From an uncultured Patescibacteria group bacterium (lineage in GTDB: Bacteria > Patescibacteriota > Microgenomatia > UBA10105 > UBA927), in contig CAKZSU010000006.1 in NCBI GenBank assembly GCA_937921305.1, forward strand, positions 136,646 through 178,729: DNA of 42,084 nt. The letters run 5' to 3'. The notes under the pieces were generated by a model. That model had not been told where the DNA came from, searched no databases, and worked only from the letters and a program-made list of their open reading frames with translations. Each line of letters begins with the position of its first letter. The stretch's first letter is position 1. Shown piece by piece: positions 1 to 42,084 of this stretch. The translations under genes and the position numbers were made by a program.

Positions 1-820
1 TGATTCTCGCCAATGCCCCAGTCATGCACACACCATCGTCGAATATATATCCAGACGCATGAGAATAGGGAATCTCAACGTGCCGAATCGCGTTTACATA
101 CTCCATCAGCGAATATGTTCTTCCCTCGCTTGTAAGAATATCACCATCTAAAAATGAATACTCATCATCAATTTTAGCTACATAGTTGGACACCCGATGA
201 AGCGAAAAAGGGGATTCCGCAAGTCGTTGAATAAGCCGCATGACAGCTGGACGAATAGACTCCAACGACGCGATCATATCGGGAAAGCGATTTTGATCGG
301 GAAGTTTGCTAAACCCGCCAATCACAGGATACGGCGCGTGAACGCTTTTTCCTCCTATATGCGCACTAAGCATGTTTCCAACCGCTTTTACTTGAAATGT
401 GTCTTCGAGCAGTTGACGCTGATCGGGAATGCTCTCATCAAGCTCCAAGATATTATCAATCCCTAATATATCCGGAAGCGCAAAGACATAACAATGCAAC
501 GCATGATCTCGAATCATTAATCCATAATTGATAAGTTTCCGAAGAAGCAGCGTTTGTTCTGAAGTGATCATCCCAAGAGCGTTTTCAACGGCTTGAACGG
601 CGCAAAGAATATGGGCGTTGGAGCATGTGCCACATATTCTGCAACAAAGTTGCGGAAGCGCCATGATATCTTTTCCTCTAAGCGCTTGCGTATAAAATCG
701 TTTATATTCCGTAATCGCAAATCGAACATCTTCCACTACGCTATCTTTTACTTTCACCGTTAGACGAGCTTTCCCCTCTATTTTTGCGAATTCCTGAATT
801 GTCAAATCGAATGTTGACAT
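1..820 (-). CDS. NiFe hydrogenase large subunit (group 3-like), 3' part outside window
   Basis: Not in the ORF track because it has no stop in the window. Read by hand from ATG at 820: MSTFDLTIQEFAKIEGKARL...PQLCCRICGTCSNAH (L1 RxCGxC Ni-binding motif)...MIRDHALHCYVFALPD...GGKSVHAP...MTGALARI. In frame to the window edge. Confidence 0.9.
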   Translation of the reverse strand, partial: MSTFDLTIQEFAKIEGKARLTVKVKDSVVEDVRFAITEYKRFYTQALRGKDIMALPQLCCRICGTCSNAHILCAVQAVENALGMITSEQTLLLRKLINYGLMIRDHALHCYVFALPDILGIDNILELDESIPDQRQLLEDTFQVKAVGNMLSAHIGGKSVHAPYPVIGGFSKLPDQNRFPDMIASLESIRPAVMRLIQRLAESPFSLHRVSNYVAKIDDEYSFLDGDILTSEGRTYSLMEYVNAIRHVEIPYSHASGYIFDDGVCMTGALARI

Positions 821-824
821 AGCC

Positions 825-1304
825 TTAAGCGATAACGCCAAATTCTTTGAGATATTTGTTAAGTATGGTCAAAAAACCTTGCTCATTCATTGGACAGCCG
901 GAAACATAGTCATCAACGGTCACGATATCAGCAAGTTTTTGCACCCTTTCCGCGTACGCAAAGCGAACAAGTAAAAATGCTATTTCATCTTGTTTTGCTG
1001 GATCAAAATCATTTCTCTGACCGGAAGGAAATCCGGAACACGCACAATTGCCGATCGCGACAAGTTTTTTGCTAACCGATCGAATCTGCTTGAGTTTTTT
1101 TTCTTGCTCTTTGCTTGTTATCGCGCCTTCAACAAACGCCACATCAAACGAATGCAACGATTCTTTTCTTTGCATCACAAGAATCGACCGAAAATCAATG
1201 ATCTGTTTCCATTCTTTGTAATGATCATTTAGAAGCTCTGTAAAGATAATCGTCGAATCTTCGCAGCAAGAAAATGAAAACCAACCGATGGAAAGTTTCT
1301 TCAT
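825..1304 (-). CDS. NiFe hydrogenase small subunit / NuoB-like Fe-S protein (short form)
   Basis: Likely start MKKLSIGWFSFSCCEDS at ATG 1304, because the ORF-track extension runs into the tRNA. Motifs FVEGAI, AIGNCACSG and YVSGCP. Lies immediately upstream of the large subunit. Confidence 0.85.
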   Translation of the reverse strand: MKKLSIGWFSFSCCEDSTIIFTELLNDHYKEWKQIIDFRSILVMQRKESLHSFDVAFVEGAITSKEQEKKLKQIRSVSKKLVAIGNCACSGFPSGQRNDFDPAKQDEIAFLLVRFAYAERVQKLADIVTVDDYVSGCPMNEQGFLTILNKYLKEFGVIA

Positions 1305-1305
1305 G

Positions 1306-1376
1306 CTGCGGGACAGGGATTCGAACCCCAATTACCTGATCCAGAGTCAGGCGTCCTACCGTTGAACGATCCCGCA
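1306..1376 (-). tRNA. tRNA-Gln (anticodon CTG), CCA not encoded
   Basis: Reverse complement TGCGGGATCGTTCAACGGTAGGACGCCTGACTCTGGATCAGGTAATTGGGGTTCGAATCCCTGTCCCGCAG. Acceptor TGCGGGA/TCCCGCA, anticodon arm CCTGA-CTCTGGA-TCAGG, T-loop GTTCGAATC. Confidence 0.95.
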
Positions 1377-1380
1377 AAGA

Positions 1381-2220
1381 TTATTCTGGCAAGGAAATTA
1401 TACCATTGTCTCGACACTCAATTAACCCCTCCGAAATGAGATCATCAACAATACTCCGATGGAACACTTCATTTTTTCCATATTTCACCATCATTTCACG
1501 AATCAATCCTGTTTCGCTCCACGATCGATAGCGAAGATATTCGATTACCCTTCCTCGAAAGAACCGCCGAGATTCTCTAAATGGAATAGCACTCGTTTTT
1601 ACCGATTTTTCTCTTTTCTTTGCCTTTTCCTTTGCCGACACAATCGCGCCATAATCCATAAGGGCTTGATGCCATTCCCACGCTTTTCCTTTCGGAAGCA
1701 ATTGATCAGCGACAGATTGAATTACCGATTCTTTTTGAGAAACACCATGAAAGAAGAATTGTTCAATAATTTGACGAATATTTGTATCCACAAACGCTAG
1801 ATCTTGTTCAAAAGCGAAAACAAGTATTGCTCGAGTAGTGTATATACCCAATCCTGGGAACCGACGAAGTATTTGTTCTTCTCTTGGAAAGATTCCATTG
1901 TATTCTTGAACAATAATTTCCGTCGTTTTTTTTAAATACAACGCTCGCCGATTATATCCCATCCCTCGCCATACGCGAAGCACATCCCCAGCAGACGCGT
2001 TCGCCAATGCGAAAACTGTAGGAAAACAACACAAAAATTCCTCATATTTCGGCAATACCCGAGAGACTTGAGTTTGCTGAAGCATCATCTCAGAAACAAG
2101 AATTTTATATGGATCACGCGTGTTTCTCCATGGAAGATCTCGCTTATGCGTCTCCCACCACGAAAAAATATGTGTTTGAAATGAAACAATTTCTTCTTTT
2201 GAGAATACTATTTCCTTCAT
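1381..2220 (-). CDS. mutY: A/G-specific adenine glycosylase (MutY-like, HhH-GPD family)
   Basis: RDLPWR, PYKILVSEMMLQQTQVSRV, WRGMGYNRRA, HhH FPGLGIYT, VDTNIR, QALMDYG. Confidence 0.88.
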   Translation of the reverse strand: MKEIVFSKEEIVSFQTHIFSWWETHKRDLPWRNTRDPYKILVSEMMLQQTQVSRVLPKYEEFLCCFPTVFALANASAGDVLRVWRGMGYNRRALYLKKTTEIIVQEYNGIFPREEQILRRFPGLGIYTTRAILVFAFEQDLAFVDTNIRQIIEQFFFHGVSQKESVIQSVADQLLPKGKAWEWHQALMDYGAIVSAKEKAKKREKSVKTSAIPFRESRRFFRGRVIEYLRYRSWSETGLIREMMVKYGKNEVFHRSIVDDLISEGLIECRDNGIISLPE

Positions 2221-2240
2221 TTGTAGTACAATACACTATC

Positions 2241-3101
2241 ATGAAATCAGGCGTTGTTGCAATCATCGGACGTCCAAACACAGGAAAATCCACGCTCATC
2301 AATGCTATTCTCGGTCAAAAAGTTTCGATTACTTCTCCAAAGCCTCAAACAACTAGATTCTCCATTCAAGCAATTTACACGGAAGAACGGGGAGAGGTCA
2401 TATTTATCGACACGCCGGGAATTTTTGGAAAAACATACGATCCGTTATCGAAAAAAATCAATCAACACGCTGAACAGATTGTTGAACAACACATAGATGT
2501 TTTGGTCTATATGATAGATCATACAAGAAAAAAAGACTTCGAAGAAAATAAAACGTTAGGGATTGCAAGAAAATTTACCGGACCAAAAATTCTTGTCATT
2601 AATAAAATCGATATTGACCATCCAAGTTACATTGTTCAATACAAATTCATGGAAGAAGAATTTGATACCGTTATACGAATTTCAGCGTTGAAAAAGAAAA
2701 ATATTCCGCTTCTTCTTGACGCGCTATTCGCAGAGCTTCCAGAGACATCAGAACATTTTGATATCCCCGAACAACCACATCCCGCATTTAATTTCACAAG
2801 CAAAACATTTATCGCGGAGCTTATCCGAGAAAAAGCGTTTCTGAAGCTTCGCAAAGAAGTGCCATACAAAATCATAACCATTGTGGATTTCATTGAAGAA
2901 CGAGAAAGCGGATCGCTTCATATCAAAGGCAGAATCATCACCAACGATGAACGATACAAATCAATGATCATCGGAAAAAACGGCGCGATGATTAAAGCGA
3001 TTAGCACAGCGACTCGAAAAGAACTAGAAGTGGCGACAAATAAACACGTGTATATCGAACTTCAAGTTGAAAACGACCCGCACTGGATGGACTACTTGTA
3101 A
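2241..3101 (+). CDS. era: GTPase Era
   Basis: Start MKSGVVAIIGRPNTGKSTL at ATG 2241. PKPQTTR, DTPG, NKID and a KH domain (IIGKNGAMIK). Confidence 0.95.
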   Translation: MKSGVVAIIGRPNTGKSTLINAILGQKVSITSPKPQTTRFSIQAIYTEERGEVIFIDTPGIFGKTYDPLSKKINQHAEQIVEQHIDVLVYMIDHTRKKDFEENKTLGIARKFTGPKILVINKIDIDHPSYIVQYKFMEEEFDTVIRISALKKKNIPLLLDALFAELPETSEHFDIPEQPHPAFNFTSKTFIAELIREKAFLKLRKEVPYKIITIVDFIEERESGSLHIKGRIITNDERYKSMIIGKNGAMIKAISTATRKELEVATNKHVYIELQVENDPHWMDYL

Positions 3102-3102
3102 C

Positions 3103-4161
3103 TTATTCTATCCATTCCGGAGCAATAGCGGGAACATACGCTCGAAACTCAAAATCTCCCTCAAACACATACACCGGCTGAAGATATGTTTGCGGATCAA
3201 ACGAATCGTAATACGCAAGATATACATTCCGCACCACCGCTTCTTTCGCTCCATTCACAGGATATTTCGCGATATACCCTTGACCATTTTGAAGCTCTTG
3301 CCACGCTTGCCCCACAGGACGAAGAGAATATGTCGCAAACGTATCATAGTCAATAGGCCAGTAGGTATAAATCAATTCAAGAATACGTCGCGAAGAATCT
3401 CCAGACGGAGAAAAAAGCACCCGTATTTGTCCCTCATCTGAACTTTGCGTCACAACTGGAATCTTATTTACTGGACCTCGGAAGAAATCAACTCGCATCG
3501 CATCCGTATCTGCGATAGTTCTTATCGGAACAAGCGTATTTCCCACAAGCTTCAATAAAGTTACTTTCTGTTCTCCTGCCACGAAATCATCTTGATAGAT
3601 TCCAAGATTTTGAATAACTTTTACAGCTTCTTCTTTAATCGCATTTGGATTATCTAATTTACCCTCGGTAAAAACGCTAATGTCTTGCTCATACGCATAC
3701 CGAACAATGAAATTTCTCGAAACAATATCATATCGAATTGTTCTTAACACTATTTGCGGATCTCGAAAACGATATACTGTTCGACTTTCCTGAAATGGCG
3801 TGGGATCAAATTTTAATTTTTTCACAAAATCTTGCGCTTGCGTTATACCTAAAAGATTTGGCGTTCTCTTCGGCATAAAATATACCCTTGCAACATTTGG
3901 CATCGATGGGAATCCCCCACTGACTGTCTCAAGCGTCAACGAGATAGTCTCTTGGGAAGATTCAAGTGAAGCATTAAATATAATCGCCGGCAATTTCCCA
4001 AATGCGTGAGTCGGCGGAGGAGGCTTTGGAGGGAAAAGAATTATCCATACATTCAAAAATACAGCCCACAATATTCTTAAAAGAATATAAACGATAATCG
4101 CTATAATCCCCCAATTGATTGCTCTTCGGGTGTAATAAGCTGTTTCAGTGAGAGAAGCCAT
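3103..4161 (-). CDS. Membrane-anchored hypothetical protein (N-terminal TM; C-terminus loosely YycI/YycH-like)
   Basis: 352-aa ORF filling the gap. Hydrophobic segment near the N-terminus, Pro-rich linker, C-terminal YLAYY...QPVYVFEG. The family guess is weak. Confidence 0.7.
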   Translation of the reverse strand: MASLTETAYYTRRAINWGIIAIIVYILLRILWAVFLNVWIILFPPKPPPPTHAFGKLPAIIFNASLESSQETISLTLETVSGGFPSMPNVARVYFMPKRTPNLLGITQAQDFVKKLKFDPTPFQESRTVYRFRDPQIVLRTIRYDIVSRNFIVRYAYEQDISVFTEGKLDNPNAIKEEAVKVIQNLGIYQDDFVAGEQKVTLLKLVGNTLVPIRTIADTDAMRVDFFRGPVNKIPVVTQSSDEGQIRVLFSPSGDSSRRILELIYTYWPIDYDTFATYSLRPVGQAWQELQNGQGYIAKYPVNGAKEAVVRNVYLAYYDSFDPQTYLQPVYVFEGDFEFRAYVPAIAPEWIE

Positions 4162-4250
4162 ATGTGTATTATAAACGAGATTTAATAAGATGAAGAATAG
4201 AAGAATATAATATTTTGATCGTAAGAAATAACCATGATAGAATCATTACC

Positions 4251-5645
4251 ATGACTGTTCGAACACGAATCGCTCCTTCACCTACAGGAAATGACCTCCA
4301 CATAGGAAACGCCTATACCGCGCTCATCAATTATGTGTTTGCAAAAAAATATCACGGATCGTTTATCGTGAGGATAGAAGACACAGACAGAACTCGATTT
4401 GTAGAAGGATCCGAACAACGAATTTTTGAGTCTCTCGGGTGGCTTAGGATTGAACATGCTGAAGGACCAGACAAAGGCGGTCCATACGCTCCATATAGAC
4501 AGTCAGAACGATTATCTCTCTATAAACGATACGCAGAAGATCTTGTTGAAAAAGGATTCGCGTATTATTGTTTTTGCACTCCGCAGCGACTAGAAGAAAT
4601 GAGAAAAGAACAAGAAGCTCGTCATCAACCACCGATGTATGACGGTAGGTGCAAACGTCTGACTCTTGAAGAAGCAAAACAACGCATACAAACAGGAGCT
4701 TCATATGTTATCCGATTGAATGTTCCGGACGAAGGAACAACAACAGTTCATGATGAGATTCGAGGAAATATTACATTCGAAAACAAACGCATCGATGATC
4801 AAGTATTGCTTAAATCAGACGGATACCCAACATATCATTTAGGCGTTGTGATCGATGATCATCTCATGAATATTACCCATGTGATACGAGGAGAAGAGTG
4901 GATTTCATCGACGCCAAAGCATATTCTTTTGTATCAATATTTTGGATGGACTTCCCCAGTATATGCGCACCTTCCCGTGTTGCGAAACCCTGATAAAAGC
5001 AAATTAAGCAAACGAAAAAATCCAGTATGGGTGTCACTGTATCGAGCGGAAGGATTTCTCCCCGAAGCGATGAAAAACTATCTCGCGCTCATGGCATGGG
5101 CGTATCCTGATGGAAGAGACATCTTTTCTCTTGAAGAGATGATAGAGGCATTCGATCTTTCACGGATTCAAACAACAGCGCCTATTTTTGACAGAGAAAA
5201 ATTATTGTGGATGAATGGACAGTATATTAAACGAATGGACAGCAATGAATTGGCAAAACGAATTTATGATTTTTTTCATGGATACTATCCGTACAATCAA
5301 ATACTCATCATTCTTCCATTGGTGAAAGAACGCATACGGACACTGAAAGAATTTGAGAATATCGCGCAATTCTTTTTTGAAGAACCGAAATGGCTTGAAT
5401 ATACCCTAACAAGCGATGATATCAAACCGCTTATTGACGCACTGGAAGACGCTCAGTGGACACATAAGGAGATAGAACGTCGTATTCGAAGAAAAGCGGA
5501 AGAATTAGGAAAAAAAGCAAAAGATATTTTTATGAATCTTCGCGTCGCAATCACAGGAAAAACCGTTGGGCCGCCGTTATTAGAATCATTAGAACTTCTT
5601 GGAAAAGAAGAAACATTGCGACGACTAACATCGATCATCAAATAA
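4251..5645 (+). CDS. gltX: Glutamate--tRNA ligase
   Basis: RTRIAPSPTG, HIGN, RIEDTD, PYRQSER, HVIRGEEW, KLSKR. ATG at 4251. Confidence 0.96.
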   Translation: MTVRTRIAPSPTGNDLHIGNAYTALINYVFAKKYHGSFIVRIEDTDRTRFVEGSEQRIFESLGWLRIEHAEGPDKGGPYAPYRQSERLSLYKRYAEDLVEKGFAYYCFCTPQRLEEMRKEQEARHQPPMYDGRCKRLTLEEAKQRIQTGASYVIRLNVPDEGTTTVHDEIRGNITFENKRIDDQVLLKSDGYPTYHLGVVIDDHLMNITHVIRGEEWISSTPKHILLYQYFGWTSPVYAHLPVLRNPDKSKLSKRKNPVWVSLYRAEGFLPEAMKNYLALMAWAYPDGRDIFSLEEMIEAFDLSRIQTTAPIFDREKLLWMNGQYIKRMDSNELAKRIYDFFHGYYPYNQILIILPLVKERIRTLKEFENIAQFFFEEPKWLEYTLTSDDIKPLIDALEDAQWTHKEIERRIRRKAEELGKKAKDIFMNLRVAITGKTVGPPLLESLELLGKEETLRRLTSIIK

Positions 5646-5664
5646 TAAAAAATCCAACATTTGA

Positions 5665-6633
5665 TTAGATGCCATACGATACCCACTGAAAGTTTTTGAA
5701 TACCCAGTCAATAAGGGCTGTTGTGTCGGCAAACCGATCTTGACTTCGCATTACTACAATAATCACTCGTCTTCCATCTCGTTCGACAAGCGTTACAAGA
5801 TTCTGTCCCGCTTCTTGCGTAAATCCTGTTTTTATTCCAGAAACTCCCGGCACTTTTCCTAATAATTGATTTGTTGTTTTTAATTTATGAAAAACTGTGT
5901 AATCAACATCTGACACTGTAATCTCTGGAATACTTACCATTTTTTTTATCAATGGATAGGTCAACGCCACCCTTGCAAGACGAGCAAGATCCTTTGCCGA
6001 CATCCTATGAGTTGACTCGTCCCACCCCACAACATTCGTAAACAATGAATGCTCAAGATAGATCGATCTCGCTTTCTCATTCATAACGCGAACAAACCCG
6101 TGATATCCTTCGGGATGATGAAACGCGAGTTGTTCCGCCGCGTCATTCCCTGATTGAATCAGAATTCCATATAAAAGATTTTCGACGGTAATTCGTTCGT
6201 TCAAAATTAATCTCATGAGCTGACCTCCCGCTGTTGATGGTTTTACGCTAACAATGTCTGACGGATCATACACATCAAGAGCTACCATCGCGGTCATGAG
6301 CTTTGTGGTTGACGCGGGAGGAAGAGGAATCGTCTCGTTTTTGGCATATAAAGAAACACCGGAACCATCATCAACAATATATACCGCATGCGCGGTAATT
6401 TCGCTTGGCGGTGGCGTTTGCGCAATATTCACAGGATACGGCGCTGGCGTTGGAATTGGAAGATGTTCCAGAGAACCAAACGATATCGACGGAAACGCGG
6501 TAACCGACCCTTGTCGCTCTTTTTGAGGAGAAATAAGAATCAATAAAGCGATAATAAAAAGAAAAATAACATATTCTCTTCGCTCAATCCACCAATACCG
6601 CTTTGATCGGAATAACCGGGACATACCTACCAT
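5665..6633 (-). CDS. D-alanyl-D-alanine carboxypeptidase (peptidase S11)
   Basis: SxxK (PASTTKLMT), SGN and KTG motifs, with an N-terminal TM segment. Confidence 0.92.
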   Translation of the reverse strand: MVGMSRLFRSKRYWWIERREYVIFLFIIALLILISPQKERQGSVTAFPSISFGSLEHLPIPTPAPYPVNIAQTPPPSEITAHAVYIVDDGSGVSLYAKNETIPLPPASTTKLMTAMVALDVYDPSDIVSVKPSTAGGQLMRLILNERITVENLLYGILIQSGNDAAEQLAFHHPEGYHGFVRVMNEKARSIYLEHSLFTNVVGWDESTHRMSAKDLARLARVALTYPLIKKMVSIPEITVSDVDYTVFHKLKTTNQLLGKVPGVSGIKTGFTQEAGQNLVTLVERDGRRVIIVVMRSQDRFADTTALIDWVFKNFQWVSYGI

Positions 6634-6644
6634 TATGCCATGAT

Positions 6645-8480
6645 TTATCGAGAGAAGTCTCCTACTATAGGGCGAGCGACTCGTTCAAGATCGTGAGGAT
6701 TCATCGCTATGGTTTTATCATGACGCCCCGGATTAAAGTAAATTCGTTCATTGTCTTTTATATGATCATCCATATAAAGAGGAATTGAAAACATGTGACC
6801 AAATGGAGGCACCGCTCCAATTTCAACGCCTGTCACGCGTTTTACTTCGTCTGGAGTTGCCATACGAAGATCTCGAATACCATACAGCGACTTAAGTCGC
6901 CTTATATCTATTTTTTTATCTCCCGACACCACCACCATAATCGGTTTTCCATCCGCATACATAAGAATCGCTTTGGCTCCTGTGGAGACAGGAACGCCGC
7001 GAACCTTCGCGGCTTCTTCCGATGTTTTCACTGGTTCATGATCAGAAACTGTGAAAGAAACAGCATGCTTTTTTAATTCATCGACAATCTGTTCAAAGAT
7101 CGATGCTGTCTTTTTTACAATCGCAATCCCTAATTCATCCAATTGTTCTTGATCAACCTCGTTTGGCGCGTCCATGACGCTAGTCATTCCTCCGGATGTC
7201 TGAGGAAACGCGACAACCTCTCGAAGGTACGGCTCGCCAGTAATTGTCATAAGAAGCCTCTCGATTCCATGAGCAAGCCCGCCATGCGGCGGAACGCCAT
7301 AAGAAAACGCTTCAAGCATATGTCCAAACTGCTTATATATTCGACCTTTGTCATATCCCATAATCTCAAACACCGCTTGCAACACTTCTGGTTCATGACT
7401 TCGAATGCTTCCCCCGCCAACTTCGTACCCGTTGCACACAAGATCATACTGCGATGTCAAAATATCCCCAATTCGCTCTTTGTTAAGAAGCCACGATTTA
7501 TGTTCTTCCTTTGGCATGGAAAATGGATTGTGCGTAAATGTCCAACCGCCTTCATTTGTTTTTTCAAAAAATGGAAAATCAATTACCCACGCAAAGGCAA
7601 GAATATTCTGTTTCTTTTCCTCCTCTGTCCGAAGATCGAATTTATCCGCGCCAAATTTTTCTATCGCCTCTTGATAAGTAAATATAGGAAATGGCTTTTG
7701 TTTTATGGTGTATCCAAGCGATTCAATGACGTACGTTATCATATTCTCGTCCATTGCCATGACATCTTCTCGAGTTACAAAACTCATTTCCAAATCAATC
7801 TGCGTATGCTCAAACCCTCGATCAGCCCGCAAATCTTCATCTCGAAGACATCGAGCGATTTGAAAATACCGTTCAAACCCAGCAACCATAAGCAATTGTT
7901 TATATTGTTGCGGAGACTGGGGAAGCGCGTAAAATGTTCCGGGGTGAAGACGCGACGGGACAAGAAAATCTCTCGATCCTTCTGGCGTTGATTTTGTCAA
8001 CATTGGCGTTTCTATTTCAACAAAATCGTGACGGAATAAGTATTGTCGCACAGCGTCAACAAACCGAGATCGAAGTCGAATATTTCGTTGCAACCGCTCC
8101 CGTCGCAAATCAAGATAGCGATATTTTAATCGAACTTCTTCAGAAATATTATAACCATCCGTATGAATAGGAAGCGGTAATTCTTTTGCATGGGAAAGAA
8201 TCGTAAGAGTCTTTATTTCAACTTCGACCATTCCTGTGGAAAGATGTGGATTAATCATATGGTTGGGACGTTTTCGAACAATACCTTCTACAGAAATAAC
8301 ATCTTCCGGGGAAACTTTTGAAAAAGACCTGTCTCCAACCAATTGAACAATCCCTGATCTGTCGCGAAGGTCGATGAATACGACACCTCCATGTCTTCGC
8401 ACTGAATTCACCCATCCTTGAAGCAATACGGGCTTCTCTATACGGGCCATTGTCTGTTTAGACAGATTACGATTTTGCAT
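6645..8480 (-). CDS. aspS: Aspartate--tRNA ligase with C-terminal YbaK/ProX (YeaK-like) domain
   Basis: OB fold GWVNSVRRHGGVVFIDLRD, RLKYRYLDLRR, YALPQSPQQYKQLLM, RDEDLRADR, PPHGGLAHGIERL, then about 155 aa containing GAKAIL and GAVPPFG. Likely ATG at 8480. Confidence 0.93.
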   Translation of the reverse strand: MQNRNLSKQTMARIEKPVLLQGWVNSVRRHGGVVFIDLRDRSGIVQLVGDRSFSKVSPEDVISVEGIVRKRPNHMINPHLSTGMVEVEIKTLTILSHAKELPLPIHTDGYNISEEVRLKYRYLDLRRERLQRNIRLRSRFVDAVRQYLFRHDFVEIETPMLTKSTPEGSRDFLVPSRLHPGTFYALPQSPQQYKQLLMVAGFERYFQIARCLRDEDLRADRGFEHTQIDLEMSFVTREDVMAMDENMITYVIESLGYTIKQKPFPIFTYQEAIEKFGADKFDLRTEEEKKQNILAFAWVIDFPFFEKTNEGGWTFTHNPFSMPKEEHKSWLLNKERIGDILTSQYDLVCNGYEVGGGSIRSHEPEVLQAVFEIMGYDKGRIYKQFGHMLEAFSYGVPPHGGLAHGIERLLMTITGEPYLREVVAFPQTSGGMTSVMDAPNEVDQEQLDELGIAIVKKTASIFEQIVDELKKHAVSFTVSDHEPVKTSEEAAKVRGVPVSTGAKAILMYADGKPIMVVVSGDKKIDIRRLKSLYGIRDLRMATPDEVKRVTGVEIGAVPPFGHMFSIPLYMDDHIKDNERIYFNPGRHDKTIAMNPHDLERVARPIVGDFSR

Positions 8481-8518
8481 ACTCTGGATACGTAGAATTT
8501 TAAATAAAAATGTATATA

Positions 8519-8547
8519 TTGACAAGAATTATTTTTTTTCTTAAAAT
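8519..8547 (+). promoter_or_regulatory. Sigma70-like promoter of the orphan ORF
   Basis: TTGACA (8519-8524), 17-nt spacer, TAAAAT (8542-8547). Confidence 0.6.
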
Positions 8548-8600
8548 TTATCAGATTAATTTTTTATTCCTTGATACCTTAATAAATAATAAATCACAAT

Positions 8601-8867
8601 ATGAAAAAAGAACATCGAGAACATCTAGGAGGTAGAGTATCAGAAGAAAAAAGAAAACTATTAGCCAGATATGCCGAGGCTATTAAAACATATTTAATTG
8701 CACTTAATAAATTAGGTGTTGATCCAGAGAGTTTATGCAAATTAGCTGAGCTTCAATTTAAGATGTTACAAGAAAAAACACCAAGAAGAGATATAGAAGC
8801 TTTCTTGGAATCAGCAGCAGCAGCAGAAGAAGCAGCAGCAAAAGCAAAAAATAAGACTACTAGCTGA
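8601..8867 (+). CDS. Small orphan helical protein in an AT-rich patch
   Basis: 88-aa ATG-started ORF with its own promoter, on the opposite strand to both neighbours, with an Ala-rich C-terminus. Confidence 0.6.
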   Translation: MKKEHREHLGGRVSEEKRKLLARYAEAIKTYLIALNKLGVDPESLCKLAELQFKMLQEKTPRRDIEAFLESAAAAEEAAAKAKNKTTS

Positions 8868-8913
8868 ATTAAAAAATAAAATAAAAAAGCAATAAGAAAT
8901 TAAAAAACTGAAA

Positions 8914-10578
8914 CTAAATCATATCCTTCACCTTTACTTCTAAAGAAGTAGAATTCTCCCATTCTGTTTCTTCAATACTATATGCGATACTCCGAATACT
9001 TTCCTGAATACCTGGCGCTCTAATTTGCTTACCCATCTCAAACCAAATCGCATTCAATGGTCGATCACTTTTGTCATGAGAAATTTTAAATTTAAGATGT
9101 TTTCCATCTGCTCCAACCTGTTTCATATCACGCACATGAACATTTCGAGAACAAAAGATCGGAGAAGGATTTCCCACCCCAAATGGCGCTAATTGCTGAA
9201 TTGCCTGATAGAGTTCTTTTGTCACATACCGCATTGGAAGCTCCATATCAATCGCAAGCGAAGGAATGCAAAGTTCGTCAGACAGAAATCTTTGAACGTA
9301 TTCCTCAAAAAATTCTTGAAATGCCGATATCTTGCTTGTTTCTATGCTAAAACCCGCCGCCATTGGATGCCCGCCGAGTTCAAGGAATAATGATCGAGCC
9401 TCGCGAAGCCCCTCAATAATATTAAAGCCGGGGATCGACCTCGCGCTTGCTTTGGAAACAGTCTCTCCTTTTGCTATAACAATTGATGGACGATAAAATG
9501 TCTCTACCAGCTTCCCCGCCGCCAACCCAATAATCCCCGGATTGTATTTCTCATCAGCAAGAATTAACACTTTTTTATCTTCATTCATTGAACGAACTTT
9601 ATCTACCGCGTCATTTGTCGTCTCAAGCGTCATATCTTGCCGCTCCTTGTTTATCGTCCCCAATCGCTTTGCCAATTCATGAGATCTTCGCTTGTCTTTT
9701 GTGCATAGCAATCGAAGGGCGTCCATCGCGTGATCAAGTCGTCCAAGCGCGTTTAATCGAGGAGCAATTATGTACGAAATATGATAAGGCCCAATATCTG
9801 CAGTATGTATTCCTGATTCAACAAGCATTGCTTGTATACCTGGACGACTACTTTTTGCAATTAATGGTAATCCATGAACAACGAATGATCGATTTATATC
9901 AATAAGAGGCAATAGATCTGCAACAATCCCGAGAGACGCAAGCGTTAAAAAATCATTCATAACAAAACGAAACGATGTGTCATCAAGAGTATCAGACAAT
10001 AAATGCTTCGCAACAAACCAAGCAACGCCAGCTCCCGATGTTTTTGTTGTATGAATAATTGTTGTATCTGGGAGATCTTCTGGTTTTGCGTGATGATCTG
10101 TGATCAGAACATCAATTCCCAATGACGCGGCGTACTCGACTTTTTCTTTTGCTGTTATCCCGTGGTCAACTGTTACAATCAGATCGACATCATACAACCG
10201 TTTTATCGCATCAATCCCTATGTGAGATAAGCCATACCCTTCTTCAACTCTGTGCGGAATATATGGCATAACCTTTCCGCCAAGGTTATGGATCGCTTCC
10301 CACATGATCGCTCCAGCGGTTACTCCGTCTGCGTCATAATCTGCGTACACAACGATTGATTCTTTTTTTTGTATCGCGACTTTTATTCGTTTCACACCTT
10401 CTAATAATTGTGAATTGTCAATGCCAAAATCACTGGAGGAAAAATCAAGAGGATGCATCGGAGAAAGGAACGCGTCTTTATTAAAGACTCCTCTATTTCG
10501 AAGAAGAATATCAATAATCATTTCAGGGTCATATCGTTCCAACGGTTCTTTATACGCAATATCCCATCGCTTCTTCAT
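8914..10578 (-). CDS. recJ: Single-stranded-DNA-specific exonuclease RecJ
   Basis: DYDADG, TVDHGI, TDHH, PRLNALGRL, SARS, GGHPMAAG, PFGVGNPSP. Likely ATG at 10578. Confidence 0.95.
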   Translation of the reverse strand: MKKRWDIAYKEPLERYDPEMIIDILLRNRGVFNKDAFLSPMHPLDFSSSDFGIDNSQLLEGVKRIKVAIQKKESIVVYADYDADGVTAGAIMWEAIHNLGGKVMPYIPHRVEEGYGLSHIGIDAIKRLYDVDLIVTVDHGITAKEKVEYAASLGIDVLITDHHAKPEDLPDTTIIHTTKTSGAGVAWFVAKHLLSDTLDDTSFRFVMNDFLTLASLGIVADLLPLIDINRSFVVHGLPLIAKSSRPGIQAMLVESGIHTADIGPYHISYIIAPRLNALGRLDHAMDALRLLCTKDKRRSHELAKRLGTINKERQDMTLETTNDAVDKVRSMNEDKKVLILADEKYNPGIIGLAAGKLVETFYRPSIVIAKGETVSKASARSIPGFNIIEGLREARSLFLELGGHPMAAGFSIETSKISAFQEFFEEYVQRFLSDELCIPSLAIDMELPMRYVTKELYQAIQQLAPFGVGNPSPIFCSRNVHVRDMKQVGADGKHLKFKISHDKSDRPLNAIWFEMGKQIRAPGIQESIRSIAYSIEETEWENSTSLEVKVKDMI

Positions 10579-10605
10579 AGATTTATACAGTGTATAATAC
10601 CAACC

Positions 10606-11994
10606 ATGAGAACACTGCCTCAAGAGGTTCAAACTGTTCTTTCCACATTAAAAAACTCTGGATTCGACGCATATGTCGTCGGAGGATCTGTTAGAGATCT
10701 TTTGATGGGAAAAGAAACAAAAGGCTGGGACTTTACAACCAACGCAACGCCAGAACAAATTCTCTCTCTTTTCCCGGATAGTTTTTATGATAATTGCTTC
10801 GGCACTGTCGGTGTAAAAATTTACGAAGATCAAGAAAAAACGCATATAAAAGACATTTTTGAAATCACAACATTTCGAAGCGAACGTGGATACACGGATA
10901 ACCGACACCCAGATATCATCCACTGGGGGACACACATTGAAGACGATCTTGCTCGACGAGACTTCACGATTAACGCCATTGCGTATAATGGGGCAACATT
11001 CATCGATCCCTATGGAGGAAGAAAAGATATAGAAAAGAAAGTTATTCGCGCTGTAGGAAACCCAATCGATCGTTTTTCTGAAGATGCCCTCCGGATCATG
11101 CGTGCAGTTCGAATCGCCACGCAATTAGGTTTTTTTATAGAAGAACACACATTGGAAGCAATTCGCTCATCTGTTCATCTTCTTCAGAATATCTCCGCAG
11201 AACGTATTCGAGACGAATTGATGAAAATTCTCGCAAGCAATTATCCAGCTGATGGAACCCTCTTATTAAAAAATACTGGCATTCTTCAGATCATCATTCC
11301 AGAACTCCATGACGCATTTTCTGTCCCGCAGAAGAGTCCAAAAAGGCACCACATCTACGATGTTGGGACACACTCTGTGGAAGCATTGCGACACGCGCCG
11401 ACGACAGATCCAATTGTTCGTCTTGCGACACTTCTTCATGACATTGGAAAACCAAAAACATTTCACAAAGATAAATCAGGACTCATTACCTTTTATAATC
11501 ACGAAGTGATTGGAGCAAAGATTGCGAAAGATATCTGCCATCGTCTTCGATTGTCTAAAAAACAAACAGACACCGTTGTTACGCTTGTCCGATGGCATCA
11601 ATTTTCCGTTGACCCAAATCAAACCGATTCTGCGATACGACGATTTATTCGACGATGCGGGAAAGAGAACCTTGAGTATATGCTTGCGCTTCGCATCGGC
11701 GATCGGCTAGGAGGAGGAGCGCAGGAAACATCATGGCGTCTTGAACTATTCAAAAAACGACTTGAAGATGTTCAAAAACAACCATTTTCGATCAAAGACT
11801 TACAGGTGAATGGTCACGATGTGATGCGGATATTCAATATCGATCCGGGACCGACGGTAGGAAAAACACTGGAAACTCTATTTTCAGAAGTTGAACAAGG
11901 AATCCTTCCAAATGAACGAGAAGCGCTTCTCAAGAGAATACAGGAGCTTGCCTTATCTACTTCTTTGCTCGTTTCTTCAACAACAAAAACATAG
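10606..11994 (+). CDS. cca: CCA tRNA nucleotidyltransferase / poly(A) polymerase family with HD domain
   Basis: YVVGGSVRDLL, EITTFR, DLARRDFTINA, RFSEDALRIMRAVR, ERIRDEL, LLHDIGK. ATG at 10606. Confidence 0.88.
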   Translation: MRTLPQEVQTVLSTLKNSGFDAYVVGGSVRDLLMGKETKGWDFTTNATPEQILSLFPDSFYDNCFGTVGVKIYEDQEKTHIKDIFEITTFRSERGYTDNRHPDIIHWGTHIEDDLARRDFTINAIAYNGATFIDPYGGRKDIEKKVIRAVGNPIDRFSEDALRIMRAVRIATQLGFFIEEHTLEAIRSSVHLLQNISAERIRDELMKILASNYPADGTLLLKNTGILQIIIPELHDAFSVPQKSPKRHHIYDVGTHSVEALRHAPTTDPIVRLATLLHDIGKPKTFHKDKSGLITFYNHEVIGAKIAKDICHRLRLSKKQTDTVVTLVRWHQFSVDPNQTDSAIRRFIRRCGKENLEYMLALRIGDRLGGGAQETSWRLELFKKRLEDVQKQPFSIKDLQVNGHDVMRIFNIDPGPTVGKTLETLFSEVEQGILPNEREALLKRIQELALSTSLLVSSTTKT

Positions 11995-12820
11995 GAACAG
12001 CGACAAATGGCGACGAGTATGTTCCCGAAATCGTCCCAATGAGAAGCGCGACAGCAAACCATCGGATTGTTTCACCGCCAAGCAAGACAAGCGTGGTCAA
12101 CATAATGATAATCGTTACGGAATTCGCAAGAGATCGAGCCATTGTCTGCGTTACAGCGATATCAGCGATATCGTCTATCGTTTCATGCGATCCTCGCTTC
12201 GTCATCTCTCGAATCCTATCAAACACAACAATCGTATCATGAACCGAAAAACTCATTGTTGTTAATAACGCTGTAATGAATAATGTATCGACTTCAACAC
12301 TGCGCATTACCCCTAAAAGGGAAAATATCCCAAGTGTCACCAATAAATCATGAAGCAACGCGATAATCGCCGAAACACCGTAGAGCACATTCTTGAACGC
12401 ATACGCGACATACAAAAGAATACACACCACCGCGAAAACAGCAGCGATAAGCGCCTTCATAAGAAGCTCTCTTCCTAGAATCGGTCCAACCGTTTCATCC
12501 CGTAACAATTCAACAGATCCTCCTGATGTTTGCCGAAGATTATCCAATAACTCTTGAACTTTTTGACCTCCTTCTGGCTTCGCTCGAATGATAAATGTTT
12601 CAGCAGATTGTTGAATGCTTACCAACGGAAATGATACTGTTTGAGCAGACGATTCTATAGAATTTTTTGTTCCTGAAGAAAAAGAAATCTCTATAAGAGT
12701 TCCTCCGGTAAAATCGATTGACGGTCGCAATCCAAAGATGAGCAAAGAAATAACTCCTGGAATAATAACAAACGAGGAGATTAAAAAGCACATCTTGTGA
12801 AACTTGCTAAATCGTATCAT
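11957..12820 (-). CDS. secF: Protein translocase subunit SecF
   Basis: SIDFTGG, ETVGPILG, LLHD, SVHDTIVVFDRIRE, GTYSS. Confidence 0.95.
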   Translation of the reverse strand: MIRFSKFHKMCFLISSFVIIPGVISLLIFGLRPSIDFTGGTLIEISFSSGTKNSIESSAQTVSFPLVSIQQSAETFIIRAKPEGGQKVQELLDNLRQTSGGSVELLRDETVGPILGRELLMKALIAAVFAVVCILLYVAYAFKNVLYGVSAIIALLHDLLVTLGIFSLLGVMRSVEVDTLFITALLTTMSFSVHDTIVVFDRIREMTKRGSHETIDDIADIAVTQTMARSLANSVTIIIMLTTLVLLGGETIRWFAVALLIGTISGTYSSPFVAVPMFLLLKKRAKK

Positions 12821-14217
12821 GAACGCTCCCTATATAACACGCGAAGGAATGTTCGCGTTACCACAATGCCAGTAAACAAGCTCACAATCACTCCCAACAA
12901 TAACGTAACCGCAAACCCTCGAACCATTCCCGATGTTGGAAAAAACGTCCAGTCAAACGGATTAAACAAGATCAAACAGGTAATGATCGTCGTTACATTC
13001 GCGTCTCGAATGCTATCCCATGCTTTGCCAAACGCATGCTCCAAGGCGATATGCCATGGCTTTCCCTTAAACTTTTCTTCTTTATATCGCTCAAAAATAA
13101 GAATATTGCTATCAACCGCCATACCCATCGAGAGTATAAATCCAGCAATACCAGGGAGCGTAAGTGTGATAGGAATTGCTCGATACAACGAGAAGGTAAT
13201 AAGACCATAGATTGCAAAACCCAAAACAGAAAATATTCCCAACCGTCCATACAACGCGATCATAAATCCAGAAACAAATACCAAGCCAATAATTCCCGCT
13301 CTCATGCTTTTTTCAACAGACTCCTTACCCAAACTTGCCTCAACCGCACGCTTTTCTATGACATCAATTGGAATAGGAAGCGCTCCTGCGTTTAACTGCG
13401 TAACTAAAAACTTTGCCTGATCTGTCGTAAATCCGCCTTGAATCACCGCTTCCCCGTTTGTGATCTCTTGATTGACTACCGGATTAGAAATAAGCATGCC
13501 GTCAAGAAAAATAGGAAGCGTTTTGCCAATAAGGCGTTTCGTCAGCTCCGCGAATTTTTTTCCTCCTTCTTCGGTAAATTGAACAGCAACAATAGGTTCG
13601 CCATTCTGCTGGCTATACTGAAGAAATGATCGCTTAAGATCTTTTCCTGTGAGACCAGTGGGTTTCGTGCCAAGAAAAAACGCGCTGGGAGAAGCAACCA
13701 TGGTAAGCTGAGCGTACGCGCTATCCGTTGCTAATCGTTCATCGATAAATTCGCGAAACTCAAGTTGCGATGTTTGCCCAATCACCGCCAACGCCTGCTC
13801 TGTTTCAGTAATTCCCGGCAGTTCCACGATAATTCGATACGAATTATTTGCGACAGAGGTTTGCACCAATGGTTCTGTCACGCCAAGAAAATTTACGCGT
13901 CGTTCTATGACGCTTTTTGCAGATTCAAGCGCGTTTTGCCGATCCGATGGATCAATGCCATTCATATTTGCCTCAAGCGTTACATGCGTTCCCCCAGCAA
14001 GATCAAGACCCAACTGTGTCTTAAATGTTCTTTGAATACGTATTCCCAAAAAATTAATATCTATGGATAAGGGGTTTATAATTCGATCGATTTTGATCGG
14101 TCCGATTGATACATTCAGTGGATATCCCTCGGGTAATACTAAAGGAATTACGACGACGATCAAAAGAAGAATTGCGAAAAAAACCCGAACGGATTGAAGG
14201 CGGATGTGATGATTCAT
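12817..14217 (-). CDS. secD: Protein translocase subunit SecD
   Basis: LGLDLAGG, IERRVN, LNAGALP, TLTLPGIAGFILSMGMAVDSNILIFER, IRDANVTT. Overlaps secF by 4 nt. Confidence 0.95.
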   Translation of the reverse strand: MNHHIRLQSVRVFFAILLLIVVVIPLVLPEGYPLNVSIGPIKIDRIINPLSIDINFLGIRIQRTFKTQLGLDLAGGTHVTLEANMNGIDPSDRQNALESAKSVIERRVNFLGVTEPLVQTSVANNSYRIIVELPGITETEQALAVIGQTSQLEFREFIDERLATDSAYAQLTMVASPSAFFLGTKPTGLTGKDLKRSFLQYSQQNGEPIVAVQFTEEGGKKFAELTKRLIGKTLPIFLDGMLISNPVVNQEITNGEAVIQGGFTTDQAKFLVTQLNAGALPIPIDVIEKRAVEASLGKESVEKSMRAGIIGLVFVSGFMIALYGRLGIFSVLGFAIYGLITFSLYRAIPITLTLPGIAGFILSMGMAVDSNILIFERYKEEKFKGKPWHIALEHAFGKAWDSIRDANVTTIITCLILFNPFDWTFFPTSGMVRGFAVTLLLGVIVSLFTGIVVTRTFLRVLYRERS

Positions 14218-14224
14218 ATGGAGA

Positions 14225-14803
14225 TTAGCTTAATAAATCTTCTTCATCGCCAATAATCATGACTTTTGATCCAGACAAAATAGAAAGAACAAATGGATCT
14301 CTTCTGCTCTTTCTGAATTCGAATTCTTCTTCTGTCATCACCGTATAACCAACCTCAACGTGTCTTCGTGCTTCCTCGCCTTTAATCAATAACGCGAGCT
14401 CTGGAAGGACAATCGTCCCAACCATAAGAAGATCGACATCCGTGTTGCTTTTCTTGGGAAGTCCTTTCAAATATCTTCCAGAGATCATCGCATATTTAAC
14501 TTTTCCAAGTTTGTTTTTTTGACGGAGGATGTCCCCTCCAAGTCCCGCTGTTTTTCCGATGAGATACAACAATTCTGTGTATAACGGATATTCTTTACGA
14601 AATTGATAGACCAGTCGATTTCCTCGTTGCTCTTTTGAAAACATTCCACACTTTTCCATGTGGGCAAGCTCTCTGCGAACCGCGTTGATTTCTTCTTCCG
14701 TTTGTCTCACAATCTCTCGCACATGAAACATGTCATGAGGATTAAGAAGAAATAATTCTAAAATTTTTATTCGAACTCGAGAAAAAATAATGTCGTCTAA
14801 CAT
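14225..14803 (-). CDS. Winged-helix protein fused to a degenerate minimal nucleotidyltransferase domain
   Basis: N-terminal HTH (HVREIVRQTEEEINAVRRELAHME), then ISGRYL...DVDLLMVG. Confidence 0.7.
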   Translation of the reverse strand: MLDDIIFSRVRIKILELFLLNPHDMFHVREIVRQTEEEINAVRRELAHMEKCGMFSKEQRGNRLVYQFRKEYPLYTELLYLIGKTAGLGGDILRQKNKLGKVKYAMISGRYLKGLPKKSNTDVDLLMVGTIVLPELALLIKGEEARRHVEVGYTVMTEEEFEFRKSRRDPFVLSILSGSKVMIIGDEEDLLS

Positions 14804-14841
14804 ACAAGATCATTGAAGGCAGAGGCAGCATTTTAATATCA

Positions 14842-16053
14842 TTAATATACAACTTCTGTGCCAATTGGAAGCATATCTATCCATAGTTGACCTCGCGTAA
14901 ATTCTATCTCTTTTCCTTTCGCATCAACAAATCGCGTTCTTGCGTTTCTGTTTGGTTTTGACCATACTCCTTTTATCGTTTTTCCGTCCTGGAAAATTAG
15001 AGCATCTCCTTTTCCAATATTTTCATACAACACATGGGCATGTTGATCCACTGACGGAGTATACTTTGCAAATTGCAAAATGACAACTTTTGGAGACAAC
15101 TGTTCATCAACTTCCAAATCTTTATGGGGAACACCTCCGGTAAATCGTTTATAACTATTTGTCTGTCTATCATATTCCCATCGAACGCCATATTTTTCAG
15201 CCATAGAAGCCCACGCGGAGTAAGTGATTACCTGCGATTCGCCTCGAGAGGCTTCTTTTAGACCATCTTTAAATTTCCACGAAACAAAATCTTTGTCCCA
15301 CGGAACGCCTTTCTCATCAACATTCGTCCATTTTCGCATTTGAGCGGCAAACTTCCACAGTCCTTCTGTTTCGCATACCATGGTATGCTCCCATGCCACA
15401 GGACGACCTAATCGCTCAGTGTTTCGATAACATACAGAGTACCGTGAACCGTCAACATCTTGTTGTTTGTATGGAAGACCAAATTGATCTAAATCTTTAA
15501 TCTTCCATTTGTCTATCGCGCAGAGCGCTTTCGCCCGTTCATCAACAGTGGGATCGTCGCATTTCCCAGCGCCGCCAACATGGTTATACAACGCGTCATA
15601 TTCAAGCACCCACGGAAGATAGTACATACGCGCGCTCCGCACGGGAGCAAGCATAAGATTTTGACCCGAAGCTCCGCAATAGAATATTCCTAAAAATCGT
15701 GTAATACCTCCCTCGGCAACAGCTTCATAGACCACATCCGCATGATACAATCCAGACTGTGGTCGAGATTCTTCGTGATTTTCTATCATCACAGCAAGCG
15801 GACGACGCTTGCTCCACGCTTCCTTTTCTTGTTTTGTGTAGAACATTCCGTTGATTGGACACTCCTCCGTTCGAGGAATAGATGGATCTATGACAAAATG
15901 TTTCTGCTTTGGACCGGGAGATGGAGATGACAACGTTGGCAATTCTGTCTGTTTCTGTTGAGGAAAGGCGCTAAACGCCGCATAGGAAAGACCAGTGGAA
16001 ATAAGATAAACGCTTATGCCGATAAACGTAAGTTTAAAGAAATTCCCATTCAT
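14842..16053 (-). CDS. DUF3048 (YerB-like) secreted protein
   Basis: RPLAVMIENH, SRPQSGL, ADVVYE, AEGGITRF, PVRSAR, and an N-terminal hydrophobic anchor. Confidence 0.85.
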   Translation of the reverse strand: MNGNFFKLTFIGISVYLISTGLSYAAFSAFPQQKQTELPTLSSPSPGPKQKHFVIDPSIPRTEECPINGMFYTKQEKEAWSKRRPLAVMIENHEESRPQSGLYHADVVYEAVAEGGITRFLGIFYCGASGQNLMLAPVRSARMYYLPWVLEYDALYNHVGGAGKCDDPTVDERAKALCAIDKWKIKDLDQFGLPYKQQDVDGSRYSVCYRNTERLGRPVAWEHTMVCETEGLWKFAAQMRKWTNVDEKGVPWDKDFVSWKFKDGLKEASRGESQVITYSAWASMAEKYGVRWEYDRQTNSYKRFTGGVPHKDLEVDEQLSPKVVILQFAKYTPSVDQHAHVLYENIGKGDALIFQDGKTIKGVWSKPNRNARTRFVDAKGKEIEFTRGQLWIDMLPIGTEVVY

Positions 16054-16103
16054 AGCAACGAGGACGATCAGTATTCATCTATGGTAAAGGACATTATTCT
16101 CTC

Positions 16104-16120
16104 TTGTCAATTATTGACAA
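16104..16120. promoter_or_regulatory. Palindrome TTGTCAA-TTA-TTGACAA (back-to-back -35 hexamers or operator)
   Basis: Perfect 7-bp inverted repeat. The minus-strand TTGACA lies 18 nt from TACCAT upstream of the DUF3048 gene. Confidence 0.45.
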
Positions 16121-16170
16121 AGGCGAAATATGTCTTTCTGAGAAGGAAAGATATTCTTCAAGCCTCTGCT

Positions 16171-16343
16171 AGATGTTGAAATGAACTCAGCATGACAAAA
16201 AGAGAAAGTAATCTACTCTTCTAATCAACACTGTTTAATATCAAAATTATCATACTGAATTTGTTTCAGAATCTTGAGACTACCAAGAAACAAGAAGCGG
16301 TTATTCCAATCTCTATAAGATACTGAAACAGGTTTACTATGAC
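16171..16343. repeat. Degenerate REP/MITE-like 26-bp inverted-repeat units
   Basis: AGATGTTGAAATGAACTCAGCATGAC (16171-16196), ATCATACTGAATTTGTTTCAGAATCT (16249-16274), AGATACTGAAACAGGTTTACTATGAC (16318-16343). The last two are inverted, matching at 20/26. Confidence 0.65.
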
Positions 16344-16422
16344 AAAAATAATTTATAATTATCATATTTTATTGACATAGGGTGTCTTATCGTGATAGTC
16401 TTTTCACCACATCATTACTTCT

Positions 16423-16707
16423 ATGCCACAAAAAACAAAAAAACAAAAAATACAAAGCAAACAACGACGGATGACCATGAAACAACAAAATATTACTCAT
16501 GATGATATCCACAACACCTCTTTTAAGTCACCATCACATCAACCGATGACATCGCCAATAGTTTTTTCATTCAATCGGCATTCATCAAGTAACCAAACGC
16601 ATCAGATCGAAGATACTCTTTTCCCAGCGGAGCAAGAAATTACAAAAACGGTTATTGTAAGCGTTGCCACGATCGTCGCAGTTGTTCTTGTGTCATTTGC
16701 TCTGTAA
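16423..16707 (+). CDS. Small hypothetical protein with a C-terminal TM anchor
   Basis: Basic N-terminus (MPQKTKKQK) and hydrophobic C-terminal tail. TTGACA upstream at 16372. Confidence 0.65.
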   Translation: MPQKTKKQKIQSKQRRMTMKQQNITHDDIHNTSFKSPSHQPMTSPIVFSFNRHSSSNQTHQIEDTLFPAEQEITKTVIVSVATIVAVVLVSFAL

Positions 16708-16762
16708 TCATCCCTAAATATAAACACTTCTTTCGTTATTTAAAGCTGCAGAGACCTCTACA

Positions 16763-17485
16763 TTAAGGAGCTGGAGATGGTTCGGTGGTGCAAATAAAAT
16801 TTGATACATTATATGGACGTTGCCTTCCTGTTTCCTCGAAATATCCACAGGTAAAAGGATTATCAACTATATCAGATGGCGTTGGACGAACCGTAGGAGA
16901 CGATCCCGGTGTAATTGATAATGATACCGTCGGCGTTGATGTAATCGACATTCCCTGCGTTGGTGTCGGCGTGTTGGTGAAAACTGTGGGCATAGGGGTA
17001 TGTTGTGGAATATCTTCTTGTATCTGACGAATAAGTGTTGCGATATCATTGTTTTCCTCTTCTATCGGAATATAGAGTGTATGCGTTCCTTCGTCTGTTT
17101 CAACAACAATCGTCAAATATCTCCCGGAGGGATATCTTTGATGCTCAGCCAAATCTATTTGGGAAGCAAGCTGCATAAGACGAAGAATGTACTTTGGGTC
17201 AGGAGCTCGATATGCGTCCTTCATCTCTCCCCCGCATGTTTCATATCGTTGCACAACGCCATTTGGAAGAATGTCAAGACATGAATCGTCATTCTCCTGA
17301 ATAACTGTAATTCTTCGAATAGACCGCACATTTTGCGTTGCTGGAGGATCAGACGGTCGAACAAGCAATCGCTCAAGACCTTGATCGTGCTTTTTGCCGT
17401 AGTATTGGAGAATGCTATAGAGAAGGAAAAAAACCACTACAAGAATCAAAAAGAAAAAAAGAAGATATATCGATCGAATCCTCAT
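16763..17485 (-). CDS. Membrane-anchored hypothetical protein with a Thr/Pro-rich linker
   Basis: N-terminal TM, two Cys pairs and a TPTP-rich stretch. Confidence 0.7.
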   Translation of the reverse strand: MRIRSIYLLFFFLILVVVFFLLYSILQYYGKKHDQGLERLLVRPSDPPATQNVRSIRRITVIQENDDSCLDILPNGVVQRYETCGGEMKDAYRAPDPKYILRLMQLASQIDLAEHQRYPSGRYLTIVVETDEGTHTLYIPIEEENNDIATLIRQIQEDIPQHTPMPTVFTNTPTPTQGMSITSTPTVSLSITPGSSPTVRPTPSDIVDNPFTCGYFEETGRQRPYNVSNFICTTEPSPAP

Positions 17486-17497
17486 GGATGCTTTATC

Positions 17498-17541
17498 AAA
17501 GAAAAGAACCTCTCCTCTAAATTGGAGAGGATCTCTTCTTT
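17498..17541 (-). terminator. Intrinsic terminator after the major pilin gene
   Basis: Hairpin CCTCTCC/GGAGAGG followed on the minus strand by TTCTTTTCTTT. Confidence 0.7.
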
Positions 17542-17559
17542 GAACGCGATCAACACATG

Positions 17560-17988
17560 TTATCGAACAACGGTAATATAGGTTCCCGGATTCAATTCGC
17601 TTGACGCGCTCGCGATAATACGCCCGCCTTGCCTAAAAATAATATATTGCGTATTTGCATCGGTTCCGTTTGACGGATCTCTCGGAATCGCGGCAATATA
17701 TGTCGGGACTAATACCGTAGATAAATTAACGCCAGACGTGCCAATATTTTGCGGCGTTGCTGTAATGATTGTTGGAATATCTCCGTTATTTTCTGACGCG
17801 TATTGATATAACGCATTTGTAATTCCATACAGATCCGCTCTTCGCTGCGTATCACGCGCCGACGCAAATTGTCTCCCCGGATTTACCGCCACCAATACAA
17901 CCGCCGCAAGAATTCCGATAATACCGATAACAACGAGAAGTTCGATGAGCGTAAATCCTCGCTGAGACATCTGTTTTATTGTCTGCAT
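17560..17988 (-). CDS. Type IV pilin (probable major pilin)
   Basis: Class III signal QRG|FTLIELLVVIGIIGILAAVV, ARDTQRRADL and IPRDP. Has a strong RBS (AAAGGGGGTGA) plus its own promoter and terminator. Confidence 0.9.
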   Translation of the reverse strand: MQTIKQMSQRGFTLIELLVVIGIIGILAAVVLVAVNPGRQFASARDTQRRADLYGITNALYQYASENNGDIPTIITATPQNIGTSGVNLSTVLVPTYIAAIPRDPSNGTDANTQYIIFRQGGRIIASASSELNPGTYITVVR

Positions 17989-18035
17989 GCTTCGCTCACC
18001 CCCTTTCTTGGATAGAACCACTTATTCATATCATG

Positions 18036-18065
18036 AGCGTAACAGATATATAAAAATATTGTCAA
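18036..18065 (-). promoter_or_regulatory. Promoter of the major pilin gene
   Basis: Minus strand TTGACA, 18-nt spacer ending TGT, then TACGCT. Confidence 0.55.
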
Positions 18066-18086
18066 TCATGGATCCTTCACCATGTG

Positions 18087-18299
18087 CTACTCTTGATTTC
18101 GTAATAATTTCACCGCTTTTGAAAGAGTTGAGTCGTCAATTAAAGAAGATCCTTTCGACAATTGTTTTTGCCCTCCATAAAGAATAATTAATGAGAAAAA
18201 AACAATCGCAATATTGACGACAAACCAGACGCCTAACCCTATAAAAAGGGAAAACCCAATCAATGTTTCCTTGTCAACTGGTGAACGGATTTTTGACAT
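18087..18299 (-). CDS. Small single-TM protein at the end of the pilMN-pilO operon
   Basis: 70 aa with one TM. Overlaps the end of pilO. Confidence 0.6.
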   Translation of the reverse strand: MSKIRSPVDKETLIGFSLFIGLGVWFVVNIAIVFFSLIILYGGQKQLSKGSSLIDDSTLSKAVKLLRNQE

Positions 18300-18816
18300 A
18301 GAGTTTTATAAGCAGTGTAACATTCATATCTCCTTGAATTCCATTGAAATCCCCCATAGACAATGTCATCAATCTTGTCATATATGGAAGTTGCTCTAAT
18401 TCTTGAAGAAATGAGATAAGAGAATCTTTATTGGTAGTCAGCGTCACACGAAAGAGTAAAAATAACTTATCGCCTTCTTGTTGCGGCGACGAAGAAAAAA
18501 AACGAGCGGACACATTGCTTCCATGCTTTTTTGCGACATCTTGTAGTGTTTCCAAAAAAACCAATACATCTTCTTCCGAAGGAAACACAGCAAGTAAATC
18601 TTCTATATTATCTTTATAGGTAGCATAAATTTCCTCTGAAGAATTGATAATCGATTGATCTTGTTCAAGTTGCTTCTTTTGTTGTTGGAGCAAACGAATA
18701 ACATTCACTTGAGTTCGCAACACATAGAACAATCCAACATTGATCAACGCTATTCCTAAAAGGATCACGATAAGTCGCTCCAACGATGAATCAAGAAATA
18801 AAGATTTTTTTTTCAT
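18274..18816 (-). CDS. pilO: PilO-like pilus alignment protein
   Basis: TM, coiled coil, FLETLQDVA...LISFLQELEQLPY. Follows PilMN with a 1-nt gap. Confidence 0.7.
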   Translation of the reverse strand: MKKKSLFLDSSLERLIVILLGIALINVGLFYVLRTQVNVIRLLQQQKKQLEQDQSIINSSEEIYATYKDNIEDLLAVFPSEEDVLVFLETLQDVAKKHGSNVSARFFSSSPQQEGDKLFLLFRVTLTTNKDSLISFLQELEQLPYMTRLMTLSMGDFNGIQGDMNVTLLIKLYVKNPFTS

Positions 18817-18817
18817 A

Positions 18818-20233
18818 CTATTCTTTCATCGTTACGGTAACAGAAAAAGAGATATCTGTCGAAGCTTCTAAGAGTGAGAGAGGAAAAGAAATTTTTGTAA
18901 ATTCGTTTGCGTTGTCAACATTCGACTTAAACTCCAATAACGCGTCTCTCGTTTTTGCGACGCCAGAAAGCGCAAACGATCGCTTGCTATCATCATAATC
19001 TATTTGCATTAGAGTTACATCTTTCGGAATTAAAGAAATAATCCTGTCAATTTTTTCTCGAGGAGTTTTTCTCATTGGGGCCAACGCAATGATTTGCTTC
19101 GCAATACTATTGATTTTTAACAAATTTTGAGAAGATTGCTGACTCGTCTCAACAATAAATGTTAATTGTTTTATCTCTCTTTCCAACTCTTGCTTTTGAA
19201 CAAGCAAAATAAGCAATACAAGAAGGACAAACACGCAATAGGATGCGGAAATAGAAATAGAACGAAATAATAGAGATCGATAGTACTGAATCTTTCGTTC
19301 TTTTTCATGAGATTCCTGCATCATGGGAGGGAGAAGATTGATAATGCTCTCTTGAGAAACATTGTGAATTTTCATTGAAGCGACTGCGTACGCCTTGTTG
19401 AATCGAGGATTTTTTATTGGCGTTGAAAGCGATTTCACAGAAAATGGCATTCCTTGAAACACCTGTGAATTTCCAAATTCCCCTGTCAACACAATATCCA
19501 ACACTTCCTCTGTAATAACACCCTTTTCTCTATAATACGAAACAATTTCTTGTATTGTTTGTTTTATATTTTGAATATATACCTCTGTAGTATCTCCTTT
19601 TGATACATGAATAATGGTAGTAAATAAAGACTGATCTCCTTCAACAAGCGTCACATACGCAAGAGTTCTTCCAATTTCCACAAGAATCGCTCGCTTATCT
19701 TTGGAAAGACCCAATAAATGACAAATTGTTGACGCATCTGGCTGAAGATTTAATGGTTTTAATCCCACAGACAATAACACGTTCACGATAGGATCTATTG
19801 TCTTTTTTTGAGAAGCGACGACGCTTACCACATATCTATCATTATTTTTTCGAAGAATTTTCCAATCAATATATATGTCATCCTGTGGGAATGGGAAGAG
19901 CTCTTTGCTTCGCCATATAATCGCCTCTGACAATTCTTCCGAAGAAAGGATCGGAAGTTCGATTTCTCGTGTATAGGCAAACACTTCAGGAAAAGTAACC
20001 ACAACATATGGCGTGATAAATTTCCCATCTGTTCGAAGTTTTTTTACTCCTTCTTGAAATACATCAGCTTTGGTTAATATTCCTTGACAAAATAATTCTT
20101 CTGGAAATATGACCTCTGCGGCGCATATTACTTCTCCTTTTTGATTAATCTGTGTACCATGAAGGGAAGTTTGATCTATAGAGAGTCCAAAAAAATCTCG
20201 TTTCGGAAGAATAATGTTAGGCAGGGATATCAT
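18818..20233 (-). CDS. Fused PilM (actin-like) - PilN protein
   Basis: FFGLSIDQTSL, FPFPQDDIYIDW and ILVEIGRT (PilM), then INLLP, a TM helix, a coiled coil and FALSGVAKTRDALLEF (PilN). Confidence 0.75.
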   Translation of the reverse strand: MISLPNIILPKRDFFGLSIDQTSLHGTQINQKGEVICAAEVIFPEELFCQGILTKADVFQEGVKKLRTDGKFITPYVVVTFPEVFAYTREIELPILSSEELSEAIIWRSKELFPFPQDDIYIDWKILRKNNDRYVVSVVASQKKTIDPIVNVLLSVGLKPLNLQPDASTICHLLGLSKDKRAILVEIGRTLAYVTLVEGDQSLFTTIIHVSKGDTTEVYIQNIKQTIQEIVSYYREKGVITEEVLDIVLTGEFGNSQVFQGMPFSVKSLSTPIKNPRFNKAYAVASMKIHNVSQESIINLLPPMMQESHEKERKIQYYRSLLFRSISISASYCVFVLLVLLILLVQKQELEREIKQLTFIVETSQQSSQNLLKINSIAKQIIALAPMRKTPREKIDRIISLIPKDVTLMQIDYDDSKRSFALSGVAKTRDALLEFKSNVDNANEFTKISFPLSLLEASTDISFSVTVTMKE

Positions 20234-20278
20234 ATGTGATACATATTTATTGTAGCATGCGATATTATAAAAAGAGCC

Positions 20279-21592
20279 ATGAATAAAGGATTGACATTAA
20301 TCGAAACAGTGGTTGCAGTTGGTGTGCTCATCGTTTTTTTTGCTCTTGTCTTCTTTCTTCTCTATCAAATTCTTAATAATATTGGCTACGCGCAAATTCG
20401 ATCCGTCGGATTATCAATCGGACAAACACAGATAGAACTTATCCGCAATCTTCCGTACAACAGTGTTGGAACCATCGGAGGCATTCCTCCTGGTCCAATT
20501 CCTCAACAAGAACAAATCACAAGAAATACTCAAACATTTACCGTAAAAACCGATATTATTTATATTGACGATCCGTTCGATAATACCGCGCCAAACGATC
20601 CTATTCCATCAGATTATAAACGCGTTCGTGTGCAAGTGTCTTGGGGCGAAGCATATCCGTCTCGCATGCCCGTCACATTTGTCACAAATATTGCTCCAAA
20701 TGGCATAGAATCAAACCCGGGAGGAGGAACATTGTTTGTCCAAGTTATAAACGCGCAAGGAAATCCCGTGCCAAACGCGACTGTCCAATTTATGAATACT
20801 TCGGTCAATCCAGCAATCAATTACAACACATTAACAAATATGAATGGCAATGTTGTTCTCCCTGGCGCTCCCTCATGCGTTACATGTTATAAAATCACGA
20901 CGACGAAAGACGGATACTCAACAGACCGGACATATGGCACAGAAGAAGTCGCAAATCCTATTCTTCCACACGCGACAGTTATTGAAGGACAAGTAACCCA
21001 ATTAACATTTGCGATAGATCAAGTGGGAAGCATTCAAGTCAGATCATTTGGATCGCAAGCGAATGGGTATCCTCCTGTAGCAAATGTTCTTTTTACATTG
21101 AGAGGAAGCAAAATAATAGGGACAGATACAACTGATACTCCTGTCTATAAGTATAGCTATCGAACAAATACAGGCGGAGGAATGGTGAGCATCCCAAACC
21201 TTGAATGGGACAACTATACCATTGATTTATCAGATTCTCACTATACTCTTGCAGGATCAACACCAACCAATCCGATCACTCTCTCGCCCGGACAAAATAG
21301 GACTGTCGATATCGTCGTTGAACCAAAATATAACGCGTCGCTTTTGATTACATTAAAAGATCAAATGGGCAATCTTATCGGATCGGGATCAGCAAATATA
21401 AAAAATTCGATCAACACGATTGATAGTACGAAATTCACTCCTGCAAGCGGATCGCCTGACTACGGGCAACTGTTTTTTAATAATCTTCCCGTCGGACTCT
21501 ATTACCTTATTGCAAGCGCAACAGGGTATCAATCGGCGACAAGTTCTATGAATATTACGACCAACACGGAAACAACGCTTATTTTACAATGA
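20279..21592 (+). CDS. Minor pilin with C-terminal carboxypeptidase-regulatory-like / Ig-like repeats
   Basis: KG|LTLIETVVAV, DYKRVRVQVSW, GTLFVQVINAQGNPVPNATV. Confidence 0.8.
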   Translation: MNKGLTLIETVVAVGVLIVFFALVFFLLYQILNNIGYAQIRSVGLSIGQTQIELIRNLPYNSVGTIGGIPPGPIPQQEQITRNTQTFTVKTDIIYIDDPFDNTAPNDPIPSDYKRVRVQVSWGEAYPSRMPVTFVTNIAPNGIESNPGGGTLFVQVINAQGNPVPNATVQFMNTSVNPAINYNTLTNMNGNVVLPGAPSCVTCYKITTTKDGYSTDRTYGTEEVANPILPHATVIEGQVTQLTFAIDQVGSIQVRSFGSQANGYPPVANVLFTLRGSKIIGTDTTDTPVYKYSYRTNTGGGMVSIPNLEWDNYTIDLSDSHYTLAGSTPTNPITLSPGQNRTVDIVVEPKYNASLLITLKDQMGNLIGSGSANIKNSINTIDSTKFTPASGSPDYGQLFFNNLPVGLYYLIASATGYQSATSSMNITTNTETTLILQ

Positions 21593-21596
21593 TACT

Positions 21597-22196
21597 ATGA
21601 GAGGATTTACCCTCCTTGAATTTATTCTTGCCATCTTTCTTTTTTCAAGCATCGTTGGATTTGTTTCCTTCTTTTTTATTTCATATCTTCAAACCTACTC
21701 TTTCTCTTTTGAACATCAACGAATTATCAATGAAGCGCAAGGAGGAATGACACAGATGATTCGAGAAATACGAAAAATCAGAAATGGAGACAATGGATCA
21801 TGGCCGATTATTCAAGCGGACGATTTCTCATTTGCATTTTATGCAGATGTCACGAATGATGGACGAACCGATAGAGTCAGATATTTTCTTGATGGAACAG
21901 AACTTAAACGAGGAGTCATTGAACCAACTGCAGTGCCTGTTTCCTACCCTCTTCAGAATGAAACAATTACCACAATTGCTCGATTTGTTCACGCAACATC
22001 ATCAGCAATATTTCGCTATTACAACGGCGATTGGCCGGGAGACACGATCAATAATCCCCTTTCTCCTTCTCAGCGAGTCCTCAATACGCGATTTGTGGAA
22101 GTTACGCTCACGATTTATCCACCTAGTCAATCTGTCACAAAACCATTTACGCTTTCAAGCGGCGTCACAATACGAAGCATGAAAACGAATTTATAA
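21597..22196 (+). CDS. Minor pilin (PilW-like)
   Basis: RG|FTLLEFILA, MIREIR, RVRYFLDGTELKRG. Confidence 0.82.
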   Translation: MRGFTLLEFILAIFLFSSIVGFVSFFFISYLQTYSFSFEHQRIINEAQGGMTQMIREIRKIRNGDNGSWPIIQADDFSFAFYADVTNDGRTDRVRYFLDGTELKRGVIEPTAVPVSYPLQNETITTIARFVHATSSAIFRYYNGDWPGDTINNPLSPSQRVLNTRFVEVTLTIYPPSQSVTKPFTLSSGVTIRSMKTNL

Positions 22197-22206
22197 CAAT
22201 CAACAT

Positions 22207-23595
22207 ATGAGGAAATATCATAAAAAAATCTCAGAGGGAAGCATCTCAATACTTGTCCTCCTCTTCGGATTTATCGCGTCAATCGTTGTCGGAAGTCTCG
22301 CAGTTATCGCGAGCGTTCAATATAACAATTCAATACGGCTTGATGTGTACGAACGAGCGCTTAATATCGCACAATCCGGCGTTGAATATTACCGGTGGCA
22401 TCTTGCTCATGATCCTGTCGATTTTACCGATGGCACAGGAGGACCGGGACCGTATATCCATCAATTGCGAGATCCGTACGGAAATACCGAAGGAACATTT
22501 AGTTTGATGATTACGCCTCCAGCGTCCGGATCATCCATTGTTACCATCGAATCAACAGGATGGTTAAACAGCCATCCCGATATAAAAAGAAAAATTGTCG
22601 CGCGATACGGAATCCCATCTCTTGCAAGATTTTCATTTCTTCATAACGCCAATGTGTGGTTTGGCTCTGGAATCACCGTACAGGGAAAAGTTATGTCAAA
22701 TGGAGGTATTCGCATGGATGGAACGAACTTGTCAACAGTCACTAGTGCAAAAGCGACCTACACCTGCGGATCGGAAACTGGATGCAGTCCGCCCCAACAA
22801 CGAAACGGCATATGGGGAAACGGAGGACCGTCAAATCTCTGGCAATTTCCCGTACCTGCCATAGATTTTGCCAGTCTAAATGTCGATTTCAATACCATGA
22901 GAAGCAACGCGCAATCTCGAGGATTATATCTTGCTCCATCAAACGCGCTTGGTTACCAGATTATCTTTCAATCAAATGGAACTTACATTGTCCGACGAGT
23001 AACATCGGCAAACAATCAACGCGGGTATAGCGTAGAAAATGGATGCGAAAATCTTACACAACAAATAACCAATGAAACAACCATAGGAACATACACGATT
23101 GCGGAACGTCCCCTTATTTTTGCTGAAGACCATGTATGGGTAGAAGGAATCGTTAATGGAAAAGTGACAGTCGTCGCCGCACGATTTCCACTAAATGTCA
23201 ATTTTATGAATATCTGGATCCGAAACAGCATTACCTATATCTCAAAAGACGGACACTCAAATCTTGGACTATTCGCGCAAAATAATATTTATTTCGCAAA
23301 AGATGTGCCAAACAATTTTGAAATCAACGCGGCGCTTCTCGCGTCATCAGGAAGAATTATTCGACATAATTATAGATACAGCGGGTGCAGCAATTTTAGC
23401 AACGCAGTGAGAAATAGTCTAACTATTTACGGAGCCGTTATTAGCAATCAGAAATCTTACTGGAATTTTGGCACAGGTCCAACATCGGGATTCATCACCA
23501 GAAGCATCACGTATGATTCAAATCTTTACTTTGATCCTCCTCCATATTTTCCCGCCCAAGGAGCCTATGAATTCATCTCGTGGACAGAACAGTAA
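22207..23595 (+). CDS. PilX-like minor pilin with a large beta-rich C-terminal domain
   Basis: EG|SISILVLL (no Glu5, as in PilX/GspK), ALNIAQSGVEY, C-terminal YDSNLYFDPPPYFP. Confidence 0.78.
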   Translation: MRKYHKKISEGSISILVLLFGFIASIVVGSLAVIASVQYNNSIRLDVYERALNIAQSGVEYYRWHLAHDPVDFTDGTGGPGPYIHQLRDPYGNTEGTFSLMITPPASGSSIVTIESTGWLNSHPDIKRKIVARYGIPSLARFSFLHNANVWFGSGITVQGKVMSNGGIRMDGTNLSTVTSAKATYTCGSETGCSPPQQRNGIWGNGGPSNLWQFPVPAIDFASLNVDFNTMRSNAQSRGLYLAPSNALGYQIIFQSNGTYIVRRVTSANNQRGYSVENGCENLTQQITNETTIGTYTIAERPLIFAEDHVWVEGIVNGKVTVVAARFPLNVNFMNIWIRNSITYISKDGHSNLGLFAQNNIYFAKDVPNNFEINAALLASSGRIIRHNYRYSGCSNFSNAVRNSLTIYGAVISNQKSYWNFGTGPTSGFITRSITYDSNLYFDPPPYFPAQGAYEFISWTEQ

Positions 23596-23605
23596 TGCTT
23601 AAATC

Positions 23606-24820
23606 TTATCTCTTTCCTTGCATAGATTCTTGAAAATTCCCAACAACGCTGTATATTGGCGCGATGATTGAAAGAATCATTATTCCAACGGCAATACCAA
23701 CCAATAACATCATGATCGGTTCAATAATCTGCGTTAACCCTTTAACTTCTTCTTCAACTTCTTCTTCATAAAATGACGCAAGATCCGCCATTGTTTCATC
23801 AAGTGTCGCCGTCTTCTCTCCAGCGGCAACCATCTGAACAAACAACGAGGAAAACACTCCGGTTTCTTTGATCGCTGTTGACAAAGACTTTCCTTTTCGT
23901 ATTTCACTCGGAATCCGTTCACGCATAGAACGATATTGTTTCCATGTCAAAAGAGAAAATGATATCTCCAACGCTTCTGTAATCGGAACGGCACTTCGAA
24001 TAAGCGTGGAGAAAATTCGACAGAATCTTGCCAAATCAATTTTCTTAATTAAATTTCTTATGATCGGAATGTATCCTAAAAGTTTAATTATTCCATCTCG
24101 AAACGATCGCGTCTTCATTCCAAAAAAGAGCAATATAAGAAAGCCAATCGCTCCTAATACAATTGGAAACATGTACGAAGAAAGCGCAATCGACGCGGTA
24201 AACATCATTTTCGTAAAAAATGGAAGCGGAAGCGACAAGCTCAAAAATACTTTTCCTATTTGGGGCAGGATAAAGAAAAACATCAAAATTCCTATGCCAA
24301 TCATTGCAAGAAACACAATAGCAGGATACAACATTGCTCCTTTAATTTTTGATTTCAAACTGTGTTCAGATCGAAGCTCCACTTCTAAATAATGAAAGAC
24401 TTCCGAAAGTTTTCCGCTTACCTCTCCCGCTTTCATGAGCGTCAAAAAATACGCTTCAAAGACAGAAGGATATCGCTCAAAAATTACTGACAATGGTTGC
24501 CCCTGCTCTAATCCATATTCCATGTCGCTAAGAATTCTTTTCATGAGGGGATGTTTGGTCTCTCTTTTTAAGACATCTATTCCTTCAGAAAGAGAAAGAC
24601 CAGTCGAAAGCATAATGTGCATGTATCGACAGAAGGTAATCTTTTCTACTTCAGGAATGCTTCCGCCAATGAATGACCGCTCAACAATAGGCTTAATGAC
24701 CAACGGCGTAAGCATTTTGCCAGATAATTGATGCGCAACATCGTCTATGTTCTTTCCGGAGACAATGCCTTCAACAATATGTTTTTCTTTATCAATAGCT
24801 TTATAAGTGAAATTTGGCAT
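23606..24820 (-). CDS. pilC: Type IV pilus platform protein PilC / GspF
   Basis: AGEVSGKL, AMLYPAIV, ARFCRIFSTL, MVAAGEKTATL, IEPIMM. Confidence 0.92.
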   Translation of the reverse strand: MPNFTYKAIDKEKHIVEGIVSGKNIDDVAHQLSGKMLTPLVIKPIVERSFIGGSIPEVEKITFCRYMHIMLSTGLSLSEGIDVLKRETKHPLMKRILSDMEYGLEQGQPLSVIFERYPSVFEAYFLTLMKAGEVSGKLSEVFHYLEVELRSEHSLKSKIKGAMLYPAIVFLAMIGIGILMFFFILPQIGKVFLSLSLPLPFFTKMMFTASIALSSYMFPIVLGAIGFLILLFFGMKTRSFRDGIIKLLGYIPIIRNLIKKIDLARFCRIFSTLIRSAVPITEALEISFSLLTWKQYRSMRERIPSEIRKGKSLSTAIKETGVFSSLFVQMVAAGEKTATLDETMADLASFYEEEVEEEVKGLTQIIEPIMMLLVGIAVGIMILSIIAPIYSVVGNFQESMQGKR

Positions 24821-24831
24821 AGGCAAGATTG

Positions 24832-26505
24832 TTATTCACGGACAACACGAAGTACTTCCTCGATGCTTGTTAAGCCACTACTTGCTTTGCTTATGCCATC
24901 TTGCAATAACGAAACCATACCATATTGTTTTGCTAATTCGAGAATCTGCATTGTCGATTCTCGTTTTGCGATAAGATTCCGCATATCATCGGTAATTTCT
25001 ATAATCTCAAAAATTCCAATTCTTCCCTTGTACCCACGCATGCCACAATCTTCGCATCCGACGCTTTTATAAAATGAACGAGGAATATCTTGGTTTCCTA
25101 CGGATTCACGAAGAAACGAAAGCATGTCATCGGACAATTCAACGCGTTGAATGCACCGAGGGCACAACCGACGAACCAACCGTTGAGCAATCACCATCGT
25201 AAGTGTTGACGAAAGAAGAAATCCCTCCACGCCCATATCTAAAAAACGCGGAATAGCGCCTATCGCGTCATTTGTATGCAAAGTGGATAAAACCAAATGT
25301 CCGGTAAGCGAAGAATGAATTGCCATTTCTGCTGTTTCTTGATCGCGAATTTCCCCCACCATAATGACATCCGGATCGTGACGAAGAAGCGCCCGAAGAC
25401 CAGCGGCAAAAGTAAGTCCAGCTAATGGATTAATCTGAATCTGATTCACGCGCTTTATGCCATATTCCACCGGGTCTTCCACTGTGCATATTTTTACATC
25501 TGCCTTATTTAACATGGTTAAAATACTATAAAGCGTTGTCGTTTTTCCCGATCCTGTTGGTCCAGTCACAAGAATCAACCCATGCGGCTTCGTGATATTT
25601 CGTTTTACTATAGAAAGATTATTTTCTGTAAGTCCAAGTTCTTCAAATGATAACGGACGAGCAGATTCCGCAAGCAATCGAAGCACGACATTTTCCCCAT
25701 AAAACGCGGGCAGAATAGAAACACGAAGCGCAACATATTGCTCTTTCAATTTAAACTTGAATCGTCCATCTTGAGGAACTCGATGTTCATCGATTTTCAA
25801 AAATGAAAGAATTTTTATGCGAGCGACAATCCCAGCATGAATGTTCTTTGGCAAAGAAACAATATCATGAAGCATCCCGTCAATTCTAAATCGAACTAAA
25901 AATGCGTCTTCCAACAGTTCAAAATGAATATCTGACGCTCCTTCGGAAACCGCGTATTCAAGAATCGTATCGAGAATTCGAACAACAGGAAGATCTTTGC
26001 CAGAAGAAATTTCTCCTTGAATCGTTTTGCTTGCTTGAATATTTTCGTTAATAATAGATTGAAACACTTCTTTTATATTTTTTTTATATTGTCCGATCGC
26101 TTTCAAAATATCTTGCTTTCTTGCGTAATACACCCGCAATTGATATCCTGTCTTTCTTTTTACAAACTCTTTTGCCTCTAAATCCGATGGGTCTTCCATG
26201 GCAAGAGACAATTCCTCTCCTTCCAACGCAAAGGGAACAATATGAAAAGAAGATGCCGCTTCTTCCGGAATAACATTCAAAACACTGAGAGGAATCACTT
26301 TTCGAGATATATCAATGTACGGAACATGATAGAATTCAGCAATTAACCTTCCGATGATATCTTCTGTCAACAATCCTTGATATACCAATACATCTTGAAT
26401 ATCTTTGCCGAGCTCATGAGCAGACGATTCAGCGATCTCAAAATCTTTTTGAGAAACAAATCCAGAAGAGAGAATAATATCTCGAAACTGGGCAGCGGTA
26501 AACAT
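24832..26505 (-). CDS. pilB: Type IV pilus assembly ATPase PilB / GspE
   Basis: ASDIHFE, PQDGRF, GPTGSGKTTTLY, TVEDPVEY, LRHDPDVIMVGEIRD, GHLVLSTLHTN, and two CxxC zinc motifs. Confidence 0.95.
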   Translation of the reverse strand: MFTAAQFRDIILSSGFVSQKDFEIAESSAHELGKDIQDVLVYQGLLTEDIIGRLIAEFYHVPYIDISRKVIPLSVLNVIPEEAASSFHIVPFALEGEELSLAMEDPSDLEAKEFVKRKTGYQLRVYYARKQDILKAIGQYKKNIKEVFQSIINENIQASKTIQGEISSGKDLPVVRILDTILEYAVSEGASDIHFELLEDAFLVRFRIDGMLHDIVSLPKNIHAGIVARIKILSFLKIDEHRVPQDGRFKFKLKEQYVALRVSILPAFYGENVVLRLLAESARPLSFEELGLTENNLSIVKRNITKPHGLILVTGPTGSGKTTTLYSILTMLNKADVKICTVEDPVEYGIKRVNQIQINPLAGLTFAAGLRALLRHDPDVIMVGEIRDQETAEMAIHSSLTGHLVLSTLHTNDAIGAIPRFLDMGVEGFLLSSTLTMVIAQRLVRRLCPRCIQRVELSDDMLSFLRESVGNQDIPRSFYKSVGCEDCGMRGYKGRIGIFEIIEITDDMRNLIAKRESTMQILELAKQYGMVSLLQDGISKASSGLTSIEEVLRVVRE

Positions 26506-26509
26506 GAGT

Positions 26510-26896
26510 TTATTGTATCGAAAGATACGATTTTATTTTATTCACTAATTCTGTTGGAGAAATATTCGCTTTTACGATGAATTCATTCGCGCCAAGTTCC
26601 AACGCCCTCTTCATTTCTGACTCTTGCGCGAGATTTGAGTATACAATAATCGGAACCTGCTTCAACACATCATGGCGCCGAAGAGTTTCAAGGACACTGA
26701 ACCCATCCATCTTTGGCATCATAATATCAAGCAGAATAAGATCGGGACGCTCTTGCTCAGCAATTCTAAGTCCTTCTTCTCCATTACCTGCGGACAATAC
26801 TTTAAACCCATCGGCGACAAGCCTGGTTGTATAAATCTTTACGATTAATGAATCATCTTCTATAAGAAGGATCTTTTTCATAAACATGTCTATCAT
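26510..26896 (-). CDS. Single-domain (CheY-like) response regulator
   Basis: ILLIEDD, PDLILLDIMMPKMDG, FIVK, with no output domain. The true start may be ATG 26887 or 26881. Confidence 0.92.
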   Translation of the reverse strand: MIDMFMKKILLIEDDSLIVKIYTTRLVADGFKVLSAGNGEEGLRIAEQERPDLILLDIMMPKMDGFSVLETLRRHDVLKQVPIIVYSNLAQESEMKRALELGANEFIVKANISPTELVNKIKSYLSIQ

Positions 26897-26902
26897 ACCA
26901 TA

Positions 26903-29035
26903 TTATGTCGCTATAGGAAGCGTGAAATAAAACGTTGAACCTTTTCCAATTTCAGATTCAAGCCAGATTTCACCCTCGAGTCCTTCAATGATTTTTTTAC
27001 AAATATATAACCCCAATCCTGTACCTCCTATTGTTTTTGTATAGTCGGTGCGAACTTGAGAATATTTTTTAAACAATAAATCAAAATGCTCTTTATGAAT
27101 TCCTGTTCCCGTGTCAGAAACTGATGTAACAACATATTTTCCATCAACGAAGCAACGAATCGTTACGCCTCCTTTTGATGTAAATTTAATAGCGTTCCCA
27201 ACAAGATTCACAAGAACTTCTCGAACTTTATCATCATCGCCAAACACGAGAGGAAGATTCTCTGAACTTTCAAAGTGAAGACGAAGATGTTTTTCATTTG
27301 CGCCAAACTCAAAATTTCTCAGAACATCAGCGATAAGAATATTTAAATTAATTCGAGAAATTGTAAAAGACAATGTGCCCGAATCTATCTTTGACGTGTT
27401 GAGTAGATTGTTGACGATACGAATTAACCGATCATTTTCATTGTACGCTGCGGTTAAAAAGTCTCTCGCTTCATCTGAAATCGACCCGGCATATCCTTCT
27501 AAAATTGTCGAAATAGATCCTTTTATCGCAGCCATGGGAGTTCGCAATTCATGTGCCGCAACAGATACGAACTCATCTTTTAATTTAATCAATTCCTGAA
27601 GCCTATTATTTGTTTCTTTCAATTCTTTTGTGGCTTTTTCTATCTCTCGTTGCAAATTTTCATTAAACTTTTTTATTGCCTCATACGATTGAGCGTTTCT
27701 AATAGCAACAGCGGCTTCATGAGAAACAATCTCAATCAACGCAATATCTTGGTTCATATAGCTTTCCCCAGATTGTTTAATTCCTAAAAATAAATATGCG
27801 ACACATTCGTCTCTTGTCTTGCATGGAGCAATAAGTCTTATACCATGTTGTCGCATATACTCTTTTGTGTCTGATTCTTCAAGCTCATCAAACAGAATCA
27901 ATGATTCTGTGTGCAAGCATTCACAATCTTCCTTTTTAAGAGAAGACATAAAATGTTTAGGGACAGCAAATATGCGAAAATAATGATTCTTTTCAGGGAT
28001 AACCAATGCTGATGAAGAAGGCTTAAGAACGGAAGAAAGTTCTTCAATTAATCGATGTGAGAGATCATCGAGGACAATTGTTGATGTGATGCTTTTTGTA
28101 ATATGAGCAATTGCGTCATCAATATCGTATGTATCTTTAAATAATAATCGGGCTGTTAATTTCTGAACTCTTTTTTTAATCCATTGAAATGATAAGGAAA
28201 TAAAAACAATGAAAGCGATAATCAACACTTGCTCTTCTGGACGAAGAGAAACCCCAAATAAGATTTTTCCAATCAAAACAACAACAAACGCATAAAATAA
28301 AGCAATCAATATAAGCATGAAGACATACGTAAAAGCTCGAAGAAGAAATATATGTAAATCGAGTAGTTTATGACGAACAATGGCATAACTGGTGAATCCG
28401 ACAAAGACAAGCGTGTATATCGGCAAAAGTCTGACAAAACTTGTAATATTTAAAAATATGACAAAAAACACATTCGTCAAAAGAATTGCAAAAAACATAA
28501 AAAACGCTCCCCAAAATACCGTCCATATTTGTTTTTTTTGTATTCCATTTGATCTGCGAAGTTTTCTTATAAGAACGAAAAACCCGCCTCCCAAAAAACA
28601 TATGGTATGAAGAAGAAACAACGGCATGCCATAACTAGGCGTTATTTGTATCTTCCCATCAATCACCTGAACAGATGAAAAAACACCATTCGTCAATATA
28701 AGAGGAAAAAGACAAATTGTGAATAAAAACAATAAAAATTTCCATGTAAATGGAATTACATCTCGAGCATTCGGAAATGTAATCATGAAAAGAGCAAAGA
28801 AAAAATTAATAAGAAGCGCGATGGTCATAACAATTTTTACCCAAAAAAATGCCATATTGTTATCAATTTGATTATTCGCGATTTCATTTGTTGCAATATA
28901 CAGTGCAACGCTCAACGAAAAATAAAAGAACATTCTATTTGTCGCGCTTCTCGGGTTTTTTATGAGGATGAAAACGCCAAGAATGCTATTTGCCAAAAAA
29001 GCGAGCACTACAATAAATGATACGATGATATCCAT
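26903..29035 (-). CDS. Sensor histidine kinase with N-terminal multi-TM (HisKA_7TM-like) sensor, GAF, HisKA and HATPase domains
   Basis: About 290-aa hydrophobic N-terminus ending YAIVRHKLLD, GAF region (LGIKQSGESYMNQDIALI), AAHELRTP, NLVGNAIKF, DTGTGI, GTGLGL, GKGSTFYF. Confidence 0.92.
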   Translation of the reverse strand: MDIIVSFIVVLAFLANSILGVFILIKNPRSATNRMFFYFSLSVALYIATNEIANNQIDNNMAFFWVKIVMTIALLINFFFALFMITFPNARDVIPFTWKFLLFLFTICLFPLILTNGVFSSVQVIDGKIQITPSYGMPLFLLHTICFLGGGFFVLIRKLRRSNGIQKKQIWTVFWGAFFMFFAILLTNVFFVIFLNITSFVRLLPIYTLVFVGFTSYAIVRHKLLDLHIFLLRAFTYVFMLILIALFYAFVVVLIGKILFGVSLRPEEQVLIIAFIVFISLSFQWIKKRVQKLTARLLFKDTYDIDDAIAHITKSITSTIVLDDLSHRLIEELSSVLKPSSSALVIPEKNHYFRIFAVPKHFMSSLKKEDCECLHTESLILFDELEESDTKEYMRQHGIRLIAPCKTRDECVAYLFLGIKQSGESYMNQDIALIEIVSHEAAVAIRNAQSYEAIKKFNENLQREIEKATKELKETNNRLQELIKLKDEFVSVAAHELRTPMAAIKGSISTILEGYAGSISDEARDFLTAAYNENDRLIRIVNNLLNTSKIDSGTLSFTISRINLNILIADVLRNFEFGANEKHLRLHFESSENLPLVFGDDDKVREVLVNLVGNAIKFTSKGGVTIRCFVDGKYVVTSVSDTGTGIHKEHFDLLFKKYSQVRTDYTKTIGGTGLGLYICKKIIEGLEGEIWLESEIGKGSTFYFTLPIAT

Positions 29036-29134
29036 ATGCTTCTTCTAGCGTAACAAAAACATATTAAAAACACACCAGGAAAGCAAAGAAAGAAAATTCG
29101 GAGATAACCATTTAGTAATGGATAGAAAAATCCC

Positions 29135-30139
29135 TTAAAGATGAAACTTGTCTTTTAATTGTTGAATATATGCGTTACGCTGTTCTTGATGAGAATCAAG
29201 ATTGTATGAAGCGTCCAATAATTCATCAAGAGAAACAACATATCTTCCTGAACAAACATCTTCACCGAGACATATCTTTTTTATCGTTGTTGCCACAACA
29301 CCTCCAGCGATTGTCGCCGTCGCGCCAAGCTGAGGCCATGTCGGCAATGTTTCTCCTATTTGCACTATGGAAGCAAGCATTCTCTCGCTGTTATGATCAA
29401 ACCCCACAAGCTGAATGATGCATCGTCGTTTCTCATCTATTGAGAGCTTTTGAATATTTTTTATAATTTCTTCATCAATCCTTCCCAAAAACGGCTTCGG
29501 CATTGGATCTCTATCATATCGTTCAATATCAAGAATTACATTGTCTCCAACATCGGCAGCGCTTACCAAAGGAATTCTTTTCTTTTTTGCCATCATTCGC
29601 AAAAATACTTTTCCTTCGATATCATCAATTGCATCGATAATGCAATGGACTTCTGGATCATGAAACATTGTTTGCATATGAGAAACATCATCAAAATGAA
29701 TAACTTCAGCAAAAGGATTGATTTTAAGCAAAGTCTCTCTTACAACATTTACTTTTTTTCTTCCAACATCATCCCATCCACATCGCAATCTATTTAAGTT
29801 TGACGGATCTATCGTATCGGGATCCAAAATTTTTACCCTTTTTGCTCGCGACTCCATCATCCATGTGATAACAGCGTGACTCCCCACGCTTAACCCAAAA
29901 CATGCCACAATGAAATCTTGTAATCGTTTTTGCTCTTCAACCGTAATAAGATTTCTATTTCTCAATGTTGAAACAACAGTATAAACTTCTTCGTCTTCCT
30001 CAAGTTTTTTAAATCCACAAGCAATGTCTTGATCGCCAACATAATCATTGACGATCCGATCAAGAATGCTTCGCGAGTCTGAATCGACCATCGCGCTTTT
30101 TTGAAGATCTTTCATCAACGCAGAATATTTCGTTTTCAT
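29135..30139 (-). CDS. ThiF/E1-like adenylyltransferase, Rv1355c-like, without a nitroreductase domain
   Basis: RNRNLITVEEQKRL, FGLSVGS, DPDTIDPSNLNR, DIERYD, TWPQLG, SGRYVVSLD. Confidence 0.8.
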   Translation of the reverse strand: MKTKYSALMKDLQKSAMVDSDSRSILDRIVNDYVGDQDIACGFKKLEEDEEVYTVVSTLRNRNLITVEEQKRLQDFIVACFGLSVGSHAVITWMMESRAKRVKILDPDTIDPSNLNRLRCGWDDVGRKKVNVVRETLLKINPFAEVIHFDDVSHMQTMFHDPEVHCIIDAIDDIEGKVFLRMMAKKKRIPLVSAADVGDNVILDIERYDRDPMPKPFLGRIDEEIIKNIQKLSIDEKRRCIIQLVGFDHNSERMLASIVQIGETLPTWPQLGATATIAGGVVATTIKKICLGEDVCSGRYVVSLDELLDASYNLDSHQEQRNAYIQQLKDKFHL

Positions 30140-30142
30140 ACG

Positions 30143-31588
30143 TTATGCTGTTTTCTTTACTTTATTTAACGGAAAATATTGTTCATCGCTATGTTCATGA
30201 ACATGAATTATTGGATAAACTTTTTCTTTTAATGCTCCTAGAATATACGCATACTCCTTATTTAGTTTGCTCACTTCTTCAATGAAAACTTTCTGAATTC
30301 GTTTCATAAGATCAGCGCGCGGCGAAACATCTTTTTTCAATTCCACTCTGCAAACCAATACTTGTTGATGTGATTCATCTTCTTGAATTTCAAGCAAAAA
30401 TCTTCCAGAGATATATTGCTGAAGTTGTTCGTTATCAAATGCTTGCTGGACATGATCAACATAAATATTCGCTCCATACAGTTTAACCATAAACTTGCTT
30501 CTTCCAAACAGATATATCATGGGAAATTTCGGCAAGTCTATACTATGTGACGCAGAAAACAATCCCATTCGTTCTTGATCAACAACACCGCCCTCATCCT
30601 GAATATTATACCGAATCAACGGACACCCCATGTCTTTGGTAATAACAATCGTCCTTTCTTGACCTTCAAGATAAATCAACCGCGGATCAAAACAATATAA
30701 AGACGGCATTCTTGTGTCAGAAAAAAGATTTTCCCACGCGTGTTTTTCAAATACTTTCCTTCGTATCTCAATAGACTCTGGTGTTTCAAATCCCATCAAC
30801 GACGCGTCTGCCGATCCATACAAATTAATAATCGTTCGAGTGTGCGAATCGGCATGAATCATTCGAAGAAGATATGATCGCCATTGTTCAGTGATTCCTT
30901 GACCTGATCCCAATAATTTAATATGAAGCGACGAAAGATTAACATGTTGACGATCTGCTTCATCAATAATTTCCTTCAAAAATGGCGTGTGCCCGCAAAG
31001 AATTGTTTGATCAAATTGCGGAGATATGTCTCGAAGAATTTCGATGACATGATCTAACGAATATCCCGGCGTCATGATGGTCAAGGGATATCCCTTCCAG
31101 GAAACAAGATTCGCGCATGCAAGCGTAAATGTGCCAGCAATCCAATTTCCCATTGCAAAACCATTAATAAATAGCGTTCGCTTTTCATGAACAAAAAAAA
31201 TCGATCGAAAAATATACTCATGAATTTTCGCTCCATCTATCTCATGATTCAATGATCGCGGCCAATAATGTGCGCTTCCTGTTGTTCCAGAGCTTGTTGA
31301 AATCATCTGTACATCTTGATAGCTCCCATCCCACAGACGATCTCCTTCTGGATAGCGTTCTATATAATTTTCTTTAGATGTTTGAGGAATAGAAGAAAAA
31401 TCATTGATTGATCGAATCTTTGTATGATCAATATGATGAGATCGTAAAAACGCTTTATAGGCAGGGACTCGTTGTGCTGCTTCATGAAACAGTCGAAGCG
31501 CCTTTCTGGCTCCGATTTTTTGCATCACATCTTCGGGAGCATAAGGAGGAGCATTAAACCAATCAACGAGTCTCTTTTTATTCATCAT
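30143..31588 (-). CDS. Phenylacetate-CoA ligase (PaaK)-like ANL-family ligase
   Basis: RVPAY, STSSGTTG P-loop, FAMGNWIAG, NLYGSAD, PLIRYNIQD, FGRSK, GANIY. ATG at 31588 overlaps the lyase stop. Confidence 0.85.
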   Translation of the reverse strand: MMNKKRLVDWFNAPPYAPEDVMQKIGARKALRLFHEAAQRVPAYKAFLRSHHIDHTKIRSINDFSSIPQTSKENYIERYPEGDRLWDGSYQDVQMISTSSGTTGSAHYWPRSLNHEIDGAKIHEYIFRSIFFVHEKRTLFINGFAMGNWIAGTFTLACANLVSWKGYPLTIMTPGYSLDHVIEILRDISPQFDQTILCGHTPFLKEIIDEADRQHVNLSSLHIKLLGSGQGITEQWRSYLLRMIHADSHTRTIINLYGSADASLMGFETPESIEIRRKVFEKHAWENLFSDTRMPSLYCFDPRLIYLEGQERTIVITKDMGCPLIRYNIQDEGGVVDQERMGLFSASHSIDLPKFPMIYLFGRSKFMVKLYGANIYVDHVQQAFDNEQLQQYISGRFLLEIQEDESHQQVLVCRVELKKDVSPRADLMKRIQKVFIEEVSKLNKEYAYILGALKEKVYPIIHVHEHSDEQYFPLNKVKKTA

Positions 31589-33266
31589 ATTTTCCAAACT
31601 CGTTAAATACTGCTTTTCGAAGCATCTCGTTTATTTTTCCTGATTCGATTTCTTGATAGATTCGCTCTATGTCTTGATTCAAAGGGCGTTCTTCTTTTAC
31701 ATAGGAAACAATCGAACGAATATATTCATACATTGGACGCGTCCTCGGAGAAAGCAGTGATACCCCTTCGCGAAGATCAACTGCTTGAGCAATCGCAATC
31801 GCGTTCATCGCCAAAGAATATCGCAAAACACGAAGTCCCTCCCACGCAAAAAGAGCCGATGTTAATGAATGTGGCGTTATATCTTGATTGTGCTCCTCAT
31901 GAATGCCAAACATCGTTGTCACGGGATTCGCCAACAACATTGAATACACATCGAACATTCCCGACTGAAGCTGAACTCCCTTAAACGCGCACTGAGAGAT
32001 TGCCGATGAATCAGATAAATTCGCGGGGAGACCATTATTTAAATGAGGATTTAATAATCGATGCAATTGACGATCATTTCGCTTAATCAATCTTGTGATA
32101 ATTTTTCTCATTATATCTATGACTTCCCCCATGTGCATGGCAAAAAAATTTCCTCCGCTGACCCATTGCCAAGGTTCTTCCCCATCGACAGCATGTTCTG
32201 GCGTTACCCATAATGGATTGTCAGACACAGAATTTGCGTTAATGGTGATCGTCTCCAATGCCCAAGCGAGAAATTCTCTATTCACCGCTTCCGATTGCGG
32301 CAAACATCGAAGACTATACGCATCCTGGACCGATACGCCTTTTGGACGTTCTTGTTGTCCCTGTAGTTCCTGATATGCAAGTTTGCTTCCATGAAGCAAG
32401 TAACGATAAACTTTTGCTACTTCTTGCTGGCCTCTATGCGGACGAACATTTCCAAGAAATGGATGAAATGGACGCGTGCTCCCTCGAAGAACTTCAACCA
32501 TCATCGCTCCCAACACATCTGCAATCAACTGAAGACGCAACACATCAACAGCAATAAGCGTCGCCGCTGCTGTTGAAAAATTGTCTCCATTAACTAATCC
32601 AAGTCCAGCTTTTGGATCCAATTCTAGCTTCGGAATCTTATGATGCTTCAATGTCGTTCTCGCTGGCTTTTTCTGTCCATCGGCATCCCACACAAATACT
32701 CCATCTAGCTGACGCGCCGCGCTTACCACCCTGCTATTATGAGCAAGATCGCCAGACGCGCCAAGACCTCCATATGCATTCACAACCGGAATGATATCTT
32801 TGTTGAGCATTTGACGAAAGATATCAAGATCGGAAAGCTTCACAGCGCTTACTCCATGCAACAACATATTCATGCGAATCACCATGGCGGCGCGAACAAC
32901 TTCTTTTGGCAATATCGGTCCCACAGTAACATCCGTATGAACAATACTTTTTGAAATTTTCTGAGCAAATAATATTCGATCACTCGCTTCTCCTTCATTC
33001 ACAACATGGCCAGCTCTTGCCCCATACCCTGTGTTGCATCCATAAACAGGAACACCATCAATGACATTTTGCATCATCCGTTGATATGATTCTTCCACCC
33101 TTTTTAAAACAATAGGATTATCAGTAAACTCAATAGGAATTTTCTGATGCGCGACAGCAATAATATCTCGAACATGAAGAGTGGTTCCATCTAAAATAAT
33201 AAGAAAAGGAGGTAGAGCGATATCACGATCAATCTCAATGAGCGTTTTTTCTTTATATGTGCTCAT
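31578..33266 (-). CDS. MIO-dependent aromatic amino-acid ammonia-lyase/aminomutase (HAL/PAL/TAL family)
   Basis: VYGCNTGYG, GLGASGDLAH (ASG MIO triad, 32751-32759), KAGLGLVNG, QDAYSLRCLPQ, NSVSDNP, SGGNF, NNGLP, HNQD. ATG at 33266. Confidence 0.92.
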   Translation of the reverse strand: MSTYKEKTLIEIDRDIALPPFLIILDGTTLHVRDIIAVAHQKIPIEFTDNPIVLKRVEESYQRMMQNVIDGVPVYGCNTGYGARAGHVVNEGEASDRILFAQKISKSIVHTDVTVGPILPKEVVRAAMVIRMNMLLHGVSAVKLSDLDIFRQMLNKDIIPVVNAYGGLGASGDLAHNSRVVSAARQLDGVFVWDADGQKKPARTTLKHHKIPKLELDPKAGLGLVNGDNFSTAAATLIAVDVLRLQLIADVLGAMMVEVLRGSTRPFHPFLGNVRPHRGQQEVAKVYRYLLHGSKLAYQELQGQQERPKGVSVQDAYSLRCLPQSEAVNREFLAWALETITINANSVSDNPLWVTPEHAVDGEEPWQWVSGGNFFAMHMGEVIDIMRKIITRLIKRNDRQLHRLLNPHLNNGLPANLSDSSAISQCAFKGVQLQSGMFDVYSMLLANPVTTMFGIHEEHNQDITPHSLTSALFAWEGLRVLRYSLAMNAIAIAQAVDLREGVSLLSPRTRPMYEYIRSIVSYVKEERPLNQDIERIYQEIESGKINEMLRKAVFNEFGKYDE

Positions 33267-33331
33267 AATATTTTTTATATTGTATATCAAAATCAATATA
33301 AGTAAATACAACGTATTCAATATTGCTACTT

Positions 33332-33340
33332 TGATATAAT
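33332..33340 (+). promoter_or_regulatory. Extended -10 promoter of rnpB
   Basis: TGATATAAT, ending 6 nt before the P1 helix. Confidence 0.6.
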
Positions 33341-33346
33341 AGTATT

Positions 33347-33755
33347 GCCACCAAAACCCGATCCCTCACCTCTGGAAGAAAAATATCTTTTGGGGGAGGA
33401 AAGTCCAGACAGCACCATGGAGGGGACGGAACGCAAGTTCCGACTCGCGCAACATGCGAGATAGTGTCTTTATTGCGAAAGCGATGAAGAACGATTCCTG
33501 AATTGACAGGATGAGAGAGCCACAGAGACGAGCGAAAGCCTACGTCCAAACTTGGATATGGCTGACGAGTGAAACGAGTCTTCATATCAAAATTCCTTGA
33601 TATGAAGCATGGCAATCCCACCCGCTGCAACCGGCGAATTCATTGCAAAAATCCGATCCATGGCGGAGTCAATGAGAAGCATACGGGCATGAGAGAAATG
33701 AGGGGTTATTCACAATCGTGAAAAAACAGAATCTGGCTTACGAGGTTTTGGTGGC
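33347..33755 (+). ncRNA. rnpB: RNase P RNA
   Basis: GAGGAAAGTCCAGA and ACAGAATCTGGCTTA (P4 halves, compensatory pairing). P1 GCCACCAAAACC/GGTTTTGGTGGC, P2 CCCTCA/TGAGGG. Confidence 0.93.
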
Positions 33756-34733
33756 GCTTTGACTAACTTGTTTCTTCGATAAAACATGCTCAATAATTAT
33801 CTGGCCGGTCACAACGATTGGAACGGCCAAAAACGCCCCCATAACACCTTCAAATCGAGAGCCAATCATAAACGCAATGATAACAACAACCGGAGAGAGT
33901 CCAACGCTTCGCTTCATAACTTGTGGAACAATAAGATGATTTTCTAATTGTTGAATAATAAAATATAAAGCTGCGACAGACAGAGCCAAAAGTGGCGAAA
34001 CAGTAAAAGCTATGAGAATCGCTGGAATGGCACTTAACAGCGGACCGACAATTGGTAAGATTTCAAGAATTCCCGCCAACACCGCAAGCGGCAATGCGTA
34101 ATCAACACGAAGGAAAGAAAGGCCAATATATGTTACTACCCCGATAATAATCATCAACAACGCTTGTCCTCTTGCCCACGCGCCCAGTTTTTCTTCTAAT
34201 TTTTGAATAATCACTGTTATATCTTCAGCCATATGTTTAGGGACCCACTGATATATAGTCAATGCCAAGTGATTTCTCCCTAAAAGGAAATAAAAAGAAA
34301 AGACAAAAATCGTAATAAAGGTAATAATATTATTCACAAAGCGAACACTAAACTCAAAAATATTTCGTGTTATTGGAGCCAACTGACTAGTTAAAAATCC
34401 TTGATCAATATTTAATGAGGGAAGGATTGTTTCTGCTATACGAGGAATTCTTTGAATCAACAATGTTCCTTGAGCAACAAACTGAGGAATAAAACTCCCA
34501 AAAAATGCAACAATAAACCCAATGAGAGCGATATATACAAACAAAATTGCCAACACTCTCGGAATTCTGTAATTCGTTAACCATTCCACAGATGGCCGAA
34601 TGGCAGTGGCAAAAATAAATGAGATAAAAAGAAGATAAAGGATGTCTCGAATATGAAGGACAATCCACACACCAACAAGAACTCCAAGAATAAGAAAAAT
34701 CGTCCTGGGAGCAATATCAACAGTTCTATGCAT
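33738..34733 (-). CDS. AI-2E family transporter
   Basis: Multi-TM protein with WARGQ, EILPIVGP, IQQLENHLIVPQVM and LAVP. Confidence 0.9.
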   Translation of the reverse strand: MHRTVDIAPRTIFLILGVLVGVWIVLHIRDILYLLFISFIFATAIRPSVEWLTNYRIPRVLAILFVYIALIGFIVAFFGSFIPQFVAQGTLLIQRIPRIAETILPSLNIDQGFLTSQLAPITRNIFEFSVRFVNNIITFITIFVFSFYFLLGRNHLALTIYQWVPKHMAEDITVIIQKLEEKLGAWARGQALLMIIIGVVTYIGLSFLRVDYALPLAVLAGILEILPIVGPLLSAIPAILIAFTVSPLLALSVAALYFIIQQLENHLIVPQVMKRSVGLSPVVVIIAFMIGSRFEGVMGAFLAVPIVVTGQIIIEHVLSKKQVSQSATKTS

Positions 34734-34738
34734 ATGAA

Positions 34739-35647
34739 TTAAGAGGAAGTATACCACATATAAATGATTCGTTTCATATCTTCTTTATATCCTTCCTGAT
34801 TAATACAAAACCACCGAATATTCTGTTGTTTTTTAAACCATACCAATTGTCTTTTCGCGTACTGAATTTCATGACGAATCCATAACGCTATTGCTTCATT
34901 CTTGTGCTCATCGCTTGGGCTTTCCATGTAGCACTTCCATTCTTTATATCCAATCGTATTCATGGCTGGAAGATCCCATGTATATCCCATGGCAAGCAAT
35001 TGTTGTATCTCTTCTATAATTCCCTTATGAACACGATCCATAACGCGTTGAATAATTCGCTCTAAGAGATATTCTCCATCCGCAGTAAGACCTATTTGTA
35101 GGGTGTCAAATGATCGACGGTGATATTTAATATGCCGATTTTGATTCTCTTGCATAATCTCTATTTTACGTATCAATCGGCGTGGATTATTTCTGTCAGA
35201 ATTATTCATCATTTCCAAAACACTCTTCGGAACCATTTGTTGTAGTTCTTGAACAGACAAGTTTGCCAAACGACTTCGCAACGATTCATTTCTTGGAATA
35301 TTCACCGTGTCTATCCCCTCAACAAGCGCTTTTATGTATAATCCTGTGCCTCCGACAACAATCGGAAGCGAATTTTTTCTTTGGATTTCATAAATCAGCG
35401 ATACTGCAAGACGAAGAAAATGAGCAACAGAAAACTCTTCATCGGGATTCACTACATCATATAAATGAACACTACCTTTTCCATCTTTCCCTGTTCCTAT
35501 ATCCATGCCTCGATATACTTGTCTTGAATCAGCACTTATCACTTCTCCCTGAAACTCGCGAGCAATTTCAAGTGCAAAGTTCGTTTTTCCTGTTGCTGTT
35601 GGTCCAGTGACAACAAGAAGTTTGTTATGGCTACCTATATGTTCCAT
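34739..35647 (-). CDS. miaA: tRNA dimethylallyltransferase
   Basis: GPTATGKT, ISADSRQVYRGMDIGT, VGGTGLY, IGYKE, YAKRQ. Confidence 0.95.
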   Translation of the reverse strand: MEHIGSHNKLLVVTGPTATGKTNFALEIAREFQGEVISADSRQVYRGMDIGTGKDGKGSVHLYDVVNPDEEFSVAHFLRLAVSLIYEIQRKNSLPIVVGGTGLYIKALVEGIDTVNIPRNESLRSRLANLSVQELQQMVPKSVLEMMNNSDRNNPRRLIRKIEIMQENQNRHIKYHRRSFDTLQIGLTADGEYLLERIIQRVMDRVHKGIIEEIQQLLAMGYTWDLPAMNTIGYKEWKCYMESPSDEHKNEAIALWIRHEIQYAKRQLVWFKKQQNIRWFCINQEGYKEDMKRIIYMWYTSS

Positions 35648-36830
35648 TTCGAAGATTTGTTTTATTAATCATATCCTCAAGGATTTGCCATCGCCGCTTT
35701 TTTTCTTGATATGACACATCGTCTTTATACACTTTATGCGCAGCAGTCATGGGTCGATCGGAATACATCGCAATATACGCTTTAGAAAATCCCACTTTTT
35801 TACATAAATCAACCGTTTGTTGAAATTGTTCCTCTGTTTCTCCGCAAAATCCGACAATAATATCTGTGCTGATTGTCACGCCGGGAATGCGTTGCCGAAT
35901 TTTCTTTACCAATTCGATATACTCTTCTCTTGTGTACCATCGATTCATTTTTCGAAGCAACGCAGTATCTCCAGATTGGACAGGAAGATGAATATGTCGA
36001 GATATTTTTTTATTTCTTGCTATTGTTTCAATAAGATCGTCGGAAAAATCCCAAGGATTGCTTGAAATAAAATCGATCATTTCAATGCCATTAATATCGC
36101 AGAGCGTTTGTAAAAGATATGGAAACAATGTTGGAATTCTCAATCTTCCAAGATGTTTTACATATGTAACATGTTTTTGATCACCAGTATACGATGGAGA
36201 TTTTGGGAAAAATGTTTTCTCTGGGAGATCTCGGAGAACATGAACATTTTTTTCTCCAAGCAATAAATCAGCACCATACGAATTTACATTTTGACCGACA
36301 AGCGTAATACATCGATACCCTTGATTCGCAAGATCGCAAACTTCTCGAACGATATCATCAAATGGTCTGCTAATTTCTCTCCCTCGGGTAAAAGGAACAA
36401 CGCAAAACGCGCAAAAATTGTTGCATCCATTGGAAATTGGAACCCATGCGTGATCTCTGTCTGTTCGAATAGGAGCGTGATCGAATCCAACTTCTTCTAT
36501 GGGAAGAAATTCGTCAACCGCCGGCATTTTTTTTCGCAACGAATCTAACATCTTTCCTGTTTTATCTCGTACCGCCATACCCACCATGCATCCAGTAAGA
36601 ACGATTTTCATCTTCCTTCCTTTTTTCTTTTCTTCTGAGAGATTATGGATCACCCCATATACTCGATGCTCCGCTTTCGCGCGAATCATGCAAGTATTAA
36701 TTACTATATCATCCGCGTCGTCCATAAATTCAGCGCGGGTATATCCTCTTGCTTCATACAAAGACGCAATTCGCTCGCTATCCGCCTGATTTGCCGCGCA
36801 TCCAAATGTCTGAATAAAGTATTTCATCAT
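35631..36830 (-). CDS. miaB: MiaB-like radical SAM methylthiotransferase lacking the TRAM domain
   Basis: TFGCAAN, NTC, TGC, GCNNFCAFCVVP, GQNVNSYG, HLPVQSG, TDIIVGF. Adjacent to miaA. Confidence 0.85.
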   Translation of the reverse strand: MMKYFIQTFGCAANQADSERIASLYEARGYTRAEFMDDADDIVINTCMIRAKAEHRVYGVIHNLSEEKKKGRKMKIVLTGCMVGMAVRDKTGKMLDSLRKKMPAVDEFLPIEEVGFDHAPIRTDRDHAWVPISNGCNNFCAFCVVPFTRGREISRPFDDIVREVCDLANQGYRCITLVGQNVNSYGADLLLGEKNVHVLRDLPEKTFFPKSPSYTGDQKHVTYVKHLGRLRIPTLFPYLLQTLCDINGIEMIDFISSNPWDFSDDLIETIARNKKISRHIHLPVQSGDTALLRKMNRWYTREEYIELVKKIRQRIPGVTISTDIIVGFCGETEEQFQQTVDLCKKVGFSKAYIAMYSDRPMTAAHKVYKDDVSYQEKKRRWQILEDMINKTNLRNGTYR

Positions 36831-36925
36831 TGAAAATTTTACCAAAAAATTGATAGGAAAGGAAAAATTGCAAAAAGTAATCGTAGACTTTTGCATACCC
36901 TTACCATCTTCCGTCACTTGATGCC

Positions 36926-37001
36926 ATCATCCCAAACTTGTTTCAAGATCTAGGAAGAAATGAAGAAGACATTAATTTTTCAAACCGCCACTAGATGCTG
37001 A
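36926..37001. repeat. Further degenerate copy of the REP/MITE-like unit
   Basis: ATCATCCCAAACTTGTTTCAAGATCT (20/26 match to 16249-16274), with a truncated partner AGATGCTGA at 36993-37001. Confidence 0.55.
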
Positions 37002-37013
37002 TCTCGACGAAAA

Positions 37014-38036
37014 TTACTTCTTTCCAACAATGACACGGACATCGTAGGGAGCTGCTTCTGGAAGTGTTGTTTCAATTCTCCCAAGAGTGTAACCTTCTGA
37101 AAGATCTTCTTCCAGCATATCCCGAATTGCCAACTTTGATGATTTTACCAGAATTTCTGTTTCTTCATATGAATATGTTGATGCATTGCCAACATCAACA
37201 ACGGTATATCCTTTTTTTTCAAGAAATGATTTCATTTTTGACGCAGCCCCGACAACACCAGCTCCATTTTGCACTTGAATCTTTATATCTTTTTTATTGA
37301 CGGATACTGTTGGCGAAGGCGTTGGAGATGGTTTTGGCGTAATAGTAGGAGTGATTGACTTGTTCGAAACAACAGGAATAAACGATTGTTGATCAGTTCG
37401 TTGAGAAAAATTTGTGAAGAGAACTAATCCCCCGCCAACGCCAATCGCTATCGCAATCATGGTAATCGCCCACAATAAAAACCCTCTCGTTCTTCGTTGT
37501 TCATGAATTGTAATCTCAGGCATGACTCCGTCGGAACTCTTTCCAAAAAGCTCGGCCACTGTTTCTTTTCTTTTCTCTTCCGAACGCCATGATTGTTCCT
37601 CTTTATTTTCTAACGGTTGAACACTTTTCTGAGGATGACTATTTTCTTCTTCAGATGGAACAATATTTTCTTTTTGGTCTGTTGAATCAGAATATTCATC
37701 TTGATTCGATACAAAGTATCTTTCTTGATAGTTTTGATATTGCATACGATTTTGGATCTTATGTTCCAACTGATCCAGCAATGTTTCACGCAATTCCCGA
37801 GACAACTCTTCTTTAAGCTCTTGTTTCAGTTCTTTTTTAATTCTCTCTCGAAGATCTTCGATATTGTCTTGAGATTGTTGATCTGGGGAGATTACTTGCT
37901 CTTTCTCTTTTGGTTCTTCCATAACGAGCTCTACCACTTGCTGAAGAACCGGCTTTTGTCCTGCATCTTCGGATTCTTTTTCTGAATCAACAATAATTGT
38001 TGGAGAAAATGACGCTCGCTTTCTTTTTATTGCCAT
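37014..38036 (-). CDS. Bitopic membrane protein with a LytR C-terminal domain
   Basis: Charged cytoplasmic region, TM, Pro/Thr linker, then IQVQNGAGVVGAA...VGNA...DVRVIVGK. Confidence 0.85.
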   Translation of the reverse strand: MAIKRKRASFSPTIIVDSEKESEDAGQKPVLQQVVELVMEEPKEKEQVISPDQQSQDNIEDLRERIKKELKQELKEELSRELRETLLDQLEHKIQNRMQYQNYQERYFVSNQDEYSDSTDQKENIVPSEEENSHPQKSVQPLENKEEQSWRSEEKRKETVAELFGKSSDGVMPEITIHEQRRTRGFLLWAITMIAIAIGVGGGLVLFTNFSQRTDQQSFIPVVSNKSITPTITPKPSPTPSPTVSVNKKDIKIQVQNGAGVVGAASKMKSFLEKKGYTVVDVGNASTYSYEETEILVKSSKLAIRDMLEEDLSEGYTLGRIETTLPEAAPYDVRVIVGKK

Positions 38037-38069
38037 GACTATAGTATATAAAGATGAAAAATAAAAATA

Positions 38070-38110
38070 CAATAAGGAAATCCCTAAAATTTCATAGGAT
38101 TTCCTTATTG
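38070..38110 (-). terminator. Intrinsic terminator after hup
   Basis: 14-bp stem CAATAAGGAAATCC/GGATTTCCTTATTG followed by a T-rich tract on the minus strand. Confidence 0.75.
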
Positions 38111-38128
38111 CAATAGAAGCGCTTTTGT

Positions 38129-38401
38129 TTAGCGAACAATCTTTTTCAACGCTTTTCCAGCGGTGAATCCCGGCGTTTTTCTCGCAGGAATATTTATTCT
38201 TTCTCCTGTCTGAGGATTTCTCCCAGCTCGAGATTTTCTTGATCGCACCATAAATGTTCCAAACCCCGTAATAACGACTTTATCACCTTTTTTCAAAGAG
38301 TCTGTGATCGTTTGAAACATAACAGTTACCGCTTCTCTCGCAGCTTTTGCGGTAAGATTTGTTTTTTTCGCAACGACCTCAATTAGATCAGCTTTGGTCA
38401 T
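38129..38401 (-). CDS. hup: DNA-binding protein HU
   Basis: MTKADLI, GFGTF, GRNPQTGE, PGFTAGKALK. RBS AAGGAGGTGA. Confidence 0.96.
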   Translation of the reverse strand: MTKADLIEVVAKKTNLTAKAAREAVTVMFQTITDSLKKGDKVVITGFGTFMVRSRKSRAGRNPQTGERINIPARKTPGFTAGKALKKIVR

Positions 38402-38489
38402 ATCTATTTCACCTCCTTCTGGACAGAAATATATATCGCTCTATCAATCTGTGTTTATAAAAAGATTGATATATTAAGAACTATAAAGG

Positions 38490-38518
38490 AATGTAGAAAA
38501 ATTAGATTGATATGTCAA
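38490..38518 (-). promoter_or_regulatory. hup promoter
   Basis: Minus strand TTGACA, 17-nt spacer, TACATT. Confidence 0.55.
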
Positions 38519-38528
38519 GAAGGAACAA

Positions 38529-40034
38529 TCACTTTGCTGTTTCGCATACGCGAAGTTCGCGAATCACTGTGATTTTAATCGATCCTGGATAGGTAAGCTT
38601 CTTTTCGATCTCTTCTTTGATTTCGTACGCCATAATAGTTGCCGTCGCGTCATTTACCTTTCCGGGGTCAACCGCAATTCGAAGTTCTCTTCCTGCTTGG
38701 TAGGCAACCACTTCTTTCACTCCCTCGTGAGACTTTGCGATTTCCTCAAGGTCTTTCAAACGCTTCACATATTCATCATAATTTTCATATCGAGCGCCAG
38801 GACGACTGCCAGATATCGCATCGGCGATATAAACAATCATTGATTCAATCGACGTAAATGGCGTATCTTCATGATGTTGCGCCACACAATCGATAACTTT
38901 TTGTGGAATATTATACTTTTTAAGCAGTTCGACCCCAAGCTCGATATGATTTCCTTCTTTATCCATAATAACTTTCCCAATATCATGCAACAAACATCCA
39001 AGACGAACGACATTAACGTCCGCACCAATTTCTCGAGCAATCGCGATACCAATCTTCGTCTCTTCAAGAGTATGAGTAATCATATTCTGACCATAGGAAT
39101 ATCGATACTTAAATCGACCTAGCAACGCAACAATAGGTGCAGGCAAGTTGTAGACGCCAACAGCATGACACAACTTCTGTCCTTCCTCAAACATGATTCG
39201 CTCAATATCTTTTTTTACCTGCTCAACAATCTCTTCAATCCTCGCCGGTTGAATTCTGCCGTCTTTCATCAATTTTTCTAAAGCAACCCTCGCGATTTCC
39301 CGTCGAACAGGATCAAATGAAGAGAGACGAATAACCCCTTCTTCATCAAGGTCAACATCTACTCCTGTCGCCATTTCAAACGATCGAATATTTCTTCCTT
39401 CCTTTCCGATAATTCGTCCTTTTACGTCTTCATCCGGCACTTTCACAACCGACACCGTATATTCCGGCACATAGTCTGTTGCTCCATGCTTCATCGCTTC
39501 AACAAGAATTTCTCTTGCTTTATCTTCCGCTTCCTCTTTCGCCTTTGCGACAGCTTCTCGAATTTCCTTTGCAATCTCTTCTTTCAGTCTCGCTTTTACT
39601 GCTTGAAGAATTGTTTCTTTTGCTTCTTCTCTGGTGAGATTTGCGACGCGCTCCAATTTTTCAACATGTTCTTCTTTTAATCGCTCAATATCTCTTCTTG
39701 TCTGCTCTATAAGCTCCTCGATGTCTCGAAGCCTTCCCTCTTTTTCTTCTAACGCTCCCTCTTTTCGATCAATGTATTCAAGTTTTTTTCTTGCTTCTTC
39801 TTCCGCTTCTCGTCGAATACGAATCGCTTCGTCTTTTGCTTCTAAAATAATTTCTTTTGCTTTTGCTTGCGCAATTTTCATCTCAGCTTCTATGTCTAAA
39901 GAGGCAACTTTTTCCTCGGTCGCAGTAGGGATAGACCCCACAGAAGGCACTTGATGAGAAATTTTTTGGTTTTTTCTTGGAACTGGCTTTTTCGTCTTCA
40001 CCAATCCGCTTAATGTTTTTAATACATCAAACAT
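38529..40034 (-). CDS. rny: Ribonuclease Y
   Basis: Coiled coil, KH domain (KGRIIGKEGRNIR), HD domain (LLHDIGK), ADAISGSRPGAR. ATG at 40034 after AAGGAGGAG. Confidence 0.95.
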   Translation of the reverse strand: MFDVLKTLSGLVKTKKPVPRKNQKISHQVPSVGSIPTATEEKVASLDIEAEMKIAQAKAKEIILEAKDEAIRIRREAEEEARKKLEYIDRKEGALEEKEGRLRDIEELIEQTRRDIERLKEEHVEKLERVANLTREEAKETILQAVKARLKEEIAKEIREAVAKAKEEAEDKAREILVEAMKHGATDYVPEYTVSVVKVPDEDVKGRIIGKEGRNIRSFEMATGVDVDLDEEGVIRLSSFDPVRREIARVALEKLMKDGRIQPARIEEIVEQVKKDIERIMFEEGQKLCHAVGVYNLPAPIVALLGRFKYRYSYGQNMITHTLEETKIGIAIAREIGADVNVVRLGCLLHDIGKVIMDKEGNHIELGVELLKKYNIPQKVIDCVAQHHEDTPFTSIESMIVYIADAISGSRPGARYENYDEYVKRLKDLEEIAKSHEGVKEVVAYQAGRELRIAVDPGKVNDATATIMAYEIKEEIEKKLTYPGSIKITVIRELRVCETAK

Positions 40035-40208
40035 ATACTCCTCCTTTTCATTGAAGAACAAACAGAAGCATGATGCGAAGCAATAAACGGATTACGATCC
40101 GCTCGACTTTGTACGAATAGATAGAAAAGTTAAAATAACGGTAATATCTCTATGGGTACAAAATTTGTACATATGTCTGTTGTTCTTCAAAGATGCAACA
40201 ATTATCTT

Positions 40209-40742
40209 CTATGATGATTTATCTCTTTTATTGTACGGAGTTTTACACCATTCGTCAACCAAAGAAGAAATAACATGAGAAGAAAATCCTCTTCGAAGCA
40301 AAAAACCATAAACTTTCTTTCTGCACTTATCAATTGGAAGCAAACGATATTGATTTCCTCGTTTTCCTAACGCATGCCTTGCGAAAGCAATCTCGTCTTC
40401 GGCATAACAGTCTTGAAAATATTTTCTTGTATGATCGATACCATCATCATCATCATCAGAAAGACCTCTTTCACGAAGTTCACGAATAACCCGTTCAATC
40501 CCCCGCTTTTTTACGCAAACGGAAAATGAGACATATGTTTCAGCGAATTTTCTATCATCGATATATCTAAGCGATTCCAATCGATCTATAACGGAAACAA
40601 TCTGTTCATAGGATAAATGGAATTTTCGAGCTTTTGTTATTAACAATTCAAGAAGTTCTTTTTTGCTTCTACCTCGAATGGCAAGCAATCGCAACGCGTA
40701 ATGAAAAAGCTCTTGCTCAAGATCATTTTTATCATTCTTCAT
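40209..40742 (-). CDS. recX: Regulatory protein RecX
   Basis: [36 protein letters not shown]. Overlaps the recA stop. Confidence 0.88.
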
Positions 40743-41781
40743 GAGCTTCAATACCTAATGAAACTTTTGCTCCGCCTCGACCAGATTTAATCATCGCCCA
40801 AATCTCGTCTGTTAATTCTTTCGCAAGTTTCGCGTTTTCTTTCAAGGCAAATTTCACTGACTCTCTTCCTTGCCCGATTGTTTGCCCTTTGTATTTAATG
40901 AATGATCCTGATTTTGTTAGAATTCCAAATTCTAACGCGACATCGATTACTCCGCCTTCTTTGCTTATGCCGTCATGCATTACATCGTATTCCGCAATCC
41001 GGAACGGAGGAGCGACTTTATTCTTCACCACGCGAATGCGATGCCTTCCGCCAATTACTTTATCTCCTTCTTTGAGGCTTTCTATTTTTCTTGCGTCAAG
41101 ACGAATGCTTGCGTAAAACTTCATCGCAAGACCTCCCGGCGTTGTCTCCGGATTACCAAACATAACGCCGATTTTTTGACGAAGTTGATTGGTAAAAATC
41201 ATAACGGTTTTTGATTTTGAAACAACAGCGGTTAATTTTCGAAGCGCCTGCGACATAAGACGCGCTTGAAGCCCGATCATGCTATCTCCCATTTCGCCCT
41301 CAATCTCCGCGCGAGGCGTTAACGCTGCAACAGAATCTACCACGATAATATCAATCCCTCCGCTTCGAATAAGCGTTTCTGCAATTTCCAACGCTTGTTC
41401 ACCTGTATCGGGTTGCGATATGAGAAGATCGTCAAGCTTTACCCCTAATGTCTGCGCCCAAACCGGATCTAACGCATGTTCGGCATCGATAAATGCCGCA
41501 ACGCCTCCTTGCTTTTGTGCTTCCGCTATACAAGAAAGACACACTGTTGTTTTTCCTGATGCTTCTGGACCATAAATTTCAATAATTCTTCCTCGCGGGA
41601 ATCCTCCAACGCCTAACGCAATATCAATTGGAAGAATACCTGTGGAAATAACCTCTAATCCCGCTCGAGACGCCTGCTCGCCAAGACGCATGATTGAACC
41701 TTTACCATACTGTTTTTCTATTTGCTCTATGGCAAGACGAATAGCTTGAAGTTTTTGCGCGTTTCCGTTATTGTCAACCAT
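40732..41781 (-). CDS. recA: Recombinase RecA
   Basis: [48 protein letters not shown]. Confidence 0.98.
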
Positions 41782-41873
41782 GCTTTCCTCCTCATTTCTG
41801 TATATATTTTCTTGTATTTTTTATTGCTTCATCATTACATAAAACATGCTAGAATACAAGGGAGAAGGTTCAC

Positions 41874-41950
41874 CGGGGTGTGGCGCAATTGGCGAGCGCA
41901 CACGCATGGGGTGCGTGAGGTTAGCAGTTCGAGTCTGCTCACCCCGACCA
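41874..41950 (+). tRNA. tRNA-Pro (anticodon GGG), CCA encoded
   Basis: Acceptor CGGGGTG/CACCCCG followed by ACCA, anticodon arm CACGC-ATGGGGT-GCGTG, T-loop GTTCGAGTC. Confidence 0.96.
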
Positions 41951-42084
41951 AATGCAACTTTTATCATTTCTGGGGGAAAAGGCTTGCTCGCCTCGCCTTC
42001 GGCTCGGCTCGCTTCGCAAATTTCCTTATATTTTGGGATTAAATCAAAAGGATGGACAAAATCAAAAATTATACTTCTATCCAG

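What the first reader, a model, noticed from the sequence alone, without database searches (positions are those of the whole stretch)
23606..33266. Candidate signal-synthesis and sensing module linked to type IV pilus assembly (MIO lyase, CoA ligase, ThiF, multi-TM kinase, receiver, PilB, PilC)
Seen: seven co-oriented genes. Lyase and ligase overlap by 11 nt, ligase and ThiF are 3 nt apart, the kinase starts 99 nt later, and kinase-receiver-pilB-pilC are each separated by only a few nucleotides. Established: MIO lyases make cinnamate, coumarate or urocanate (or beta-amino acids). ANL ligases activate aryl acids. ThiF enzymes adenylate carboxylates, and the ThiF-nitroreductase enzyme OxzB cyclises N-acyl amino acids to oxazolones. 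Aryl-CoA-derived quorum signals such as p-coumaroyl-HSL are known. Inference: the three enzymes make a diffusible aryl-acyl molecule that the membrane-embedded sensor detects, and the receiver then gates pilus assembly (host attachment or DNA uptake). Dedicated secondary metabolism is surprising in what looks like a reduced CPR genome. No LuxI or FeeM-type acyltransferase and no hutU/I/G or paa catabolic gene is in this window, so the chemistry does not match a textbook pathway.
Basis: partly seen in the sequence, partly recalled or inferred. Interest (0 to 1): 0.88.

Follow-up and report, generated by a model that had tools for sequence, protein, structure and literature searches.

The report
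Small-molecule synthase, membrane kinase, pilus operon
A tiny candidate-phyla-radiation bacterium encodes enzymes that probably build an oxazolone-type molecule from an aromatic amino acid right next to a many-pass membrane sensor kinase, a receiver and a second pilus motor, an arrangement that recurs across its relatives and looks like a signal maker and receptor pair.

Summary
Seven tightly spaced minus-strand genes encode a MIO lyase, a PaaK-fold ligase, a short Rv1355c/TrzS-type ThiF, a HisKA_7TM histidine kinase, a stand-alone receiver, PilB and PilC.

The enzyme-kinase link holds across genomes. In 401 genomes of the class, the ligase occurs in 30 and the kinase sensor in 85. Of the 30 ligase genomes, 29 also have the kinase. 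In 27 of 30 the ligase lies 0.1-3.3 kb upstream on the same strand.

The cassette varies in 33 ligase loci read with flanks:
- ThiF in 31
- nitroreductase-type oxidase in 17
- MIO lyase in 14
- amino acid dehydrogenase in 7

Ligase-free kinase loci carry ThiF-oxidase fusions, ThiF plus a FeeM-type N-acyl amino acid synthase, histidine decarboxylase or methyltransferases.

The chemistry best matches the OxzAB/TyzACB/TrzAS N-acyl-oxazolone pathways, with the ligase replacing the acyltransferase. The published role of those products is still open.

The pilus link is narrower. pilB lies nearby in 12 of 33 ligase loci, in two arrangements. Receiver-pilB pairing persists with other kinases.

Sensing, product identity and pilus gating are inferred. 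I found no expression data and no binding support.

The parts
31578..33266 (-). MIO-dependent aromatic amino acid ammonia-lyase (or aminomutase), 562 aa from the ATG at 33266
   Evidence: PF00221 E 2.9e-109 over profile 1-465 of 466. The Ala-Ser-Gly triad and the YG catalytic Tyr align to Anabaena PAL 2nyn. His-Thr sits at the Phe-Leu selectivity-switch position, and the His is kept in 9 of 9 close homologues. The motif NQD is present rather than the HAL-type. Start codon.
30143..31597 (-). PaaK-fold adenylate-forming ligase, 484 aa from the TTG (481 aa from the ATG at 31588)
   Evidence: No Pfam family at E 0.01. TIGR02155 PaaK E 2.4e-11 and FlxY E 1.2e-8, both far below cut-off. PDB profile hits to PaaK 4r1l at 4e-10. 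Foldseek hits to PaaK1 at 1.6e-19, and also to NatL2, AjiA1 and ClxA. S103, G104 and G107 of the SSGTTG loop are invariant across 7 sequences.
29135..30139 (-). Stand-alone ThiF-like ATP-dependent cyclase, homologous to the cyclase half of Rv1355c/TrzS
   Evidence: NF005901 E 3.3e-57 on profile positions 81-353 of 722; the next best ThiF model scores E 7.7e-15. The nucleotide-site residues G82, S84, G86, D108, N114, N116, R117, K129 and D172 are at least 92% conserved over 26 homologues. No oxidase half is present, and no nitroreductase is found anywhere in the genome.
26903..29035 (-). Multi-pass membrane sensor histidine kinase: HisKA_7TM region, two further hydrophobic segments, a weak GAF-like region, HisKA, HATPase_c
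   Evidence: PF16927 47.2 bits (cut-off 28.6), HisKA, HATPase_c; GAF only E 0.007. Eight hydrophobic 19-mers lie in residues 7-286, and the H-box is HELRTP at H495. tblastn with this kinase finds only one other kinase in the genome.
26510..26896 (-). Stand-alone receiver (CheY-like response regulator, 128 aa, no output domain)
   Evidence: PF00072 E 8.7e-28. D14, D15, D57 and K109 are invariant in 8 homologues. It is 63-71% identical in loci with pilB directly downstream and 34-38% in the two compared loci without it.
24832..26505 (-). Accessory PilB-type type IV pilus extension ATPase with an MshEN N-terminal domain
   Evidence: T2SSE E 2.8e-134 and MshEN E 2.3e-17. TIGR02538 scores 570 bits, below the cut-off of 675. 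A second PilB at G000:C5:93504-95195 is 44-45% identical.
23606..24826 (-). PilC-type platform protein
   Evidence: T2SSF, two stretches, E 1.5e-52. A second pilC lies at C5:91205-92422, 31% identical.
33738..34757 (-). AI-2E family (PerM/TqsA-like) transporter directly upstream; a possible exporter, and part of the conserved frame miaB-miaA-AI2E-[cassette-kinase-receiver]-pilB-pilC
   Evidence: PF01594 E 1.2e-60. It holds the same position in L012, L013, L014, L078 and L108. Its role is inferred from position only.

Best explanation
This is a synthase-receptor signalling module joined to an accessory type IV pilus motor.

Proposed path (inferred unless marked):
1. The MIO lyase removes ammonia from an aromatic amino acid. 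Tyrosine is most likely, because His occupies the selectivity switch. The product would be p-coumarate or cinnamate.
2. The PaaK-fold ligase adenylates that acid and joins it to the amino group of an amino acid. It thereby does the job of the acyl-CoA-dependent N-acyltransferases OxzA, TyzA and TrzA.
3. The ThiF enzyme adenylates the free carboxylate and closes a 2-substituted oxazol-5-one ring, as the homologous cyclases TyzB, OxzB and TrzS do. This genome has no flavin oxidase, so the ring would stay saturated, or the N-acyl amino acid itself may be the end product.
4. The hydrophobic, labile product is sensed in the membrane by the HisKA_7TM kinase encoded next to it. It may leave the cell through the adjacent AI-2E-family transporter.
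5. The kinase (H495) phosphorylates the stand-alone receiver (D57).
6. The receiver has no DNA-binding domain, so it would act on a protein target. In this lineage that target is most likely the accessory PilB/PilC pair that follows it.

Shown here: gene content, family assignments, intact catalytic motifs, and the conserved enzyme-kinase and receiver-pilB neighbourhoods.
Inferred: every chemical step, ligand sensing, and the pilus output.
For: (1) Linkage. The ligase is in 30 of 401 class genomes and the kinase sensor in 85 of 401. Of the 30 ligase genomes, 29 have the kinase. In 27 of 30 the ligase is 0.1-3.3 kb upstream on the same strand, and these genomes span 15 families. Among 33 ligase loci read with flanks, 30 have the kinase downstream, 2 end at a contig edge and 1 lacks it.

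(2) The enzyme set varies around a ThiF core while the kinase stays. ThiF is in 31 of 33 loci, nitroreductase-type oxidase in 17, MIO in 14, ELFV dehydrogenase in 7, and neither MIO nor dehydrogenase in 12.

(3) The 26 ligase-free kinase loci also start with small-molecule enzymes:
- ThiF::nitroreductase fusions: L078, L083
- ThiF: L079, L082, L085, L086
- ThiF plus FeeM N-acyl amino acid synthase: L091, PF21926 28.9 bits, cut-off 27
- pyruvoyl histidine decarboxylase: L080, same genus
- SAM methyltransferases: 8 loci

(4) A Saccharibacteria contig carries two such units in tandem: ThiF-ligase-kinase, and an unknown protein-HDC-kinase.

(5) The window ThiF matches the Rv1355c (TrzS) family at E 3.3e-57. 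TrzS, TyzB and OxzB are shown cyclases of N-acyl amino acids (PMC12856293 abstract and section 4; PMC10404671 abstract; PMC12596934 passages).

(6) Streptomyces has ligase-ThiF-nitroreductase trios, with the ligase in the acyltransferase's place.

(7) A MIO lyase paired with a PaaK-like coumarate-activating ligase has a precedent in FlxA/FlxY (PMC3992019 passages).

(8) Receiver-pilB pairing recurs. HK-RR-pilB-pilC and pilB-pilC-RR-enzymes-HK arrangements both occur. In 4 of 5 genomes with this PilB clade but no 7TM kinase, a receiver still lies just before pilB or within about 1 kb of it. Three of these also have a different kinase in the same co-oriented run, directly before the receiver in two and two genes further upstream in one.

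(9) The genome has few alternatives. tblastn finds only 2 kinases and 3 receivers. No catabolic partners were found.

(10) Ligase and kinase-sensor divergence are correlated over 27 loci: Mantel r 0.51, with 0 of 2000 permutations reaching it. Shared ancestry alone could give this.
Against: - No product, expression or binding datum exists.
- Neighbourhood conservation shows a functional link, not its direction. The kinase could sense something else.
- The window locus lacks the flavin oxidase found in characterised oxazolone pathways, and none is found in the genome. So a defining partner is missing here and in 15 of the 31 ThiF-bearing loci.
- The ligase's closest characterised relatives by sequence make CoA thioesters (PaaK, FlxY). 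Amide formation is inferred from gene position only.
- CoaE was not found, but two GNAT acetyltransferases are present. CoA is therefore probably available, and its use cannot be excluded.
- pilB is not nearby in 21 of 33 ligase loci, so the pilus cannot be the general output.
- The kinase's cytoplasmic GAF-like region could sense an internal ligand instead. It is absent in L020 and L027.
- Related genomes are not independent, so counts overstate the support.
Confidence: 0.5

Rival explanations
1. The cassette makes a specialised metabolite with another role, such as an antimicrobial, a host-directed compound or an envelope lipid-like molecule. The kinase-receiver pair senses an unrelated external cue. 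The genes travel together because the two-component system controls when the metabolite is made or used, not because the kinase binds it.
For: Published oxazolones have no known receptor. They have been discussed as lipids or as stress-related molecules (PMC12856293 discussion passages; bioRxiv 10.1101/2020.06.11.147165 passage). Outside the candidate phyla radiation, the ligase-nitroreductase and ligase-ThiF-nitroreductase modules occur without this kinase: 0 of about 40 non-CPR loci have the 7TM sensor.
Against: The receiver has no DNA-binding or enzymatic output domain, so transcriptional control of the cassette is not obvious. The kinase family is preceded by many unrelated enzyme types. 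That pattern is easier to explain if the enzyme product is the input.
Confidence: 0.2
2. Host-metabolite conversion sensing. The enzymes do not make a self-signal. They convert amino acids released by a host cell (Tyr/Phe here, His or others in variants) into a ligand for the kinase, so the module reports host proximity and triggers the pilus.
For: Every recognisable first enzyme consumes a free amino acid: MIO lyase, ELFV dehydrogenase, pyruvoyl histidine decarboxylase. The genome is 0.97 Mb, which suggests dependence on partners (dependence is inference). Pili of related episymbionts are used for host contact (recalled, no call).
Against: Nothing separates this reading from self-signalling with the present data. 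The multi-step ATP-consuming route (two adenylating enzymes) is costly for a mere sensor front end.
Confidence: 0.15
3. Protein or peptide modification. The E1-like ThiF and the adenylating ligase modify the C-terminus of a peptide or protein (RiPP-like, or a pilin or kinase modification) rather than a free small molecule.
For: Many ThiF-like enzymes act on peptide C-termini, for example MccB and PaaA (PMC12596934 passages).
Against: The ThiF matches the Rv1355c/TrzS small-molecule cyclase family far better than other ThiF models: 194 against 55 bits. No conserved short ORF was found, and the 125-aa ORF at 33253-33630 has no family and no homologue in related loci. A MIO lyase, a dehydrogenase or a FeeM partner each points to free amino acid chemistry.
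Confidence: 0.07
4. Catabolism. The lyase and ligase are remnants of aromatic amino acid or histidine degradation, and their position next to the kinase is incidental.
For: The best NCBIfam hits are to phenylalanine and histidine ammonia-lyases and to PaaK, all below cut-off.
Against: No urocanase and no PaaA/PaaC were found in the 97%-complete genome, with controls positive. The lyase lacks the HAL-type residues. The neighbourhood is conserved across 15 families.
Confidence: 0.03

Closest known systems
N-acyl oxazolone pathways OxzAB (Pseudoalteromonas rubra), TyzACB and TrzAS (Mycobacterium tuberculosis Rv2336-38c and Rv1356c/Rv1355c)
   Same: The ThiF-like ATP-dependent cyclase is of the same NCBIfam family. 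A nitroreductase-type flavin oxidase is adjacent or fused in 17 of 33 related loci. An enzyme able to supply an N-acyl amino acid sits next to it.
   Different: The acyl-CoA N-acyltransferase is replaced by a PaaK-fold ligase. An acid-supplying MIO lyase or an amino acid dehydrogenase is added. The window genome has no oxidase. The cassette is coupled to a histidine kinase, which the passages I read of the published systems do not mention.
CqsA/CqsS (Vibrio) and LqsA/LqsS/LqsR (Legionella) alpha-hydroxyketone signalling (recalled from memory, no call)
   Same: The logic is the same. A dedicated synthase is encoded beside a many-pass membrane histidine kinase that senses its hydrophobic product, with a receiver-type regulator.
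   Different: The synthase families are unrelated: no PLP aminotransferase-like enzyme is among the seven proteins. The sensor domain family differs (HisKA_7TM), as does the presumed chemistry. Sensing is not shown here.
FlxA/FlxY of flexirubin biosynthesis (Chitinophaga pinensis)
   Same: A tyrosine ammonia-lyase works with a PaaK-like ligase that activates 4-coumarate (PMC3992019 passages). Both NCBIfam models give weak hits here.
   Different: FlxY feeds a polyketide-like chain extension through CoA. Here there is no synthase for chain extension, and the next gene is a ThiF cyclase.
PaaK-family enzymes NatL2, AjiA1 and ClxA of benzoxazole pathways
   Same: They share the predicted fold: Foldseek E 3e-16 to 6e-14. 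From memory, they couple an adenylated aryl acid directly to a nucleophile without CoA.
   Different: Sequence identity is only 14-15%. The substrates and the following heterocycle-forming enzyme differ.
p-Coumaroyl-homoserine lactone signalling RpaI/RpaR
   Same: An aryl acid derived from an aromatic amino acid would be the acyl part of a signal.
   Different: No LuxI-type synthase was found, but the control genomes gave no hit either, so that search is uninformative. The receptor here is a membrane kinase, not a LuxR-type regulator.

Membership tests
MIO-dependent aromatic amino acid lyase/aminomutase (PF00221) | Full-length match to the family profile above the curated cut-off | tested here: met
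   366 bits against a cut-off of 27.3, over profile 1-465 of 466.
MIO-dependent aromatic amino acid lyase/aminomutase (PF00221) | Ala-Ser-Gly triad that forms the MIO group, and the catalytic Tyr loop | tested here: met
   GASGDL and YG(C)NTGYG align to Anabaena PAL 2nyn. They are kept in 10 of 10 aligned homologues.
Histidine ammonia-lyase (HutH) | HAL-type substrate residues, and a urocanase partner in the genome | tested here: not met
   TIGR01225 scores 276 bits against a cut-off of 539. His-Thr and NQD are present in place of the HAL pattern; the HAL pattern itself is recalled from memory. No urocanase was found in the genome, with controls positive.
Tyrosine ammonia-lyase / tyrosine aminomutase | His at the selectivity-switch position (His89 of Rhodobacter TAL) | tested here: inconclusive
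   His aligns with Phe107 of Anabaena PAL (the residue number is recalled). It is kept in 9 of 9 close homologues. The role of this switch is taken from a passage of PMC9002059. TAL- and TAM-specific NCBIfam models are far below cut-off. Lyase and mutase cannot be told apart here.
PaaK-type ANL adenylate-forming enzyme | PaaK fold with the Ser/Thr/Gly-rich phosphate loop | tested here: met
   Foldseek PaaK1 E 1.6e-19, TM 0.54-0.62, on a model of pLDDT 70.5. S103, G104 and G107 are invariant across 7 sequences.
Phenylacetate-CoA ligase PaaK (equivalog TIGR02155) | Score above the equivalog cut-off; CoA thioester formation | tested here: not met
   42.8 bits against 646.3. The chemistry is not testable with these tools.
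Oxazolone-forming ThiF cyclase (TyzB / OxzB / TrzS; NCBIfam NF005901 Rv1355c family) | Membership of the cyclase clade and an intact ATP site | tested here: met
   194 bits on the cyclase half, against 55 bits for the next ThiF model. The score is below the whole-protein cut-off of 476 because the oxidase half is absent. Nucleotide-site residues are conserved. The equivalent of TrzS Asp217 could not be aligned, because no TrzS sequence was in hand.
Oxazolone pathway (OxzAB/TyzACB/TrzAS) | Adjacent or fused flavin-dependent oxidase of the nitroreductase superfamily | tested here: not met
   None in the window locus and none found in the genome (tblastn; PF00881, with controls positive in 14 of 14). 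It is present in 17 of 33 related ligase loci.
Oxazolone pathway (OxzAB/TyzACB/TrzAS) | Adjacent N-acyl amino acid synthase of the acyltransferase type | tested here: not met
   No PF13444 and no PF21926 match in the genome. A FeeM-type gene does precede the same kinase family in L091. I infer that the ligase substitutes for it here.
HisKA_7TM sensor histidine kinase | 7TM N-terminal region, H-box, ATPase domain | tested here: met
   PF16927 47.2 bits (cut-off 28.6); HisKA 60.6 bits; HATPase_c 96.1 bits. H495 lies in HELRTP.
Type IV pilus extension ATPase PilB and platform PilC | T2SSE ATPase with an N-terminal MshEN/GSPII-type domain; two T2SSF repeats | tested here: met
   The PilB equivalog model scores 570 bits, under its cut-off of 675. 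This fits a divergent paralogue.
Synthase-receptor quorum-sensing pair of the Cqs/Lqs kind | The product of the adjacent synthase is the kinase's ligand | not testable with these tools
   Only the conserved adjacency is shown.

The most novel reading that the evidence does not exclude
Candidate-phyla-radiation bacteria carry a modular chemical signalling system. One family of HisKA_7TM kinases is paired, locus by locus, with interchangeable small-molecule synthases: ligase/ThiF/oxidase oxazolone-type cassettes, FeeM plus ThiF, histidine decarboxylase, methyltransferases. Each pair would be a different signal-receptor couple. The oxazolone-type cassettes would then give the first receptor, and the first physiological role, for bacterial oxazolones. 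In some lineages the output is an accessory type IV pilus used for partner contact or DNA uptake.
Probability: 0.35. Interest if true: 0.9.

Novelty: new variant of a known kind. Interest (0 to 1): 0.72.

Why it matters
The authors of the oxazolone work call the physiological role of bacterial N-acyl oxazolones a major unresolved question. They suggest signalling but have no receptor (PMC12856293 discussion passages; bioRxiv 10.1101/2020.06.11.147165 passage).

Here homologous cyclase cassettes sit directly before one family of membrane kinases in many genomes. This names a concrete candidate receptor that can be tested in vitro.

The genome is 0.97 Mb, and I found only two kinases in it. A four-gene investment in a signal and its sensor would therefore be a major part of this organism's behaviour. 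The link to a second pilus motor points at partner attachment or DNA uptake, which are central and poorly understood traits of these uncultivated bacteria.

The ligase-ThiF-nitroreductase module in Streptomyces, and the nitroreductase-ligase pairs in Acidobacteriota, suggest an unexplored ATP-dependent route to N-acyl amino acid derived heterocycles.

Tried and rejected
Receiver-PilB binding. Complex prediction with alignments of both proteins gave 'no answer': best score 0.30, mark 0.32. This is neither for nor against binding.

Expression. The look-up of sequencing runs listed no RNA holder, only 9 DNA runs from 4 studies.

Promoter and terminator scans of 23000-35000 gave nothing above shuffles. 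No Rfam family or tRNA lies inside the locus.

The 436-aa partner of ThiF::nitroreductase in L078 remains unexplained. It has no Pfam family, no profile similarity to the ligase (hhalign probability 0.6%) and no usable Atlas hit.

CoA availability as a discriminator was dropped. CoaE was not found, but two GNATs are present, so it says little.

The LuxI search was uninformative, because the model hit none of the control genomes.

Kinases near the ligase in three Pyrinomonadaceae loci are not of the 7TM sensor family.

The 125-aa ORF at 33253-33630 has no family and no homologue in the related loci searched. I treat it as probably non-coding.

The PilB neighbour count is a lower bound, because 430 matches were not listed. 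I therefore counted pilB only in loci I fetched.

Literature. Searches found no paper in the held library that describes this module in Patescibacteria (0 papers). Subscription journals and supplements were not searchable. The supplementary network figures of PMC12856293 may show ligase-type neighbours or CPR sequences that I could not see.

Full report
**Observation.** The window is G000:C6:136646-178729 of a 0.97-Mb genome that is 97% complete, in 10 contigs. Titles of related public contigs place its relatives among Microgenomates-type candidate phyla: Gottesmanbacteria, Daviesbacteria and Woesebacteria.

Pfam and NCBIfam confirm six of them. The 'CoA ligase' has no Pfam hit. It is PaaK-like weakly by sequence and clearly by predicted fold.

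Co-orientation itself is weak evidence. The same strand carries 14 consecutive genes up to recA. Promoter and terminator scans do not exceed shuffles.

**The enzymes.**
- *Lyase.* It has the Ala-Ser-Gly triad and the catalytic Tyr loop. At the Phe-Leu selectivity switch of Anabaena PAL it has His-Thr. The His is kept in 9 of 9 close homologues. A His at this place makes the Rhodobacter enzyme tyrosine-selective (PMC9002059 passage). The HAL-type pattern is absent, and no urocanase was found in the genome. No PaaA was found either.
- *ThiF.* It is only the cyclase half of the Rv1355c family: E 3.3e-57 over profile positions 81-353 of 722. Its nucleotide-site residues are conserved. Rv1355c is TrzS, a ThiF cyclase fused to a flavin oxidase. 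It turns N-acyl tryptophan into an oxazolone, and TyzB/TyzC and OxzB do the same for tyrosine.
- *What the genome lacks.* No nitroreductase-type oxidase and no FeeM-type or Acetyltransf_5 acyltransferase were found.

**Comparative evidence for an enzyme-kinase unit.**

Among 60 relatives, the ligase is in 6, each time next to a homologue of the kinase.

In a sample of 401 genomes of the class, the ligase is in 30 and the kinase sensor region in 85. The second tally includes one unpublished genome, G108. Of the 30 ligase genomes, 29 have the kinase. In 27 the ligase lies 0.1-3.3 kb upstream on the same contig and strand. In 2 the two genes are on different short contigs, and 1 has no kinase. 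The 30 genomes fall in 15 families.

I read 33 ligase loci with flanks. Their content:
- ThiF-like in 31
- nitroreductase-type oxidase in 17, fused to ThiF in 4
- MIO lyase in 14
- Glu/Leu/Phe/Val-type dehydrogenase in 7
- neither lyase nor dehydrogenase in 12

All 14 lyase-ligase-ThiF loci have the kinase downstream. So do three more from the public scan (L018, L019, L020); a fourth ends inside the ligase.

Outside these phyla, the ligase stands with ThiF and nitroreductase in Streptomyces. It stands with nitroreductase alone in Acidobacteriota, Burkholderia and others. In none of these is the 7TM kinase present.

**Kinase loci without the ligase.** Of 26 read, the genes just upstream are:
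- ThiF::nitroreductase fusions with an unknown 363-436-aa protein (L078, L083)
- ThiF-like proteins (L079, L082, L085, L086)
- ThiF plus a FeeM-type N-acyl amino acid synthase (L091)
- a pyruvoyl histidine decarboxylase with an unknown protein (L080, same genus as the window)
- SAM methyltransferases, including an NNMT/PNMT type (8 loci)
- NAD-dependent dehydrogenase-like proteins (L081, L098)
- proteins without any family (8 loci)

A Saccharibacteria contig has two units in tandem: ThiF-ligase-kinase, and unknown-decarboxylase-kinase. Its kinases, and that of L020, lack the GAF-like part. So the 7TM region is the shared sensor element.

**Reading of the chemistry.** The known oxazolone pathways have three parts: acyltransferase, ThiF cyclase and oxidase. 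In the Streptomyces trios and in these loci the ligase stands where the acyltransferase would be. In L091 a true FeeM-type synthase does.

I therefore infer that the ligase makes the N-acyl amino acid by ATP-dependent coupling of a free acid. That acid would be supplied by the lyase (an aryl-acrylic acid) or by the dehydrogenase (a 2-oxo acid). PaaK-fold enzymes that activate coumarate are known (FlxY). From memory, NatL2, AjiA1 and ClxA couple without CoA. A CoA thioester product is not excluded.

**The pilus link.** PilB here is a second paralogue. The genome has another pilB-pilT-pilC set on contig C5.

pilB lies in the fetched stretch in 12 of 33 ligase loci, in two arrangements: kinase-receiver-pilB-pilC, and pilB-pilC-receiver(opposite strand)-enzymes-kinase. 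It also lies in the fetched stretch in 5 of 26 ligase-free kinase loci.

I also read five genomes that have this PilB clade but no 7TM kinase. In four, a receiver lies just before pilB or within about 1 kb of it. Three of those four also have a different kinase in the same co-oriented run: directly before the receiver in two, and two genes further upstream in the third.

The receiver is 63-71% identical among loci where pilB follows it. It is 34-38% identical in the two compared loci where pilB does not.

This supports the receiver acting on this pilus system where the two are linked. The enzyme-kinase-receiver unit also exists on its own, with the operon ending at the receiver.

**What is not shown.** There is no product, no transcript, no ligand binding and no receiver-PilB contact. 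The complex prediction gave no answer and no RNA run was listed; both are recorded only under Tried and rejected. Ligase and sensor divergence are correlated over 27 loci (Mantel r 0.51, 0 of 2000 permutations), but common descent alone can give this. Related genomes are not independent.

**Comparison and novelty.** By enzyme content the closest systems are OxzAB, TyzACB and TrzAS. By logic the closest are the Cqs and Lqs synthase-kinase pairs (recalled from memory).

The window fails two membership features of the oxazolone pathway: it has no oxidase and no acyltransferase. So I file it as a variant that probably works like one, not as a member.

I found nothing in the held library that describes this module. 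Supplements were closed.

The authors of the oxazolone papers state that the role of these molecules is unresolved and raise signalling as a possibility. A kinase family systematically encoded after such cassettes makes that idea testable.

**Verdict.** I rate it a new variant of a known kind, interest 0.72, with confidence 0.5 in the synthase-receptor-pilus reading.

Noticed in passing
window 6645-8525 (-): A class II Asp/Lys/Asn-type aminoacyl-tRNA synthetase (tRNA-synt_2, E 1e-111) carries a C-terminal YbaK-type tRNA_edit domain (E 1.4e-34). This is an unusual fusion for this synthetase type.
   Followed up: no
L080:9901-11492 (same genus as the window) and L027:13241-16502 (Saccharibacteria contig): A second kind of enzyme-kinase unit. 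A pyruvoyl histidine decarboxylase (PF02329, E 3.5e-35 and 2.1e-40) with an unknown 237-255-aa protein lies directly before a HisKA_7TM kinase. In L027 it stands in tandem with a ThiF-ligase-kinase unit. The two decarboxylases are 32% identical; the two unknown proteins show no similarity.
   Followed up: partly
L090, L092, L093, L094, L096, L097, L099, L101 (genes just upstream of the kinase): SAM-dependent methyltransferases sit directly before the same kinase family in 8 of the 26 ligase-free loci. One is of the NNMT/PNMT/TEMT small-molecule type (L094, E 2.9e-39) and three are Methyltransf_20.
   Followed up: partly
L078:4054-5364 (-) and L083:5703-6794 (-): A 363-436-aa protein with no Pfam family, no profile similarity to the ligase and no Atlas hit stands between a ThiF::nitroreductase fusion and the kinase. 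It may be another way to make the N-acyl amino acid.
   Followed up: partly
G381:C1:533262-535408 (L126): The kinase after an intact nitroreductase-ligase-ThiF cassette is broken by in-frame stops (1 TGA and 2 TAG in one piece, 1 TAG in another) in a single-contig genome. This may be a decaying receptor.
   Followed up: no
L023-L025 (Streptomyces); L028-L060, L063 (Acidobacteriota, Burkholderia, Bacteroidales and others): The ligase family forms ligase-ThiF-nitroreductase trios in three Streptomyces genomes. It forms nitroreductase-ligase pairs in most of the Acidobacteriota and Burkholderia loci. These look like an uncharacterised widespread module without the kinase.
   Followed up: partly
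G000:C5:91205-95195: The genome has a second pilB, a pilT-like gene and a second pilC on another contig. The window also holds pilM (18818-20233) and a prepilin (17560-18021). So the genome holds two sets of pilB and pilC genes.
   Followed up: partly
window 20279-23595 (+): Three plus-strand genes lie wedged between pilM and pilC. One is a 437-aa protein with CarboxypepD_reg-type domains. The other two, of 199 and 462 aa, have no family. They may be pilus-associated surface proteins.
   Followed up: no
L015 and L017 (record titles): Two public contigs are the same contigs as those of G041 and G033, by length and coordinates. G041 is in the window's order and G033 in its family. Their record titles say 'uncultured Gammaproteobacteria', which looks like a labelling error in the records.
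   Followed up: no
window 825-1376 (-): The longest ORF of the NADH-dehydrogenase 20-kDa-type protein (825-1331) overlaps tRNA-Gln (1305-1376) by 27 nt. Its true start is therefore probably further downstream.
   Followed up: no
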